Assembly: GCA_051819745.1 (NCBI GenBank)
Contig: JBNJGO010000002.1
Coordinates: 8,781 to 58,674, forward strand
Origin: Nanobdellota archaeon
GTDB lineage: Archaea > Nanobdellota > Nanobdellia > Woesearchaeales > SKGA01
Direction of reading: 5' to 3'
DNA: 49,894 nucleotides
In this document: piece by piece, positions 1 to 49,894 of the stretch
How the letters are laid out: the number at the start of each line of letters is the position of its first letter
Position numbering within the stretch: position 1 is the stretch's first letter
Position numbers and translations under genes: made by a program
Notes under the pieces: generated by a model
Databases searched by the model: none
Told to the model about the DNA's origin: nothing
What the model saw: only the letters and a program-made list of their open reading frames with translations

Positions 1-24
1 CCGAACCAAAAAAAGCGAATGCAA

Positions 25-1392
25 CTAGAATTTCGTCTTTTTAGAACCCATTTTTTGCATGAGCTTTTGCATGTCCTTTTCAGAACCACCGCCTTTCATC
101 ATTTTCATCATTTTTTTTGATTGTTTATACTGTTTGACGAGAAGACGAAGATCTTTGATTTCTTTTCCAGCACCTTCTGCAATACGATCGAGACGTGATC
201 CTTTAATAATATCGGGTTGTTCTAATTCTTCTTTAGTCATAGAGTCCATAAGTATTTTCCAATCATCCATTTTCTCTTCTTGTCCTTCAAGAGCTTCTTT
301 TGGAAGATTCATATTACTAAATCCTGGAATCATTTCGACCATTTTTTTCATAGAACCCATTTTTTTCATGGATTTCATTTGTTGATAGAGGTCGATGAGA
401 TTAAATTCGCCTTTGAGAAATTTTTTCCCCATATCTTTAGCTTGATCTTCATCAATCGCAACTTTTGCTTTTTCAAGAAGACCTTCCATATCGCCCATAC
501 CAAGAAGTCGACCAACAAAATTTTCGGGCTTGAATTCTTCAAGAGCAGTAATCTTTTCCCCAACACCAATAAATCGAATGGGAGTTCCCGTCACCGCACA
601 AGCAACAAGAGCACCACCACCTCGAGCAGTACCATCTAGTTTTGTAAGAACAACGCCAGTAACATTACAGCTTTCATGGAATGCTCTCGCTTGTTTTTCG
701 GCACTTTGACCAATATCTGCATTAAGAACTAAAAACGTTTCGTCAGCGTTGATTGTTGTGTTAATAGTATTAAGTTCTTCTATAAGTTCATCATTAAGCG
801 CGTCTCGACCCGCAGAATCTACAATGACTAAATCATAAGAATCGAGTTCTGATTTGAAGTGATTATAAATAGCAGAAGGATCTTCTAATTCGGGCTTACC
901 ATATGTGGGAACACCTATTGAATCTCCTAATTGTTTAAGCTGGTCGTATGCTGCAGGTCGCCAAGTATCTATGGAGAGGAGAGCTGTTTTTTTTCCTCGT
1001 TTTGAATAATAATTAGCTAATTTTCCTGCGGAAGTTGTTTTACCATTTCCAAAAAGACCAACAAGTAGTAAGACATAAGGTCGACCGTGTTCTTTTCGTG
1101 AAGGAACGGATAAAGGTGTGAATTCAGTTCCAACAAGGGAAGAAAGTTCTTCATATACAATATTTAACAGAAATTCTTTTTTAGAAAGCGACGAAGGCGC
1201 CTGTTCATTAAGCGCTCGTTCCTTGATTTTTTTTCCGAGCGAGAACACTACTTTGACATTTACATCTGCAGTGATCAGTGTTCGTTGAATATCTTTGACA
1301 AGTTCGTTAATGAGTTTTGAATCGACAAAAAGTGAGTTAGAAACTTTTTTCAAACTCTTTCTTAGACCATCCCCTAATGAATCAAGAACCAT
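25..1392 (-). CDS. srp54: Signal recognition particle protein SRP54
   Basis: 455 aa; GTPase motifs GLFGNGKTTSAGKLA, DTWRPAA, DSAGR, TKLDGTARGGGAL; Met/Lys-rich C-terminal M domain (MKSMKKMGSMKKM). Confidence 0.95.
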   Translation of the reverse strand: MVLDSLGDGLRKSLKKVSNSLFVDSKLINELVKDIQRTLITADVNVKVVFSLGKKIKERALNEQAPSSLSKKEFLLNIVYEELSSLVGTEFTPLSVPSRKEHGRPYVLLLVGLFGNGKTTSAGKLANYYSKRGKKTALLSIDTWRPAAYDQLKQLGDSIGVPTYGKPELEDPSAIYNHFKSELDSYDLVIVDSAGRDALNDELIEELNTINTTINADETFLVLNADIGQSAEKQARAFHESCNVTGVVLTKLDGTARGGGALVACAVTGTPIRFIGVGEKITALEEFKPENFVGRLLGMGDMEGLLEKAKVAIDEDQAKDMGKKFLKGEFNLIDLYQQMKSMKKMGSMKKMVEMIPGFSNMNLPKEALEGQEEKMDDWKILMDSMTKEELEQPDIIKGSRLDRIAEGAGKEIKDLRLLVKQYKQSKKMMKMMKGGGSEKDMQKLMQKMGSKKTKF

Positions 1393-1426
1393 AAAGAGTA
1401 TAAATCAACAATAGTTTATAAAAGTA

Positions 1427-2110
1427 ATGGACATGATTTCAAAACAAGAGAATATCGCAGTTAAGGCATTCAAACAACTAGGTGTTGATAAGAATATGCC
1501 TTTGATGAGCGTGAGCTTCTCAAAGAGGTTTAAAGGATATAATGCGAATGTCCGAATGAAAAGAAACAAAGAATGCCTTGAATTTAATTTGTCTTATTTG
1601 TTCAAAGAGTGTGAAGAAGATATTATTATCGGTGCCATCCAGCATTTAATTAATAAAGTATACAAAACAACCATCCCTACACTTGAGCAAGAATTATACG
1701 AGTCTTTTCTTAAGAATGTAAATAGATACATTTCTAGCCAAGAAAGTGATGATCTTCTTGAAGAATTATTTGAAGAATTAAAAAAGGAATATTTTAACAA
1801 TCTTCTTGACAAACCAACAATGATATTTGGCAGAAAAAATAGCACTGTCTTAGGACATTATAATTACACCACAAACACAATTACTATCAGCACCATATTA
1901 CGTGAAGATCGGAATCTTCTCAAGTACGTGTTATATCACGAGTTACTACATAAGAAACATTCTTTCAAGACAACAAATAATCGAAATCAATATCATACCA
2001 AAGCATTTCGGGACGATGAGCGACTATTTGAAGATAAAGATGTAGAACAGAAACTATCTCGTTTTCTTAAGAAAAGAAAACTAAAAAAGATGTTTTTCAA
2101 AAAGAGATAA
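1427..2110 (+). CDS. Putative HExxH zinc metallopeptidase (SprT / YgjP-DUF45-like)
   Basis: 227 aa; YHELLHKKH followed by QYHTKAFRDDE resembles the HExxH...H..F signature of DUF45/SprT-like hydrolases; family assignment from motif memory only. Confidence 0.45.
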   Translation: MDMISKQENIAVKAFKQLGVDKNMPLMSVSFSKRFKGYNANVRMKRNKECLEFNLSYLFKECEEDIIIGAIQHLINKVYKTTIPTLEQELYESFLKNVNRYISSQESDDLLEELFEELKKEYFNNLLDKPTMIFGRKNSTVLGHYNYTTNTITISTILREDRNLLKYVLYHELLHKKHSFKTTNNRNQYHTKAFRDDERLFEDKDVEQKLSRFLKKRKLKKMFFKKR

Positions 2111-2131
2111 TTTTAAAGAACCGATAGCACA

Positions 2132-3325
2132 TTAAAACAACGCTTTTAACATCGGGAAAAAAATCAATATTAATATTATAATAAAAAGAATAGTGCTTAG
2201 TCGAGTCCATACCCGAACACCTTTAGTGTCGCCAAATATTTTTCTAAAAGCAAGTCGTATCATCTGTCCACCATCAACAGGACCGAGAGGAAGTAAATTA
2301 AACGCTCCAAGACCTAGACTTAATGCATATATCCAAAAGAAGAATTCTCCAAGGAAACGGACGACTGTATACCACCACATCGCCACAGATTCTTTTACTT
2401 GAGTGGATAAACGTGGTTGAAGTACACCAAGATACCCTTTTCCTGGTTGTTGAGGATGTTCTGCAGTAATTAATGAGACGGTGCTACCATTTTCAGATCG
2501 GAAAGTGATATTCTCACCAGGATCAAGAGTGTTCAGGAAAGTAGAAAATGCTTGTGTTGAGTTAAGTGCAGTTCCATTGACATGAGTGTAGACTGTTCCG
2601 GGAACAAGACCATATATTTCTGCAGGAACTGTTTCATTATATGTTTCTTCAAATGTGAATCCTGTCGGTTCAACCATCGAACCGATATTGTTTGCAAAAG
2701 GTATTGGTACGAATTGGGCAAACACAAACATAACAAGCAAACCAGCGACAACTGCAGTTAATGCGTTGGCAAAGGGCCCGGCGGCAAAAATAGAATATTG
2801 TGTCGTATCTCGAGATTTTTCCGTTTTTTTCTCATCAGGTTCTACAAATGCTCCTGCAAGAGGTCCGAAAAAAGCTATCCCTGTGTGATGTATTTTAATA
2901 CCGTGAGCTCGCGCGACAATACCATGACCTAATTCGTGAAGCAAAACAACCACGAATAAAGGAATAATAACCCATAGAGGAATCATCAAAGGACTTCCTG
3001 GCACATTGACTCCTGGAAGTACGAGAGAAACCGCAGCAGGTGCTTGAGGTTGGACAAATAATTGGACGAAGCTTCTGAAAACAAAGACAGTTATTGCCGC
3101 CATACCAATAAATCCCACACCAATACCAATATAACCAAGAAGTTTTATCGTCTCACGATGTTTTTTAGCAAATGCGTTTATGAATTTTATACCGAATTTT
3201 GTTCTTCGCAAAGCAATAATTTTAGCTTGGAATTCAAATTTTTTTCTATAAACAATAAGAAGAACAATGACAGCTAGATAAAAGAGAAGCGTAGGCCAGT
3301 GTTGGGAGATAAAATCCAAAACCAT
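2132..3325 (-). CDS. Site-2 protease family (M50) intramembrane metalloprotease
   Basis: 397 aa; several hydrophobic segments, HELGHGIVARAHG zinc motif, PDZ-like insert, C-terminal LPLGPVDGG motif. Confidence 0.85.
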   Translation of the reverse strand: MVLDFISQHWPTLLFYLAVIVLLIVYRKKFEFQAKIIALRRTKFGIKFINAFAKKHRETIKLLGYIGIGVGFIGMAAITVFVFRSFVQLFVQPQAPAAVSLVLPGVNVPGSPLMIPLWVIIPLFVVVLLHELGHGIVARAHGIKIHHTGIAFFGPLAGAFVEPDEKKTEKSRDTTQYSIFAAGPFANALTAVVAGLLVMFVFAQFVPIPFANNIGSMVEPTGFTFEETYNETVPAEIYGLVPGTVYTHVNGTALNSTQAFSTFLNTLDPGENITFRSENGSTVSLITAEHPQQPGKGYLGVLQPRLSTQVKESVAMWWYTVVRFLGEFFFWIYALSLGLGAFNLLPLGPVDGGQMIRLAFRKIFGDTKGVRVWTRLSTILFIIILILIFFPMLKALF

Positions 3326-3452
3326 GAGGTTTGGTTAGAACACCACCTTTAAAAATGTTACTAAAGAAAGAGAGCATAATACTTATTGTAAAGTAATATC
3401 TAATAATAATTTAAAGAGGAGAAATGAAGAAAAAAAGAAAAAAGAAAAAAAA

Positions 3453-5642
3453 TTATTCGTTTTCACCAAGACCTTTTCGAGATCGTATTTGGTTTTTGAT
3501 TTTTTCTTGAAGTTCGTCAGGTAATTTTTGGAATTCTTGAGATACTAGCGACGAGTTCCCTCGACCACCAGTTGCACTTCTTAAATCACTTGATAAACCA
3601 AACATTTCTCCAACAGGGAGTTTTCCTTTAACAGTAGCAGTTGCCCCATCATCATCCATGTCAAGAAGTTGTCCTCGTTTGTTGCTGATGAGTTTTGAGA
3701 TTTCACCAGTATATTCGCTTGGAGCTTCAAAACGCAGTGTTTGGATTGGCTCAAGGATGAATGGTTTTGCTGCCCTCATAGCCGTTCGAATACCATCTCT
3801 GATTGCAGGATACATCTGCGCAGGACCTCTGTGAATTGCGTCTTCGTGAAGTTTCGCATCATTTAAAGTTACTTTTATACCAAAGCATGGTTCGTGTGCC
3901 ATTCCGCCATTATTCATAACATCTTCAAACATATCCATAACAAAACCCATTATTTCGTTGATTTGAACAATACCTCGGGTCCCATCAACAAGTACGTTTC
4001 CTTCAAAGACATCTTTAACCTTGTCTGCTTCTTTAGTATGCATACCTGAATCGATGAATTGTTGTCTAAAGTTCATGTCTTTTTTCTTAACTCTCCCTTC
4101 AGGAATCCGTTCATCTTTTAATCGATCAATAATTTCTTGTGAAAGAGGTTCAACAGAGAAATAAAGTCGGTTGTGTTTGTTAGGTGATTTTCCTTCAGCA
4201 GGTTGTTCGTTTTTTGATTGGACTGATTCACGATATACTACTACAGGAGGTGTTGTCGTTATTTCTACACCTTTTTCTTTAGTGATTCTGTTCTCCGTAA
4301 TTTCAAGGTGCAATTCACCCATACCACTCATCAAATGCTCACCAGTTTCTTGGTTAAGTTCTATTTGAATTGAAGGGTCTTCCTTGGAAATTTCGATAAG
4401 CACATCAACCAGTTTTGGAAGATCGGAAGGTTTTTTTGCTTCGATTGCTTTTGTGATTACCGGATCAAAAATATGACCTATCTTTTCAAATGGTTCACAT
4501 TCGATACCTTGAAGAGATACTGTTTCACCAGGGAAAGCTCCTTTTAATCCACCAACACCAATAATGTTTCCTGCAGGAACATTTTCTACAATTTCTTTTT
4601 TCGCGCCATTGTAAATATATATCTGTTGTGTTCGAATATCCTGGTTTGCATTGTGCATGCGTACTGAAAGACCTTTTTTCATCGTTCCGGAGTATAATCG
4701 CCCCATCGCTATTTCTCCTGCTTGAGGATCAACAACAACCTTTGTGATCACAAACATAAGATTTCCAGAAGGATTTGCATCCATAAGATCCTTTCCAGTT
4801 TCTGAATCAAGTTCACCATGCCAAAATTTTGGTATTCTATATTTTGCTGATGTGACAGGGTCAGGATGGTGTTTAATACTTGCATCAAGAAGAACTTCAT
4901 GAAGCGGTGCTTTTTTCCCTAGCGTTTTGAAATCTTCATTTTCATAAGCATCAATAATTTCTTTAAAAGAAACATTTCTTTTTTTCATGAAAGGAAGACT
5001 TAGTGCCCAATTATGAAATGCACTTCCAAAGCATACGCTCCCGTCTTGAACATTAACTTTCCATTTTTCACCGAATTCTTCTTCTGCAATGTCTTTGATG
5101 AGCTCATTAACACTTGCAATTATTTTTGTGAATCGTTCCATCATAGCTTCAGGACTGAGTTTGAGTTCTTTGATAAGACGATCTGTCTTGTTGATAAAAA
5201 GAACAGGTTTTACTCGTTCTCGAAGAGCTTGACGTAAAACAGTTTCTGTTTGAGGCATAATACCTTCAACCGCACAACAAACTACTACTGCACCATCTAC
5301 TGCCCTCATAGCTCGACTTACATCTCCTCCAAAGTCAACGTGACCTGGAGTGTCAATAAGATTGATAAGATGGTCCTTACCTTCAGAACCTTCGCTGTCA
5401 GTGATAGCGTGTACCATTGAAACCGCTGCAGAATCGATTGTGATTCCCCGGTCAGCTTCATCTTCGTGGAAATCAAGTGCTCTCGCATCTCCTGCAAGCT
5501 CATCACTCATCATACCTGCTCCTGCGAGGAGGTTATCTGAAAGTGTTGTTTTTCCGTGATCAATGTGTGCTGCAATAGCAATATTTCTGATACGTTCCGG
5601 GTTTTTCATAACCGTCATAACCCGATCAACCATTTTTACCAT
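3453..5642 (-). CDS. fusA: Translation elongation factor 2 (aEF-2)
   Basis: 729 aa; AHIDHGKTTLSDNLL G1 motif, DTPGHVDF, and HEDAIHRGPAQ region containing the diphthamide histidine. Confidence 0.97.
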   Translation of the reverse strand: MVKMVDRVMTVMKNPERIRNIAIAAHIDHGKTTLSDNLLAGAGMMSDELAGDARALDFHEDEADRGITIDSAAVSMVHAITDSEGSEGKDHLINLIDTPGHVDFGGDVSRAMRAVDGAVVVCCAVEGIMPQTETVLRQALRERVKPVLFINKTDRLIKELKLSPEAMMERFTKIIASVNELIKDIAEEEFGEKWKVNVQDGSVCFGSAFHNWALSLPFMKKRNVSFKEIIDAYENEDFKTLGKKAPLHEVLLDASIKHHPDPVTSAKYRIPKFWHGELDSETGKDLMDANPSGNLMFVITKVVVDPQAGEIAMGRLYSGTMKKGLSVRMHNANQDIRTQQIYIYNGAKKEIVENVPAGNIIGVGGLKGAFPGETVSLQGIECEPFEKIGHIFDPVITKAIEAKKPSDLPKLVDVLIEISKEDPSIQIELNQETGEHLMSGMGELHLEITENRITKEKGVEITTTPPVVVYRESVQSKNEQPAEGKSPNKHNRLYFSVEPLSQEIIDRLKDERIPEGRVKKKDMNFRQQFIDSGMHTKEADKVKDVFEGNVLVDGTRGIVQINEIMGFVMDMFEDVMNNGGMAHEPCFGIKVTLNDAKLHEDAIHRGPAQMYPAIRDGIRTAMRAAKPFILEPIQTLRFEAPSEYTGEISKLISNKRGQLLDMDDDGATATVKGKLPVGEMFGLSSDLRSATGGRGNSSLVSQEFQKLPDELQEKIKNQIRSRKGLGENE

Positions 5643-5676
5643 GTAATATCCCTCATTTATCTTTTTTAAGTATTAA

Positions 5677-6255
5677 TTAATTATTTTTGTTGAGAATATC
5701 CTTTAAATAAAGGAAATCTTCATCCAGTCGTTTCCAACTGTGTATTTCTTCTGGTTTAAACCAAACCTTTATTTCTTGCTGAGCTTCTTGAACAGAACCC
5801 GATGCATGAATTACATTCATAATAGGTCTGTTTGAAACATTAGCTAGCCCGTATGAATCGAATGTGAAATCGCCTCGTATAGTTCCTGGGAGCGATTCTT
5901 CAGGACTTGTTTCTCCAACGAGTTTTCTCACTTGTTTTACAGCATTGTGACTTTCTACCACTAAAGCAACAATAGGACTGTGCGTAATATAGGAAGCAAG
6001 TTGTTGTTGAACTTCCTTTCCTAGTTCAATAGGATCAACATCTAAAGATTTTTTTTCTTTAATTCGTTGTCCTACTTTTTCAAACCAGCTTTCATCCATA
6101 TCGTAATGTTTTAGAGCGTTCGCTTCATCAGCATAGAGCATTTTCATTGCAGTTATTTTCATACCGCAACGCTCGAATCTACTGATTATTTCACCAATAA
6201 GACCTCGTAAAACCGCGTCGGGTTTTAATAGGATCAATGTTTGTTCTGTTGTCAT
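5677..6255 (-). CDS. ndk: Nucleoside diphosphate kinase (with internal insertion)
   Basis: 192 aa; TLILLKPDAVLRGLIGEIISRFE, RGDF, NVIHASGS active-site region; about 35-40 aa longer than typical NDK because of an insert after YDMDESWF. Confidence 0.88.
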   Translation of the reverse strand: MTTEQTLILLKPDAVLRGLIGEIISRFERCGMKITAMKMLYADEANALKHYDMDESWFEKVGQRIKEKKSLDVDPIELGKEVQQQLASYITHSPIVALVVESHNAVKQVRKLVGETSPEESLPGTIRGDFTFDSYGLANVSNRPIMNVIHASGSVQEAQQEIKVWFKPEEIHSWKRLDEDFLYLKDILNKNN

Positions 6256-6298
6256 TGTATAAACCTCTTATATCATATTATTTGTAAATTGAAAACAA

Positions 6299-6496
6299 TT
6301 ATTTATGTTGTTTTCGTACTTTTTTGATTTGTGAAAACTCTTTTGTCCAAGGAGTTATTCGTGCTTTGAACTTTCTTTTCATCATGCTTTTTTGACATTT
6401 TGATGAGCAAAAGTGAAACAAGGCACCATCTTTTTTGATAAAGAGTTTTCCAGTTCCTTCAGGTATTTTTGTTCCGCAAAAATCGCAATCAACCAT
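6299..6496 (-). CDS. rpl24e: Ribosomal protein L24e
   Basis: 65 aa; zinc-ribbon CDFCGTKIPEGTGKLFIKKDGALFHFCSSKCQKS; sits in the conserved L7Ae-S28e-L24e-NDK block. Confidence 0.92.
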   Translation of the reverse strand: MVDCDFCGTKIPEGTGKLFIKKDGALFHFCSSKCQKSMMKRKFKARITPWTKEFSQIKKVRKQHK

Positions 6497-6508
6497 TGTT
6501 ATACCTCC

Positions 6509-6799
6509 TTATATGCCTCGTCCTGATTTGTTAAGAGGTCGAGCTTCAATTTCGGTTTCTCGCAACATGAGAGTGTCCCCGACTTGAACCGGTCCTTTAA
6601 CATTTCGTCTGAGAATTTTATTTTGATCTCTTCCTTCTAGAACTTTGCAACGTACTTGTATTGCTTCTCCACGAGTACCTGTTCTCCCTACAACTTCTTC
6701 AACAGTTGCTGGAACTGCAGGTGTGAATAAAGAACCAGAAGTGTTTTTCGAATTCTTTCTTGGTGAACTCGATTTTTTTGTGTTTGGATCTTTTGCCAT
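6509..6799 (-). CDS. rps28e: Ribosomal protein S28e (Lys/Ser-rich N-terminal extension)
   Basis: Core [56 protein letters not shown]; second ATG (6799) chosen because the GGAGGG SD lies about 8 nt upstream of it. Confidence 0.9.
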
Positions 6800-6825
6800 A
6801 TGCATTTCCCTCCATGAGAAGATCC

Positions 6826-7161
6826 TTATTCAGAATCCTTCTTTTGATTTTCAGTTAGTTCTTTAAGAATATCTTTTGCATCTCCAGGATCAACAACTGC
6901 AATAGCAACACTTGGTACTGCAAGACCTGCAGCAGTTCCTAATTCTTCTCGAGATGGAACAGTTACGCAAGGAATTCCTTTTTCTTCAGCGAGAAGAGGA
7001 ATGTGCATAGTCACTTCTTTTGGACTAACATCTTCTGCAATTGCAACGAATTTAGCTTTTCCTCGTTCAATAGCTTTAGTAACTTCATTAGTTCCTTTCT
7101 TTAAGGAACCAGACTTTTTTGTAGCTTCAATTAATTCATATGCTTTTTCACTCATTTTCAT
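6826..7161 (-). CDS. rpl7ae: Ribosomal protein L7Ae (kink-turn binding)
   Basis: [25 protein letters not shown]...[23 protein letters not shown]; start moved to the internal ATG preceded by GGAGGT; the longer ORF-track start (7212) lacks an SD. Confidence 0.92.
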
Positions 7162-7524
7162 ACCTCCAAAAGGTTCAATGTAGAATTGCGAGAATAACCC
7201 ACAACTCCTCAATCCAAGATTTTATTGAAATTATCCAATAAAAGCTCTTCATCTATCACAGGAAACTGTGTATTTTGAAAAGAAACATGAACTTCTTTAT
7301 AAAAGGCACGGTTTAGAAGGATAATTGCATTCGCAAAGGCAATAAAAAAGAACTGGAGTGAGTAGAACTAGAGCGAGTGTGAAATCGTAAACATAATACG
7401 CGTTACTAACTAGTACTGCTTCAAACCCTCTAAAAACAAAATAGACGAAATATTTATATAGACTGTGGTTGTGAACTTGATTGTGCACGATAAAAGAAAC
7501 TATTCGTGAACGAGGTGTATATAT

Positions 7525-7695
7525 ATGGCAGATTCTGTAATTGTAAAAGCAAAGCTCAAAGAGATTGTTGGCGAATATAATATTTCATCCGATTTTGCCC
7601 AAGAACTAGACGCTCAAGTCAAAGAACTTGTAAAAAAAGCACAAAAACGAGCTGAAGGTAACAATCGAAAAACAATAATGGCTAAAGATTTGTAA
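7525..7695 (+). CDS. Small histone-fold-like protein (DUF1931-like)
   Basis: 56-aa ORF missing from the ORF track (under its length cut-off): MADSVIVKAKLKEIVGEYNISSDFAQELDAQVKELVKKAQKRAEGNNRKTIMAKDL; GAGGTG SD about 8 nt upstream; pattern matches my memory of DUF1931 proteins. Confidence 0.55.
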   Translation: MADSVIVKAKLKEIVGEYNISSDFAQELDAQVKELVKKAQKRAEGNNRKTIMAKDL

Positions 7696-8391
7696 ATAAA
7701 GCCATATTTTATTTTTTTATTTTTATTAACGAGCAATAAACCTTTTTCTAAATAAATAAGGACATCATAATACGATGATAAAAATATAACAAGCGTTATC
7801 ACCTACAGTAATAACAACATGTTATTCGCTAAAGTGAAACCTTATTTTGCCTAAAAATAATGTGCAAAAAAATAATCTCATTAGCAGAGTGGAAAAAAAT
7901 TACTTCGAAGTATAGTCTGTATCTTATGGATAATAAACCATTAATTACACACCAATAGTTTTTATAAAGTCTTCGAACAGATATAAATAATAAGTGAAAA
8001 GGGCGTGTAAGGCGTTTATAATACTTAACACGATTCGATAATTGGTGATGTGAGTAAATATGGCGGAAATAAGTTATGAGGCAAAAGTTAAGAACAAACA
8101 GTTGACAGCATTTTTTGAATCGACTACTAAAAAAAAGAATATTCGACAAATCGTTGAGTAGGTTTTCAAGACATACTACCTTCGAGCGTAAATAAAGTAA
8201 GAAAATCGGTTTGACTTGCAAAACTTTTAAAAAGACTGAGTTCATCCTAGATATTCTGTTCAGAATACGAACAATCCGATATAAAATAGTGTTTTAAATA
8301 TCTAATTAATAAAACTAATATCGGCACATAAAACAAGTTTTCTGAAAAAAGTAATTGTTTTATGAGAAAAAAAATAACTGAGGTAAATACC

Positions 8392-8928
8392 ATGACAGAC
8401 GATAATACTGTAAAAGAAGGAAATGTAGTTACGCTTCACTATACTGGAACATTTGAAGATGGTAATGTTTTTGATTCTTCAGAAGGAAAGGACCCATTAG
8501 AAGTTCTTGCTGGTAAAGGAATGCTTATCAAGGGTTTTGATGATGAACTCCTCGGAATGAAAAAAGATGAAGAGAAAAAAATCTCTCTCACTCCTGAAGA
8601 TGGATATGGACAACCACGTGAAGATCTCGTCAGAGAAGTTCCTAAAAAAGATCTTGGTGACGATATAAAACCAGAAGTGGGTATGACTCTTGGTGTAAAA
8701 GCACCAACTGGACAAGTATTTCCAGCAGTAATTAAAGAGATTAAAGATGAAAATATTGTTATTGATGCTAACCATCCTCTTGCAGGAAAAAATATCAAAT
8801 TCGATATTAAAATCGTTGATACTCGAGAACCTACTGAAGAAGATATGAAAAAATTCACTCCACAACAACCACAAGAACCTGAAGGTGACGATTGTTCAAC
8901 CTGTGGCGGAGATTGTAGTAAGTGCTAA
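8392..8928 (+). CDS. FKBP-type peptidyl-prolyl cis-trans isomerase, SlyD-like, with Cys-rich tail
   Basis: VTLHYTGTFEDGNVFDSS...LIKGFDDELLGMKKDEEK...PEDGYG, an IF-domain-like insert, C-terminal DDCSTCGGDCSKC; start at the ATG behind GAGGT. Confidence 0.85.
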   Translation: MTDDNTVKEGNVVTLHYTGTFEDGNVFDSSEGKDPLEVLAGKGMLIKGFDDELLGMKKDEEKKISLTPEDGYGQPREDLVREVPKKDLGDDIKPEVGMTLGVKAPTGQVFPAVIKEIKDENIVIDANHPLAGKNIKFDIKIVDTREPTEEDMKKFTPQQPQEPEGDDCSTCGGDCSKC

Positions 8929-9012
8929 GCTAAACGCATAGTATTTTATTTTTTTAATTTTATTTTTCAAAAAAAGTTCTAAAAAATAGTCTAACAACAA
9001 TGTGGAGATACT

Positions 9013-9369
9013 ATGACACAATTAATCATGTTTTTAAGTACCGGCAAAGGAACATGGGCTCAAATTTCTCGGCTTATAGACCAATCATCCTTCGACGAGT
9101 ATATTATCATAACTAATGAATTTGGTTATGAAAAGTTTTCACATAAAAAACCAATAAATAAAGTCGTTGTTAATACAAAAAAAGACACGTTGCAACTCAA
9201 AGAAGAAATCGTTAACAAACTCAAACCTCTTGTGAAGGGAAGTCAAGTCGGTTGTAATTTTGTCAGCGGTTCAGGACATGAACATATGGCATTTCTCTCC
9301 GCACTTTTAACACTTGGTGTGGGAATTCGACTAGTCATGCCAGGTCAAAATGATTTTATTGAAGTGTAG
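9013..9369 (+). CDS. Hypothetical protein (small Rossmann-like?)
   Basis: 118 aa; GGAG SD; FLSTGKGTW and NFVSGSGHEHMAFLSALL weakly recall CARF/DUF1887-like strand-loop motifs. Too weak to call. Confidence 0.4.
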   Translation: MTQLIMFLSTGKGTWAQISRLIDQSSFDEYIIITNEFGYEKFSHKKPINKVVVNTKKDTLQLKEEIVNKLKPLVKGSQVGCNFVSGSGHEHMAFLSALLTLGVGIRLVMPGQNDFIEV

Positions 9370-9446
9370 TTCTTAAAATATAATCCTTTTGATAAATCAC
9401 AAAAACAAAAAACATAAAAAACAGTACTTTCAAAAATAAAATTTAA

Positions 9447-11564
9447 ATGAAATTTTCAAAGAACAATATGTTTAGTTCCTTAGGAAATTCCTTGTCATAT
9501 ATGTCTTGGAAAGATTTCACATTTCCCGCCATCGCAATAGGAGCAGGATTAGCAGGAGCTTTTGGAGTGAGTTATTTGCTAAACGATCACTCTTATTTTG
9601 AAGCATACGCCAACACATATGCTAAAACATATCCTTTTTTATTACTTGTTAATTATTATATTAAATATCCAAAAAAACGACATCAAAATAAATTTCTAAA
9701 AGAAAATTTTAACAAAACATATTCTGTACCCTCAATTAAACCAACCCCTAAAACAGTCGCTATAGGAACCGGAATCAGTGCAAGTGTTTTCATGGGAATA
9801 AATCAATTGTTATATCCAGAATTAAATCAAGACATGTACTCTTTAGGTAATAATATTGAAACAATAGTGGAAGCAATAACACATAACCAATTCAATCAAC
9901 AACAATTATCACCTGAAGTAAGAACGAGCTTAAAAAATTCATTTATGGGAGTTAATATACTTGGTCTATATTCTTATGGAATAGTTAATTTGACAAAAAA
10001 AATAATTAATGTGGGAGAAAAAGAAACAAAAAAATCAAAAAATATGTTAAAAACCGCTATTGACGAAGCAGGATTAATTTTCGGGAAGAATATTTCTTCA
10101 TATAAGACGGTTGAAAAAGGAGTAAAAATAAATAATTATTTAGGAGTCTATTCAAAAAAAGAAAAAAATCTTATACGAGCAAGTACATTATTACTAGAAC
10201 ACTTAAAAGAAACCAATAATCAAAAATTAAGCGATTATAGAATGAGTAGTAAAACAGAATTAAGTTATTTTATGAATAATCATCCTATTAAAGAAAAACA
10301 GCTCGAGTTATTTGTAAGAGCATTACATTATAAAAGTAGAAATATATCTGTCGAGGATAATCGAATCGCAAGTGATCTCATCGAGACGTATGGTAAAAAA
10401 ATAATTGATAATTCCGCCAATAATAACCTTAAGGACCTGTCAATATTATCTATTTGTGCAATGTATTATGAGAATGAAGGAAAGATAAAAGAATCTGAAG
10501 AATTGTGGAGTAAAATAGTTGATGCTATTGGTATGGATACTACTGTAAGCACTGTTGATTTTGCTCCTGGAACGATAGGAGTGCAAACATATGCTGTGAA
10601 AGATGAAGAGGATAATCCTTTTTCTAAAGTTTTTGTTGAAAAAAGTACACCTAAAAAAAATCTTAAATCATTAACTGAAGAATTTTATTTATCAAGAATC
10701 CTTTTTGAAGAGCTCATGGAAGATAAATCTGCAATCGAACATTCGCAACCGATTAAAATTAAAACAACCGATTCAAAAGCAACAATTTATTTTCGTCAAG
10801 AATGGTTCGACCATCCTATTATTTATTTGAATAATCCTGACATTTCAGATGAACATAAAAAAAAGACATTTCAAGAAGTGGTTTTTTCAATAACACAGCA
10901 ACAAGATATTCTTGAAAAACAACAAAAAGTATCTCTTCAACATATTGATTACAAGGAAAAAATAATTCGTGCGTATGAAAATATTTTTGGTAACATCTCT
11001 CTAAAAGATAAAAACATACTTTCAGATATGGTGTCCTTAGTTTATGATTTTGGTGGGCCTATAAAACCTGTTCTTGATTATCATCACAATAATTATGGAA
11101 TATATTCACTTCAAAAACAAGAGGAAAATAATATTATTGGTTGTAAAACAGACACTCAACAAAAAGGAAAGGCACCTGCAATTCTCGAATATGTCAATCT
11201 GATTGAACATAGTAGGAATGAATTGTCAAAAAATATGTTCCTATCTTTAAAAAATATTACTTTCGAATCATTTTCTAAGACATATCAAACCAATCTTCAA
11301 GAAACAGAAATTGCAAGAATGTCAGGTATTTATTCTAGAATGTTTTCGTTTTTGAATGCGTGGCTTTCATCATCTCGAAGCGAAGAACATAATCGTATTC
11401 TTCCCGTAACATATAATATGATTTCTTCATACAACGAAGGTTTTAAACAAGGATCACTGACAAAAGGTCAACCATATGAAAATAGTTTACGTCAAGGAAG
11501 AAAACAGTTATACTCAATAATTGAACCACTAGAATCAAAAATAAAGAAAATTACAAACAGTTAA
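9447..11564 (+). CDS. Hypothetical 705-aa membrane-anchored protein
   Basis: Long uninterrupted Asn/Lys-rich ORF; hydrophobic segments near the N-terminus (FPAIAIGAGLAGAFGVSYLL, VAIGTGISASVFMGINQLL); no family recognised. Confidence 0.6.
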   Translation: MKFSKNNMFSSLGNSLSYMSWKDFTFPAIAIGAGLAGAFGVSYLLNDHSYFEAYANTYAKTYPFLLLVNYYIKYPKKRHQNKFLKENFNKTYSVPSIKPTPKTVAIGTGISASVFMGINQLLYPELNQDMYSLGNNIETIVEAITHNQFNQQQLSPEVRTSLKNSFMGVNILGLYSYGIVNLTKKIINVGEKETKKSKNMLKTAIDEAGLIFGKNISSYKTVEKGVKINNYLGVYSKKEKNLIRASTLLLEHLKETNNQKLSDYRMSSKTELSYFMNNHPIKEKQLELFVRALHYKSRNISVEDNRIASDLIETYGKKIIDNSANNNLKDLSILSICAMYYENEGKIKESEELWSKIVDAIGMDTTVSTVDFAPGTIGVQTYAVKDEEDNPFSKVFVEKSTPKKNLKSLTEEFYLSRILFEELMEDKSAIEHSQPIKIKTTDSKATIYFRQEWFDHPIIYLNNPDISDEHKKKTFQEVVFSITQQQDILEKQQKVSLQHIDYKEKIIRAYENIFGNISLKDKNILSDMVSLVYDFGGPIKPVLDYHHNNYGIYSLQKQEENNIIGCKTDTQQKGKAPAILEYVNLIEHSRNELSKNMFLSLKNITFESFSKTYQTNLQETEIARMSGIYSRMFSFLNAWLSSSRSEEHNRILPVTYNMISSYNEGFKQGSLTKGQPYENSLRQGRKQLYSIIEPLESKIKKITNS

Positions 11565-11663
11565 AAAAACACACATAATATACGAATATCTACAAAAAAG
11601 CCAGTAAAATATAAAAACCCCAACCTACTTTAGTATTAGTGTGAACACATTTGGGGGAGTACA

Positions 11664-11924
11664 ATGAAAGAGTTTAATAGCTTGCGAGATATTCAGCGTA
11701 ATATCGCAAATAGGCTTGAATCCGATTCGAAAATGGATGATTCTATTCAATTATTGTCTATCATTCAGGGAATGCTTGTTGATGGTAGTGGTCGAATCTC
11801 AAAAGAAGAAATTTTCTTTGAAGCCACACAGCAAGGGATGTTAAGAGCACAGGCAGAAGTATTATTAAGAGATCTTGTTCGAAACAGAAGCGTTTCTGAA
11901 CAGAAAGGATATATTATTCTTTAG
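11664..11924 (+). CDS. Hypothetical small protein (possible winged-helix)
   Basis: 86 aa; GGGGAG SD upstream; 3' end overlaps the trm1 3' end by 11 nt (convergent). Confidence 0.45.
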   Translation: MKEFNSLRDIQRNIANRLESDSKMDDSIQLLSIIQGMLVDGSGRISKEEIFFEATQQGMLRAQAEVLLRDLVRNRSVSEQKGYIIL

Positions 11925-13125
11925 TTTGTTGTTGTATGAGGAAAAAATCATGCAATAATCCTGCAGGAGCTGTTGTTTTGATACCAACTGAATTGAAAGC
12001 TGATTTAACAGCATCATAACCATTATCTTGTAGGAAGATAATTATTTCAGATAGTGGTTTGACAGGAATTCTTTTTTTCTTTGCAATATGATGCGTGTTG
12101 TAAAAACCAACTGATGGTGCGAATGCTTCTTCATATAATGGTTGAAGTAACTTTTTTACGTCGGAATCGTTTGATGTTTCAAGTAGTTGTTTCAAAAAAC
12201 TAGTATCTTGTAGTATGCCCGAATATAATGGACCTAGCGAAGTCATCTTAACAGCACAATAGTCGCAAGTTGTAGATTGATCGGTATTAGATATTGATAA
12301 CCCGCATTGCGGACATTCATGCACATAAGATAGTATTGAATTAAACATGTTAGCAGAGGGTTGTTTTCCTTTTTTTACTTTGAAAAAAATTCTATAATAG
12401 TGCTTGTGATGAAAAGAAAGAATTGGAACTAATTGTTTTGCATAACCCATACCTAGTTGTATTACTCGTCTAGCGAGTATTCGAATCCCTATTTCGTGTT
12501 GTTGAGAATTTGGTGTTGAACAAGATTGATATTTTTGCTTGCATGCTAAAGGATACGTTCCGGATAGCGCTCCAGTGTCAGTTGCAGTAATGCCAATAAT
12601 AGCACCATTTTTCGCGTGTAGTATAGCTTGTTCGAGAACAATATTTGGACTGCCGAAAGGATCTATATCAATATAGTCAAATCCTTTTTTATCATGGAAA
12701 AATTTATTACAGTCTTGTTGAGAAATAGTGACAAGAGAGGAAGGTATAGTATTTATATTAAATAATTCTTTTATCATAACAACCGCTTCTTCTTTAAGAT
12801 CATTAACATACATGTGAGCTATTTTTCCAGGAGGTAATTCTTTAATTAATCGACCTGCCCGAACACCACTTCCTGCAAGAGGAAGAGCTACTTGTAATTG
12901 AGAACCCAATCCCTGATTAATAACGTCTCGAGTTATCGTTCGATTCAAGCTCATTTGTTCGTTATAAAAAACAGTTTGTTTCCTACTAGGAATTAAAACT
13001 GACGTACATGGAATGATAATCGAACCTTCTTTGGTTCTGTCCTCGCCATTGTTTGAATTAATAGGAGTATAAATGGGAGTATAAATAGTATTACGTTCTG
13101 ACATGATGATAGGAGAAATACACAA
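11914..13125 (-). CDS. trm1: tRNA (guanine26-N2)-dimethyltransferase Trm1
   Basis: 403 aa; FYNEQMSLNRTITRDVI, DIDPFGSPNIVLEQAI, TATDTGALSG, HEIGIRIL, Cys cluster CPQCG...CDYC; the true start may be the internal Met at 13104. Confidence 0.9.
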   Translation of the reverse strand: MCISPIIMSERNTIYTPIYTPINSNNGEDRTKEGSIIIPCTSVLIPSRKQTVFYNEQMSLNRTITRDVINQGLGSQLQVALPLAGSGVRAGRLIKELPPGKIAHMYVNDLKEEAVVMIKELFNINTIPSSLVTISQQDCNKFFHDKKGFDYIDIDPFGSPNIVLEQAILHAKNGAIIGITATDTGALSGTYPLACKQKYQSCSTPNSQQHEIGIRILARRVIQLGMGYAKQLVPILSFHHKHYYRIFFKVKKGKQPSANMFNSILSYVHECPQCGLSISNTDQSTTCDYCAVKMTSLGPLYSGILQDTSFLKQLLETSNDSDVKKLLQPLYEEAFAPSVGFYNTHHIAKKKRIPVKPLSEIIIFLQDNGYDAVKSAFNSVGIKTTAPAGLLHDFFLIQQQTKE

Positions 13126-13149
13126 TGTTTATAAAATTGTTTCTAAATA

Positions 13150-14226
13150 ATGGATATCATGGATTTTAAAGATAATACCTTGACAGAAATTGATAATAAG
13201 CTTTGTTCACTCATGTATCTTCGTTATAATTATGGGTGGCTAACACCTATAAATATTTCTGATGAATTCAGACGCTTTCAATTTGAAAATAATCGATATA
13301 ATCCTCAATTCAAATATCAAGACATTCAAGTTGATAATGAAATAAAAGCCCTCGAGGATATGAAGGATAAACCAAACAATCGATTTGAACAATTATTTGA
13401 AACGATAAGGGAAAATATTCTTTTTGAAGCAAGAGCATTAAAAAATTTAGGATCAAACACCTTTAATACAACAATATTATTTGGCAAAGTAGATAATACA
13501 ACAGTGCATAAAGCCCAGGATATACTTTCAACGAAGGCTCCTGAAAAAAAATCCAAAAAAAAGACCATCACTTCTCAAGAGCTAGGCTTGGAATTACAAA
13601 AAAGTTTGAAAAAATTAGGGTTGAAAGGATGGAAAATAAGCTATAATGAATCATTATTAACTGGAAGTTCAATAAGTTCAGGGACAAAAACCATTCGTAT
13701 TAAGAAAGGAGCATATTTTTCAAAAGAAAGAGTTAAAAAACTCATTTATCACGAGATTGGAACCCATGTTATTAGGGCAGAAAACGGTTTTTCACAAAAA
13801 TATAAGATATTTGGCCATGGGCTTCCACAATACTTGCCGACCGAAGAAGGTCTTGCTGGATATAATGAAAGAAAACAAGGAATCGCTAATCAAGAGAAAC
13901 AATATGCACTCAGGGCGTTGGCGACAAAAATAGCCAGCGAAGATAGTTTTCTTGAAGTGTTTAAGACAATACGACCGTTCATACAATCAGAGTATAAAAC
14001 CTTTTTGCTCTCAGCGAGAGTCAAGCGAGGACTTGGTGACACATCCCAACCAGGGGGATATTTAAAGGATCATGCTTATTTGAAAGGAAAATTACTTCTT
14101 GACGAGTTTGTTAGAAAAAAGGGCAGTATTAATGATTTGTATTCTGGAAAAATAGGTGTTAAGGACGTGTGGTTGGTAAAACAAGGATATCTCACTAAAC
14201 CACGAATAATCCCTGAATTTCTCTGA
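13150..14226 (+). CDS. DUF1704 / QEGLA-motif (MATCAP-like) putative metallocarboxypeptidase
   Basis: 358 aa; HEIGTHVIRAENG zinc motif and LPTEEGLAGYNE (QEGLA-type motif). Confidence 0.7.
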   Translation: MDIMDFKDNTLTEIDNKLCSLMYLRYNYGWLTPINISDEFRRFQFENNRYNPQFKYQDIQVDNEIKALEDMKDKPNNRFEQLFETIRENILFEARALKNLGSNTFNTTILFGKVDNTTVHKAQDILSTKAPEKKSKKKTITSQELGLELQKSLKKLGLKGWKISYNESLLTGSSISSGTKTIRIKKGAYFSKERVKKLIYHEIGTHVIRAENGFSQKYKIFGHGLPQYLPTEEGLAGYNERKQGIANQEKQYALRALATKIASEDSFLEVFKTIRPFIQSEYKTFLLSARVKRGLGDTSQPGGYLKDHAYLKGKLLLDEFVRKKGSINDLYSGKIGVKDVWLVKQGYLTKPRIIPEFL

Positions 14227-14330
14227 AAAAATACGAATTAGTATCCTTTTGAGAAACATAAATCGCAACGTTTAAATAAGCTCAATAATCCCTTTATAGT
14301 GAGGGTTTCAGTACTAATCATAAATACTAA

Positions 14331-16340
<2,010 letters not shown>

Positions 16341-16372
16341 TTACATAAATTACATGCTAAAAAGGTGAACAC

Positions 16373-17080
16373 ATGACTAATATAAAAATAAATCAAAATG
16401 TCGCTATTCTTTGCGACGGTAATAATATTGAGCGATCAATCCAGAAAACAGCAAGTGCTAATACAATGATTAATTTTGATAGTTTGATTCCTAGACTTCT
16501 AAAAAATAGAGGATTAAATAGGATGATTTACTTCAGAGAAGGATTTCGTATTTCTGACAAGCTTGCTGACCGATTATATTCTCAGTTTTATGGTTCTGTA
16601 ATACCATGTCATAAATCTGCAGACATTCCTTTGACTATTAAAGCAACACAACTTGCGAGTAAAATAGATACTATTATTATTATGTCTGGTGATAGTGATT
16701 ATGTTGATTTGGTTAAATATTTAAAAAATGAAGGCGTTCGAGTCGAGATTGCTGCCGTTAAAGAAACAACATCAAAATATTTGCTTGATGAAGTTGATTT
16801 TTTTCATCCAATCGGAAAAGATGATGTGTTCACATACGGTGGAAGTAACAAGACTAATTCATCAAATTATCAAAAAAGATCATCTGCAAAAAACACTTCT
16901 AGAAAAAATACTACAACAAGTACAAAACATCATACAACAAAGAAAACCACTTCAACATCTTCTAAAAAAAATGCAGGTTCCGCTTCTAAAAAAAATGAAA
17001 CAATAAATAAAACAGCAAACAAGCAAGTTAAAAAACCAGTAGAACATCTTAAAAAACGCTTGTTTAAAAAATCTAAATAA
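16373..17080 (+). CDS. NYN/LabA-like (PIN-fold) domain protein with Ser/Thr/Lys-rich tail
   Basis: VAILCDGNNIERS, IIIMSGDSDYVDLVKYLKNEGVRVEIAAV; C-terminal about 80 aa is low complexity. Confidence 0.75.
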   Translation: MTNIKINQNVAILCDGNNIERSIQKTASANTMINFDSLIPRLLKNRGLNRMIYFREGFRISDKLADRLYSQFYGSVIPCHKSADIPLTIKATQLASKIDTIIIMSGDSDYVDLVKYLKNEGVRVEIAAVKETTSKYLLDEVDFFHPIGKDDVFTYGGSNKTNSSNYQKRSSAKNTSRKNTTTSTKHHTTKKTTSTSSKKNAGSASKKNETINKTANKQVKKPVEHLKKRLFKKSK

Positions 17081-17081
17081 A

Positions 17082-17768
17082 ATGGTCCGTCACAAAAAAA
17101 AATCTGCAAAAAAACCATCAACTCCTTTGGCCAGAGTATGGTATTTTTTATGGTATGATGATTCTATCTGGAGTTGGATAGCAAATATCATAATAGCATT
17201 TGTCTTGATAAAATTTTTAGTATATCCTGGACTCGCTTTAGCATTTGGAACAGAACTTCCTGTTGTGGCCGTTGTTTCTTGTTCGATGGAACATCAATTT
17301 ACTAATTGCGGTAATAATCCTGCTCCTGAAAGATTATGCAATATGACTGGCGAAGGTTTTGTAACACCATCTAATTATTGGAATGCGTGCGGTGATTTTT
17401 ATGAGAAAAGAAATATTTCGTTTGAAAAATTTCAGACCTATCCCTTCAAGAATGGTTTTAATAAGGGAGATATTATTTTATTGAAGGGTGAAGAATCAAA
17501 GGATATAGAAGTTGGTGAAGTCATTATTTTTGAGGGAAATAAAGTTGCTTATCCGGTAATTCATCGTGTTGTCAAAATACATGAAGAGAATGGATCATAT
17601 CGTTTTGAAACTAAAGGAGATCATAACAGTAGACAGATTGAAACGACCGTCCTCAACGAAACAGATATAACTCCAGATGAAATCATAGGTGTTGGCGTGG
17701 GTAGAGTTCCCTTTGTAGGCTATTTGAAAATAGGTTTTGTTAAATTAATTTCTCTTTTCGGATTATAA
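17082..17768 (+). CDS. Signal peptidase I, archaeal/ER type (S26B)
   Basis: N-terminal TM; VVSCSMEH (SxSM box), KGDIILL, VIHRVVKI, TKGDHNS; Cys-containing insert of about 55-60 aa between the Ser box and the GD box. Confidence 0.75.
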   Translation: MVRHKKKSAKKPSTPLARVWYFLWYDDSIWSWIANIIIAFVLIKFLVYPGLALAFGTELPVVAVVSCSMEHQFTNCGNNPAPERLCNMTGEGFVTPSNYWNACGDFYEKRNISFEKFQTYPFKNGFNKGDIILLKGEESKDIEVGEVIIFEGNKVAYPVIHRVVKIHEENGSYRFETKGDHNSRQIETTVLNETDITPDEIIGVGVGRVPFVGYLKIGFVKLISLFGL

Positions 17769-17788
17769 TTTTTTTAGGTGTTATACTA

Positions 17789-18721
17789 ATGACAAGAAGC
17801 ACTATTGTGATTAAAAAAATTAAATCTAATGCTATAATTTCACAATTAGAAAAAACCAACATACCATACCATATGCTAGAGCCAAAAGGAGAATATGAAC
17901 GGTTACGAATAGAAACCGAAAAAGGATTGCTTATTCTTTACACCTCAAATAAACTTGTCATCCAAGCAAAATCAGAGCAAGAGGATTTTTTCAAGAAATT
18001 ATTTTCCATATCAGATAACCACCTTCAAAGAAAAATAAATAACAACACTTCTCACACAAAACATAACAAGACAACTCTTGATTTCAAAAAATATGATGGC
18101 ATCATAGGTAGTGATGAAACTCTCAAAGGCGATACGTTTGGTGGTTTGGTGGTTTGTGCGTTTATGGCTTCAAGAGAGGAACAACAAGAGTTGAAACGAA
18201 TGGGTGTTGTCGATTCTAAAGAATTATCCGATAGTCAGATTAGTCGTATTGCAACACATATAATAAGTACATTTTCTTCCAATTATCATTGTATTTCATT
18301 GGATCCAATCGAATATAATACTATCATTAAATCAAAAGGATCATCTACGAGTCTTCTTAACGATCTTCACCACCAAGTTATTTCAAGAATACAATCTCAA
18401 CAATGTGATGATGGCAAAGCAAGATATATTTCTATTGTGGATAAATTCCCTGGTTGTAACATTGGAGATGTTATTATCCCTAAGGCTGAACAAGAATCGG
18501 TTGTTGTCGCAACAGCAAGTATTATCGCTCGAAAGAAAGGTCTTGATCAGATCAAAGAGTTATCTGAAAAAGCAGGTTTTTTTCTTCCTCTAGGTTCAAC
18601 TCATGTTAAAGAAGCTCTCAAGCGATTAATAGTTAAAAATAAAGACTTGAAAGAATTTTGCAAACTTCATTTTTCTAATGTTAAGAACGTGCTATTTGAA
18701 AAAAGAGATAACAAAAATTAA
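17789..18721 (+). CDS. rnhC: Ribonuclease HIII-like
   Basis: 310 aa; N-terminal TBP-like/DUF3378-type domain (LLILYTSNKLVIQA); IIGSDETLKGDTFGGLVVC (compare bacterial GSDEVGTGDYFGP), GVVDSKELSDSQI, IVDKF, VVVATASIIARKKG. Confidence 0.72.
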   Translation: MTRSTIVIKKIKSNAIISQLEKTNIPYHMLEPKGEYERLRIETEKGLLILYTSNKLVIQAKSEQEDFFKKLFSISDNHLQRKINNNTSHTKHNKTTLDFKKYDGIIGSDETLKGDTFGGLVVCAFMASREEQQELKRMGVVDSKELSDSQISRIATHIISTFSSNYHCISLDPIEYNTIIKSKGSSTSLLNDLHHQVISRIQSQQCDDGKARYISIVDKFPGCNIGDVIIPKAEQESVVVATASIIARKKGLDQIKELSEKAGFFLPLGSTHVKEALKRLIVKNKDLKEFCKLHFSNVKNVLFEKRDNKN

Positions 18722-18746
18722 ATAAAAAAATATGTTGTAAACCTAT

Positions 18747-19727
18747 TCAAGAATTATCGAGTTTTAGCATAAGGTGTGCAAGTAATGCTTCTAATTGTAT
18801 GAATTCGTCACTTCCTTCATTAAGTCGATGTTCTGCTTCACCACAGGCGTTGACAAAAGATAATTGTACTGATGAAGGTATGTCGGGAACATTCCATATT
18901 TCTTTTTGTAGTTGTACAATAATGTCTAATCCACTAAGCCCATACTCTAACATGATATCGAGAAGTGATTTTCTTGCTTCCTTGAAGTCTTGTTGTTTAC
19001 AGGATTCAAAGACTTTTGTTATTTCTTGGGGTCTGGCAAGAGATGCGATGCTGAGAATAGTTTCTTCAGTTACTTCAGAGCCAATGCTTGCTGAACTTTG
19101 AAGAATATTTTCTACTCGTCTCAAATCACCGTTACTTGCCTTGTAAATTGTTTTTTTGGTTTTTTTATCAATAGTAAGCCCTTCTTTTTCAACTATTGAA
19201 TCAATAACATCATATATTTCGCTTTCTGGAAGTGGTTTGAATTTGAATACCGCACATCTGGATTGTATTGGATCAATTATTTTCGACGAGTAATTACAAG
19301 ATAGTATGAAACGACAAGTTGAAGTATAGTTTTCCATTGTTCGTCGCAGTGCTTGTTGTGCTTCTTTTGTTAGCGAGTCACATTCATCAAGATATATTAT
19401 TTTGAAAGGAACATCTCCAAGCGCTTTTGTTCTAGCAAAATCTTTGACTTTAACGCGAACAACATCTATTCCCCTCTCATCGCTAGCGTTGAGTTCTAGA
19501 AAGTTTTCTTTCCATGATTCTTTGAATAATTGTTTTGCCACAACCAAGGATAATGTTGTTTTTCCAACACCTGCAGGTCCTGAAAATAAGACGTGAGGCA
19601 TGTTTTTTTTCTCAACAAATGCTTTTAGTTTAGAAACGATGTGTTGTTGTCCTTTAACGCCTTCGAAAGTATCAGGACGGTATTTTTCAGTCCATATTGT
19701 TGATTCAATCATAGCAATAGATAACAA
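18747..19727 (-). CDS. rfcS: Replication factor C small subunit
   Basis: WTEKYRP, GPAGVGKTT Walker A, YLDECDSLT, SRC motif; the start may be the internal Met at 19709. Confidence 0.93.
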   Translation of the reverse strand: MLSIAMIESTIWTEKYRPDTFEGVKGQQHIVSKLKAFVEKKNMPHVLFSGPAGVGKTTLSLVVAKQLFKESWKENFLELNASDERGIDVVRVKVKDFARTKALGDVPFKIIYLDECDSLTKEAQQALRRTMENYTSTCRFILSCNYSSKIIDPIQSRCAVFKFKPLPESEIYDVIDSIVEKEGLTIDKKTKKTIYKASNGDLRRVENILQSSASIGSEVTEETILSIASLARPQEITKVFESCKQQDFKEARKSLLDIMLEYGLSGLDIIVQLQKEIWNVPDIPSSVQLSFVNACGEAEHRLNEGSDEFIQLEALLAHLMLKLDNS

Positions 19728-19953
19728 GCAAGACTATTTTATAATACTTTGGGTAGGTCAACCTTAAATAGTGTACTGAATTAATTTAAAAAAATAAATA
19801 AAATAAGAATAGTTAAAAAAAAATATTTTGACTAGAAAATTCGCATATCAAATAAAAAAGTGAATCTAAAGGCCGTACAGGCCAGAAGAAAATCATATAA
19901 TAAGAATTTCTTCCAAGAGAATTCAAGTAAAAGATCGAAAAGAAAAAAAAATA

Positions 19954-20217
19954 TTAGATAATATCTTCTTCTGAAACGACCATGAAGTCTCCCATCGCAA
20001 TAACTGCACTGAATGGAATTAGCGGTTCTCCTTCTTTAGTCTTTTCAAGTTCTAGTTTTTTTGTATACACAGTTGGTTCGCTTAGCACTATATGAATTAG
20101 CTCTCCAGAAGATGTTTCAAAAATGATATCTCCTACTTCACCGAAACGTTTTCCGGTTTTCGAAACCACTGTTTTGCTAATGAGTTGTTTGGAAAATTTT
20201 TTTTCTTCGTCAGCCAT
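19954..20217 (-). CDS. PRC-barrel domain protein
   Basis: 87 aa; VVSKTGKRFGEVGDIIFETSSGELIHIVL is typical of PRC-barrel proteins. Confidence 0.65.
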   Translation of the reverse strand: MADEEKKFSKQLISKTVVSKTGKRFGEVGDIIFETSSGELIHIVLSEPTVYTKKLELEKTKEGEPLIPFSAVIAMGDFMVVSEEDII

Positions 20218-20370
20218 GTTTTCAAAACCCCTTGATAATTGTTATGTATAAAAATCAGGTTAAAACAAGATATTACTCGTTGTTTACCACTCGTATGGGT
20301 GTATCAATAGTTGAGTATTTAAATGTTTCGTATTCATTAAATATACTATAAAAAAAATAAAAGTAAAAAA

Positions 20371-21411
20371 CTAGTCGGAATCTCCGATGTTTTTAATGGT
20401 CACAGTCTTTCTTAAATTTTTACTATACCGATATTCTAGGTCGATGGAAAGTGCTTCATCATAAATAACTGTTCCACCCGCGTTTGATTCGAGAATACAA
20501 TTCACAGTTGTTTTTGCACTGCCAGATTCATCTCCAGAACCTTGAGCTCCAAGTAAAGTAATGTCACCTGTAGTTGTAGAACTATCTGCCCCTTCCCAGG
20601 AGTCACCGCAATTTATTGTTGCAGGAGTACCATCAGGCAAGCTTGCCGTTAAATGGACTTTTCCTTTTTTATTACGGTTGCTCAGGGAGGAATCACATTC
20701 TGCCTCTCCAAATTCATAAACTGCGCCTTGACCAACGTGAACAACATCAAACATAACACTCACTTTATTTTCGCCAGCTGTGTTTTGACGCAAGTTCTCG
20801 ACATGAAGCGGTCCACCTGAATTATATGTTGTTTTTGGCTTTGAAATATCGCATATTTCTTTGCTTTGTTGATCAAAAAGTGCTGATGAAGAATCATCAG
20901 AAAGACAGACTTTTGTTGTTGATTTAGTTCGATAATCATAGCACAGGTTTACCAAAAATGATTTCTCGTCATTACCTTGAAGATCAGAAGGATATGAGAG
21001 ACCATTCCATGAGAGAATTGTTGAAGTTCCGGGACTTACCGAACCATCAGGATATTTATATGCTGCTTTCAAATTATCCTCTAATTCACGAGTAAGATTC
21101 GCATCTTCATCGAGACCGAATTGTTGGGGAACTATTCCCTCAAGAGAGACCTCTAAATAATTATAGTCACCATCCATTGTAAGACTTTGCTCTCCTTCAT
21201 TAGTCAAGCGGAGTTGTATTGAAAAAGGCATTTGGCCATTATCAAGTATATTTTCGGGCGGAGCTCCTTGAACGAATTCCATTGAAACTCCCTGAGATCC
21301 CCCAACAAATGGTTTTGTCGATCCAGTGTTTGAATCCTGAGAACCACCACAAGCAGTTAGTGAGATTGAGACAATAATAAGTAAACCAAGTAATGCTATT
21401 TTTTTAATCAT
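20371..21411 (-). CDS. Secreted lipobox-type protein, Cys-scaffold family member (P5)
   Basis: 346 aa; signal peptide ending SLTAC; AGGAGGT SD; shares ordered motifs with P3 and P4: GSQGVSMEF..APP, CYDYRT..VCLSD, SGGPLHV, MFDVVHVGQGAVY, KVHL..INC, VNC, LEYRYSKNLRKTVTIK. Confidence 0.8.
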   Translation of the reverse strand: MIKKIALLGLLIIVSISLTACGGSQDSNTGSTKPFVGGSQGVSMEFVQGAPPENILDNGQMPFSIQLRLTNEGEQSLTMDGDYNYLEVSLEGIVPQQFGLDEDANLTRELEDNLKAAYKYPDGSVSPGTSTILSWNGLSYPSDLQGNDEKSFLVNLCYDYRTKSTTKVCLSDDSSSALFDQQSKEICDISKPKTTYNSGGPLHVENLRQNTAGENKVSVMFDVVHVGQGAVYEFGEAECDSSLSNRNKKGKVHLTASLPDGTPATINCGDSWEGADSSTTTGDITLLGAQGSGDESGSAKTTVNCILESNAGGTVIYDEALSIDLEYRYSKNLRKTVTIKNIGDSD

Positions 21412-21432
21412 TTTTTTACCTCCTTACATGAA

Positions 21433-22758
21433 TCAGACTCGTTTAACAGTTGTTTGTCGAGTCATCGTTTGTGAATAACCATACCCTAATTCTACGACTA
21501 GAGGGGTTTCATATGCGGATTTTGCAGTAACATATTCAAGATCATAACGACACCTGACACGACCTCCTTGTCCAGGTATAAGTTTAACACCATCAAAACG
21601 GTCTGGTGTGCAAGATAATGATTGATCGCCAATTCGTACATCAATAACATACACTTTATCTTTATATCGTGTTGAAAGGTCTGCAGGATAGTAAGGACTA
21701 CATCGTTCTATTTGTCCCATATCAAAGACCGTACCTGCGCCAATATTATCTATGTGAATATCAAAGAATACGCTTTGACGAGTATTTTCTTGTTCTATTC
21801 TTGTAATCGCTACTGGAGCACCGTTCCCGCCGTTGAAAGTCACTTCTCGCGGACGGCAGACTTTTCTTCCTTCACTCATTGGTGCAGGATCAATACATAC
21901 CATTGGTGAAGCATAAGTGGAGTATAAATAACAGTTTGTGACCATGAATCGCATAGTTCTTTTGTCCACTCCTTTTGTCCATTCTTGGAGTTCTCCATTG
22001 AAGACAAGGGTTTCCATCTCACCTCCAGGATAATCTGGATCGTCTGGTCGTAAGTAGAATTCTTTTCCGTTATAGCGATCGAATGATATTCCTGAAAGCA
22101 TCATTAAAAGACCACGACCGTGATTGAATAAGTTGAAATCAAGATCATCATCAACGGAAAATCCGAAGTTAGCTTGGTCTCCCATTTGGTTGTAATCAAA
22201 ACCTATATTATCTAGGACTTCAGCTTCAATACCGAGAAGCTCTGCTAGGGGACCTAAGCTATCAGCACTCATCCCAAATCGACCATCTCCTTCAAAGTAA
22301 GCATCAGTGCCAACACCTTCGCAACTAACTACTGAAGACACCGTGTCAAGGAAACTGTCACTGTCTATACCACCCATATTAAAATCGATAGTACAATCAC
22401 CCCACCCTTGATCAAGTTTGGGGATATTGATATCTTCAATGTGAATAAGGTAAGGATCATAACCAGAAATATAAACGCCTCCTCGAGTGTAAGATCCTCC
22501 AATGTTGTGTAGATCAACCGCCACTGCAAAGTCATGATCTCCCGGTTGCGCTCCTCGAGAATAATAATACATTTTTGAAGGTGGATCGGATGGATTCGCG
22601 AACGTCATCCTAACTCCTTCTGAACCTCGATAATACTCTTTATTAGGATCATCATTGCTATTTGAGCCAAATTTTCCACCCATCGAACAGCCCGTAAGAG
22701 CTATTAAGAGAGTGAAAACCATCATAACTGATACGATTCGAACTGTTTTCATTGACAT
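21433..22758 (-). CDS. Secreted lipobox-type protein, Cys-scaffold family member (P4)
   Basis: 441 aa; signal peptide ending ALTGC; AAGGTG SD; GSEGVRMTF..DPP, CYLYST..VCIDP, NGGNGAPVAI, FFDIHIDNIGAGTVF, KVYV..LSC, VRC, LGYGYSQTMTRQTTVK. Confidence 0.8.
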   Translation of the reverse strand: MSMKTVRIVSVMMVFTLLIALTGCSMGGKFGSNSNDDPNKEYYRGSEGVRMTFANPSDPPSKMYYYSRGAQPGDHDFAVAVDLHNIGGSYTRGGVYISGYDPYLIHIEDINIPKLDQGWGDCTIDFNMGGIDSDSFLDTVSSVVSCEGVGTDAYFEGDGRFGMSADSLGPLAELLGIEAEVLDNIGFDYNQMGDQANFGFSVDDDLDFNLFNHGRGLLMMLSGISFDRYNGKEFYLRPDDPDYPGGEMETLVFNGELQEWTKGVDKRTMRFMVTNCYLYSTYASPMVCIDPAPMSEGRKVCRPREVTFNGGNGAPVAITRIEQENTRQSVFFDIHIDNIGAGTVFDMGQIERCSPYYPADLSTRYKDKVYVIDVRIGDQSLSCTPDRFDGVKLIPGQGGRVRCRYDLEYVTAKSAYETPLVVELGYGYSQTMTRQTTVKRV

Positions 22759-22837
22759 CTATTACACCTTCACACATAAGTTACTGATAACTTCTTATTT
22801 AAATAATTTTGTTATTTTCAGCGGTAAAAAGAGAGTA

Positions 22838-24502
22838 TCAGGATATTTTCTTGCTAAACACCCTTTTTTCTCCTAATTTGTCTTCTACCATGATACAGAC
22901 AGTGGTGTCATCGGCAGGCATTTGATCGAGAGATAATTCAAAATACATACCGAATGTTTCCGAATATTCTCCTTTTAAACTTGTGAATTGATTGTGAGCA
23001 ATATTTTCACACCAACTAGCAGGATCTGTAGCTTTAGGTTCGGTGAATGCATAATATGCTTTGTTTGAACAGCCACAAGTTCTGTCAATATCTTTTTCAT
23101 CATCCCTATCTTTACATATCCATGAGATACTATCGCTTGTTTGTTGTATTGAAGTCGCCATTGGCTTAGCATTTGAAGTTACACAGTCAGGCCAGCCACA
23201 GTAGGTTCCTGGAAAGCAGAGGTTATCTGCTGGAATACAGTTACCTCCTGCTTCGCGACATTTTTCGATCCCGTTATACATGCACGACATCCCATCATAA
23301 ACAGGTTTTTGTTCATCTTGAGATTTCGTATTTATGTGTGCTAGTGGAGAGTATTGGATTCTCCAGTCAAAGGATGTGTTCTTTAGCTCGTCAGATATTG
23401 ATTTGAAAACATCGTAATCATATTCACTCGCGTGATAATCGCATTTTGACAGACAACCACCCTCAACTTTTTCTTCCCAAGGGAGGCAGTTATCATTAGA
23501 AATATCTTCGTCGGAAAAAATAGGGTCGCTAGATCGTTTCACAGTGACTTCTTTTGATTCCATGCCTGAGTAGAGATATGAAAGATCGACGTAGAGCTCA
23601 GTATAGTAACTTGATGTTAGGGCGAGAATGTCTGTATTATTTAGTTGACATTGTATCTTTGCAGATCCTTCATCAAGACGAATAGCTTCCGGCAGGCAAT
23701 TAAGAGTTTTTTCTCCAAGACGAGCGTTCACCCTAACCTTGTTGATTGAATTTGATGTTATCTCGCCACAGCTTTGTTTTCCAGCGTTTGATTCAGTGTT
23801 GAAATCGGAGACAAACCCATCACCATATTGTTCTATGTGAATGGTGAATTGTGGCCTGATGTAATCATCAACAGGTATCATTTGTGATTCTACATCTGTT
23901 ATTCCTACAGGTGCCCCTTGACCTCCTGAGTACGAATGGTCTTGCGCTTCACATGCTTGTTCTCTTGCATCTGTTCCTTCAGGATTTGTGTCAACACACA
24001 CTGATTCTGAAAATATTGTTTTGTAAGGATAACAATAGCTTAAAAAGAATTGAGCAGTGTCTGATTCGAAATTTCCAACAATATCTCTAGCTTCAAATTC
24101 AGCTATCGCAAGAGACGTTTCTTCTCCTGTAGGGTATGATTGTGATTTCCCAAATAATGAAATATCATCGATAGAATCATATCGGGAGTTTTGATTATGG
24201 TCTTGAATTTTTTTGACAGGTCCTGAATTGAATTTCAGGTTCGCATCCATCGTGTAATTAGTCAAATCGAATGCACCTTTATTATATGCTTTTGCTTGGA
24301 CATCAAAAGTTGATGATTCAAATACTGCTTCAGGCGGGGCGTGATCGAGAAATGAAACGGCGACTCCTTGTGTTCCAGTATGAAAGTCAGTTGTTTGTGA
24401 ATTCGTCTGGGAAAATCGCCCACCCATTTGACAACCAGTAAGCAGTACCAATATTGAGAAAATAATGATAATAAAAGTCAGGGAAGTTCGTTGTAGTTTC
24501 AA
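22838..24502 (-). CDS. Secreted lipobox-type protein, Cys-scaffold family member with Cys-rich C-terminal extension (P3)
   Basis: 554 aa; TTG start behind GAGGTGA, overlapping the P2 stop as TTGA; signal peptide ending LLTGC; GTQGVAVSF..APP, CYPYKT..VCVDT, SGGQGAPVGI, FTIHIEQYGDGFV, KVRV..LNC, IQC, LSYLYSGMESKEVTVK; then about 230 aa with many Cys. Confidence 0.8.
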   Translation of the reverse strand: MKLQRTSLTFIIIIFSILVLLTGCQMGGRFSQTNSQTTDFHTGTQGVAVSFLDHAPPEAVFESSTFDVQAKAYNKGAFDLTNYTMDANLKFNSGPVKKIQDHNQNSRYDSIDDISLFGKSQSYPTGEETSLAIAEFEARDIVGNFESDTAQFFLSYCYPYKTIFSESVCVDTNPEGTDAREQACEAQDHSYSGGQGAPVGITDVESQMIPVDDYIRPQFTIHIEQYGDGFVSDFNTESNAGKQSCGEITSNSINKVRVNARLGEKTLNCLPEAIRLDEGSAKIQCQLNNTDILALTSSYYTELYVDLSYLYSGMESKEVTVKRSSDPIFSDEDISNDNCLPWEEKVEGGCLSKCDYHASEYDYDVFKSISDELKNTSFDWRIQYSPLAHINTKSQDEQKPVYDGMSCMYNGIEKCREAGGNCIPADNLCFPGTYCGWPDCVTSNAKPMATSIQQTSDSISWICKDRDDEKDIDRTCGCSNKAYYAFTEPKATDPASWCENIAHNQFTSLKGEYSETFGMYFELSLDQMPADDTTVCIMVEDKLGEKRVFSKKIS

Positions 24503-26808
24503 GCTTTCACCTCTACAGTAGTTGAATGATCAAGCGAGTATCTGTAATCCATTGAAAAGAACATTTGATCTGAAAACCACCCGTCATCTTCAAATCGTTC
24601 GTTCAAAATAGCATTATCAAATTTTAAATCACAACTAATTGACCTGAATTGATCCCATGATTGGAATTCTTTTTCGAATTCGAAAACCCATCGATCATCT
24701 TCTGATTTATAAGGTATTTTTTGTGTTGTCAGGAAGTTACATTCTTCAAGGGCTACTCCTCTTGGCATGTTGATATTGATATTATTGATGTCTGTTATTT
24801 TATTCCCTTCTGCTGAGGAGAGGTCTTCAAACTGGAAGACGAAATTAATTCTTCGGTTCCTTATCGAAGATGGTCCTCCTTCCACGACAATTGGCATTTG
24901 TAGAACGTAGCGATTATCCTCTCGTGTATTACCGACATTTATTTTCACTGGACCTGATGTTGATACACTTTTCGAATCGCCTTCTATATATTCGCCTGGT
25001 TTATATTGATCACCTGCACGGTTTGCGAGCGTCAAGAATTTTTCTTCTTGTGATTTTGACAATATTTTTAGAGGTACTTTCACTGATGATCGGTAATTGA
25101 ATACTTGTTTAACATCAACAACATGACTTCCTTTTTGTAATCCATCAAATGAACATCTTACTCGTGATGATTTTGATCCCGTCAACTCAGTATAAGGAGG
25201 ATCAACCGTCTTTGCAGGTGTTGAACCAACCATACACGATGTCATCAGTTCGAGAGGGTGGTACGAATTTGCTATCGTGTCAATCTCTATATCTACTCGT
25301 TCTCCTGTAAAAAAATAGTCTCGAGTCGGCTCTACAGATTCTATTTTCGCCCCTATGAATTCAGCTGTTCTTTCAGTTTCACTCCCTTGAACTACAGAAC
25401 CATTGCCATAGCCGTATTGTCGCTTTATACTGTTGAGAAAATTTTGAATGGGATTTGCATTTTTCAATCCTGCCTCAACATCTGCTTGTGAAGATCCCAC
25501 ATCAGAATTTAACTGTCCTGATTGTATATAACCGACCATTTGCGGACCTGCAAACATGAGAACAATGACAAGTCCGAAAAATAATCCTATGGGAACTAGT
25601 TTATCTGGATTGTACGCCCAAACAAGATCAAGTATTATGCCTACGATAATAATAAAATAGAGGAGGAAAGAAGCAGATCCCATAAATCCTTGCACTGCTG
25701 ATGAATTTGAAAGCAATAGTCCAGCCAAAAAGTTCAGGACAAGAAATCCGACAATAGGATATATTTTTTTCTCATCGATAATATTGAACTTGTGAAATGT
25801 GAAAAGTAGTAATGCATAAACGATAATGACCATAATGTTGATCATTTTAAATTCGACCGATATCAAACCAGTTCCTAACGGCCCTAGCATGAAAGTTACA
25901 GCTAACAGTAAAAAAAATACGATGTCATTCCAACTTGAAAATGTATTATCTCGAAATTTTTTGCCTGCAGCTACAGCTGTTTTGAGTTTCGAGATCGAAT
26001 TTTGATATCCTTCTTTAACACCTGCAACTTTCTTATCAAATCGTGATTTTACTTTTGCTTTGATTTCTTCAATCTTGTTTTCATAAGACTCGCGAATAAC
26101 GTGAAGTGGGGAGAATTTCTTTATCAGTCCAGCAACGACAAACTCATAACCTGCATCGATAAAATCTCCTACTAAGGGAATAAAAGATGTGACCGTGTCA
26201 ATTAAGTAGAAAATGAATATCTTGAAGAAAGCTCCAACGTCTCGAAGTAAAATGATTGTCGGTATGGCAAAATAAACAACAAGCCCTATATTAATAAAGA
26301 TTTCAACAGTATCTATTGCGGTGCTCATCGCAGTTCCTATGACTGGAATGAACTCTAACACTCCGGAGAGATTAAGAATAGCGTCCACGATTGCTGCAAT
26401 CCAAAACACGAGATGAGATATTCCTCCCGTGAAAAAATTTAGTATTGCTTCATTTGTTTTAATCTGCCGATCTTGATTTTTTCGTAGTTTGCTTATTTTA
26501 TTTTTTACTTTTTGATATAATGATTGTTCTTCTTTTTCTAAATATGAATTATCAGATTGTTGTTGTTCACTGTCATTAGTAGTCCCTTGCGGTTTAGAAG
26601 AATCATTTTGAGCGGGCTCTGCAGAATCCTGGGTGGTATTAATAGTTGTAAAATTATTAACTTGTTGAGGTTCATCATTTCCTGAAATAGACGAGGTATC
26701 AGAGGACGTGTTTTCATCAAATTCTTTAGAAAATTTTTCAGAAACTTTCTCAGATAGTTTAGAGTATGCTTCATCTTTCATATCAAATGACTCGCCCTTC
26801 AAAATCAT
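24499..26808 (-). CDS. Polytopic membrane protein fused to a degenerate Cys-scaffold family domain (P2)
   Basis: 769 aa; GAGGTG SD; acidic/polar low-complexity N-terminus (about 120 aa), about 8-9 hydrophobic segments by eye (aa ~130-440, with repeated FIPVIG/FIPLVGDFID motif), C-terminal ~330 aa with STSGPVKINV, INFVFQFED, SISCDL, MDYRYSLDHSTTVEVKA. Confidence 0.8.
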   Translation of the reverse strand: MILKGESFDMKDEAYSKLSEKVSEKFSKEFDENTSSDTSSISGNDEPQQVNNFTTINTTQDSAEPAQNDSSKPQGTTNDSEQQQSDNSYLEKEEQSLYQKVKNKISKLRKNQDRQIKTNEAILNFFTGGISHLVFWIAAIVDAILNLSGVLEFIPVIGTAMSTAIDTVEIFINIGLVVYFAIPTIILLRDVGAFFKIFIFYLIDTVTSFIPLVGDFIDAGYEFVVAGLIKKFSPLHVIRESYENKIEEIKAKVKSRFDKKVAGVKEGYQNSISKLKTAVAAGKKFRDNTFSSWNDIVFFLLLAVTFMLGPLGTGLISVEFKMINIMVIIVYALLLFTFHKFNIIDEKKIYPIVGFLVLNFLAGLLLSNSSAVQGFMGSASFLLYFIIIVGIILDLVWAYNPDKLVPIGLFFGLVIVLMFAGPQMVGYIQSGQLNSDVGSSQADVEAGLKNANPIQNFLNSIKRQYGYGNGSVVQGSETERTAEFIGAKIESVEPTRDYFFTGERVDIEIDTIANSYHPLELMTSCMVGSTPAKTVDPPYTELTGSKSSRVRCSFDGLQKGSHVVDVKQVFNYRSSVKVPLKILSKSQEEKFLTLANRAGDQYKPGEYIEGDSKSVSTSGPVKINVGNTREDNRYVLQMPIVVEGGPSSIRNRRINFVFQFEDLSSAEGNKITDINNININMPRGVALEECNFLTTQKIPYKSEDDRWVFEFEKEFQSWDQFRSISCDLKFDNAILNERFEDDGWFSDQMFFSMDYRYSLDHSTTVEVKA

Positions 26809-26841
26809 TACACCTCTTTACTAAACTGATCTTTGCTGTAA

Positions 26842-28527
26842 TCATTGTATTCTGATATCAATTTGTGATATAGTCACATCCCGTTGTGGTTTAATAACAA
26901 TAGAATTTGTCCCATAATGAACGAGATTATCTATTGACCGTGTTATTCCCTGATTGTATGTTGATACAGGAAGTGTTTGTCCGTTTATGACAAAGTCCAC
27001 ATCCTTATAAGAAGTGTCAACAAAATCAACCCGTAATAGCACATCTACACCTGCTTTCAATCGGGGTTCATCGAGATATGAAAGAGAATCTTCTTGAGGC
27101 AGACAATTTGGTCTATTCGAGTTATCATCATAATATCCTTCAGGACACGCATCACATTCTGATATGGTAACATAAGATGTGCAAACAGAATCAAAACCAG
27201 TGAATGGAGTGTCATCACACCAATAATTATTTCCTGATGATTGAAAACAACAATCCTTATCATAACGGACATCACAATTTGCCGGACACAAGCCATCAGT
27301 ATCATCACCACACGTTCCTTCCACATCATCATGCGGATCACCCATCCTATCTTCATATCCACTTGGGCATCGAGAAGTATATTGTGCAAGAAGCATGTTA
27401 ACACATCGATCATTAGGATTATCTGTTTTCATATCACACCAATAATTATTGCTTGATTCTTCAAAGCAACAATCCTTATCCTCGTATGCCATGCAATTAT
27501 CAGGACATTCGCCGTCAACTTCCCCACAATGAGGTTCATTATCTTGTACGAATTTAAAGAGATCTTCATCTAATTCAAAATAATAAATTGGATGTTCAAC
27601 ATCTGATAGTGATACTTCAACACTTGCTTGATCAATAATATAGTCACCATATGATGCTTCAAACGAAATGGTGTTTTGACCTTGCTTGAGATGTGTTGTG
27701 TGTAAGTTAATGAAATTTTTAATGTGACAATCTGGAATTCCGTTAAAGACTGTTTTGTTGTTAAGAACTATTTCAAGCGAACCGACTCTGTTTGGATCAC
27801 AGTCAGGATAGAAAGATAATTCTGCTTCCTTAAAGTATTCGAGTTCTTCTTCTGAAATAGGGAACCATTGATGATTTTTGCTTTGTGTTGAATCAACTAT
27901 ATCTCCAGTTATTTGAATTCCTTCAAGTTTGAAAAGATTTGATTTCCAAAATTCAACACCCGGTTCTGTTGTAGAAAAATAAAGTATGTTTTCGTGTTTA
28001 AGAAGATGTTTTGGTAATTCAATTGGCTGTGATGATCCTTGAGTTGTCTCATCAGAATAAATTTGAACTCCATTAAAATATAATTCTAGCGTTCCATCTC
28101 CAAATAGGACATTATAAGAAACAAGAAGTTCTCGAACGTTTTCAGGAGTCACTGTAAAATTTATTGAGTGTGTTGTTTCTTGAAAAGCAGAGTTTTTTAT
28201 TCGTACACGAGGAGTTTCGGCTAGTATTGTGGATTCTGCAGTAGTGTGTAACCGGAAACTATTAAGTTCGTGTGTAATATCATCATCTTCAATAGCAGAT
28301 ATTTGGCCGATATTACTGTTAAGGGTTGATGTTCCTATTTGATCAGAATATCCTTGTGAAGAAGAAGGGGGGTTTCCAGGAATAGTATCGTGTTCTAAAA
28401 GTTGTTGTTGATCTTGATCTGGTAAGAATGCAACGTATAATACGAGAAGTCCTGCAATAATAAGAACGAGAAGAGCTGCACCTGCACCACTTGCTCCTTT
28501 TTTTAATGATAAAACATGCCCTGACAT
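26842..28527 (-). CDS. Prepilin-like (class III signal peptide-like) modular surface protein with tandem Cys-rich repeats (P1)
   Basis: 561 aa; GGAGGA SD; N-terminus MSGHVLSLKKG/ASGAGAALLVLIIAGLLVLYVAF; three ...NG... beta-module-like repeats; two Cys-rich repeats containing CP.NC....DKDCCF..S.NNYWCD. Confidence 0.8.
   Translation of the reverse strand: MSGHVLSLKKGASGAGAALLVLIIAGLLVLYVAFLPDQDQQQLLEHDTIPGNPPSSSQGYSDQIGTSTLNSNIGQISAIEDDDITHELNSFRLHTTAESTILAETPRVRIKNSAFQETTHSINFTVTPENVRELLVSYNVLFGDGTLELYFNGVQIYSDETTQGSSQPIELPKHLLKHENILYFSTTEPGVEFWKSNLFKLEGIQITGDIVDSTQSKNHQWFPISEEELEYFKEAELSFYPDCDPNRVGSLEIVLNNKTVFNGIPDCHIKNFINLHTTHLKQGQNTISFEASYGDYIIDQASVEVSLSDVEHPIYYFELDEDLFKFVQDNEPHCGEVDGECPDNCMAYEDKDCCFEESSNNYWCDMKTDNPNDRCVNMLLAQYTSRCPSGYEDRMGDPHDDVEGTCGDDTDGLCPANCDVRYDKDCCFQSSGNNYWCDDTPFTGFDSVCTSYVTISECDACPEGYYDDNSNRPNCLPQEDSLSYLDEPRLKAGVDVLLRVDFVDTSYKDVDFVINGQTLPVSTYNQGITRSIDNLVHYGTNSIVIKPQRDVTISQIDIRIQ
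27103..27528 (-). repeat. In-frame tandem duplication encoding two Cys-rich modules of P1 (aa ~334-475)
   Basis: HCGEVDGECPDNCMAYEDKDCCFEESSNNYWCDMK... versus TCGDDTDGLCPANCDVRYDKDCCFQSSGNNYWCDDT...; each is followed by further C..CP.GY residues. Confidence 0.75.
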
Positions 28528-28568
28528 GATAATTCCTCCACAAACACTATTGAATCAAATACTAAGAG

Positions 28569-28576
28569 TATTTAAA
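28569..28576 (-). promoter_or_regulatory. TATA-box-like element upstream of P1
   Basis: Minus strand reads TTTAAATA about 40 nt upstream of the P1 ATG, in the 95-nt gap after top6A. Confidence 0.35.
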
Positions 28577-28622
28577 GGTTTTGCCTGAAAAGATAGTATT
28601 AAGAATATAAAATGGTTGTTGT

Positions 28623-29711
28623 TTATGGCAACCACGAAGAAGAATCGTCTATTTTTGAAGGAAGATATTTGTCCATAACATAATTCAAACCGTGTGATGC
28701 GAATGCCTGCTGTTCCACACGTTGTTGTATAGATAACATTTTTTTGAGTGCTTTTTGCCATTCAGGATGCGATTGTATGAAAGGATCATTTTTTTCAAGT
28801 TCTTTTATTTTTTTGACATCAATTTCTTTGAGAGGATGTGTCGGTAGTTTGAATGTTTCTATATCATAGGGTGTTACGCCAATAAATCGGGCTTTTGGAA
28901 CGCAAAAATATTCATTTATATGCGCTGCATTTCCACTTCCGACTTTTAATGTACGATATATATTTCCATAACCGTAAGGATCTCCATCTGTGAATACGAG
29001 CACAGGAAGATTTTTATCATCAGATAGTTTTCGTATGAATCGACGACAAGCCCGTGTCGGAACCCCACTCATTGCAATGAGAATGCAATTTTGTTTTTTC
29101 CAGAATTTATGTTTGTTAAGACGCTCAAACGCACCTTGTGTTTCGATTGCGAGTATGAATTTTGCTTTTGTTTCAAAAGAAAGATGTTCTACAGATGAAG
29201 GTATAGAGTACGCACCTGAACCAAATCGAGTACAATCTATTTCAATTGGTTGTTTTGTTTCGGCATCTTCATCTATAACAGTAAGTTCTCCGGCGACTGC
29301 ACCACCATGTTCTCCGGGAATAAAACCCATTTGTTCTCGGTTTACCCGAAGCATTGCTTCAATATCATCCATCACGCTATCTGATTCTGGTTGTTGGGTG
29401 AATCTAGCATCACCCCAATTTTTAGAGACGTAATACGCTTCTCGTTTTGTTGCAGTGTCTTTTTCTGCAATAAGTTGATTAGATAACGCCATTAAACGAA
29501 GTGTTTGAGCAAATGATTTTACAGTAGATGCTGTTAACGTCCTTGTTTTCATCCGATTCTTGATGTTAAAATAGCCATTATTTTTATCAAAAGTAACATT
29601 GGATAGTGAACGAACAGGAGTTTCAAGTTTAGGGGGTTTTCCTTGTTGTATTGCTGTAAATATTTCTTTCGCGATAGAAGAGATTTTTTCAGTTACATGT
29701 TTGGATGACAT
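28623..29711 (-). CDS. top6A: DNA topoisomerase VI subunit A (Spo11-like)
   Basis: 362 aa; catalytic-Tyr region KREAYYVSKNW, Toprim ILAIETQGAFERL and FTDGDPYG; start overlaps the top6B stop (TAATG). Confidence 0.93.
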   Translation of the reverse strand: MSSKHVTEKISSIAKEIFTAIQQGKPPKLETPVRSLSNVTFDKNNGYFNIKNRMKTRTLTASTVKSFAQTLRLMALSNQLIAEKDTATKREAYYVSKNWGDARFTQQPESDSVMDDIEAMLRVNREQMGFIPGEHGGAVAGELTVIDEDAETKQPIEIDCTRFGSGAYSIPSSVEHLSFETKAKFILAIETQGAFERLNKHKFWKKQNCILIAMSGVPTRACRRFIRKLSDDKNLPVLVFTDGDPYGYGNIYRTLKVGSGNAAHINEYFCVPKARFIGVTPYDIETFKLPTHPLKEIDVKKIKELEKNDPFIQSHPEWQKALKKMLSIQQRVEQQAFASHGLNYVMDKYLPSKIDDSSSWLP

Positions 29712-31468
29712 TAGGATTCACCGTCTTGTTTTTTAGCAGATGATTCTTCGGTTTTTTCTTTTCCGATATTAGCCCACTCTTCATCGTATTGGGTGTTTTT
29801 GGAAGGGTCAAAGGACATGTCAAGAACTTCACCTCGTTTTTTTTCAAGAATAAGCTCCAGATTTTGAAGTATTTTTTCCTCATCGGCATTGTCAAAACGA
29901 AGAATTTCTTTAAGCCCTTCTGAAACGTGCGACATGTATTTTTTAATGTAACTTCGTTTTTTGAGTTCTTGATTTACACGATTCTTTTTAGCAGTATATT
30001 TTGCTAATGAACGACCTGCTTCTTGAAGTGCAAGTTTGATTTCTGATATTATTTCTGGATAATGAGCTAATGCCTCTTTGCTTTCACTGGTGAATGGAAC
30101 CCATACTGAAGATATGTGAACGACCACTGTTAATGGACCGACAGGCAAAGCTCCGGATGATTGATTGAGACCATAAGGTTTCCAATTGATTTCAGAGATT
30201 GCTTTGCTTGTAGCGCAAGCTCCTTGTTGGAATAAAAGAGGAACCCTGTTTGCAAATCTCATCACACGAGCTTGTTTGTCTTTTGGTTGATAACCACCAT
30301 ACGCTAGCGCCACTTCTATTTGGAATGGATTTCCTTTGTACACGGATGGTTTTCTTGATACTGACGCGTAAAATTCTGCATTCACTTCTTTTTTAACTCC
30401 TTTTTCCAATAAATCTTGAGTTATTGGAGAAAGACAGTCAGGAGATGGTGTTTGTATTTTTACTTTGGAGAATGCCGAAACAATATGTTGTGCATTATCA
30501 TGAGTTAGAGAAGATGGTTTTTTTGAAGGATCTATAAGTGCTATAGAGCATATTTCTTTTGCTAATTTCGAGCTTATTTTGCTGAACTCTGTTGTTAAGA
30601 ATTGTTGTAGTGATCGATGGGTTGATGATTCGAGCATTTTTGCAAGAACTCCTACTTCAACACCGTAAGGATGAGGTTTTATCTCTTGTGATTCGAATGG
30701 TTTTTGTTCGGTAGCTCGCGGAAACACAAGTTGCTCTGCTTTTGGATTGGTATATATTATGGTTACATGGGGGTTGACAACGGCTGTTTCTTTAAGATAT
30801 TCATCTACACTTTGTTTTCCACGATGGTAAAATCCTTCAAGATCTATTTGCACTCGAGTCCCGTGTTCTTTGTTCCAATTTTTTTTGTTTTGAGACATTA
30901 TTTCTGGTTTGTTGGCACCAGTGTCTATTCTTAACGAATATACGTTTGCTTGATCATCACCTTCAACTTTCGAAGTTATTTTTGCAGGTCGCCCTGTGGT
31001 GAGTTGACCATACATGACACTCGCACTAATACCAATACCTTGTTGTCCTCGACTTTGTTTCAAGCTGTGAAACTTACTTCCGTAAAGAAGTTTTGCAAAT
31101 ATTTTTGGTATTTGTTTTTTTACAATACCTGGACCATTGTCTTCGACGATAATTCGAAAACGATCAGAGTCCATATCTATTATTTCAACTATTATTTCTG
31201 GCAATATTCCTGCTTCTTCGCAAGCGTCAATCGAATTATCTACTGCTTCTTTTATTGTTGTAAGGAGTGCTTTTCGTTTATTGTCAAATCCTAATAAGTG
31301 TCTGTTTCTAGCGAAGAATTCAGCCACACCAATATCTCGTTGTTTCGAGGCCATGTGTTGGGCGTGATTTTTCCCTTTTGAAGAGTTGTTTGAAGAGTGT
31401 TTGTTTGTTGAATCTTTTGATGATGTGGTACTTGTTAATGTTTCTTGTGTTGATTTTTCAGAACTCAT
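29711..31468 (-). CDS. top6B: DNA topoisomerase VI subunit B
   Basis: 585 aa; Bergerat-fold motifs EAVDNSIDACEEAG, DNGPGI, GQQGIGIS; Ser/Thr/Lys-rich N-terminal extension. Confidence 0.93.
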   Translation of the reverse strand: MSSEKSTQETLTSTTSSKDSTNKHSSNNSSKGKNHAQHMASKQRDIGVAEFFARNRHLLGFDNKRKALLTTIKEAVDNSIDACEEAGILPEIIVEIIDMDSDRFRIIVEDNGPGIVKKQIPKIFAKLLYGSKFHSLKQSRGQQGIGISASVMYGQLTTGRPAKITSKVEGDDQANVYSLRIDTGANKPEIMSQNKKNWNKEHGTRVQIDLEGFYHRGKQSVDEYLKETAVVNPHVTIIYTNPKAEQLVFPRATEQKPFESQEIKPHPYGVEVGVLAKMLESSTHRSLQQFLTTEFSKISSKLAKEICSIALIDPSKKPSSLTHDNAQHIVSAFSKVKIQTPSPDCLSPITQDLLEKGVKKEVNAEFYASVSRKPSVYKGNPFQIEVALAYGGYQPKDKQARVMRFANRVPLLFQQGACATSKAISEINWKPYGLNQSSGALPVGPLTVVVHISSVWVPFTSESKEALAHYPEIISEIKLALQEAGRSLAKYTAKKNRVNQELKKRSYIKKYMSHVSEGLKEILRFDNADEEKILQNLELILEKKRGEVLDMSFDPSKNTQYDEEWANIGKEKTEESSAKKQDGES

Positions 31469-31621
31469 TGAAAAAAGTCAGTTAATATCTTCTTTTAAAT
31501 ATTTCTATCCTTGAAGTAACACATGCAAGTATAATATCTTGTGTTATAAGAGCATAGAAAGAAAAAAAATAGAATAAAATAAAATCAAGCAATATACTTT
31601 CTTATATGAACTAGTGAATTC

Positions 31622-32470
31622 TCATTCATCTTGTATACAATACAGGGGTTTTTCATCAGGAGGTAACAGAGAGCACGCTTGTGTATGACCGTTTGTTGCA
31701 AGAGAAAGCAAGCATTCTTTTTCTCGAGAAGGTGAAACTATATATTGACATGCTTGTGTTGAATTATAATCATGCGCGAGTTCGGTCAGACAAAGAGACC
31801 TATGATGACTTGAAGATAGTTGATCGCAGTAATCCATCGCAGTTTCAATGGAATTTGATTGAAGCGCATCCGCAAATAATTGTGATGATTGCTTTGGTAA
31901 GGGTTCAAATTCGGAGGTGTTGTCAGCTGAGCTTGAGTTGTTTTCAGATGGAAAAGTAGTTGATGATGATTCAGCAGAGTATGTGTTGTTTTGAGATTGT
32001 GTCATACTCGTATCATCATCGAGAGGAGTAGCGTCTAGAATTGATTGTGCGAAAAATATACCTATAACTGCCAACAATAATAAGATAACTGATGTGAACA
32101 TAATTGTTTTTTTTCGAGGTGATTTTAACGTTGGAAGCGAAAGAGTTCCCTTATAGTGATCTTTATTTATTCTTGAAAAAGTTGTTTGAATGGTTTTAGT
32201 ATCGTAACCTTGGGAGTCGAGAGTTTGAGCAATGTTTTGAGGAGTATATCCTCGCTCCAGCATCGATAGAATATAAGTGTAGAGTTGTTCAGAGAGGGTT
32301 TCTTGATGATGGTATGTTCGTTTACCTGAAGAGTAAGAACTCGCTGCTTTGTGGATGCTTGCTTGTATGACGGTGGAAGAATATCCTTGTGATAAGAGAT
32401 AAGATTCTATTTGAGAAACTGTATATCCTTGTTCCAACATATCATGTATATATACTGTCAGGGAATCCAT
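31622..32470 (-). CDS. Hypothetical single-pass membrane protein with duplicated N-terminal motif
   Basis: 282 aa; MLEQGYTVSQIESYLLSQGYSSTVIQASI and MLERGYTPQNIAQTLDSQGYDTKTIQTTF repeats, TM (IMFTSVILLLLAVIGIFFA), Ser-rich linker, Cys-containing C-terminus. Confidence 0.6.
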   Translation of the reverse strand: MDSLTVYIHDMLEQGYTVSQIESYLLSQGYSSTVIQASIHKAASSYSSGKRTYHHQETLSEQLYTYILSMLERGYTPQNIAQTLDSQGYDTKTIQTTFSRINKDHYKGTLSLPTLKSPRKKTIMFTSVILLLLAVIGIFFAQSILDATPLDDDTSMTQSQNNTYSAESSSTTFPSENNSSSADNTSEFEPLPKQSSQLFADALQSNSIETAMDYCDQLSSSHHRSLCLTELAHDYNSTQACQYIVSPSREKECLLSLATNGHTQACSLLPPDEKPLYCIQDE

Positions 32471-32698
32471 CTCACAACCTCTTTTTTGAAAAATCTAAAA
32501 ACCACATATACGTTCAAAACAAATCTTGTTGTCTTGAAAAAGATAGTATATTATTTTACTGTGAGAGTGAAACCTATTTAAATCTTATCATGAAAGGACC
32601 TTGTCCAGAAAAAACACTCACATATAACAAAGAAAAAAATTGAAAGAAAATTCACTCAATAATTGGAATAAAAATACTGTATATGATGTCGGGTCCAA

Positions 32699-33241
32699 TT
32701 ATAATTCCATTTGCCGTTCAATACGCCATTGCTTGTGTTGACGTTCAAGCATCTTAAACACTGAAGAATGAGGACTTCCTTTAAGAAGAGAATCAACTGC
32801 TCTTTTTGAGACTTCAACATTATCGCAAAATCCGACTATAGCAATTGTTTTTCCATACACGCTAATATTTGTATCGGTAAGATGTTCTATTGTCTCTCTG
32901 GATTTACCGTTTTTACCAATAATTCTTCCTTTGAGTCTAACAAAATGATTTTTTTCTTTAGCATAATCATTCATAGTGAGTATTTCGAGAATATAATCTG
33001 GTTTGAAAAGTCTAACAGCAATTTCAGGATTAAAACCTCTTCCTATTGCTTTGATAACGTCTTTAAGTTGAAAAAGAAGTACTGAATCAGTTCCTTGAAT
33101 ACGAATATCTCCTTCTTGCGAGTCAACAAAAATGTTTGATTTTGATTGTTCTTCTAGTTCGTCCTTGACAGCACCCTCTTTACCTATAATTACAGCAATC
33201 CGGTCTTTAGGAATTTTGAGTTGATAGGAGTATTCTTCCAT
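32699..33241 (-). CDS. KH-domain RNA-binding protein (Dim2/Pno1-like)
   Basis: 180 aa; two KH GxxG loops: IGKEGAVKDELE and IGKNGKSRETIEHL. Confidence 0.8.
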   Translation of the reverse strand: MEEYSYQLKIPKDRIAVIIGKEGAVKDELEEQSKSNIFVDSQEGDIRIQGTDSVLLFQLKDVIKAIGRGFNPEIAVRLFKPDYILEILTMNDYAKEKNHFVRLKGRIIGKNGKSRETIEHLTDTNISVYGKTIAIVGFCDNVEVSKRAVDSLLKGSPHSSVFKMLERQHKQWRIERQMEL

Positions 33242-33361
33242 GAAGGGTAAGGGAACACACCTTTATTTTTAAAGGTTGTTGTGATGAGGACTCCTCCAAA
33301 GAGCGTATTTTGGACGAAAGCTTTAAATACTAATATCGTTGAATCAAGAGATAGGTGTACG

Positions 33362-33940
33362 ATGGCAACAACTGTTTTGGGCAACGCGATTGATTTTTTG
33401 GCTAGTATCGGGATTTACGACATTATTTTGCCGTTTCTTCTGGTATTCACATTATTATTTGCGTTCCTTGAAAAAACAAGGATTCTTGGAGTCGAAATCG
33501 TTACTGATAAGTCTGGTGAAGAACATACCTTTACAAGAAAGAATCTTAATAGTATTGTCGCATTCACAGCGGCTTTTTTTGTCATCGCATCAAGTCAGTT
33601 GGTGCGTATTATCAGCGAAGTACTTGCAAACACTATAATTCTTATTGTTGCGGGAGTATCATTCATGCTCGCAGCAGGTGTTATTCACACTGGCAATGAA
33701 GAGATGAAGCTAACCGGTAAATGGGAGAAAGGATATAAGATATTTAGTCTCGTGGGTATAGGGCTTATTTTGCTTAATGCTCTCGGGTGGCTCGATAAGA
33801 TATATCAATTCCTCATCACACATTGGGATAGTAATTATTTTTCAATTATTATTTTTGTCGGATTATTTGGTTGGTTCATGTATTGGATAACGTCATCAAA
33901 CAGTAAAGTTAAATCAGGCGATGATGATTCTGACGATTAA
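33362..33940 (+). CDS. Hypothetical 4-TM membrane protein, paralog family M (M1)
   Basis: Start placed at MATTVLG; IGIYDIILPFLLVFTLLFAFLEKT motif shared with M2; acidic C-terminal tail. Confidence 0.65.
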   Translation: MATTVLGNAIDFLASIGIYDIILPFLLVFTLLFAFLEKTRILGVEIVTDKSGEEHTFTRKNLNSIVAFTAAFFVIASSQLVRIISEVLANTIILIVAGVSFMLAAGVIHTGNEEMKLTGKWEKGYKIFSLVGIGLILLNALGWLDKIYQFLITHWDSNYFSIIIFVGLFGWFMYWITSSNSKVKSGDDDSDD

Positions 33941-34008
33941 CAAGCAATATTATTTAAATCATAAAAAAATACAATATTATAATAACAAAAAGCGTGAGGC
34001 GATAAAAC

Positions 34009-34620
34009 ATGTACGGTGCACAAAATTTAATTCAAACTATGCAAGGTTATGGGATATTTGATGTTATACTTCCATTTATACTGATATTCACAATAGTGTT
34101 TGCAGTTCTTGAGAAGATTAAATTATTATCAAAAGAGGATGGTCGAAACAGAAAGTATTCTTCCATGATAGCTTTGGTTATGTCGATGTCTGTTATCGTG
34201 CAACACGTTCTTGGTTATGGATCGCGGTTTTTTGGTGGGGAAAGTGTTGTTACTATCATCAATAACGCGCTTCCTCAAGTGAGTTTGCTTCTTGTCGCGA
34301 TTGTTATGATGCTTCTTACTATAGGATTGTGGACTGGTAAACGTGCTGATGGTTCGAAAGGAGCAGGAGCATGGTTTACGTTAATTTCAGCTGCTTTAGT
34401 GGTTATTATTTTTGTCGCTTCAATAGGTTGGTGGAACGCGCCCTATTGGCTTACAGGGCTTCTTAATAGTCAAGTAATAGCTTTAGTTATTGCAATACTT
34501 ATTTTCGGTCTTATTATAAAGTGGATTAGTTCGCCTGAGAAAAAAGATAAAGACAAGAAGAAAGATAATAAAGCTATGGAAAATTTCAAGGAATTTTTAG
34601 GTGGAGATGGCGACAAATAA
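34009..34620 (+). CDS. Hypothetical 4-TM membrane protein, paralog family M (M2)
   Basis: YGIFDVILPFILIFTIVFAVLEKI is closely parallel to M1; Lys/Asp-rich C-terminal tail. Confidence 0.7.
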   Translation: MYGAQNLIQTMQGYGIFDVILPFILIFTIVFAVLEKIKLLSKEDGRNRKYSSMIALVMSMSVIVQHVLGYGSRFFGGESVVTIINNALPQVSLLLVAIVMMLLTIGLWTGKRADGSKGAGAWFTLISAALVVIIFVASIGWWNAPYWLTGLLNSQVIALVIAILIFGLIIKWISSPEKKDKDKKKDNKAMENFKEFLGGDGDK

Positions 34621-34639
34621 ATTCGAGGTGTGTATGTAG

Positions 34640-35296
34640 ATGACAAGTTTTGCTGATTTGACGGTAATGCAACATTTTTCAGGAGTGTTCATCTTTTTTT
34701 TGGTGTTTGTAGTTGTATATGCGTTGCTTCAGATGACAAAACTGTTTAAAGGTGTTGAAGGTTCGAAAGGAATTTATGCTATCGTCTCAGTTGTTATCGC
34801 TTTTATTGCAACATTATCGCAAGGAATCACAGATATTCTTTCGACCATGACACCATGGTTTGTTGTTCTCATCATCTTTTTGTTTCTTGTCGTTTTCGTT
34901 CTTAAAATATTTTCAGGATCAGAAAGCGAGGGGTTTGCTTCGGTTTTGAGTGAGAATAAAGCCGTTACATGGGTTCTTGTTGGAGTGTTTGTTATTATAC
35001 TTATTGTTTCAATAACATCAAACACCACACCAAATACCCAACAGCAAATTCCTGGTTCGACCAACAACACATCTGAACAACAAGTAGTCCAAACAACTAA
35101 TCCTGGTCAAGGACAACCAAATACCATTACAGTCACAAACACCGTGGATGAACAATCGACATCCTCGCAGTCAAGTTCCTCTTCGACAGGTCACGATGTT
35201 TTAAAGACTATTTTACATCCTCAGATGCTTGGAGTGTTATTATTGCTTTTCATCGCAGGGTTTACAATACTTTTACTCACAAGATCAAATCAATAA
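34640..35296 (+). CDS. Hypothetical membrane protein, distant paralog (M3) with Ser/Thr/Gln-rich loop
   Basis: SGVFIFFLVFVVVYALLQMTKLF lies at the same position as the M1/M2 motif; low-complexity TPNTQQQ...SSSSS segment; C-terminal TM. Confidence 0.6.
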   Translation: MTSFADLTVMQHFSGVFIFFLVFVVVYALLQMTKLFKGVEGSKGIYAIVSVVIAFIATLSQGITDILSTMTPWFVVLIIFLFLVVFVLKIFSGSESEGFASVLSENKAVTWVLVGVFVIILIVSITSNTTPNTQQQIPGSTNNTSEQQVVQTTNPGQGQPNTITVTNTVDEQSTSSQSSSSSTGHDVLKTILHPQMLGVLLLLFIAGFTILLLTRSNQ

Positions 35297-35343
35297 TCAA
35301 CAGTTGTATGTTAAAAATCATTTTTTATAAGAGGTGAATCCAT

Positions 35344-35799
35344 ATGAATTATAATCAAAACGGACAAAATCAAGGGCAACAAACAATGCCACCCCCTCCA
35401 GGTTCTCCACAAAATAAAAATAATACTCAAGGACAAGAGATGCCAGGAGCAGATCAAGTTTCTAATGAAGAGCTTATTGAAGCAATCATTGATGAAAAGT
35501 GGCGTGAATTGGAAAAAGATATTCAGAAAATTATTGATTGGAAAAATAATACTGAAAAACGTATTACAACCATGGAGGAAAAAGTTACTTCTATAAAACA
35601 AGATTTTGATAAGCTTCATGAAAATATTCTTGGTAAAGTAGGTTCGTATGATGAGCACATTCAAAATGTTCATAGCGAGTTAAAAGCGATGGAACAAGTG
35701 TTTGCTAAAGTACTCCCTGTATTTACTGAGAAGGTGAATGAGTTATCAAATATTTCAGACACTATGAAATCAACCTTGGATTCTAAGAATTCAGAGTGA
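35344..35799 (+). CDS. Hypothetical coiled-coil protein with Gln/Asn/Pro-rich N-terminus
   Basis: 151 aa; GAGGTG SD; heptad-like region EELIEAIIDEKWRELEKDIQKII... Confidence 0.55.
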   Translation: MNYNQNGQNQGQQTMPPPPGSPQNKNNTQGQEMPGADQVSNEELIEAIIDEKWRELEKDIQKIIDWKNNTEKRITTMEEKVTSIKQDFDKLHENILGKVGSYDEHIQNVHSELKAMEQVFAKVLPVFTEKVNELSNISDTMKSTLDSKNSE

Positions 35800-35808
35800 A
35801 AAGAAATT

Positions 35809-36324
35809 TTAGTCGTTGATAATTGGTGCTTCACTATCTGTGTTGGATGGATTATTTTTATTATTATTTTGTTGATTTTTTTTAGAAGAGGTAGTTTCGA
35901 ATTGTTTTCTTAGAAATGCATTAAGTTCGTCTCTAGTCACAAAATCCATTGGATTCCAGAAGCCAACATAATTTTTGAGGGTGTTGAATTCTGTCCTTGG
36001 AGTGAAATGTTGTATTTCATCAGAAAGGAGCGTGAGTTTTTCATTGACCTCTTTGATCATTTTTTTGAGCTCTAGAATGTCATCATTGATAAGACGGAGT
36101 TCTTTTTGAGATTCTTTTTCTAGATCAATAATATTTTGTTCTGAAAGGCGTGTTTTTTTTCTGACAATAATATATCGTTCTTCAAGAATTTTCATTCTCG
36201 TCGCAACATCATTAATTGATTGTTGGGGCGTGGCAAAACGAGATTGTTGAGATCCTTTATGTTTTTGTACGTGTTTTTTTGGATCCGGTTGGTTTGGGAA
36301 TAATTGTGGATTTGAATCTGGCAT
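35809..36324 (-). CDS. Hypothetical coiled-coil protein
   Basis: 171 aa; basic/polar N-terminus, then MKILEERYIIVRKKTRLSEQNIIDLEKESQKELRLINDDILELKKMIKEVNEKL. Confidence 0.5.
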   Translation of the reverse strand: MPDSNPQLFPNQPDPKKHVQKHKGSQQSRFATPQQSINDVATRMKILEERYIIVRKKTRLSEQNIIDLEKESQKELRLINDDILELKKMIKEVNEKLTLLSDEIQHFTPRTEFNTLKNYVGFWNPMDFVTRDELNAFLRKQFETTSSKKNQQNNNKNNPSNTDSEAPIIND

Positions 36325-36397
36325 TCACTCACCTCGTAGTAATAAAGATAATCGTCATATAAATATGTTGCGACTGATAAATCGTGCTTGACAAGCA

Positions 36398-38086
36398 TTA
36401 GTCCTTTGAAAGTGAAATTCCTAATTCTTTAAGTTGAGAATCTGTAACTTCGCTAGGTGCTTGTAACATCAGATCTTCCGCATCCTTGTTTTTTGGAAAT
36501 GCAATTACTTCTCGAATATTTGGCATTCCCGCCAGCAACATGATCATCCTGTCAAGTCCGAATGCTATCCCTCCATGTGGCGGAGCCCCATATTGGAATG
36601 CGTCAAGCATGAATCCGAATTTCTTCCGCTGTTCTTCTTGCGATATTCCTAACGCGCTAAATACTTGTTCTTGGAGTTCTTTTGAATGAATCCGAATACT
36701 CCCTCCTCCAAGTTCAAAGCCGTTTAAAGTTAAGTCATATGCTTTTGCTTTTGCTTGTTCGGGATGTGATTTTAAAAGAGAAATACTATCGTCTTGAGGG
36801 CTTGTAAAGGGATGGTGGATGGCTACGTAACGATTGTCTTCTTCACTCCATTCAAGAAGCGGGAAGTCAGTCACCCATACGAATTGCCACTCGTCTTTTT
36901 TGATAAGATTACACTGTTCTCCTAATTCTAATCGTAGTGCACCCAAACTTTCCTCAACAACACGAGTCGTGTCTGCAATGAAAAATAGATGGTCGCCATC
37001 TTCAAGTTCAAATGGTGGTTGGTCAATGAATTTTGAAATGCCACCTTGCAGGGTTCCGTCTTGTTGTTTACACCAAGCAAGACCTTTTGCTCCATAAATA
37101 TTTACTTTCTTTGTAAATCGGTCAATGTCTTTTCTGGAGAAATCATGAGATATTCGTAATGCACGTATGCATTCAGCTTGTTGGAATATTTTGAAATCTG
37201 TTGATTTCGCCCATGAAGTCACATCTTCTATTGGAAGGTCGAAACGTAAATCAGGTTTATCACTACCGTATTTAAGCATCGCTTGATCGTAGGTAAGTCG
37301 TTTGAAGGGTGTTTTCAGGGATATTCCTTTGACTGTTTTCCACACATGAACAATTAAGTCTTCTATGAGAGAATAAATATCTTCTTCATCGACAAAGCTT
37401 AGTTCCATATCTATTTGTGTGAATTCTGGTTGACGATCGGCTCTAAGATCTTCATCTCGAAAACATTTGACAATTTGCATGTAACGATCAATTCCTGAGA
37501 CTTGGAATAATTGCTTGTATATTTGCGGACTTTGAGGAAGTGCGAAGAAGTTTCCTTTATTCACTCTGCTTGGGACAAGATAATCTCTTGCTCCTTCAGG
37601 AGTGCTTTTTCCAAGAACAGGTGTTTCTATTTCTATAAATTGTTTTGAATCGAGAAAGTCCCTGACTGCTTTGATGGTCTTGTGTCGTAAGAGAAGATTG
37701 TTTTTCATCTTTTCAGTTCTCAAGTCAAGATATCTATAGGTGAGTCTTGTTTCTTCTGTTGTTTCTGGATTATTTGGATCGAGAGGGAGTGGTTTTGCGT
37801 TATTTAATAGTTTGAAAGTGTCGGCGTGTAATTCGATATCCCCTGTTTCTAGTTCTTTGTTTGGTTCGGGTTTTGTTGAAACAGTTCCAGTGACCTGTAT
37901 GACAGAATGTCTTGTTGGAAGTTGTTGTGGTTTATTGAGTGTTACTTGAGTTATACCATAACGATCTTTTAGGTCAATAAATGTTAGTGATCCGTGTGTT
38001 CGAATCGTGTGAACCCATCCTGCTAGGGTTATTGTTGTCCCTTCATGTTCTTTTCGTAGTTCTCCGCATGTGTGTGTTCTATACAT
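36398..38086 (-). CDS. aspS: Aspartyl-tRNA synthetase, bacterial type (with GAD insertion domain)
   Basis: 562 aa; CFRDEDLRADRQPEFTQIDMELSF (motif 2), YGSDKPDLRF, FVWVTDFPLLEW, HHPFTSP, GGGSIRIH, GAPPHGGIAFGLDR (motif 3), IAFPK. Confidence 0.95.
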   Translation of the reverse strand: MYRTHTCGELRKEHEGTTITLAGWVHTIRTHGSLTFIDLKDRYGITQVTLNKPQQLPTRHSVIQVTGTVSTKPEPNKELETGDIELHADTFKLLNNAKPLPLDPNNPETTEETRLTYRYLDLRTEKMKNNLLLRHKTIKAVRDFLDSKQFIEIETPVLGKSTPEGARDYLVPSRVNKGNFFALPQSPQIYKQLFQVSGIDRYMQIVKCFRDEDLRADRQPEFTQIDMELSFVDEEDIYSLIEDLIVHVWKTVKGISLKTPFKRLTYDQAMLKYGSDKPDLRFDLPIEDVTSWAKSTDFKIFQQAECIRALRISHDFSRKDIDRFTKKVNIYGAKGLAWCKQQDGTLQGGISKFIDQPPFELEDGDHLFFIADTTRVVEESLGALRLELGEQCNLIKKDEWQFVWVTDFPLLEWSEEDNRYVAIHHPFTSPQDDSISLLKSHPEQAKAKAYDLTLNGFELGGGSIRIHSKELQEQVFSALGISQEEQRKKFGFMLDAFQYGAPPHGGIAFGLDRMIMLLAGMPNIREVIAFPKNKDAEDLMLQAPSEVTDSQLKELGISLSKD

Positions 38087-38090
38087 AATT

Positions 38091-38711
38091 TTACCTCTTG
38101 GCCCTGTTCATTGCAATATCATATCGTATTTGTTGAACTTTATGAAGTTGATATTTGATGCTTTCTATTTTTTTACGAAATTCTCCACTCCTAAAATTGA
38201 ATTGTAAGAATAATTCATTAAGCTCGTCAATGACAGCATATATTGGAGTTATGTTTTCAAATTCTTCGTTTGTCGCATATAATAGGGCTTTTCGAGCTAG
38301 TTCTCCAGGTAAGTCACAAAGCCCCAGTAAATATTTTTCTTGAGGTATAATAAAAGATAATCCTAATTGTTCGCGAGTAGGAATCGTCTGATCGTTAAGA
38401 AATTGATAATACGCTTTTGCTTCAACAAATTCTTCCATGCATGCAGAAAGCGAACCCACTGTTTGTAATTGTGATTGTTCAATTATTGTATTTGCATCAT
38501 CTAGAGATTGTTGTGCATTTGAAAGTAGTTGTTTAGCAGTTTGAAAATCGTCTCTGTGAAGAGAGTGGATGGCTCTTTTTGATTGTTGTTGTATTTGACG
38601 AGAACTGTTGATAATGTATTCTCTGTCCTTTTCAGATTGGTCTATTGATTCCTTGATTATTGATAGTTCTTTTTTGAGTGAATCGAGTTGTAAAGAGTTA
38701 TTTGAAGCCAT
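38091..38711 (-). CDS. Translin-family protein (COG2178-like)
   Basis: 206 aa all-helical; YLLGLCDLPGELARKAL resembles the translin-family GL.D..GEL.R signature. Confidence 0.55.
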   Translation of the reverse strand: MASNNSLQLDSLKKELSIIKESIDQSEKDREYIINSSRQIQQQSKRAIHSLHRDDFQTAKQLLSNAQQSLDDANTIIEQSQLQTVGSLSACMEEFVEAKAYYQFLNDQTIPTREQLGLSFIIPQEKYLLGLCDLPGELARKALLYATNEEFENITPIYAVIDELNELFLQFNFRSGEFRKKIESIKYQLHKVQQIRYDIAMNRAKR

Positions 38712-38737
38712 CGTAACAGATATTGGTATGAGTTTAT

Positions 38738-39466
38738 TTATAAAATCTCGGGTGTTGTTCGACCAGTTATTTTTTCAAAATAAGGTTCTGGAGCAAGATA
38801 AATACCTTGTTTTTTGAAGTAGATACAGATATTTTTAAGATCTCGGTACAGAAGTTCGTCTGCTTGGTTTGAAGAGGTTGGTGTTGATTGTGAAAAATCA
38901 ATGAAAACAGGTTGTTGTGCTTCGACAAGAATGTTAAAGGCGGAAAGATCTCCATGAACTAATCCTTTGGCATACAAGTCGGTTATTTTCTCAATAATTA
39001 AGTCAAAAAATCCTTGTGGATCGTCTAATGAAGTGTTTTTTAGTTGTGGTGCCGGGTTTTTGTCATCTTGAACGTATTCCATGATAATAATATTATCCTT
39101 GAAATGATATGGTATTGGAACTCTAATACATTCTCGTGCTAGTTGCAGGTTACGATATTCTCGTCGAGTCCATTCAAATATGACTCTTCGTTTGCTTCCT
39201 TTGAGAAGGTCGTATCGAGGATCTTGCGAGATATAAGAATACATTTTGTTAAAATCACAATTTTCCAAACGATATATCTTCAAGACCACTAAATTGTCTT
39301 CTTTTGTTCTCGCTAGAAAAATGTTCGCTTCTTTTCCCAGAGCAAGAGAAACTTCTAATTCTTCAAAATGACCTTGTGCAGATAGTTTTTGAAGGTTTTT
39401 GATAGTGTGTGAGTCAAAGACTCCAGCGTATGTTTTCCATTCCTCCCTGGATCTGTTAATAACCAT
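38738..39466 (-). CDS. rio1: RIO-type serine/threonine protein kinase (Rio1-like)
   Basis: 242 aa; LALGKEANIFLA, VVLKIYR, LVHGDLSAFNILV, FIDFSQS; no N-terminal wHTH, so Rio1-like rather than Rio2. Confidence 0.88.
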   Translation of the reverse strand: MVINRSREEWKTYAGVFDSHTIKNLQKLSAQGHFEELEVSLALGKEANIFLARTKEDNLVVLKIYRLENCDFNKMYSYISQDPRYDLLKGSKRRVIFEWTRREYRNLQLARECIRVPIPYHFKDNIIIMEYVQDDKNPAPQLKNTSLDDPQGFFDLIIEKITDLYAKGLVHGDLSAFNILVEAQQPVFIDFSQSTPTSSNQADELLYRDLKNICIYFKKQGIYLAPEPYFEKITGRTTPEIL

Positions 39467-39643
39467 AATATGTTATAAACAAGACGTTATTTAAAAAACA
39501 CGCGTTTTAGAGTTGGGAAAAAAAATAGTTAAGAGAAAAAGCAAGGTAAGGATTTGAACGTTACGAACCTGAGATTAACCAAAAACGACAGTGACAACGC
39601 CAAGAAGAGGTGAAAATCCCATAAACAAGAAAAAACAAGGAAG

Positions 39644-39651
39644 AAAAAAAA
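39644..39651 (-). terminator. Oligo-T tract immediately 3' of tRNA-Phe
   Basis: A8 run on the plus strand = T8 on the tRNA strand, starting one nt after the discriminator base. Confidence 0.4.
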
Positions 39652-39762
39652 TGGGCTGGGAGGGATTTGAACCCTCGACTTCACCGTTTCAATACTTTAC
39701 AAGGCGATTTGCTTTGTTGAAGTGCTTCAGCGGTGCGCTCTGCCAGACTGAGCTACCGGCCC
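39652..39762 (-). tRNA. tRNA-Phe (GAA) with a 37-nt intron at the canonical 37/38 position
   Basis: Minus strand: GGGCCGG TA GCTC AGTCTGGCA GAGC G CACCG CTGAAG [37-nt intron] A CGGTG AAGTC GAGGG TTCAAAT CCCTC CCAGCCC A. All stems pair except a C5:A68 mismatch; no encoded CCA. Confidence 0.85.
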
Positions 39763-39790
39763 TTGAATCTAGAGATAGTGATAGTAACCG

Positions 39791-39800
39791 CTTTATAAGG
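39791..39800 (-). promoter_or_regulatory. TATA-box-like element upstream of tRNA-Phe
   Basis: Minus strand reads CCTTATAAAG about 30 nt upstream of tRNA position 1. Confidence 0.35.
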
Positions 39801-40042
39801 TTTTCGACAACAAGAAGCATCTCAAAAGAAAATCGCGGATGTTTTCTTTTTTGACAGTATTCATGCTAATTTTTAGTAAAGGACCCCTCCTTTAGCGTTA
39901 GATAATACTTGTTTTACAAAATCAGAGTTTTTTGAATTATAATTTGTGATTTATAGACGTGTTGATAATAAAAAAAGTTACTCCTTTATAATGGTATCAA
40001 AAACAAAATATTTATATAATAAATGTTTTTTGAAATATTTTT

Positions 40043-40333
40043 ATGAAAAATCAAGATGAACTATATGTTAGAAATATTGCTTCTCAAATCCCTGGAGTAA
40101 CATCTAGATTAGGTACTGCACAAGAAGATTGTGGCTATAACAAAGCAGATGTTATTTTAACGTATAATGGAAACGAGTATTATATTCAAGTATCACATAC
40201 ACCAAAATCAAAAAAAGAACAAAAGAAATTATCTAAAAGAGGAACACACCCTATACACACCCATAAATTTCAAGAATTACCTTTAGATGAAAAAATAATC
40301 TATAAAAACATCGAAGAAATAATAAATAATTAA
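40043..40333 (+). CDS. Hypothetical small protein
   Basis: 96-aa ORF, no clear SD, no family recognised. Confidence 0.35.
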   Translation: MKNQDELYVRNIASQIPGVTSRLGTAQEDCGYNKADVILTYNGNEYYIQVSHTPKSKKEQKKLSKRGTHPIHTHKFQELPLDEKIIYKNIEEIINN

Positions 40334-40366
40334 CAAAAAAAAATTCTATTTTTTTATTGTTTAAAT

Positions 40367-40833
40367 TCATCTCTTAATTCCATCCAAAGTTTTCCTAAAA
40401 TATTTCCCATCTTTATTTTCACCCCAACCCCATATTGCATCTCTCCAAGAATCTTCAATTATTTCTCGAGTACCAGATTGTATTAATTTTTTTAGAACAT
40501 AAGGATGTTGACGTATTTTATGTCTCAAAATATTTTTCATCACAGATCTTTTCTTTTCATTCCAAGCAGTATCTCGAAAAGACTTATAGGAAATAGCTAT
40601 TTTATGAGCATCATGTGCAGACTTCGCAGATTTTATTTTTTCAAAAATTCCAGGATTTGTTTTAATAAATTTCATTGCTTGATACGCATGTTCTGATGTC
40701 GGAAATAGAATACCGTTATATTCTACTTGAAATGAAGAATAATTATCAAAAATATAAATTCTTTTGGATAAAAAAATATGTTATCTTCAGCTCCAGGTTG
40801 ATTTACTCGATCATGAGAAGATTGTTGTTCCAT
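40367..40833 (-). pseudogene. NADAR (YbiA/DUF1768) family gene interrupted by a frameshift
   Basis: C-terminal 102-aa ORF (SFRDTAWNEKK...EDSWRDAIWGWGENKDG). The upstream frame encodes MEQQSSHDRVNQPGAEDNIFFYPKEFIF, and the shifted frame continues DNYSSFQVEYNGILFPTSEHAYQAMKF. The frames join at an A5/T5 run at 40748-40752. Confidence 0.7.
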
Positions 40834-40878
40834 AACACACAAAAAAGCAATCAATTTTATAAACATTACCCTTTATTT

Positions 40879-40910
40879 GGAATTAAAAAATCAATTAATT
40901 CCTGTTAATT
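40879..40910 (+). repeat. Truncated attC-like arm (A1): hairpin plus CCTGTTAATT
   Basis: GGAATTAA-aaaatcaa-TTAATTCC followed by TGTTAATT; the 3' part TTAATTCCTGTTAATT matches the 3' arm of the 88-nt repeat at 41645-41732 (TTAAATTCCTGTTAATT). Confidence 0.5.
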
Positions 40911-40912
40911 AC

Positions 40913-40980
40913 TCTGAAGGCGAGAGCGCAGCGTGGTCGTAGTAAAATCTTTGATTTTACGGAGAAGTTGAATAAAAGAG
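40913..40980 (+). repeat. Second-type boundary repeat (A2) ending GAAGTTGAATAAAAGAG
   Basis: Aligns with 47879-47965; contains hairpin GTAAAAT-ctttg-ATTTTAC and a GTTGAAT core at 40967-40973. Confidence 0.6.
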
Positions 40981-40982
40981 CG

Positions 40983-41591
40983 TTACAGGAGATCTAATAG
41001 TTGTTCTTTAATATGGTTGAATATTTTTTCATGACCTTTAGTGTTTGGGTGCAGTCCATCTGATAAATCAGATCTAATTATTAAATTGAAAAGTGGAATA
41101 AAATTAATTTTGTTTTCAATGCATTTTTTGGAAATTATATTGTTGTAATTTTTTATATCTTTGTTTTTCCAAAATTCGTTTTCATTCCAAGGTTCGGTCA
41201 GTTTTTCATCAACTTTCATTAATCCTGTAAAAATAATATTTTTAGAATATTTTTTTGCAGTTTCAATTATTTTTTGCAAATTTTCATCGAATTCTTTTTT
41301 AGATATAAATACATTATTTGGTTCATCAATATATCTTAGATCATTAGAACCAATTGAAAATAATAAAATTAAATCCTCTTTTTCAATTTGATTTATTTTA
41401 TGAACATCTGATTCCAAAAAATCTAAAACACCACGAGTGTCATTTGATGAAACAGAAAAATTGTATATTCCAACTCCTTGATCTTCATAGTTTTGCAAAA
41501 AATGAGTTTTTAATCTTTCAACCCAACCACCTTTTTCATTATCAAAAGCACCCCATGCAATACTATCTCCAAAAACTAAAATTTTAACCAT
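40983..41591 (-). CDS. SGNH/GDSL-family hydrolase
   Basis: 202 aa; ILVFGDSIAWG (block I Ser), GSND (block III), DGLHPNTKGH (block V). Confidence 0.85.
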   Translation of the reverse strand: MVKILVFGDSIAWGAFDNEKGGWVERLKTHFLQNYEDQGVGIYNFSVSSNDTRGVLDFLESDVHKINQIEKEDLILLFSIGSNDLRYIDEPNNVFISKKEFDENLQKIIETAKKYSKNIIFTGLMKVDEKLTEPWNENEFWKNKDIKNYNNIISKKCIENKINFIPLFNLIIRSDLSDGLHPNTKGHEKIFNHIKEQLLDLL

Positions 41592-41644
41592 ATTAATTTG
41601 ATTTATTTGATTATTTAAATAGTTTGGTTCTTTTAATCAATTAC

Positions 41645-41732
41645 GTTTAACATCGAAGTTAAGGAGAGTTTCGACTGAAAGGAGGAATTCGGGCGGAGTC
41701 CGCAATACAGAAAAGTTAAATTCCTGTTAATT
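41645..41732 (+). repeat. 88-nt attC-like imperfect palindromic repeat (B1)
   Basis: GTTTAAC-ATCGAAGTTAAGGAGAG...AATTCGGGCGGAGTCCGCAA...AGTTAAATTCCT-GTTAATT; same length as 47789-47876, with about 62 of 88 positions identical in an ungapped hand alignment. Confidence 0.7.
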
Positions 41733-41860
41733 TCATCCGACCAAAGGGAAGACCTAAAATTTAGTGCAACGATGCCAAAGGCAAAAAAATAAAGTCATAA
41801 ATCCAGTTTATATACTATTAAAGAATACCTAAAAATAATATTAAAAAAAAAATAAAAAAA

Positions 41861-42508
41861 TTATTTATATTCAACATCAGCAGTAGATCTGAGTTCTTGA
41901 ATAAGAACACTTGTCGCTTCCTGCTGTTTTTGTTGCTCAAGTTGCGCAACAATTTGAGGTTTTAACTCTTCATATGAAGGCACACCATCAGGCGATTGCG
42001 TTTTATACGTTTCATAAAATTCTCGAGTTTCATCTTCAGTTACATTAAACGATTGACCTTCAAGTTGAGTTTCTAAATAGCTTTGAGTCGCCATTTGGTC
42101 TTTTATATTTTCTAACTCTTCCTCGTAAGAAGCTCCTTGCGATTCAATTTGTTGTTTGTAAGCATCCAAAGTCATATTTTGCAGGACAAGCTGTTGTTCA
42201 ATCACAGATTCTGCTTCTTCAGTCGCGACAACAATATTTTCTTGTTGAACTTTTTGTTCAAGCACTTTTTGATTTATCACCTGTTCAAGCACTTCTTCTT
42301 CCGAAACCTGTTGTCCTTGTTGTAAGAAAGATTCTTGAATTGTAGAAACTTCTTCAGATACAATCTCCTCACCATTGACTACGGCTACAACATCGCCAGT
42401 CATAGATTCAGCAGGTGCATCGTCTTCTAGTTCTGATGTACTGCATCCCACCATAAGAATAACAGATAGCACCAAAACAATTGTCATCATATTTTTTAGG
42501 TTTGCCAT
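41861..42508 (-). CDS. SurA-N-terminal-domain-like chaperone lipoprotein
   Basis: Start placed at MANLKNMMTIVLVLSVILMVGCS (lipobox MVGC); VAVVNGEEI..., a Glu/Gln-rich helical body reminiscent of SurA_N/PrsA N-terminal domains. Confidence 0.5.
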   Translation of the reverse strand: MANLKNMMTIVLVLSVILMVGCSTSELEDDAPAESMTGDVVAVVNGEEIVSEEVSTIQESFLQQGQQVSEEEVLEQVINQKVLEQKVQQENIVVATEEAESVIEQQLVLQNMTLDAYKQQIESQGASYEEELENIKDQMATQSYLETQLEGQSFNVTEDETREFYETYKTQSPDGVPSYEELKPQIVAQLEQQKQQEATSVLIQELRSTADVEYK

Positions 42509-42616
42509 TGTAGTAACCGAAAAAAAAACGGTTTTATTTAAATATTTCGGTAAGTTAAATTTTAATTCATATATTTTTATGTGTCCTTTTTTTGTATTTA
42601 GAGAATTTGGAATTGA

Positions 42617-42732
42617 AACTAACATCGGAATTTAACGAAGTTTTTTGCGAAGCAAAAAATTTGGGAGAGAAACGAATTTTGCTTGGCAAAATAGCGAAGC
42701 GGTCGTTTCGAACCCTTTAAGCCCTGTTAAAT
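42617..42732 (+). repeat. 116-nt attC-like repeat variant (C1)
   Basis: AACTAAC-ATCGGAATTTAACG ... CTTTAAGCCCT-GTTAAAT; internal perfect hairpins TTTTTTGC-gaa-GCAAAAAA (42641-42659) and ATTTTGC-ttg-GCAAAAT (42676-42692). Confidence 0.6.
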
Positions 42733-42798
42733 ACGTTTTCCGTTACGAACGAAGTGGAGTCCGGAAAACCTGCGTCCGCAGAGTTGTGTTTAAGTTCC

Positions 42799-42850
42799 AA
42801 TAAATATCGAGCGTAGCGAGTGTAACTGTCCGAAGGACTGGGGGGAGTTC
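42799..42850 (+). repeat. Third-type repeat (zeta) with GCGAGTGTA core and GTCC..GGAC hairpin
   Basis: AATAAATATCGAGCGTAGCGAGTGTAACTGTCCGAAGGACTGGGGGAGTTC aligns with 47696-47757; GGGGAGTTC recurs at 42891-42899 and 42944-42952. Confidence 0.55.
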
Positions 42851-42995
42851 GTTCCTTCAAGCACGAAGTGCCATAGAGAATAAGTATCGAGGGGAGTTCT
42901 TTTTTTATCAAAGCCGAAGGCTCTTTAAGTCAATACATCAAAGGGGGAGTTCCGTTCAACAAAAGCGAACAAAGTGAGCAATTCACTACATTATT

Positions 42996-43760
42996 TTAAT
43001 TTGAATGTTTATTCCAAGGAGTTATTCTTTTTTCAATATACAATAATAATTTATTACCTAAAAAACCAATTAAACCTATTAGTAAAATTATTGCGTACAT
43101 ATCATTAATATTAAAAATTCTTGAGAAATATAGTATTTTATATCCTAAACCACTACTTGCACCAATCATTTCTGCAGCAATAAGTGCCAAAAGTGCAGAT
43201 GAAAAACCTAATCTAATTCCTGTAAGTATCCAATAATAAGAGTGAGGTAGTATTACATATTTAAATTTTTGAAATGTATTTGCATTCATTGATTGTATTG
43301 CTAGTATATGTTCTTTATCAATAGTTTTAACTCCTTTAATAACATTTATGAGTATTGGAAAGAATGAAACCCATAAAATTATGGCGACTTGGGACTTTAT
43401 TCCAATACCTAAAATAAGTATAAATACAGGAAACAAAGCAATAGGAGACAGTGGTCTGAAAAATTCAATTATGGGATCTATGGCATCCTCAAGAATTTTG
43501 AAATATCCCACTAAAAGGCCGATTGGTATAGCGACTATTATGGCAATTCCAAATCCTAGAAAAACTCTAAAAAAACTTATAAAAATATCATTAAAAATGA
43601 GATTATTATAAAAGAGCATTACGAGATGCTTTATAATAGTTAATGGAGGCGGGAAAAATAAAGAAATATAAACGTATTGAGACATTATTTGCCAAAACAA
43701 AACAAGCAATATGAATACATATTTTTGTTTGTCTTTTATATTTAATATATTAAAATTCAT
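42996..43760 (-). CDS. ABC transporter permease, NitT/TauT (SsuC/TauC-like) family
   Basis: Six hydrophobic segments; ...ALLALIAAEMIGASSGLGYKI loop; start placed at MNFNILNIK, overlapping the ATPase 3' end. Confidence 0.85.
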   Translation of the reverse strand: MNFNILNIKDKQKYVFILLVLFWQIMSQYVYISLFFPPPLTIIKHLVMLFYNNLIFNDIFISFFRVFLGFGIAIIVAIPIGLLVGYFKILEDAIDPIIEFFRPLSPIALFPVFILILGIGIKSQVAIILWVSFFPILINVIKGVKTIDKEHILAIQSMNANTFQKFKYVILPHSYYWILTGIRLGFSSALLALIAAEMIGASSGLGYKILYFSRIFNINDMYAIILLIGLIGFLGNKLLLYIEKRITPWNKHSN

Positions 43761-44457
43761 TTTTAATCTCATCATATTTCTTGAACAAATAAGTATTATC
43801 GCTCTCAAGTTTTAGTCTATCAATATTAAACTCTTTTTTTAGATATGTTGGGTTTGAATCGCTTAGTAAGATGATTTTTTCTCCCAATTTTATGGCTTCT
43901 GTGATATTATGAGTTACAAATATTATTGTTAAATTAAATTCTTTTTTTAGTTTTAATAATTCTATTTGAAGTTTATCTCTAGTTATTTCATCCAAAGCAC
44001 TAAATGGTTCATCCATGAGAATGATTTTATGATTAGTCGAAAGGGCTCTTGCAATAGCAACTCTTTGCTTCATACCTCCTGACAATTTATGTATATATTC
44101 TTTTTCATAACCATTTAATTTGACTAATTTAAGAAATTTATTGACTCTTTTGTTCATAATTTCTTTTTTGGTTTTTTTAATTTTAAGGGGTAATGCAATA
44201 TTATCAAAAACATCCATCCAAGGAAATAATGCTAAATGTTGAAAAATTATAGCTATATCATCAGAATTAGATTCAACACTTCCAGAATAAATTTTTTCTA
44301 TTCCACCTAAAATTTTGAGAATGGTTGACTTCCCGCATCCACTTGAACCTACAATGCACGTTATTTTTTCTTTTTCAAAAAAACAACTGAATTTTTCTAA
44401 AATTATTTTTTCGTCATACTTAAAACTAATTTCATTTAAAGAGATCATTTTATTCAC
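43750..44457 (-). CDS. ABC transporter ATP-binding protein (SsuB/TauB-like)
   Basis: GSSGCGKST Walker A, LSGGMKQRVAIARAL signature, LMDEPFSALD Walker B, VTHN H-loop. Confidence 0.92.
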   Translation of the reverse strand: MNKMISLNEISFKYDEKIILEKFSCFFEKEKITCIVGSSGCGKSTILKILGGIEKIYSGSVESNSDDIAIIFQHLALFPWMDVFDNIALPLKIKKTKKEIMNKRVNKFLKLVKLNGYEKEYIHKLSGGMKQRVAIARALSTNHKIILMDEPFSALDEITRDKLQIELLKLKKEFNLTIIFVTHNITEAIKLGEKIILLSDSNPTYLKKEFNIDRLKLESDNTYLFKKYDEIKNEF

Positions 44458-45395
44458 GGAATGTAAATTAATTCGTTTATTGAAATGGGTTCTTTCAAAT
44501 CTCCTCTTTGATTTAATATTTCAATCCATTTCTGTGTTGAATTTAAATTTACATCCGCGTTTTTTTGGAACTTTTGATGGATTATAAATTTTTCATCTAT
44601 TCCTAATTTTTCAGAAATTATTTTTTTTGCTTCTATAGGGTTTTCTTCTATGAAAATGATTGCTTTTTTATACGCCTCGAAAAATTTTTTAACATTTTCG
44701 GGGTTCTCTGCAATATATCTTTCTGAGAAAATACCTATTACTGATTGCATATTTTCTCCAAAAATATCATTAGTGTTAAATAGAACAACAGAATTGTTAT
44801 TTTTTTGTAATAAAAATTCATTATATGGAGTTACCATGCCTGCTACATCAATTTGACCGGATAATAAAGATTGTTCCATATGGGGATGAGGAATTACTAC
44901 AAATTTAACATCATTTTCACTAATATTGTTTTGCTTTAAATATTCTAACGTCATGTAATGAAAAGCTGAACCTAATGTATTTACGCCTATTTTTTTATTA
45001 CGTAAATCTTTAACTGAAGTAATGTTTGAACTTTTTAAAACAATCCATGTGTGAATGGGATTTTGATAAGTTGATGTTTGCATATCCCAAACACCTTTAA
45101 TATTTATTCCATTCTTTCGTGCATTAATTAATGCAATAGTTGATGTTGTAGCCGCATCAGCACTATTACTTGCTAAAGCCTGAATCATTTCAGGTCCGCC
45201 ATATAATTCACCTACAAAATCAACAGTTAAATTTTCTTCTAAAAAAAATCCTTTTTCTTGTGCAATATATACTGGGTCATATACTTTAATTTCGATGTAT
45301 CTGATTTTATTTGAATTATCTTGTTCTGTATTAATACATCCAGAAATAAAAAACAAAGATAGTATGAGTCCTAATATTAATATTGTTTTTTTCAT
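44454..45395 (-). CDS. ABC transporter substrate-binding lipoprotein (NMT1/SsuA-like)
   Basis: Start at MKKTILILGLILSLFFISGC (lipobox); periplasmic-binding-protein-like body; 4-nt overlap with the ATPase start. Confidence 0.78.
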   Translation of the reverse strand: MKKTILILGLILSLFFISGCINTEQDNSNKIRYIEIKVYDPVYIAQEKGFFLEENLTVDFVGELYGGPEMIQALASNSADAATTSTIALINARKNGINIKGVWDMQTSTYQNPIHTWIVLKSSNITSVKDLRNKKIGVNTLGSAFHYMTLEYLKQNNISENDVKFVVIPHPHMEQSLLSGQIDVAGMVTPYNEFLLQKNNNSVVLFNTNDIFGENMQSVIGIFSERYIAENPENVKKFFEAYKKAIIFIEENPIEAKKIISEKLGIDEKFIIHQKFQKNADVNLNSTQKWIEILNQRGDLKEPISINELIYIP

Positions 45396-45448
45396 TATAC
45401 TGATAAAATAGTAAAACATTTAAATAGTTTTTGTTATTTAAGATTAAT

Positions 45449-46246
45449 ATGTTATCTAGAATTAAAAGTTTTGCAAAGGATACTTGTTTTGAATTATGGT
45501 TTGATACAATTGAGCAGTTAAGTGATTCTAGAGGAATTCTTATTTTTTGTCATGGTTGTCCATCTCATCCGTACGATCATTCACCATCTTTAATTGAATA
45601 TTTATCTAAAGAAGAAAATTACTTACTTGTTTTTTTGCATTATAAGGGCACTTGGGAAAGTGGTGGTGTTTGTAACCTAGAAAATTCAGTTGAGAGTGTA
45701 ATCGATGTTTATAATTATTTAAAAGAAGGAGCAATTAAAGACATATTGCGAGATGAAGTGATAACTTTAAACCCAACGAAAGTAACTTTGATTGGAGCAA
45801 GTTTTGGCGGGAGTGTTGCTCTCGTATCCTCTGCAAAACTTAATGTAAAATCGGTTATTGCTTTAGCTCCTGTCATTGATTTTAAAAATCATAATAATAA
45901 AGGATTTGAAGAAAATTTAGATCAAACCTTTTTAAAAATAAATTTAGGTTGGAAAAATCTTTGGAGATTTACAGAATCTGATTGGAATAGATTAAAAAAT
46001 GGACTGCTAGATTTAAATTCGATAGAATATATTGACAAATTTGAAGACACGCAGTTTTTATTAGTTCATGGCAAAGAAGATAAATCAGTTGATTATAAAA
46101 AAAGTGTTAATTTTGTAAACATAATTAATAAAACAAGTACAAATAAAGCAGATATTTTATTATGTGAAAACCAAGGTCATTTTGGATTATTTGGTTTATC
46201 AGATTTAAAAGTTAAAAAAAAGGTTTTGGAATTTCTTAAGGGTTAG
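45449..46246 (+). CDS. Alpha/beta hydrolase (dienelactone hydrolase / S9-like)
   Basis: Nucleophile elbow LIGASFGGSVAL (GxSxG), LLVHGKEDKSVD, C-terminal GHFG; first ATG at 45449 (the ORF-track start is TTG). Confidence 0.7.
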   Translation: MLSRIKSFAKDTCFELWFDTIEQLSDSRGILIFCHGCPSHPYDHSPSLIEYLSKEENYLLVFLHYKGTWESGGVCNLENSVESVIDVYNYLKEGAIKDILRDEVITLNPTKVTLIGASFGGSVALVSSAKLNVKSVIALAPVIDFKNHNNKGFEENLDQTFLKINLGWKNLWRFTESDWNRLKNGLLDLNSIEYIDKFEDTQFLLVHGKEDKSVDYKKSVNFVNIINKTSTNKADILLCENQGHFGLFGLSDLKVKKKVLEFLKG

Positions 46247-47624
46247 GAGCTCTTTTAGCATATGCAGCAACATAACTATCTTCTTTACCGCATAAAACAC
46301 ACGATCTTTCATTTTTCTTATCTGTTTTTAATACTTTTCCTAATAATTCTCCAGGATATTTATCTTCCAGCGTTTTCCCACAAGATTCTTGCAAACAATG
46401 ATTAACTAATGCTACTTTATTATTATCTAAGATAGAATCAATTCCTGCTAATGAATTTGTTTGTATGAGATTTCCATTAAAAAATTCTTGAGATCTATAT
46501 CTTAAACTATTATCCACGTCATGTAAAATATTATCTAGATGACTTACAAAATAATCTATCGAACATTCAGTTCTATCCAACGTATCTCTTCTAGAATATA
46601 ATAAATTGTTATCGCTTGTCATAGTTACTCTAAGAGGAGTTCCATAAACAAGATGTTTTTTCAATCTTTTTTTTATATGTGAAGAATAATCTTCATCTAT
46701 TGAAATGCGATATTTTTTGAGTTTTTCTTTTAAATCTTCAACTTTACTTCTATCAGAAGAATCATTTGATATAATTGCTATTTGTGTAGGTGCTGTGGTT
46801 GAAGTAAAACAAAAACCATACGAATCTGCATGATGTTCAAGTAGCCCTAATAGAAATCGTTCTCCAAATCCAAACCCTACTTGTTTTGCATATTCATTTC
46901 TGCCATCTTTATCTTTTCTTCTAACTTTAAATATTCGAGAAAATCTTTCGTGATGTTTGTAGGTTGTTCCAATTCTCACCATACCTTTTAATGAGGGAAT
47001 TAAAGTTTGAAGTGAGGTAACTTCTTTTGCAACAGGTTTATTTCCCCACATAGATTGATCTATCTCTAAATAAGACAAATTTAATCCATCAAAAAAAGTT
47101 TTTAATATGTCTATTGATCTAGTAAATGCGTTGTTTAATGATTCTTCATCCCATACTAATGAATACGATTCAATAATTCCAGAGTGCTCTTCTTGTCTTA
47201 AGAAGGGAACTCCTCCAGTTACAGGTCTAAATAAATGTTCCTTTAGGTAGATATTCGTAGGAATCATATTTGGATTTTGCTTTACTTTTTTCGATAAAAA
47301 GTGGTTTAAAACAGGGTCGCTTGTTGAATTCAGATATCGTTTCTCTCTATCTCTGCCTTCATTATCATTTAACCAATAAACACCATTACGGAAGTCAAAG
47401 AAATCTTCTGCAACTTTATCTAAAGTCGTACTTGAAACAATTCTAGGTAATTGCATTTCTTCAAAACCAGCTAATTCAAGGATTTCGTAGAATTGTTTGT
47501 AAACTAAATTTTTCCATTTCATCCCTCTTGGTAACCATACAAGTCCTCCTCCAGGAAAAAGTGAGTCTTCTAAACTGACTAATTCTGTTTTTTCCATTAA
47601 TTTTAACGTTTCTTCAAGCGACAT
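46236..47624 (-). CDS. Divergent class II aminoacyl-tRNA synthetase homolog, archaeal/eukaryal ProRS-like
   Basis: 462 aa; collinear with archaeal-type ProRS as I remember it: GGLVWLPRGMKWKNL...GFEEMQLP, VYWLNDNEG...LNSTSDP, motif-2 region FRPVTGGVPFLRQEEH (lacks the usual FR.E), motif-3 GFGFGERFLLGLLEHHAD, anticodon-domain APTQIAIISN, C-terminal Cys pairs. Confidence 0.65.
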   Translation of the reverse strand: MSLEETLKLMEKTELVSLEDSLFPGGGLVWLPRGMKWKNLVYKQFYEILELAGFEEMQLPRIVSSTTLDKVAEDFFDFRNGVYWLNDNEGRDREKRYLNSTSDPVLNHFLSKKVKQNPNMIPTNIYLKEHLFRPVTGGVPFLRQEEHSGIIESYSLVWDEESLNNAFTRSIDILKTFFDGLNLSYLEIDQSMWGNKPVAKEVTSLQTLIPSLKGMVRIGTTYKHHERFSRIFKVRRKDKDGRNEYAKQVGFGFGERFLLGLLEHHADSYGFCFTSTTAPTQIAIISNDSSDRSKVEDLKEKLKKYRISIDEDYSSHIKKRLKKHLVYGTPLRVTMTSDNNLLYSRRDTLDRTECSIDYFVSHLDNILHDVDNSLRYRSQEFFNGNLIQTNSLAGIDSILDNNKVALVNHCLQESCGKTLEDKYPGELLGKVLKTDKKNERSCVLCGKEDSYVAAYAKRAPNP

Positions 47625-47695
47625 ATTATGTGAAAAAGAATAAGTATATTTAAATGTTTTTATTGATACTACTTATTAGTAGATTAATTTTTGTT

Positions 47696-47757
47696 AATAT
47701 AAATGTTCGAGCAACAAAGTTGCGAGTGTAGATGTCCGTGAGGACTAGGAACTCCCC
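47696..47757 (+). repeat. Third-type repeat (zeta), second copy
   Basis: AATATAAATGTTCGAGC...GCGAGTGTAGATGTCCGTGAGGACTAGGAACTCCCC; the terminal GGAACTCCCC is the reverse complement of the GGGGAGTTCC found in the 42.8-kb copy. Confidence 0.55.
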
Positions 47758-47788
47758 AAACCAAAAAAAGAAATGGAAATTTTATTGT

Positions 47789-49894: not shown

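Follow-up and report, generated by a model that had tools for sequence, protein, structure and literature searches.

Structure of the operon and its expression signals

Five genes on the minus strand, here called P1 to P5, lie next to each other in the analysed window, a stretch of 49,894 nucleotides. The source is a Nanobdellota (Woesearchaeota-type) MAG, in which the genes have the locus tags ACQESC_00545 to ACQESC_00565 and are each annotated as 'hypothetical protein'. P1 (26842-28527) encodes 561 amino acids, P2 (24499-26808) 769 and P3 (22838-24502) 554, the last from a TTG start. P4 (21433-22758) and P5 (20371-21411) encode lipoproteins of 441 (ALTGC) and 346 amino acids (SLTAC), respectively. 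Re-reading the ORFs from the sequence gave exactly the coordinates and gaps of the earlier note, with intergenic distances of 33, -4, 79 and 21 nt from P1 to P5. The TTGA start/stop overlap described there between P2 and P3 is present, 4 nt long, and contains the TTG start of P3. SD-like sequences were located before all five ORFs, as claimed (GGAGG, GAGGTG, GAGGTGA, GAAGGTG and AGGAGGT, in gene order), that of P1 at 28535-28539 on the minus strand. A 118-aa ORF within P1 (27057-27413) was rejected as a shadow ORF.

The TATA-like box noted about 40 nt upstream of P1 reads TTTAAATA (28569-28576, minus strand), is 41 nt upstream of the ATG and is a candidate for the operon promoter. A second TTTAAATA box (22796-22803, minus strand) is found 37 nt upstream of the P4 ATG, inside the 79-nt gap between P3 and P4, and is a possible internal promoter. 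Directly after the P5 stop codon follows the oligo-T tract TTTTTTACTTTTATTTTTTTT (20350-20370, minus strand), which is likely to be an archaeal transcription terminator; a terminator-like hairpin with a T-run overlaps the end of P5.

Conservation of the operon

For comparison we used 134 related loci, all of which belong to Woesearchaeota/Nanoarchaeia. The order P1-P2-P3-P4-P5 is monotonic in 134 of 134, which refutes an absence of co-occurrence in related archaea, and the set is complete at the 69 loci whose flanks are long enough to show it. The P2-P3 junction overlaps in 78 out of 96 loci, and 43 of these overlaps measure exactly 4 nt. Among relatives sharing the gene order the identity of P4 falls to ~25%. 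The operon neighbours are housekeeping genes (RFC, PRC-barrel, Pelota, FmrO, TopoVI), mostly on the opposite strand. Neither an ATPase nor a PilC-like platform or prepilin peptidase was found within ±8-10 kb at the 134 loci, and no transporter is conserved among the neighbours. The earlier statement that a secretion/assembly ATPase or PilC-like gene is not adjacent thus extends to the relatives. The best explanation is that the operon is vertically inherited and specific to Woesearchaeota-type archaea. A description of the five-gene operon was not found in the literature searched.

A lipoprotein module shared by P3, P4 and P5

The lipoboxes LTGC, LTGC and LTAC of P3, P4 and P5 and the seven ordered motifs that the three proteins were said to have in common are all seen in the alignment. 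The lipobox is kept in 78 of 89 P3, 99 of 106 P4 and 101 of 108 P5 orthologues (88-94%), and Cys positions are invariant. BLASTP matched all pairs (P3-P4 5e-22, P3-P5 6e-13, P4-P5 1e-9), and profile-profile comparison with hhalign gave E-values of the order of 1e-27 to 1e-29 (1.7e-29 and 5.9e-27). Judged by these sequence comparisons, P3, P4 and P5 are true paralogues, far beyond chance similarity, in agreement with the earlier note.

In P3 the lipobox LLTGC and the module, a predicted disulfide-rich β-sandwich, take up aa 1-325 (23528-24502, minus strand). P4 has the module with a P4-specific insertion at aa ~110-230 and contains GGVYISGYDP, the most conserved motif of the family, and P5 is the minimal form. 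The AF2 model of P4 (pLDDT 83.3, pTM 0.73) is all-β, with strands of 18 residues at aa 266-283 and 25 residues at aa 416-440.

No family was assigned to the module in Pfam, NCBIfam, PHROGs or PADLOC, and there was no match to PDB sequence profiles. Modelled with AF2 (pLDDT 83), it takes the form of a multi-β-sandwich of generic type, for which Foldseek found only generic tandem β-sandwiches in the PDB (TM ~0.13) and no match in BFVD. The profile and structure searches therefore leave the module without a named family, as the earlier note had supposed. Together the five genes encode what are probably surface proteins with membrane anchors, a set with no earlier description in the papers searched.

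The membrane protein P2 and its ectodomain

Hydropathy divides P2 into three parts: the N-terminus is cytoplasmic and of low complexity, aa ~122-422 form a polytopic membrane region, and the last ~345 aa (aa 423-769; 24502-25542, minus strand) are the ectodomain. HMM iteration found 63 P2 orthologues. Of the 56 analysed by hydropathy, 53 have an ectodomain of steady length (322-389 aa), and the predicted TM count ranges from 4-5 in most lineages to 8-9. Pfam returned weak DUF4112/DUF2207_C matches only, and profile searches matched the membrane region to no transporter family. The TM region is poorly conserved, which is compatible with an anchor and gives no mechanism.

It had been proposed that P2 holds a degenerate copy of the module. 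BLASTP between the ectodomain and the module is not significant, and hhalign matches are weak (E 0.002-0.02). The hhalign alignment to P3 residues 56-323 is co-linear, motif by motif over the entire module. The ectodomain scores 30.4, 27.2 and 24.7; profiles with shuffled columns reach 14.8±2.3, 13.1±2.1 and 16.0±3.2, and reversed ones 13.5-17.3. Aligning the P2 and P3 orthologues together with MAFFT leaves P, C, C and Y columns invariant. The P2 ectodomain is likely, though not proven, to be a fourth, highly divergent copy of the module.

The prepilin-like protein P1

P1 begins with a class III (prepilin-like) signal peptide, KKG-ASGAGAALLVLIIAGLLVLYVAFLP. The pattern [KR][KR]G-Q, a hydrophobic helix and LFLPP are common to most of the 56 aligned P1 orthologues, so that the earlier description of P1 as prepilin-like is borne out by a canonical archaeal class III signal. 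Three related, β-rich domains follow: D1 (~aa 75-205), D2 (~206-325) and D3 (~478-561), with hhalign E-values of 1.4e-10 for D1 and D2 and 3.1e-6 for D2 and D3. Some P1 orthologues have weak, sub-threshold Pfam matches to galactose-binding-like jelly rolls (CBM_35 at 2.3e-5, CBM-like and BetaGal_ABD2). Profile searches matched the ectodomain to no pilin or binding-protein family. Between D2 and D3 there is a clade-specific, Cys-rich insert (aa 333-477; 27097-27531, minus strand), made of two tandem copies of the ~75-aa unit CG(E/D)xDGxCPxNC...DKDCCF...NNYWCD; the insert is missing from P1 orthologues of ~400 aa.

The P3 C-terminus and murein hydrolase fusions

Behind the module, P3 of the source organism has a C-terminal extension (aa 326-554; 22841-23527, minus strand) that comprises a Cys-rich knot, with 14 invariant Cys in the alignment, and a predicted Ig-like β-sandwich of ~110 aa. 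The AF2 model of the extension has a mean pLDDT of 65, with 80-90 in the last ~110 aa, and Foldseek gave only Ig/PKD/FlaF-type matches with E-values of at least 7e-3. This domain is essentially confined to P3 orthologues, with 22 representatives among 1.84 billion proteins. Across 98 P3 orthologues the extension varies between 0 and 768 aa, and 13 have none. The P3 C-terminus is the variable cargo site of the family.

About 10 of the 98 P3 orthologues bear a recognisable hydrolase domain (SLT, 3D, M23, muramidase or DUF2272); they are found mostly in one clade and represent at least two independent cases. At the P3 C-terminus, SLT is found at loci L057, L052 and L104, DUF2272 at L057, L026 and L102, 3D at L037 and L070, M23 at L062 and the muramidase domain PF11860 at L108 (1.7e-30). 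In addition, one P2 (L001) carries NlpC/P60 (6.9e-14). All these Pfam matches are above the gathering cut-offs, and the catalytic motifs are intact for SLT ('ES' and 'YNG'), M23 ('HIH') and NlpC/P60 ('DCSG' and 'GHV'). Among the P1-P3 orthologues scanned and the domains reported for P4, every enzymatic Pfam domain either belongs to a murein hydrolase or is found together with one. Cargo is swapped between close relatives: L102 and L108, whose P4 proteins are 78% identical, have DUF2272 and the muramidase, respectively. In the operon of the source organism no enzyme was detected by Pfam or by the AF2 model and Foldseek search of the P3 extension, hence cutting of walls cannot be the core function in all members of the family.

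In the literature, SLT-domain proteins and peptidoglycan hydrolases are pointed out as unusual for Woese-/Pacearchaeota and Nanoarchaeota, and their presence has been taken to indicate bacterial hosts (PMC8204110, PMC9723730, PMC12352652). AliA lipoprotein machinery has also been reported in DPANN (PMC12462473). The hydrolase fusions to P3 and P2 sharpen the 'attachment structure' of the earlier note to possible contact with bacterial cell walls.

Comparison with known systems

Archaeal class III surface proteins (pilins, archaellins and the Sulfolobus 'bindosome') share with P1 a positive N-terminus, a [KR]G|Q/A motif of cleavage type and a hydrophobic helix, and the bindosome sugar-binding proteins also have a large globular ectodomain. 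Here, however, only one protein of five has the class III signal, its ectodomain matches no pilin or binding-protein family, and an assembly ATPase, platform protein or peptidase is absent in or near the operon. By analogy, the Bacteroidota Sus system, as generally known (SusE/SusF lipoproteins with the SusG enzyme), resembles the operon in its sets of lipid-anchored tandem β-sandwiches, one with a polymer-cleaving enzyme, and possibly in the logic of polymer capture at the cell surface. Here, by contrast, a SusC/SusD-type pair and an outer membrane are both lacking, sequence or specific fold similarity is absent, and only ~10% of species have the enzyme.

Wall-cutting domains on a structural apparatus are also known from bacterial envelope machines and phage tails (VirB1/EtgA-type lytic transglycosylases, T6SS amidase effectors, tail-associated lysins), and the domains found here (SLT, M23, NlpC/P60, muramidase, 3D) are exchanged among close relatives in a warhead-like way. 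In contrast to these, the carrier is an archaeal lipoprotein without homology to a secretion system or tail protein, and no energy source or conduit is evident. The WxL/Csc-type operons of Firmicutes (WxL, WxLIP/DUF916) are likewise multi-gene, with Ig-like-domain products thought to co-assemble on the surface, and WxLIP structures are among the weak Foldseek matches (E ~1e-2, TM 0.14-0.24), but anchoring and domain composition differ and there is no sequence relationship. Woesearchaeota and Pacearchaeota also have large extracellular proteins with an SLT domain (fam00969; Castelle et al. 2021, PMC8204110; Vigneron et al. 2022, PMC9723730), which come from the same lineages and agree in enzymatic domain type and in the proposed interaction with bacterial walls. 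They are single giants of up to ~3000 aa, whereas the hydrolase here is small C-terminal cargo on one subunit of the five-gene operon.

Possible function and alternative explanations

We tentatively propose, with a probability of about 0.48, that the operon encodes a lineage-specific surface apparatus that contacts the walls of a bacterial partner or prey, for adhesion and, where hydrolases are present, for a local breach. An unlikely alternative is that the four modules and P1 build the general protein coat of the cell, a structural scaffold of the envelope that is S-layer-like or lies below an S-layer; the hydrolases of some lineages would then merely be displayed on an abundant surface protein. 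The retention of the operon throughout the sampled relatives, in the core genome, would fit such a coat, as would the majority of orthologues without enzymes and the multi-β-sandwich, disulfide-rich, lipid-anchored folds, which are like those of many archaeal envelope proteins. S-layers, however, normally consist of one or two very abundant proteins, and the operon has five fixed orthologous groups with a probably translationally coupled membrane protein. The profile and Foldseek searches matched no S-layer family. Target recognition also accounts better than a lattice for a P3 cargo that is hypervariable and can be swapped, and for a P1 that is pilin-type and lectin-like. We regard as less probable still a Sus-like complex foraging for glycans or muropeptides, with P1, P4 and P5 as polymer binders, the P3 cargo as the cutting enzyme and P2 as an aid to fragment uptake by a metabolically poor cell. 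Several β-sandwich lipoproteins, one of which in some species bears a hydrolase for glycans or peptides, the weak matches of P1 to the galactose-binding-like/CBM clan and the peptidoglycan-scavenging enzymes reported in related DPANN (PMC11537232) are in line with foraging. Against it, the P2 membrane region is short (4-5 TM mostly), poorly conserved and of no transporter family, a transporter is not a conserved neighbour, and most orthologues, including that of the source organism, have no enzyme.

Lower yet we place the possibility that the proteins serve a type IV pilus-like filament as its accessory or tip complex, with P1 as large minor pilin or tip adhesin, P2-P5 as membrane docking or chaperoning partners and the machine encoded elsewhere. 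The family-wide conservation of the canonical class III signal on P1 and weak Foldseek matches to pilin-type β-sandwiches (CfaB, CsuA/B, archaeal type IV pilus) point in this direction, but these fold matches reach TM values of only ~0.12-0.27 and the assembly genes are absent around all 134 loci. Class III signals are also not restricted to filaments and occur on other surface proteins such as Sulfolobus binding proteins. Finally, five 'hypothetical' annotations and the lack of a matching family could suggest an accidental run of fast-evolving secreted proteins from local duplication without a common function. This is effectively refuted by the synteny data: there are five separate orthologous groups whose order is kept despite the divergence of P4, the P2-P3 overlap is conserved and the Cys positions are invariant.

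Several observations count against the contact with bacterial walls that we favour. Hydrolases are rare on P3 and mostly limited to one clade, and some P3 orthologues lack an extension altogether; the carbohydrate-binding assignment of P1 depends on sub-threshold Pfam matches; and methanogenic archaea have also been proposed as hosts of Woesearchaeota.

In the apparatus we propose, the operon products would form a membrane-anchored, disulfide-stabilised complex at the cell surface. P2 would be its integral-membrane base with the divergent fourth module as ectodomain, and the lipid-anchored multi-β-sandwich paralogues P3, P4 and P5 would probably build a hetero-oligomer with this ectodomain, P2 and P3 being made by coupled translation. 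P1, inserted via its prepilin-type signal, would display three jelly-roll-like, probably glycan-binding domains. Judging from the fusions found there, the 'business end' that faces outward would probably be the P3 C-terminus, at which evolution swaps the cargo. In the source organism the Cys-knot and Ig-like domain would serve for adhesion; a peptidoglycan-cutting enzyme would be the cargo in one clade and in at least two further lineages. The hydrolases carried in some relatives may thus hint at how these tiny-celled archaea touch or attack bacteria.

Operon structure and genomic surroundings

Reading the sequence bore out the earlier note's description of five minus-strand ORFs, P1 (26842-28527), P2 (24499-26808), P3 (22838-24502), P4 (21433-22758) and P5 (20371-21411), in coordinates and in lengths, with junctions of 33, -4, 79 and 21 nt. 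A GGAGG-type SD lies 5' of every start from P1 to P5, as had been stated, and the box that was placed about 40 nt upstream of P1 is TTTAAATA at 28569-28576, 41 nt before the P1 ATG. A second, identical TTTAAATA box is found at 22796-22803 on the minus strand, in the 79-nt gap between P3 and P4, and its spacing to the P4 ATG (37 nt) is nearly equal to that of the P1 box. The box before P4 may be an internal promoter for separate expression of P4 and P5. Directly 3' of the P5 stop there is an oligo-T tract.

The window comes from a contig of 58.7 kb in a 'Nanobdellota archaeon' MAG, in which the five genes (ACQESC_00545 to ACQESC_00565) are all annotated as 'hypothetical protein'. Housekeeping genes surround the operon. 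Downstream of it are those for the RFC small subunit and a PRC-barrel protein, upstream those for TopoVI A and B, and elsewhere the window encodes SRP54, EF-2, an aminoacyl-tRNA synthetase, RNase HII and others. Outside 20371-28527 the window also encodes a gyrase B-type protein besides TopoVI A/B, a PF08014 (MATCAP/DUF1704) protein (6.7e-40), a GDSL lipase, a translin-family protein and an NMT1/ABC/permease transporter trio.

Conservation of the operon in related archaea

P4 has 94 homologues among 5.8 billion clusters, all with Woesearchaeota, Nanoarchaeota or Nanobdellota as source names and none with a Pfam domain listed by the source database. For P2, a word index returned 2 homologous proteins and further orthologues were obtained by HMM iteration on the fetched loci. 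In total, 134 loci (numbered with L below) were compared, namely 74 species-level GTDB loci, 57 metagenome loci, which were obtained with the P4 alignment and scanned for P1-P5 only, and three loci found via exact look-up. Gene order in relatives had been put forward as a check on the operon, and after HMM classification of the genes the order P1<P2<P3<P4<P5 is monotonic in 134 out of 134 loci. Of these loci, 69 have the full set of five genes, while the others are truncated by contig ends or come from a sub-lineage without P5. P2 and P3 overlap at 78 of the 96 junctions, in 43 cases by exactly 4 nt, and the conservation of this overlap argues for translational coupling.

Housekeeping genes, for the most part encoded on the opposite strand, make up the conserved neighbours (RFC-S, PRC-barrel, Pelota, FmrO and TrmB). 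Two of them, for the RFC small subunit and the PRC-barrel protein (window 18747-20217), lie beside the operon in 29-40 of the first 77 loci and there usually run opposite to it, whereas in the window they are on the operon's strand, which suggests a local inversion in the window's clade; upstream, the window has TopoVI instead of Pelota/FmrO. Two candidates for additional parts of the system were rejected. The PRC-barrel gene, although a frequent neighbour, lies past the terminator-like tract and in most cases on the other strand, and the ABC transporter genes (NMT1/ABC/permease, about 16.4-18.7 kb) are not conserved beside the operon.

A tandem second P5 paralogue is found downstream of P5 in about 27 loci (L035, L036, L039, L042, L045, L048, L051, L053, L060, L074, L075, L087, L091, L094, L095 and others), and a few loci have a second P4. 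The family of the shared module is thus still growing in some clades. In one sub-lineage (L062, L064, L123) the operon stops at P4, and P5 was not detected in the fetched downstream flank. Furthermore, a solitary P4-like gene lies on another contig in the same MAGs as P5-less operons (L043, L047, L109, L112).

A module shared by P3, P4, P5 and probably P2

The paralogy of P3, P4 and P5 proposed in the earlier note is confirmed by BLASTP (5e-22, 6e-13 and 1e-9) and by hhalign comparison of the family profiles (1.7e-29 and 5.9e-27), and the seven ordered motifs on which it was based are all present in the three proteins. The same applies to the lipoboxes LTGC, LTGC and LTAC of P3, P4 and P5 in the window. 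Taking a signal peptide ending in [LVI][ASTVI][GAS]C as the criterion and counting complete N-termini, we found a lipobox in 78 of 89 P3, 99 of 106 P4 and 101 of 108 P5 orthologues (88-94%). Lipid anchoring of P3-P5 is plausible because AliA has been reported in DPANN generally (PMC12462473).

Six Cys are invariant in P4 and seven in P3, the lipobox Cys included, which is consistent with a P3/P4 module with about three disulfides. The AF2 model of P4, built from a 50-sequence alignment, is all-β (pLDDT 83.3, pTM 0.73), with 18- and 25-residue strands at aa 266-283 and 416-440. We read this model as two β-sandwich lobes, the one formed by aa ~49-107 and 232-289 and the other by aa 316-440. A P4-specific insertion (aa ~110-230) is modelled at lower confidence.

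In one related locus, L002, P3 and P4 are separated by an inserted gene for a 230-aa lipoprotein (9227-9919, plus strand). The signal peptide of this lipoprotein is almost a copy of that of the adjacent P4 (…NISPRTVLLLVILSVTVFIITGCSG), as if it had recently been duplicated and joined to an unrelated β-rich domain.

P2 has 4-5 TM helices in most lineages and 8-9 in the window's clade, and its TM region is poorly conserved; the ectodomain has a constant length of about 345 aa. The cytoplasmic N-terminus (window 26445-26808, aa 1-121) is low-complexity, charged or Q/S/E-rich, and the length of this tail is very variable among orthologues, from about 20 to 420 aa. The PDB matches of P2 (TBP polyQ, huntingtin, GPCR fusions) were dismissed as compositional artefacts of the low-complexity tail and the TM helices. 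A transporter or enzyme function of P2 was rejected as unsupported, since its TM region has only partly conserved H..D and P.W.LY motifs, which are not kept in the window's clade.

The degenerate module copy that had been claimed for P2 held up in its co-linearity with P3 and in scores above the controls, but the E values are weak and the match to P4 is marginal. In the profile comparison the P2 ectodomain aligns co-linearly with P3 residues 56-323, with FxFxTW.Y.TYTFVD of P2 matching CYPYxT....VCID of P3, GPV.IG matching GAPVAIT and FG.TL.N.W..G.I matching F.I.I.N.G.G.V; two Cys and the terminal Y.Y......V.V strand are paired as well. Against the P3, P5 and P4 modules the E values are 0.002-0.02. 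The real scores, clearly above the controls for P3 and P5 and only marginally so for P4, were 30.4, 27.2 and 24.7, compared with 14.8±2.3, 13.1±2.1 and 16.0±3.2 (maximum 24.1) for column-shuffled and 13.5-17.3 for reversed profiles. In a joint alignment of P2 and P3 orthologues, a P, two C and a Y column are invariant. The P2 ectodomain is thus a probable fourth copy of the module.

P1

The prepilin-like character ascribed to P1 is seen in the window sequence, KKG/ASGAGAALLVLIIAGLLVLYVAFLP (slash, predicted cleavage), a canonical class III signal with a basic N-terminus and a hydrophobic helix. As criterion for this signal we used a short basic N-terminus, a [KR]-G/A cleavage motif, Q/A/S at +1 and a hydrophobic helix of ~20 residues. 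The orthologue consensus, [KR][KR]GQ..(A/G)AA(I/V)L(V/I)..I...LYILFLPP, in which the hydrophobic helix is Ala/Gly-rich, is present in most of the 56 aligned orthologues. The P1 ectodomain consists of three related domains (D1 to D2 1.4e-10, D2 to D3 3.1e-6), to which a duplicated Cys-rich insert is added in the window's clade. Matches of P1 to galactose-binding-like/CBM jelly-roll domains of Pfam occur in a minority of the 56 orthologues and are all below threshold: CBM_35 in two (2.3e-5), CBM-like domains in four and BetaGal_ABD2 in three. At L002, two giant Cys-rich secreted proteins (714 and 1256 aa; 14296-20462, minus strand) adjoin the cluster, and their CGD…C…DC-type repeats resemble the Cys-rich insert of the window P1.

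Comparison with known families and systems

The earlier note could not name a family for the module, and Pfam and NCBIfam likewise gave nothing above threshold for P1-P5 of the window, their matches being signal-peptide or low-complexity noise only. PHROGs and PADLOC returned matches of the same two kinds only. No relatives came from a PDB sequence search with the four family profiles of P1, P2, P3 and P4 or with a joint profile of the P3/P4/P5 module. Structure modelling followed by a Foldseek search, another check the note had proposed, gave only generic tandem β-sandwiches for P4 against the PDB (TM about 0.13): integrin α legs, CfaB pilin fusions, a cohesin dyad, RbmA and WxLIP, with TM 0.09-0.16 in long, poor alignments. 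We interpret these matches to the model as a generic tandem β-sandwich and not as homology. Against BFVD, Foldseek with P4 found nothing with E < 1e-3 (best E 2.5e-3, TM <= 0.15). A viral capsid or class II fusion (fusexin-like) fold was rejected on the lack of a significant BFVD match, flavivirus E reaching only E 0.016-0.25, and a viral origin was rejected as no relatives were found in IMG/VR contigs.

In the literature searched, we found no description of the operon or its families. By membership tests, P1-P5 match no known multi-component system. We rate the operon as lying outside the known kinds of system and its function as hypothetical.

The variable C-terminus of P3

Past the module, P3 continues in a C-terminal extension of variable length. 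Among 98 distinct sequences it is absent in 13, an 84-129-aa Cys-rich knot in 24, 131-260 aa long in 48 and longer than 260 aa in 13. The window P3 falls into the 131-260 aa class, with 229 aa and 14 Cys, and its extension is limited to P3 orthologues (22 representatives among 1.84 billion proteins). Its Ig-like domain is modelled confidently, with fold matches only to generic Ig/PKD/FlaF. A cryptic hydrolase in this extension was considered and rejected, as AF2 and Foldseek gave an Ig-like domain and a low-confidence Cys-rich part and no enzyme fold.

The Pfam scan of orthologues comprised the aligned P1, P2 and P3 and, for P4, the source-database listing of the 94 homologues. Hydrolase domains above the gathering cut-offs are found in ten orthologues of P3 or P2. 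At the P3 C-terminus these are SLT (L057, L052, L104), DUF2272 (L057, L026, L102), 3D (L037, L070), Peptidase_M23 (L062) and an N-acetylmuramidase (Pfam: PF11860; L108, 1.7e-30); in L001 an NlpC/P60 domain (6.9e-14) is inserted in the P2 ectodomain. The catalytic motifs are kept, with ES and YNG in SLT, HIH in M23 and DCSG and GHV in NlpC/P60. No enzymatic domain of another kind was found in the P1-P3 orthologues scanned or is listed for the 94 P4 homologues. By P4 similarity the carriers belong mostly to one clade, with L062 and L001 as independent cases, and within this clade the cargo differs among close relatives: L102 carries DUF2272 and L108 the muramidase, their P4 proteins being 78% identical. 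In the window's own P1-P5, Pfam and NCBIfam show no peptidoglycan hydrolase domain above curated threshold.

Proposed role of the operon

Taken together, the comparisons establish a set of five proteins, predicted to be exported and membrane-anchored, that a DPANN lineage has passed on as a unit throughout. Three of them share the module, P2 is probably a fourth, and one position of the set repeatedly recruits domains of bacterial-wall hydrolases. P1-P5 would form one complex with P2 as its base, P3-P5 as the lipid-anchored partners of P2 and P1 as a lectin-like pilin-type subunit. In this picture the C-terminus of P3 would be turned outward, with the peptidoglycan wall of bacterial partners as the target. 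Such a target is in line with published proposals of an interaction between SLT-bearing Woese-/Pacearchaeota and bacteria (PMC8204110, PMC9723730) and with the reported richness of Nanoarchaeota in peptidoglycan hydrolases (PMC12352652). The hydrolase carriers make up only about 10% of species and some P3 proteins are without cargo, so that the core role is more likely contact or adhesion than lysis.

A serious rival is that the set forms a purely structural coat; P1-P5 have no match to known S-layer families in Pfam/NCBIfam or in the PDB sequence search, and the P4 model has none by fold (Foldseek tops: integrin legs, pilin dimers and cohesin dyad, TM about 0.13). Lesser rivals are a Sus-like foraging role, next to which the sub-threshold CBM matches of P1 may be set, and a role at a pilus tip. 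P1 has its pilin-type signal, but a type IV pilus or archaellum locus has an adjacent PilB/FlaI-like ATPase and a PilC/FlaJ-like platform and the P1-P5 operon is without either. The window Pfam census agrees with the earlier note that no assembly ATPase or PilC/FlaJ-like gene lies beside the operon; moreover, no ATPase, PilC/FlaJ-like or peptidase gene is a conserved neighbour in the first 77 loci, no assembly ATPase or platform gene came up in the 57 metagenome loci (scanned for P1-P5), and P2 does not match the PilC/FlaJ families.

With a probability of roughly 0.3, we tentatively propose an archaeal cross-domain contact machine of a new kind. A fixed membrane-anchored scaffold of P2 ectodomain, P3, P4 and P5 with the lectin-like pilin P1 would bear on P3 a 'warhead' that can be exchanged. 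With this machine Woesearchaeota would recognise particular bacterial hosts or prey by their peptidoglycan wall, which some clades would also open. If this is true, the cargo type would predict the wall chemistry of the host.

With respect to Pfam and the PDB sequence search, at least four protein families of the operon are new, namely P1, the membrane part of P2, the shared module and the Cys-rich extension of P3, with fold comparison covering the P4 module and the P3 extension. The operon is also a likely further example of how abundant lipobox lipoproteins are in DPANN. It lends itself to expression of the cargo domains for sacculus assays, to imaging with the modules as probes or antigens and to a comparison of cargo type with the bacteria that co-occur. 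Few uncultured archaea are as widespread as the Woesearchaeota. A signature operon that is present in all related genome regions examined, whose products are all predicted to be exported and one subunit of which repeatedly gains enzymes cutting bacterial walls, offers a concrete, testable handle on their hosts and their mode of attachment.
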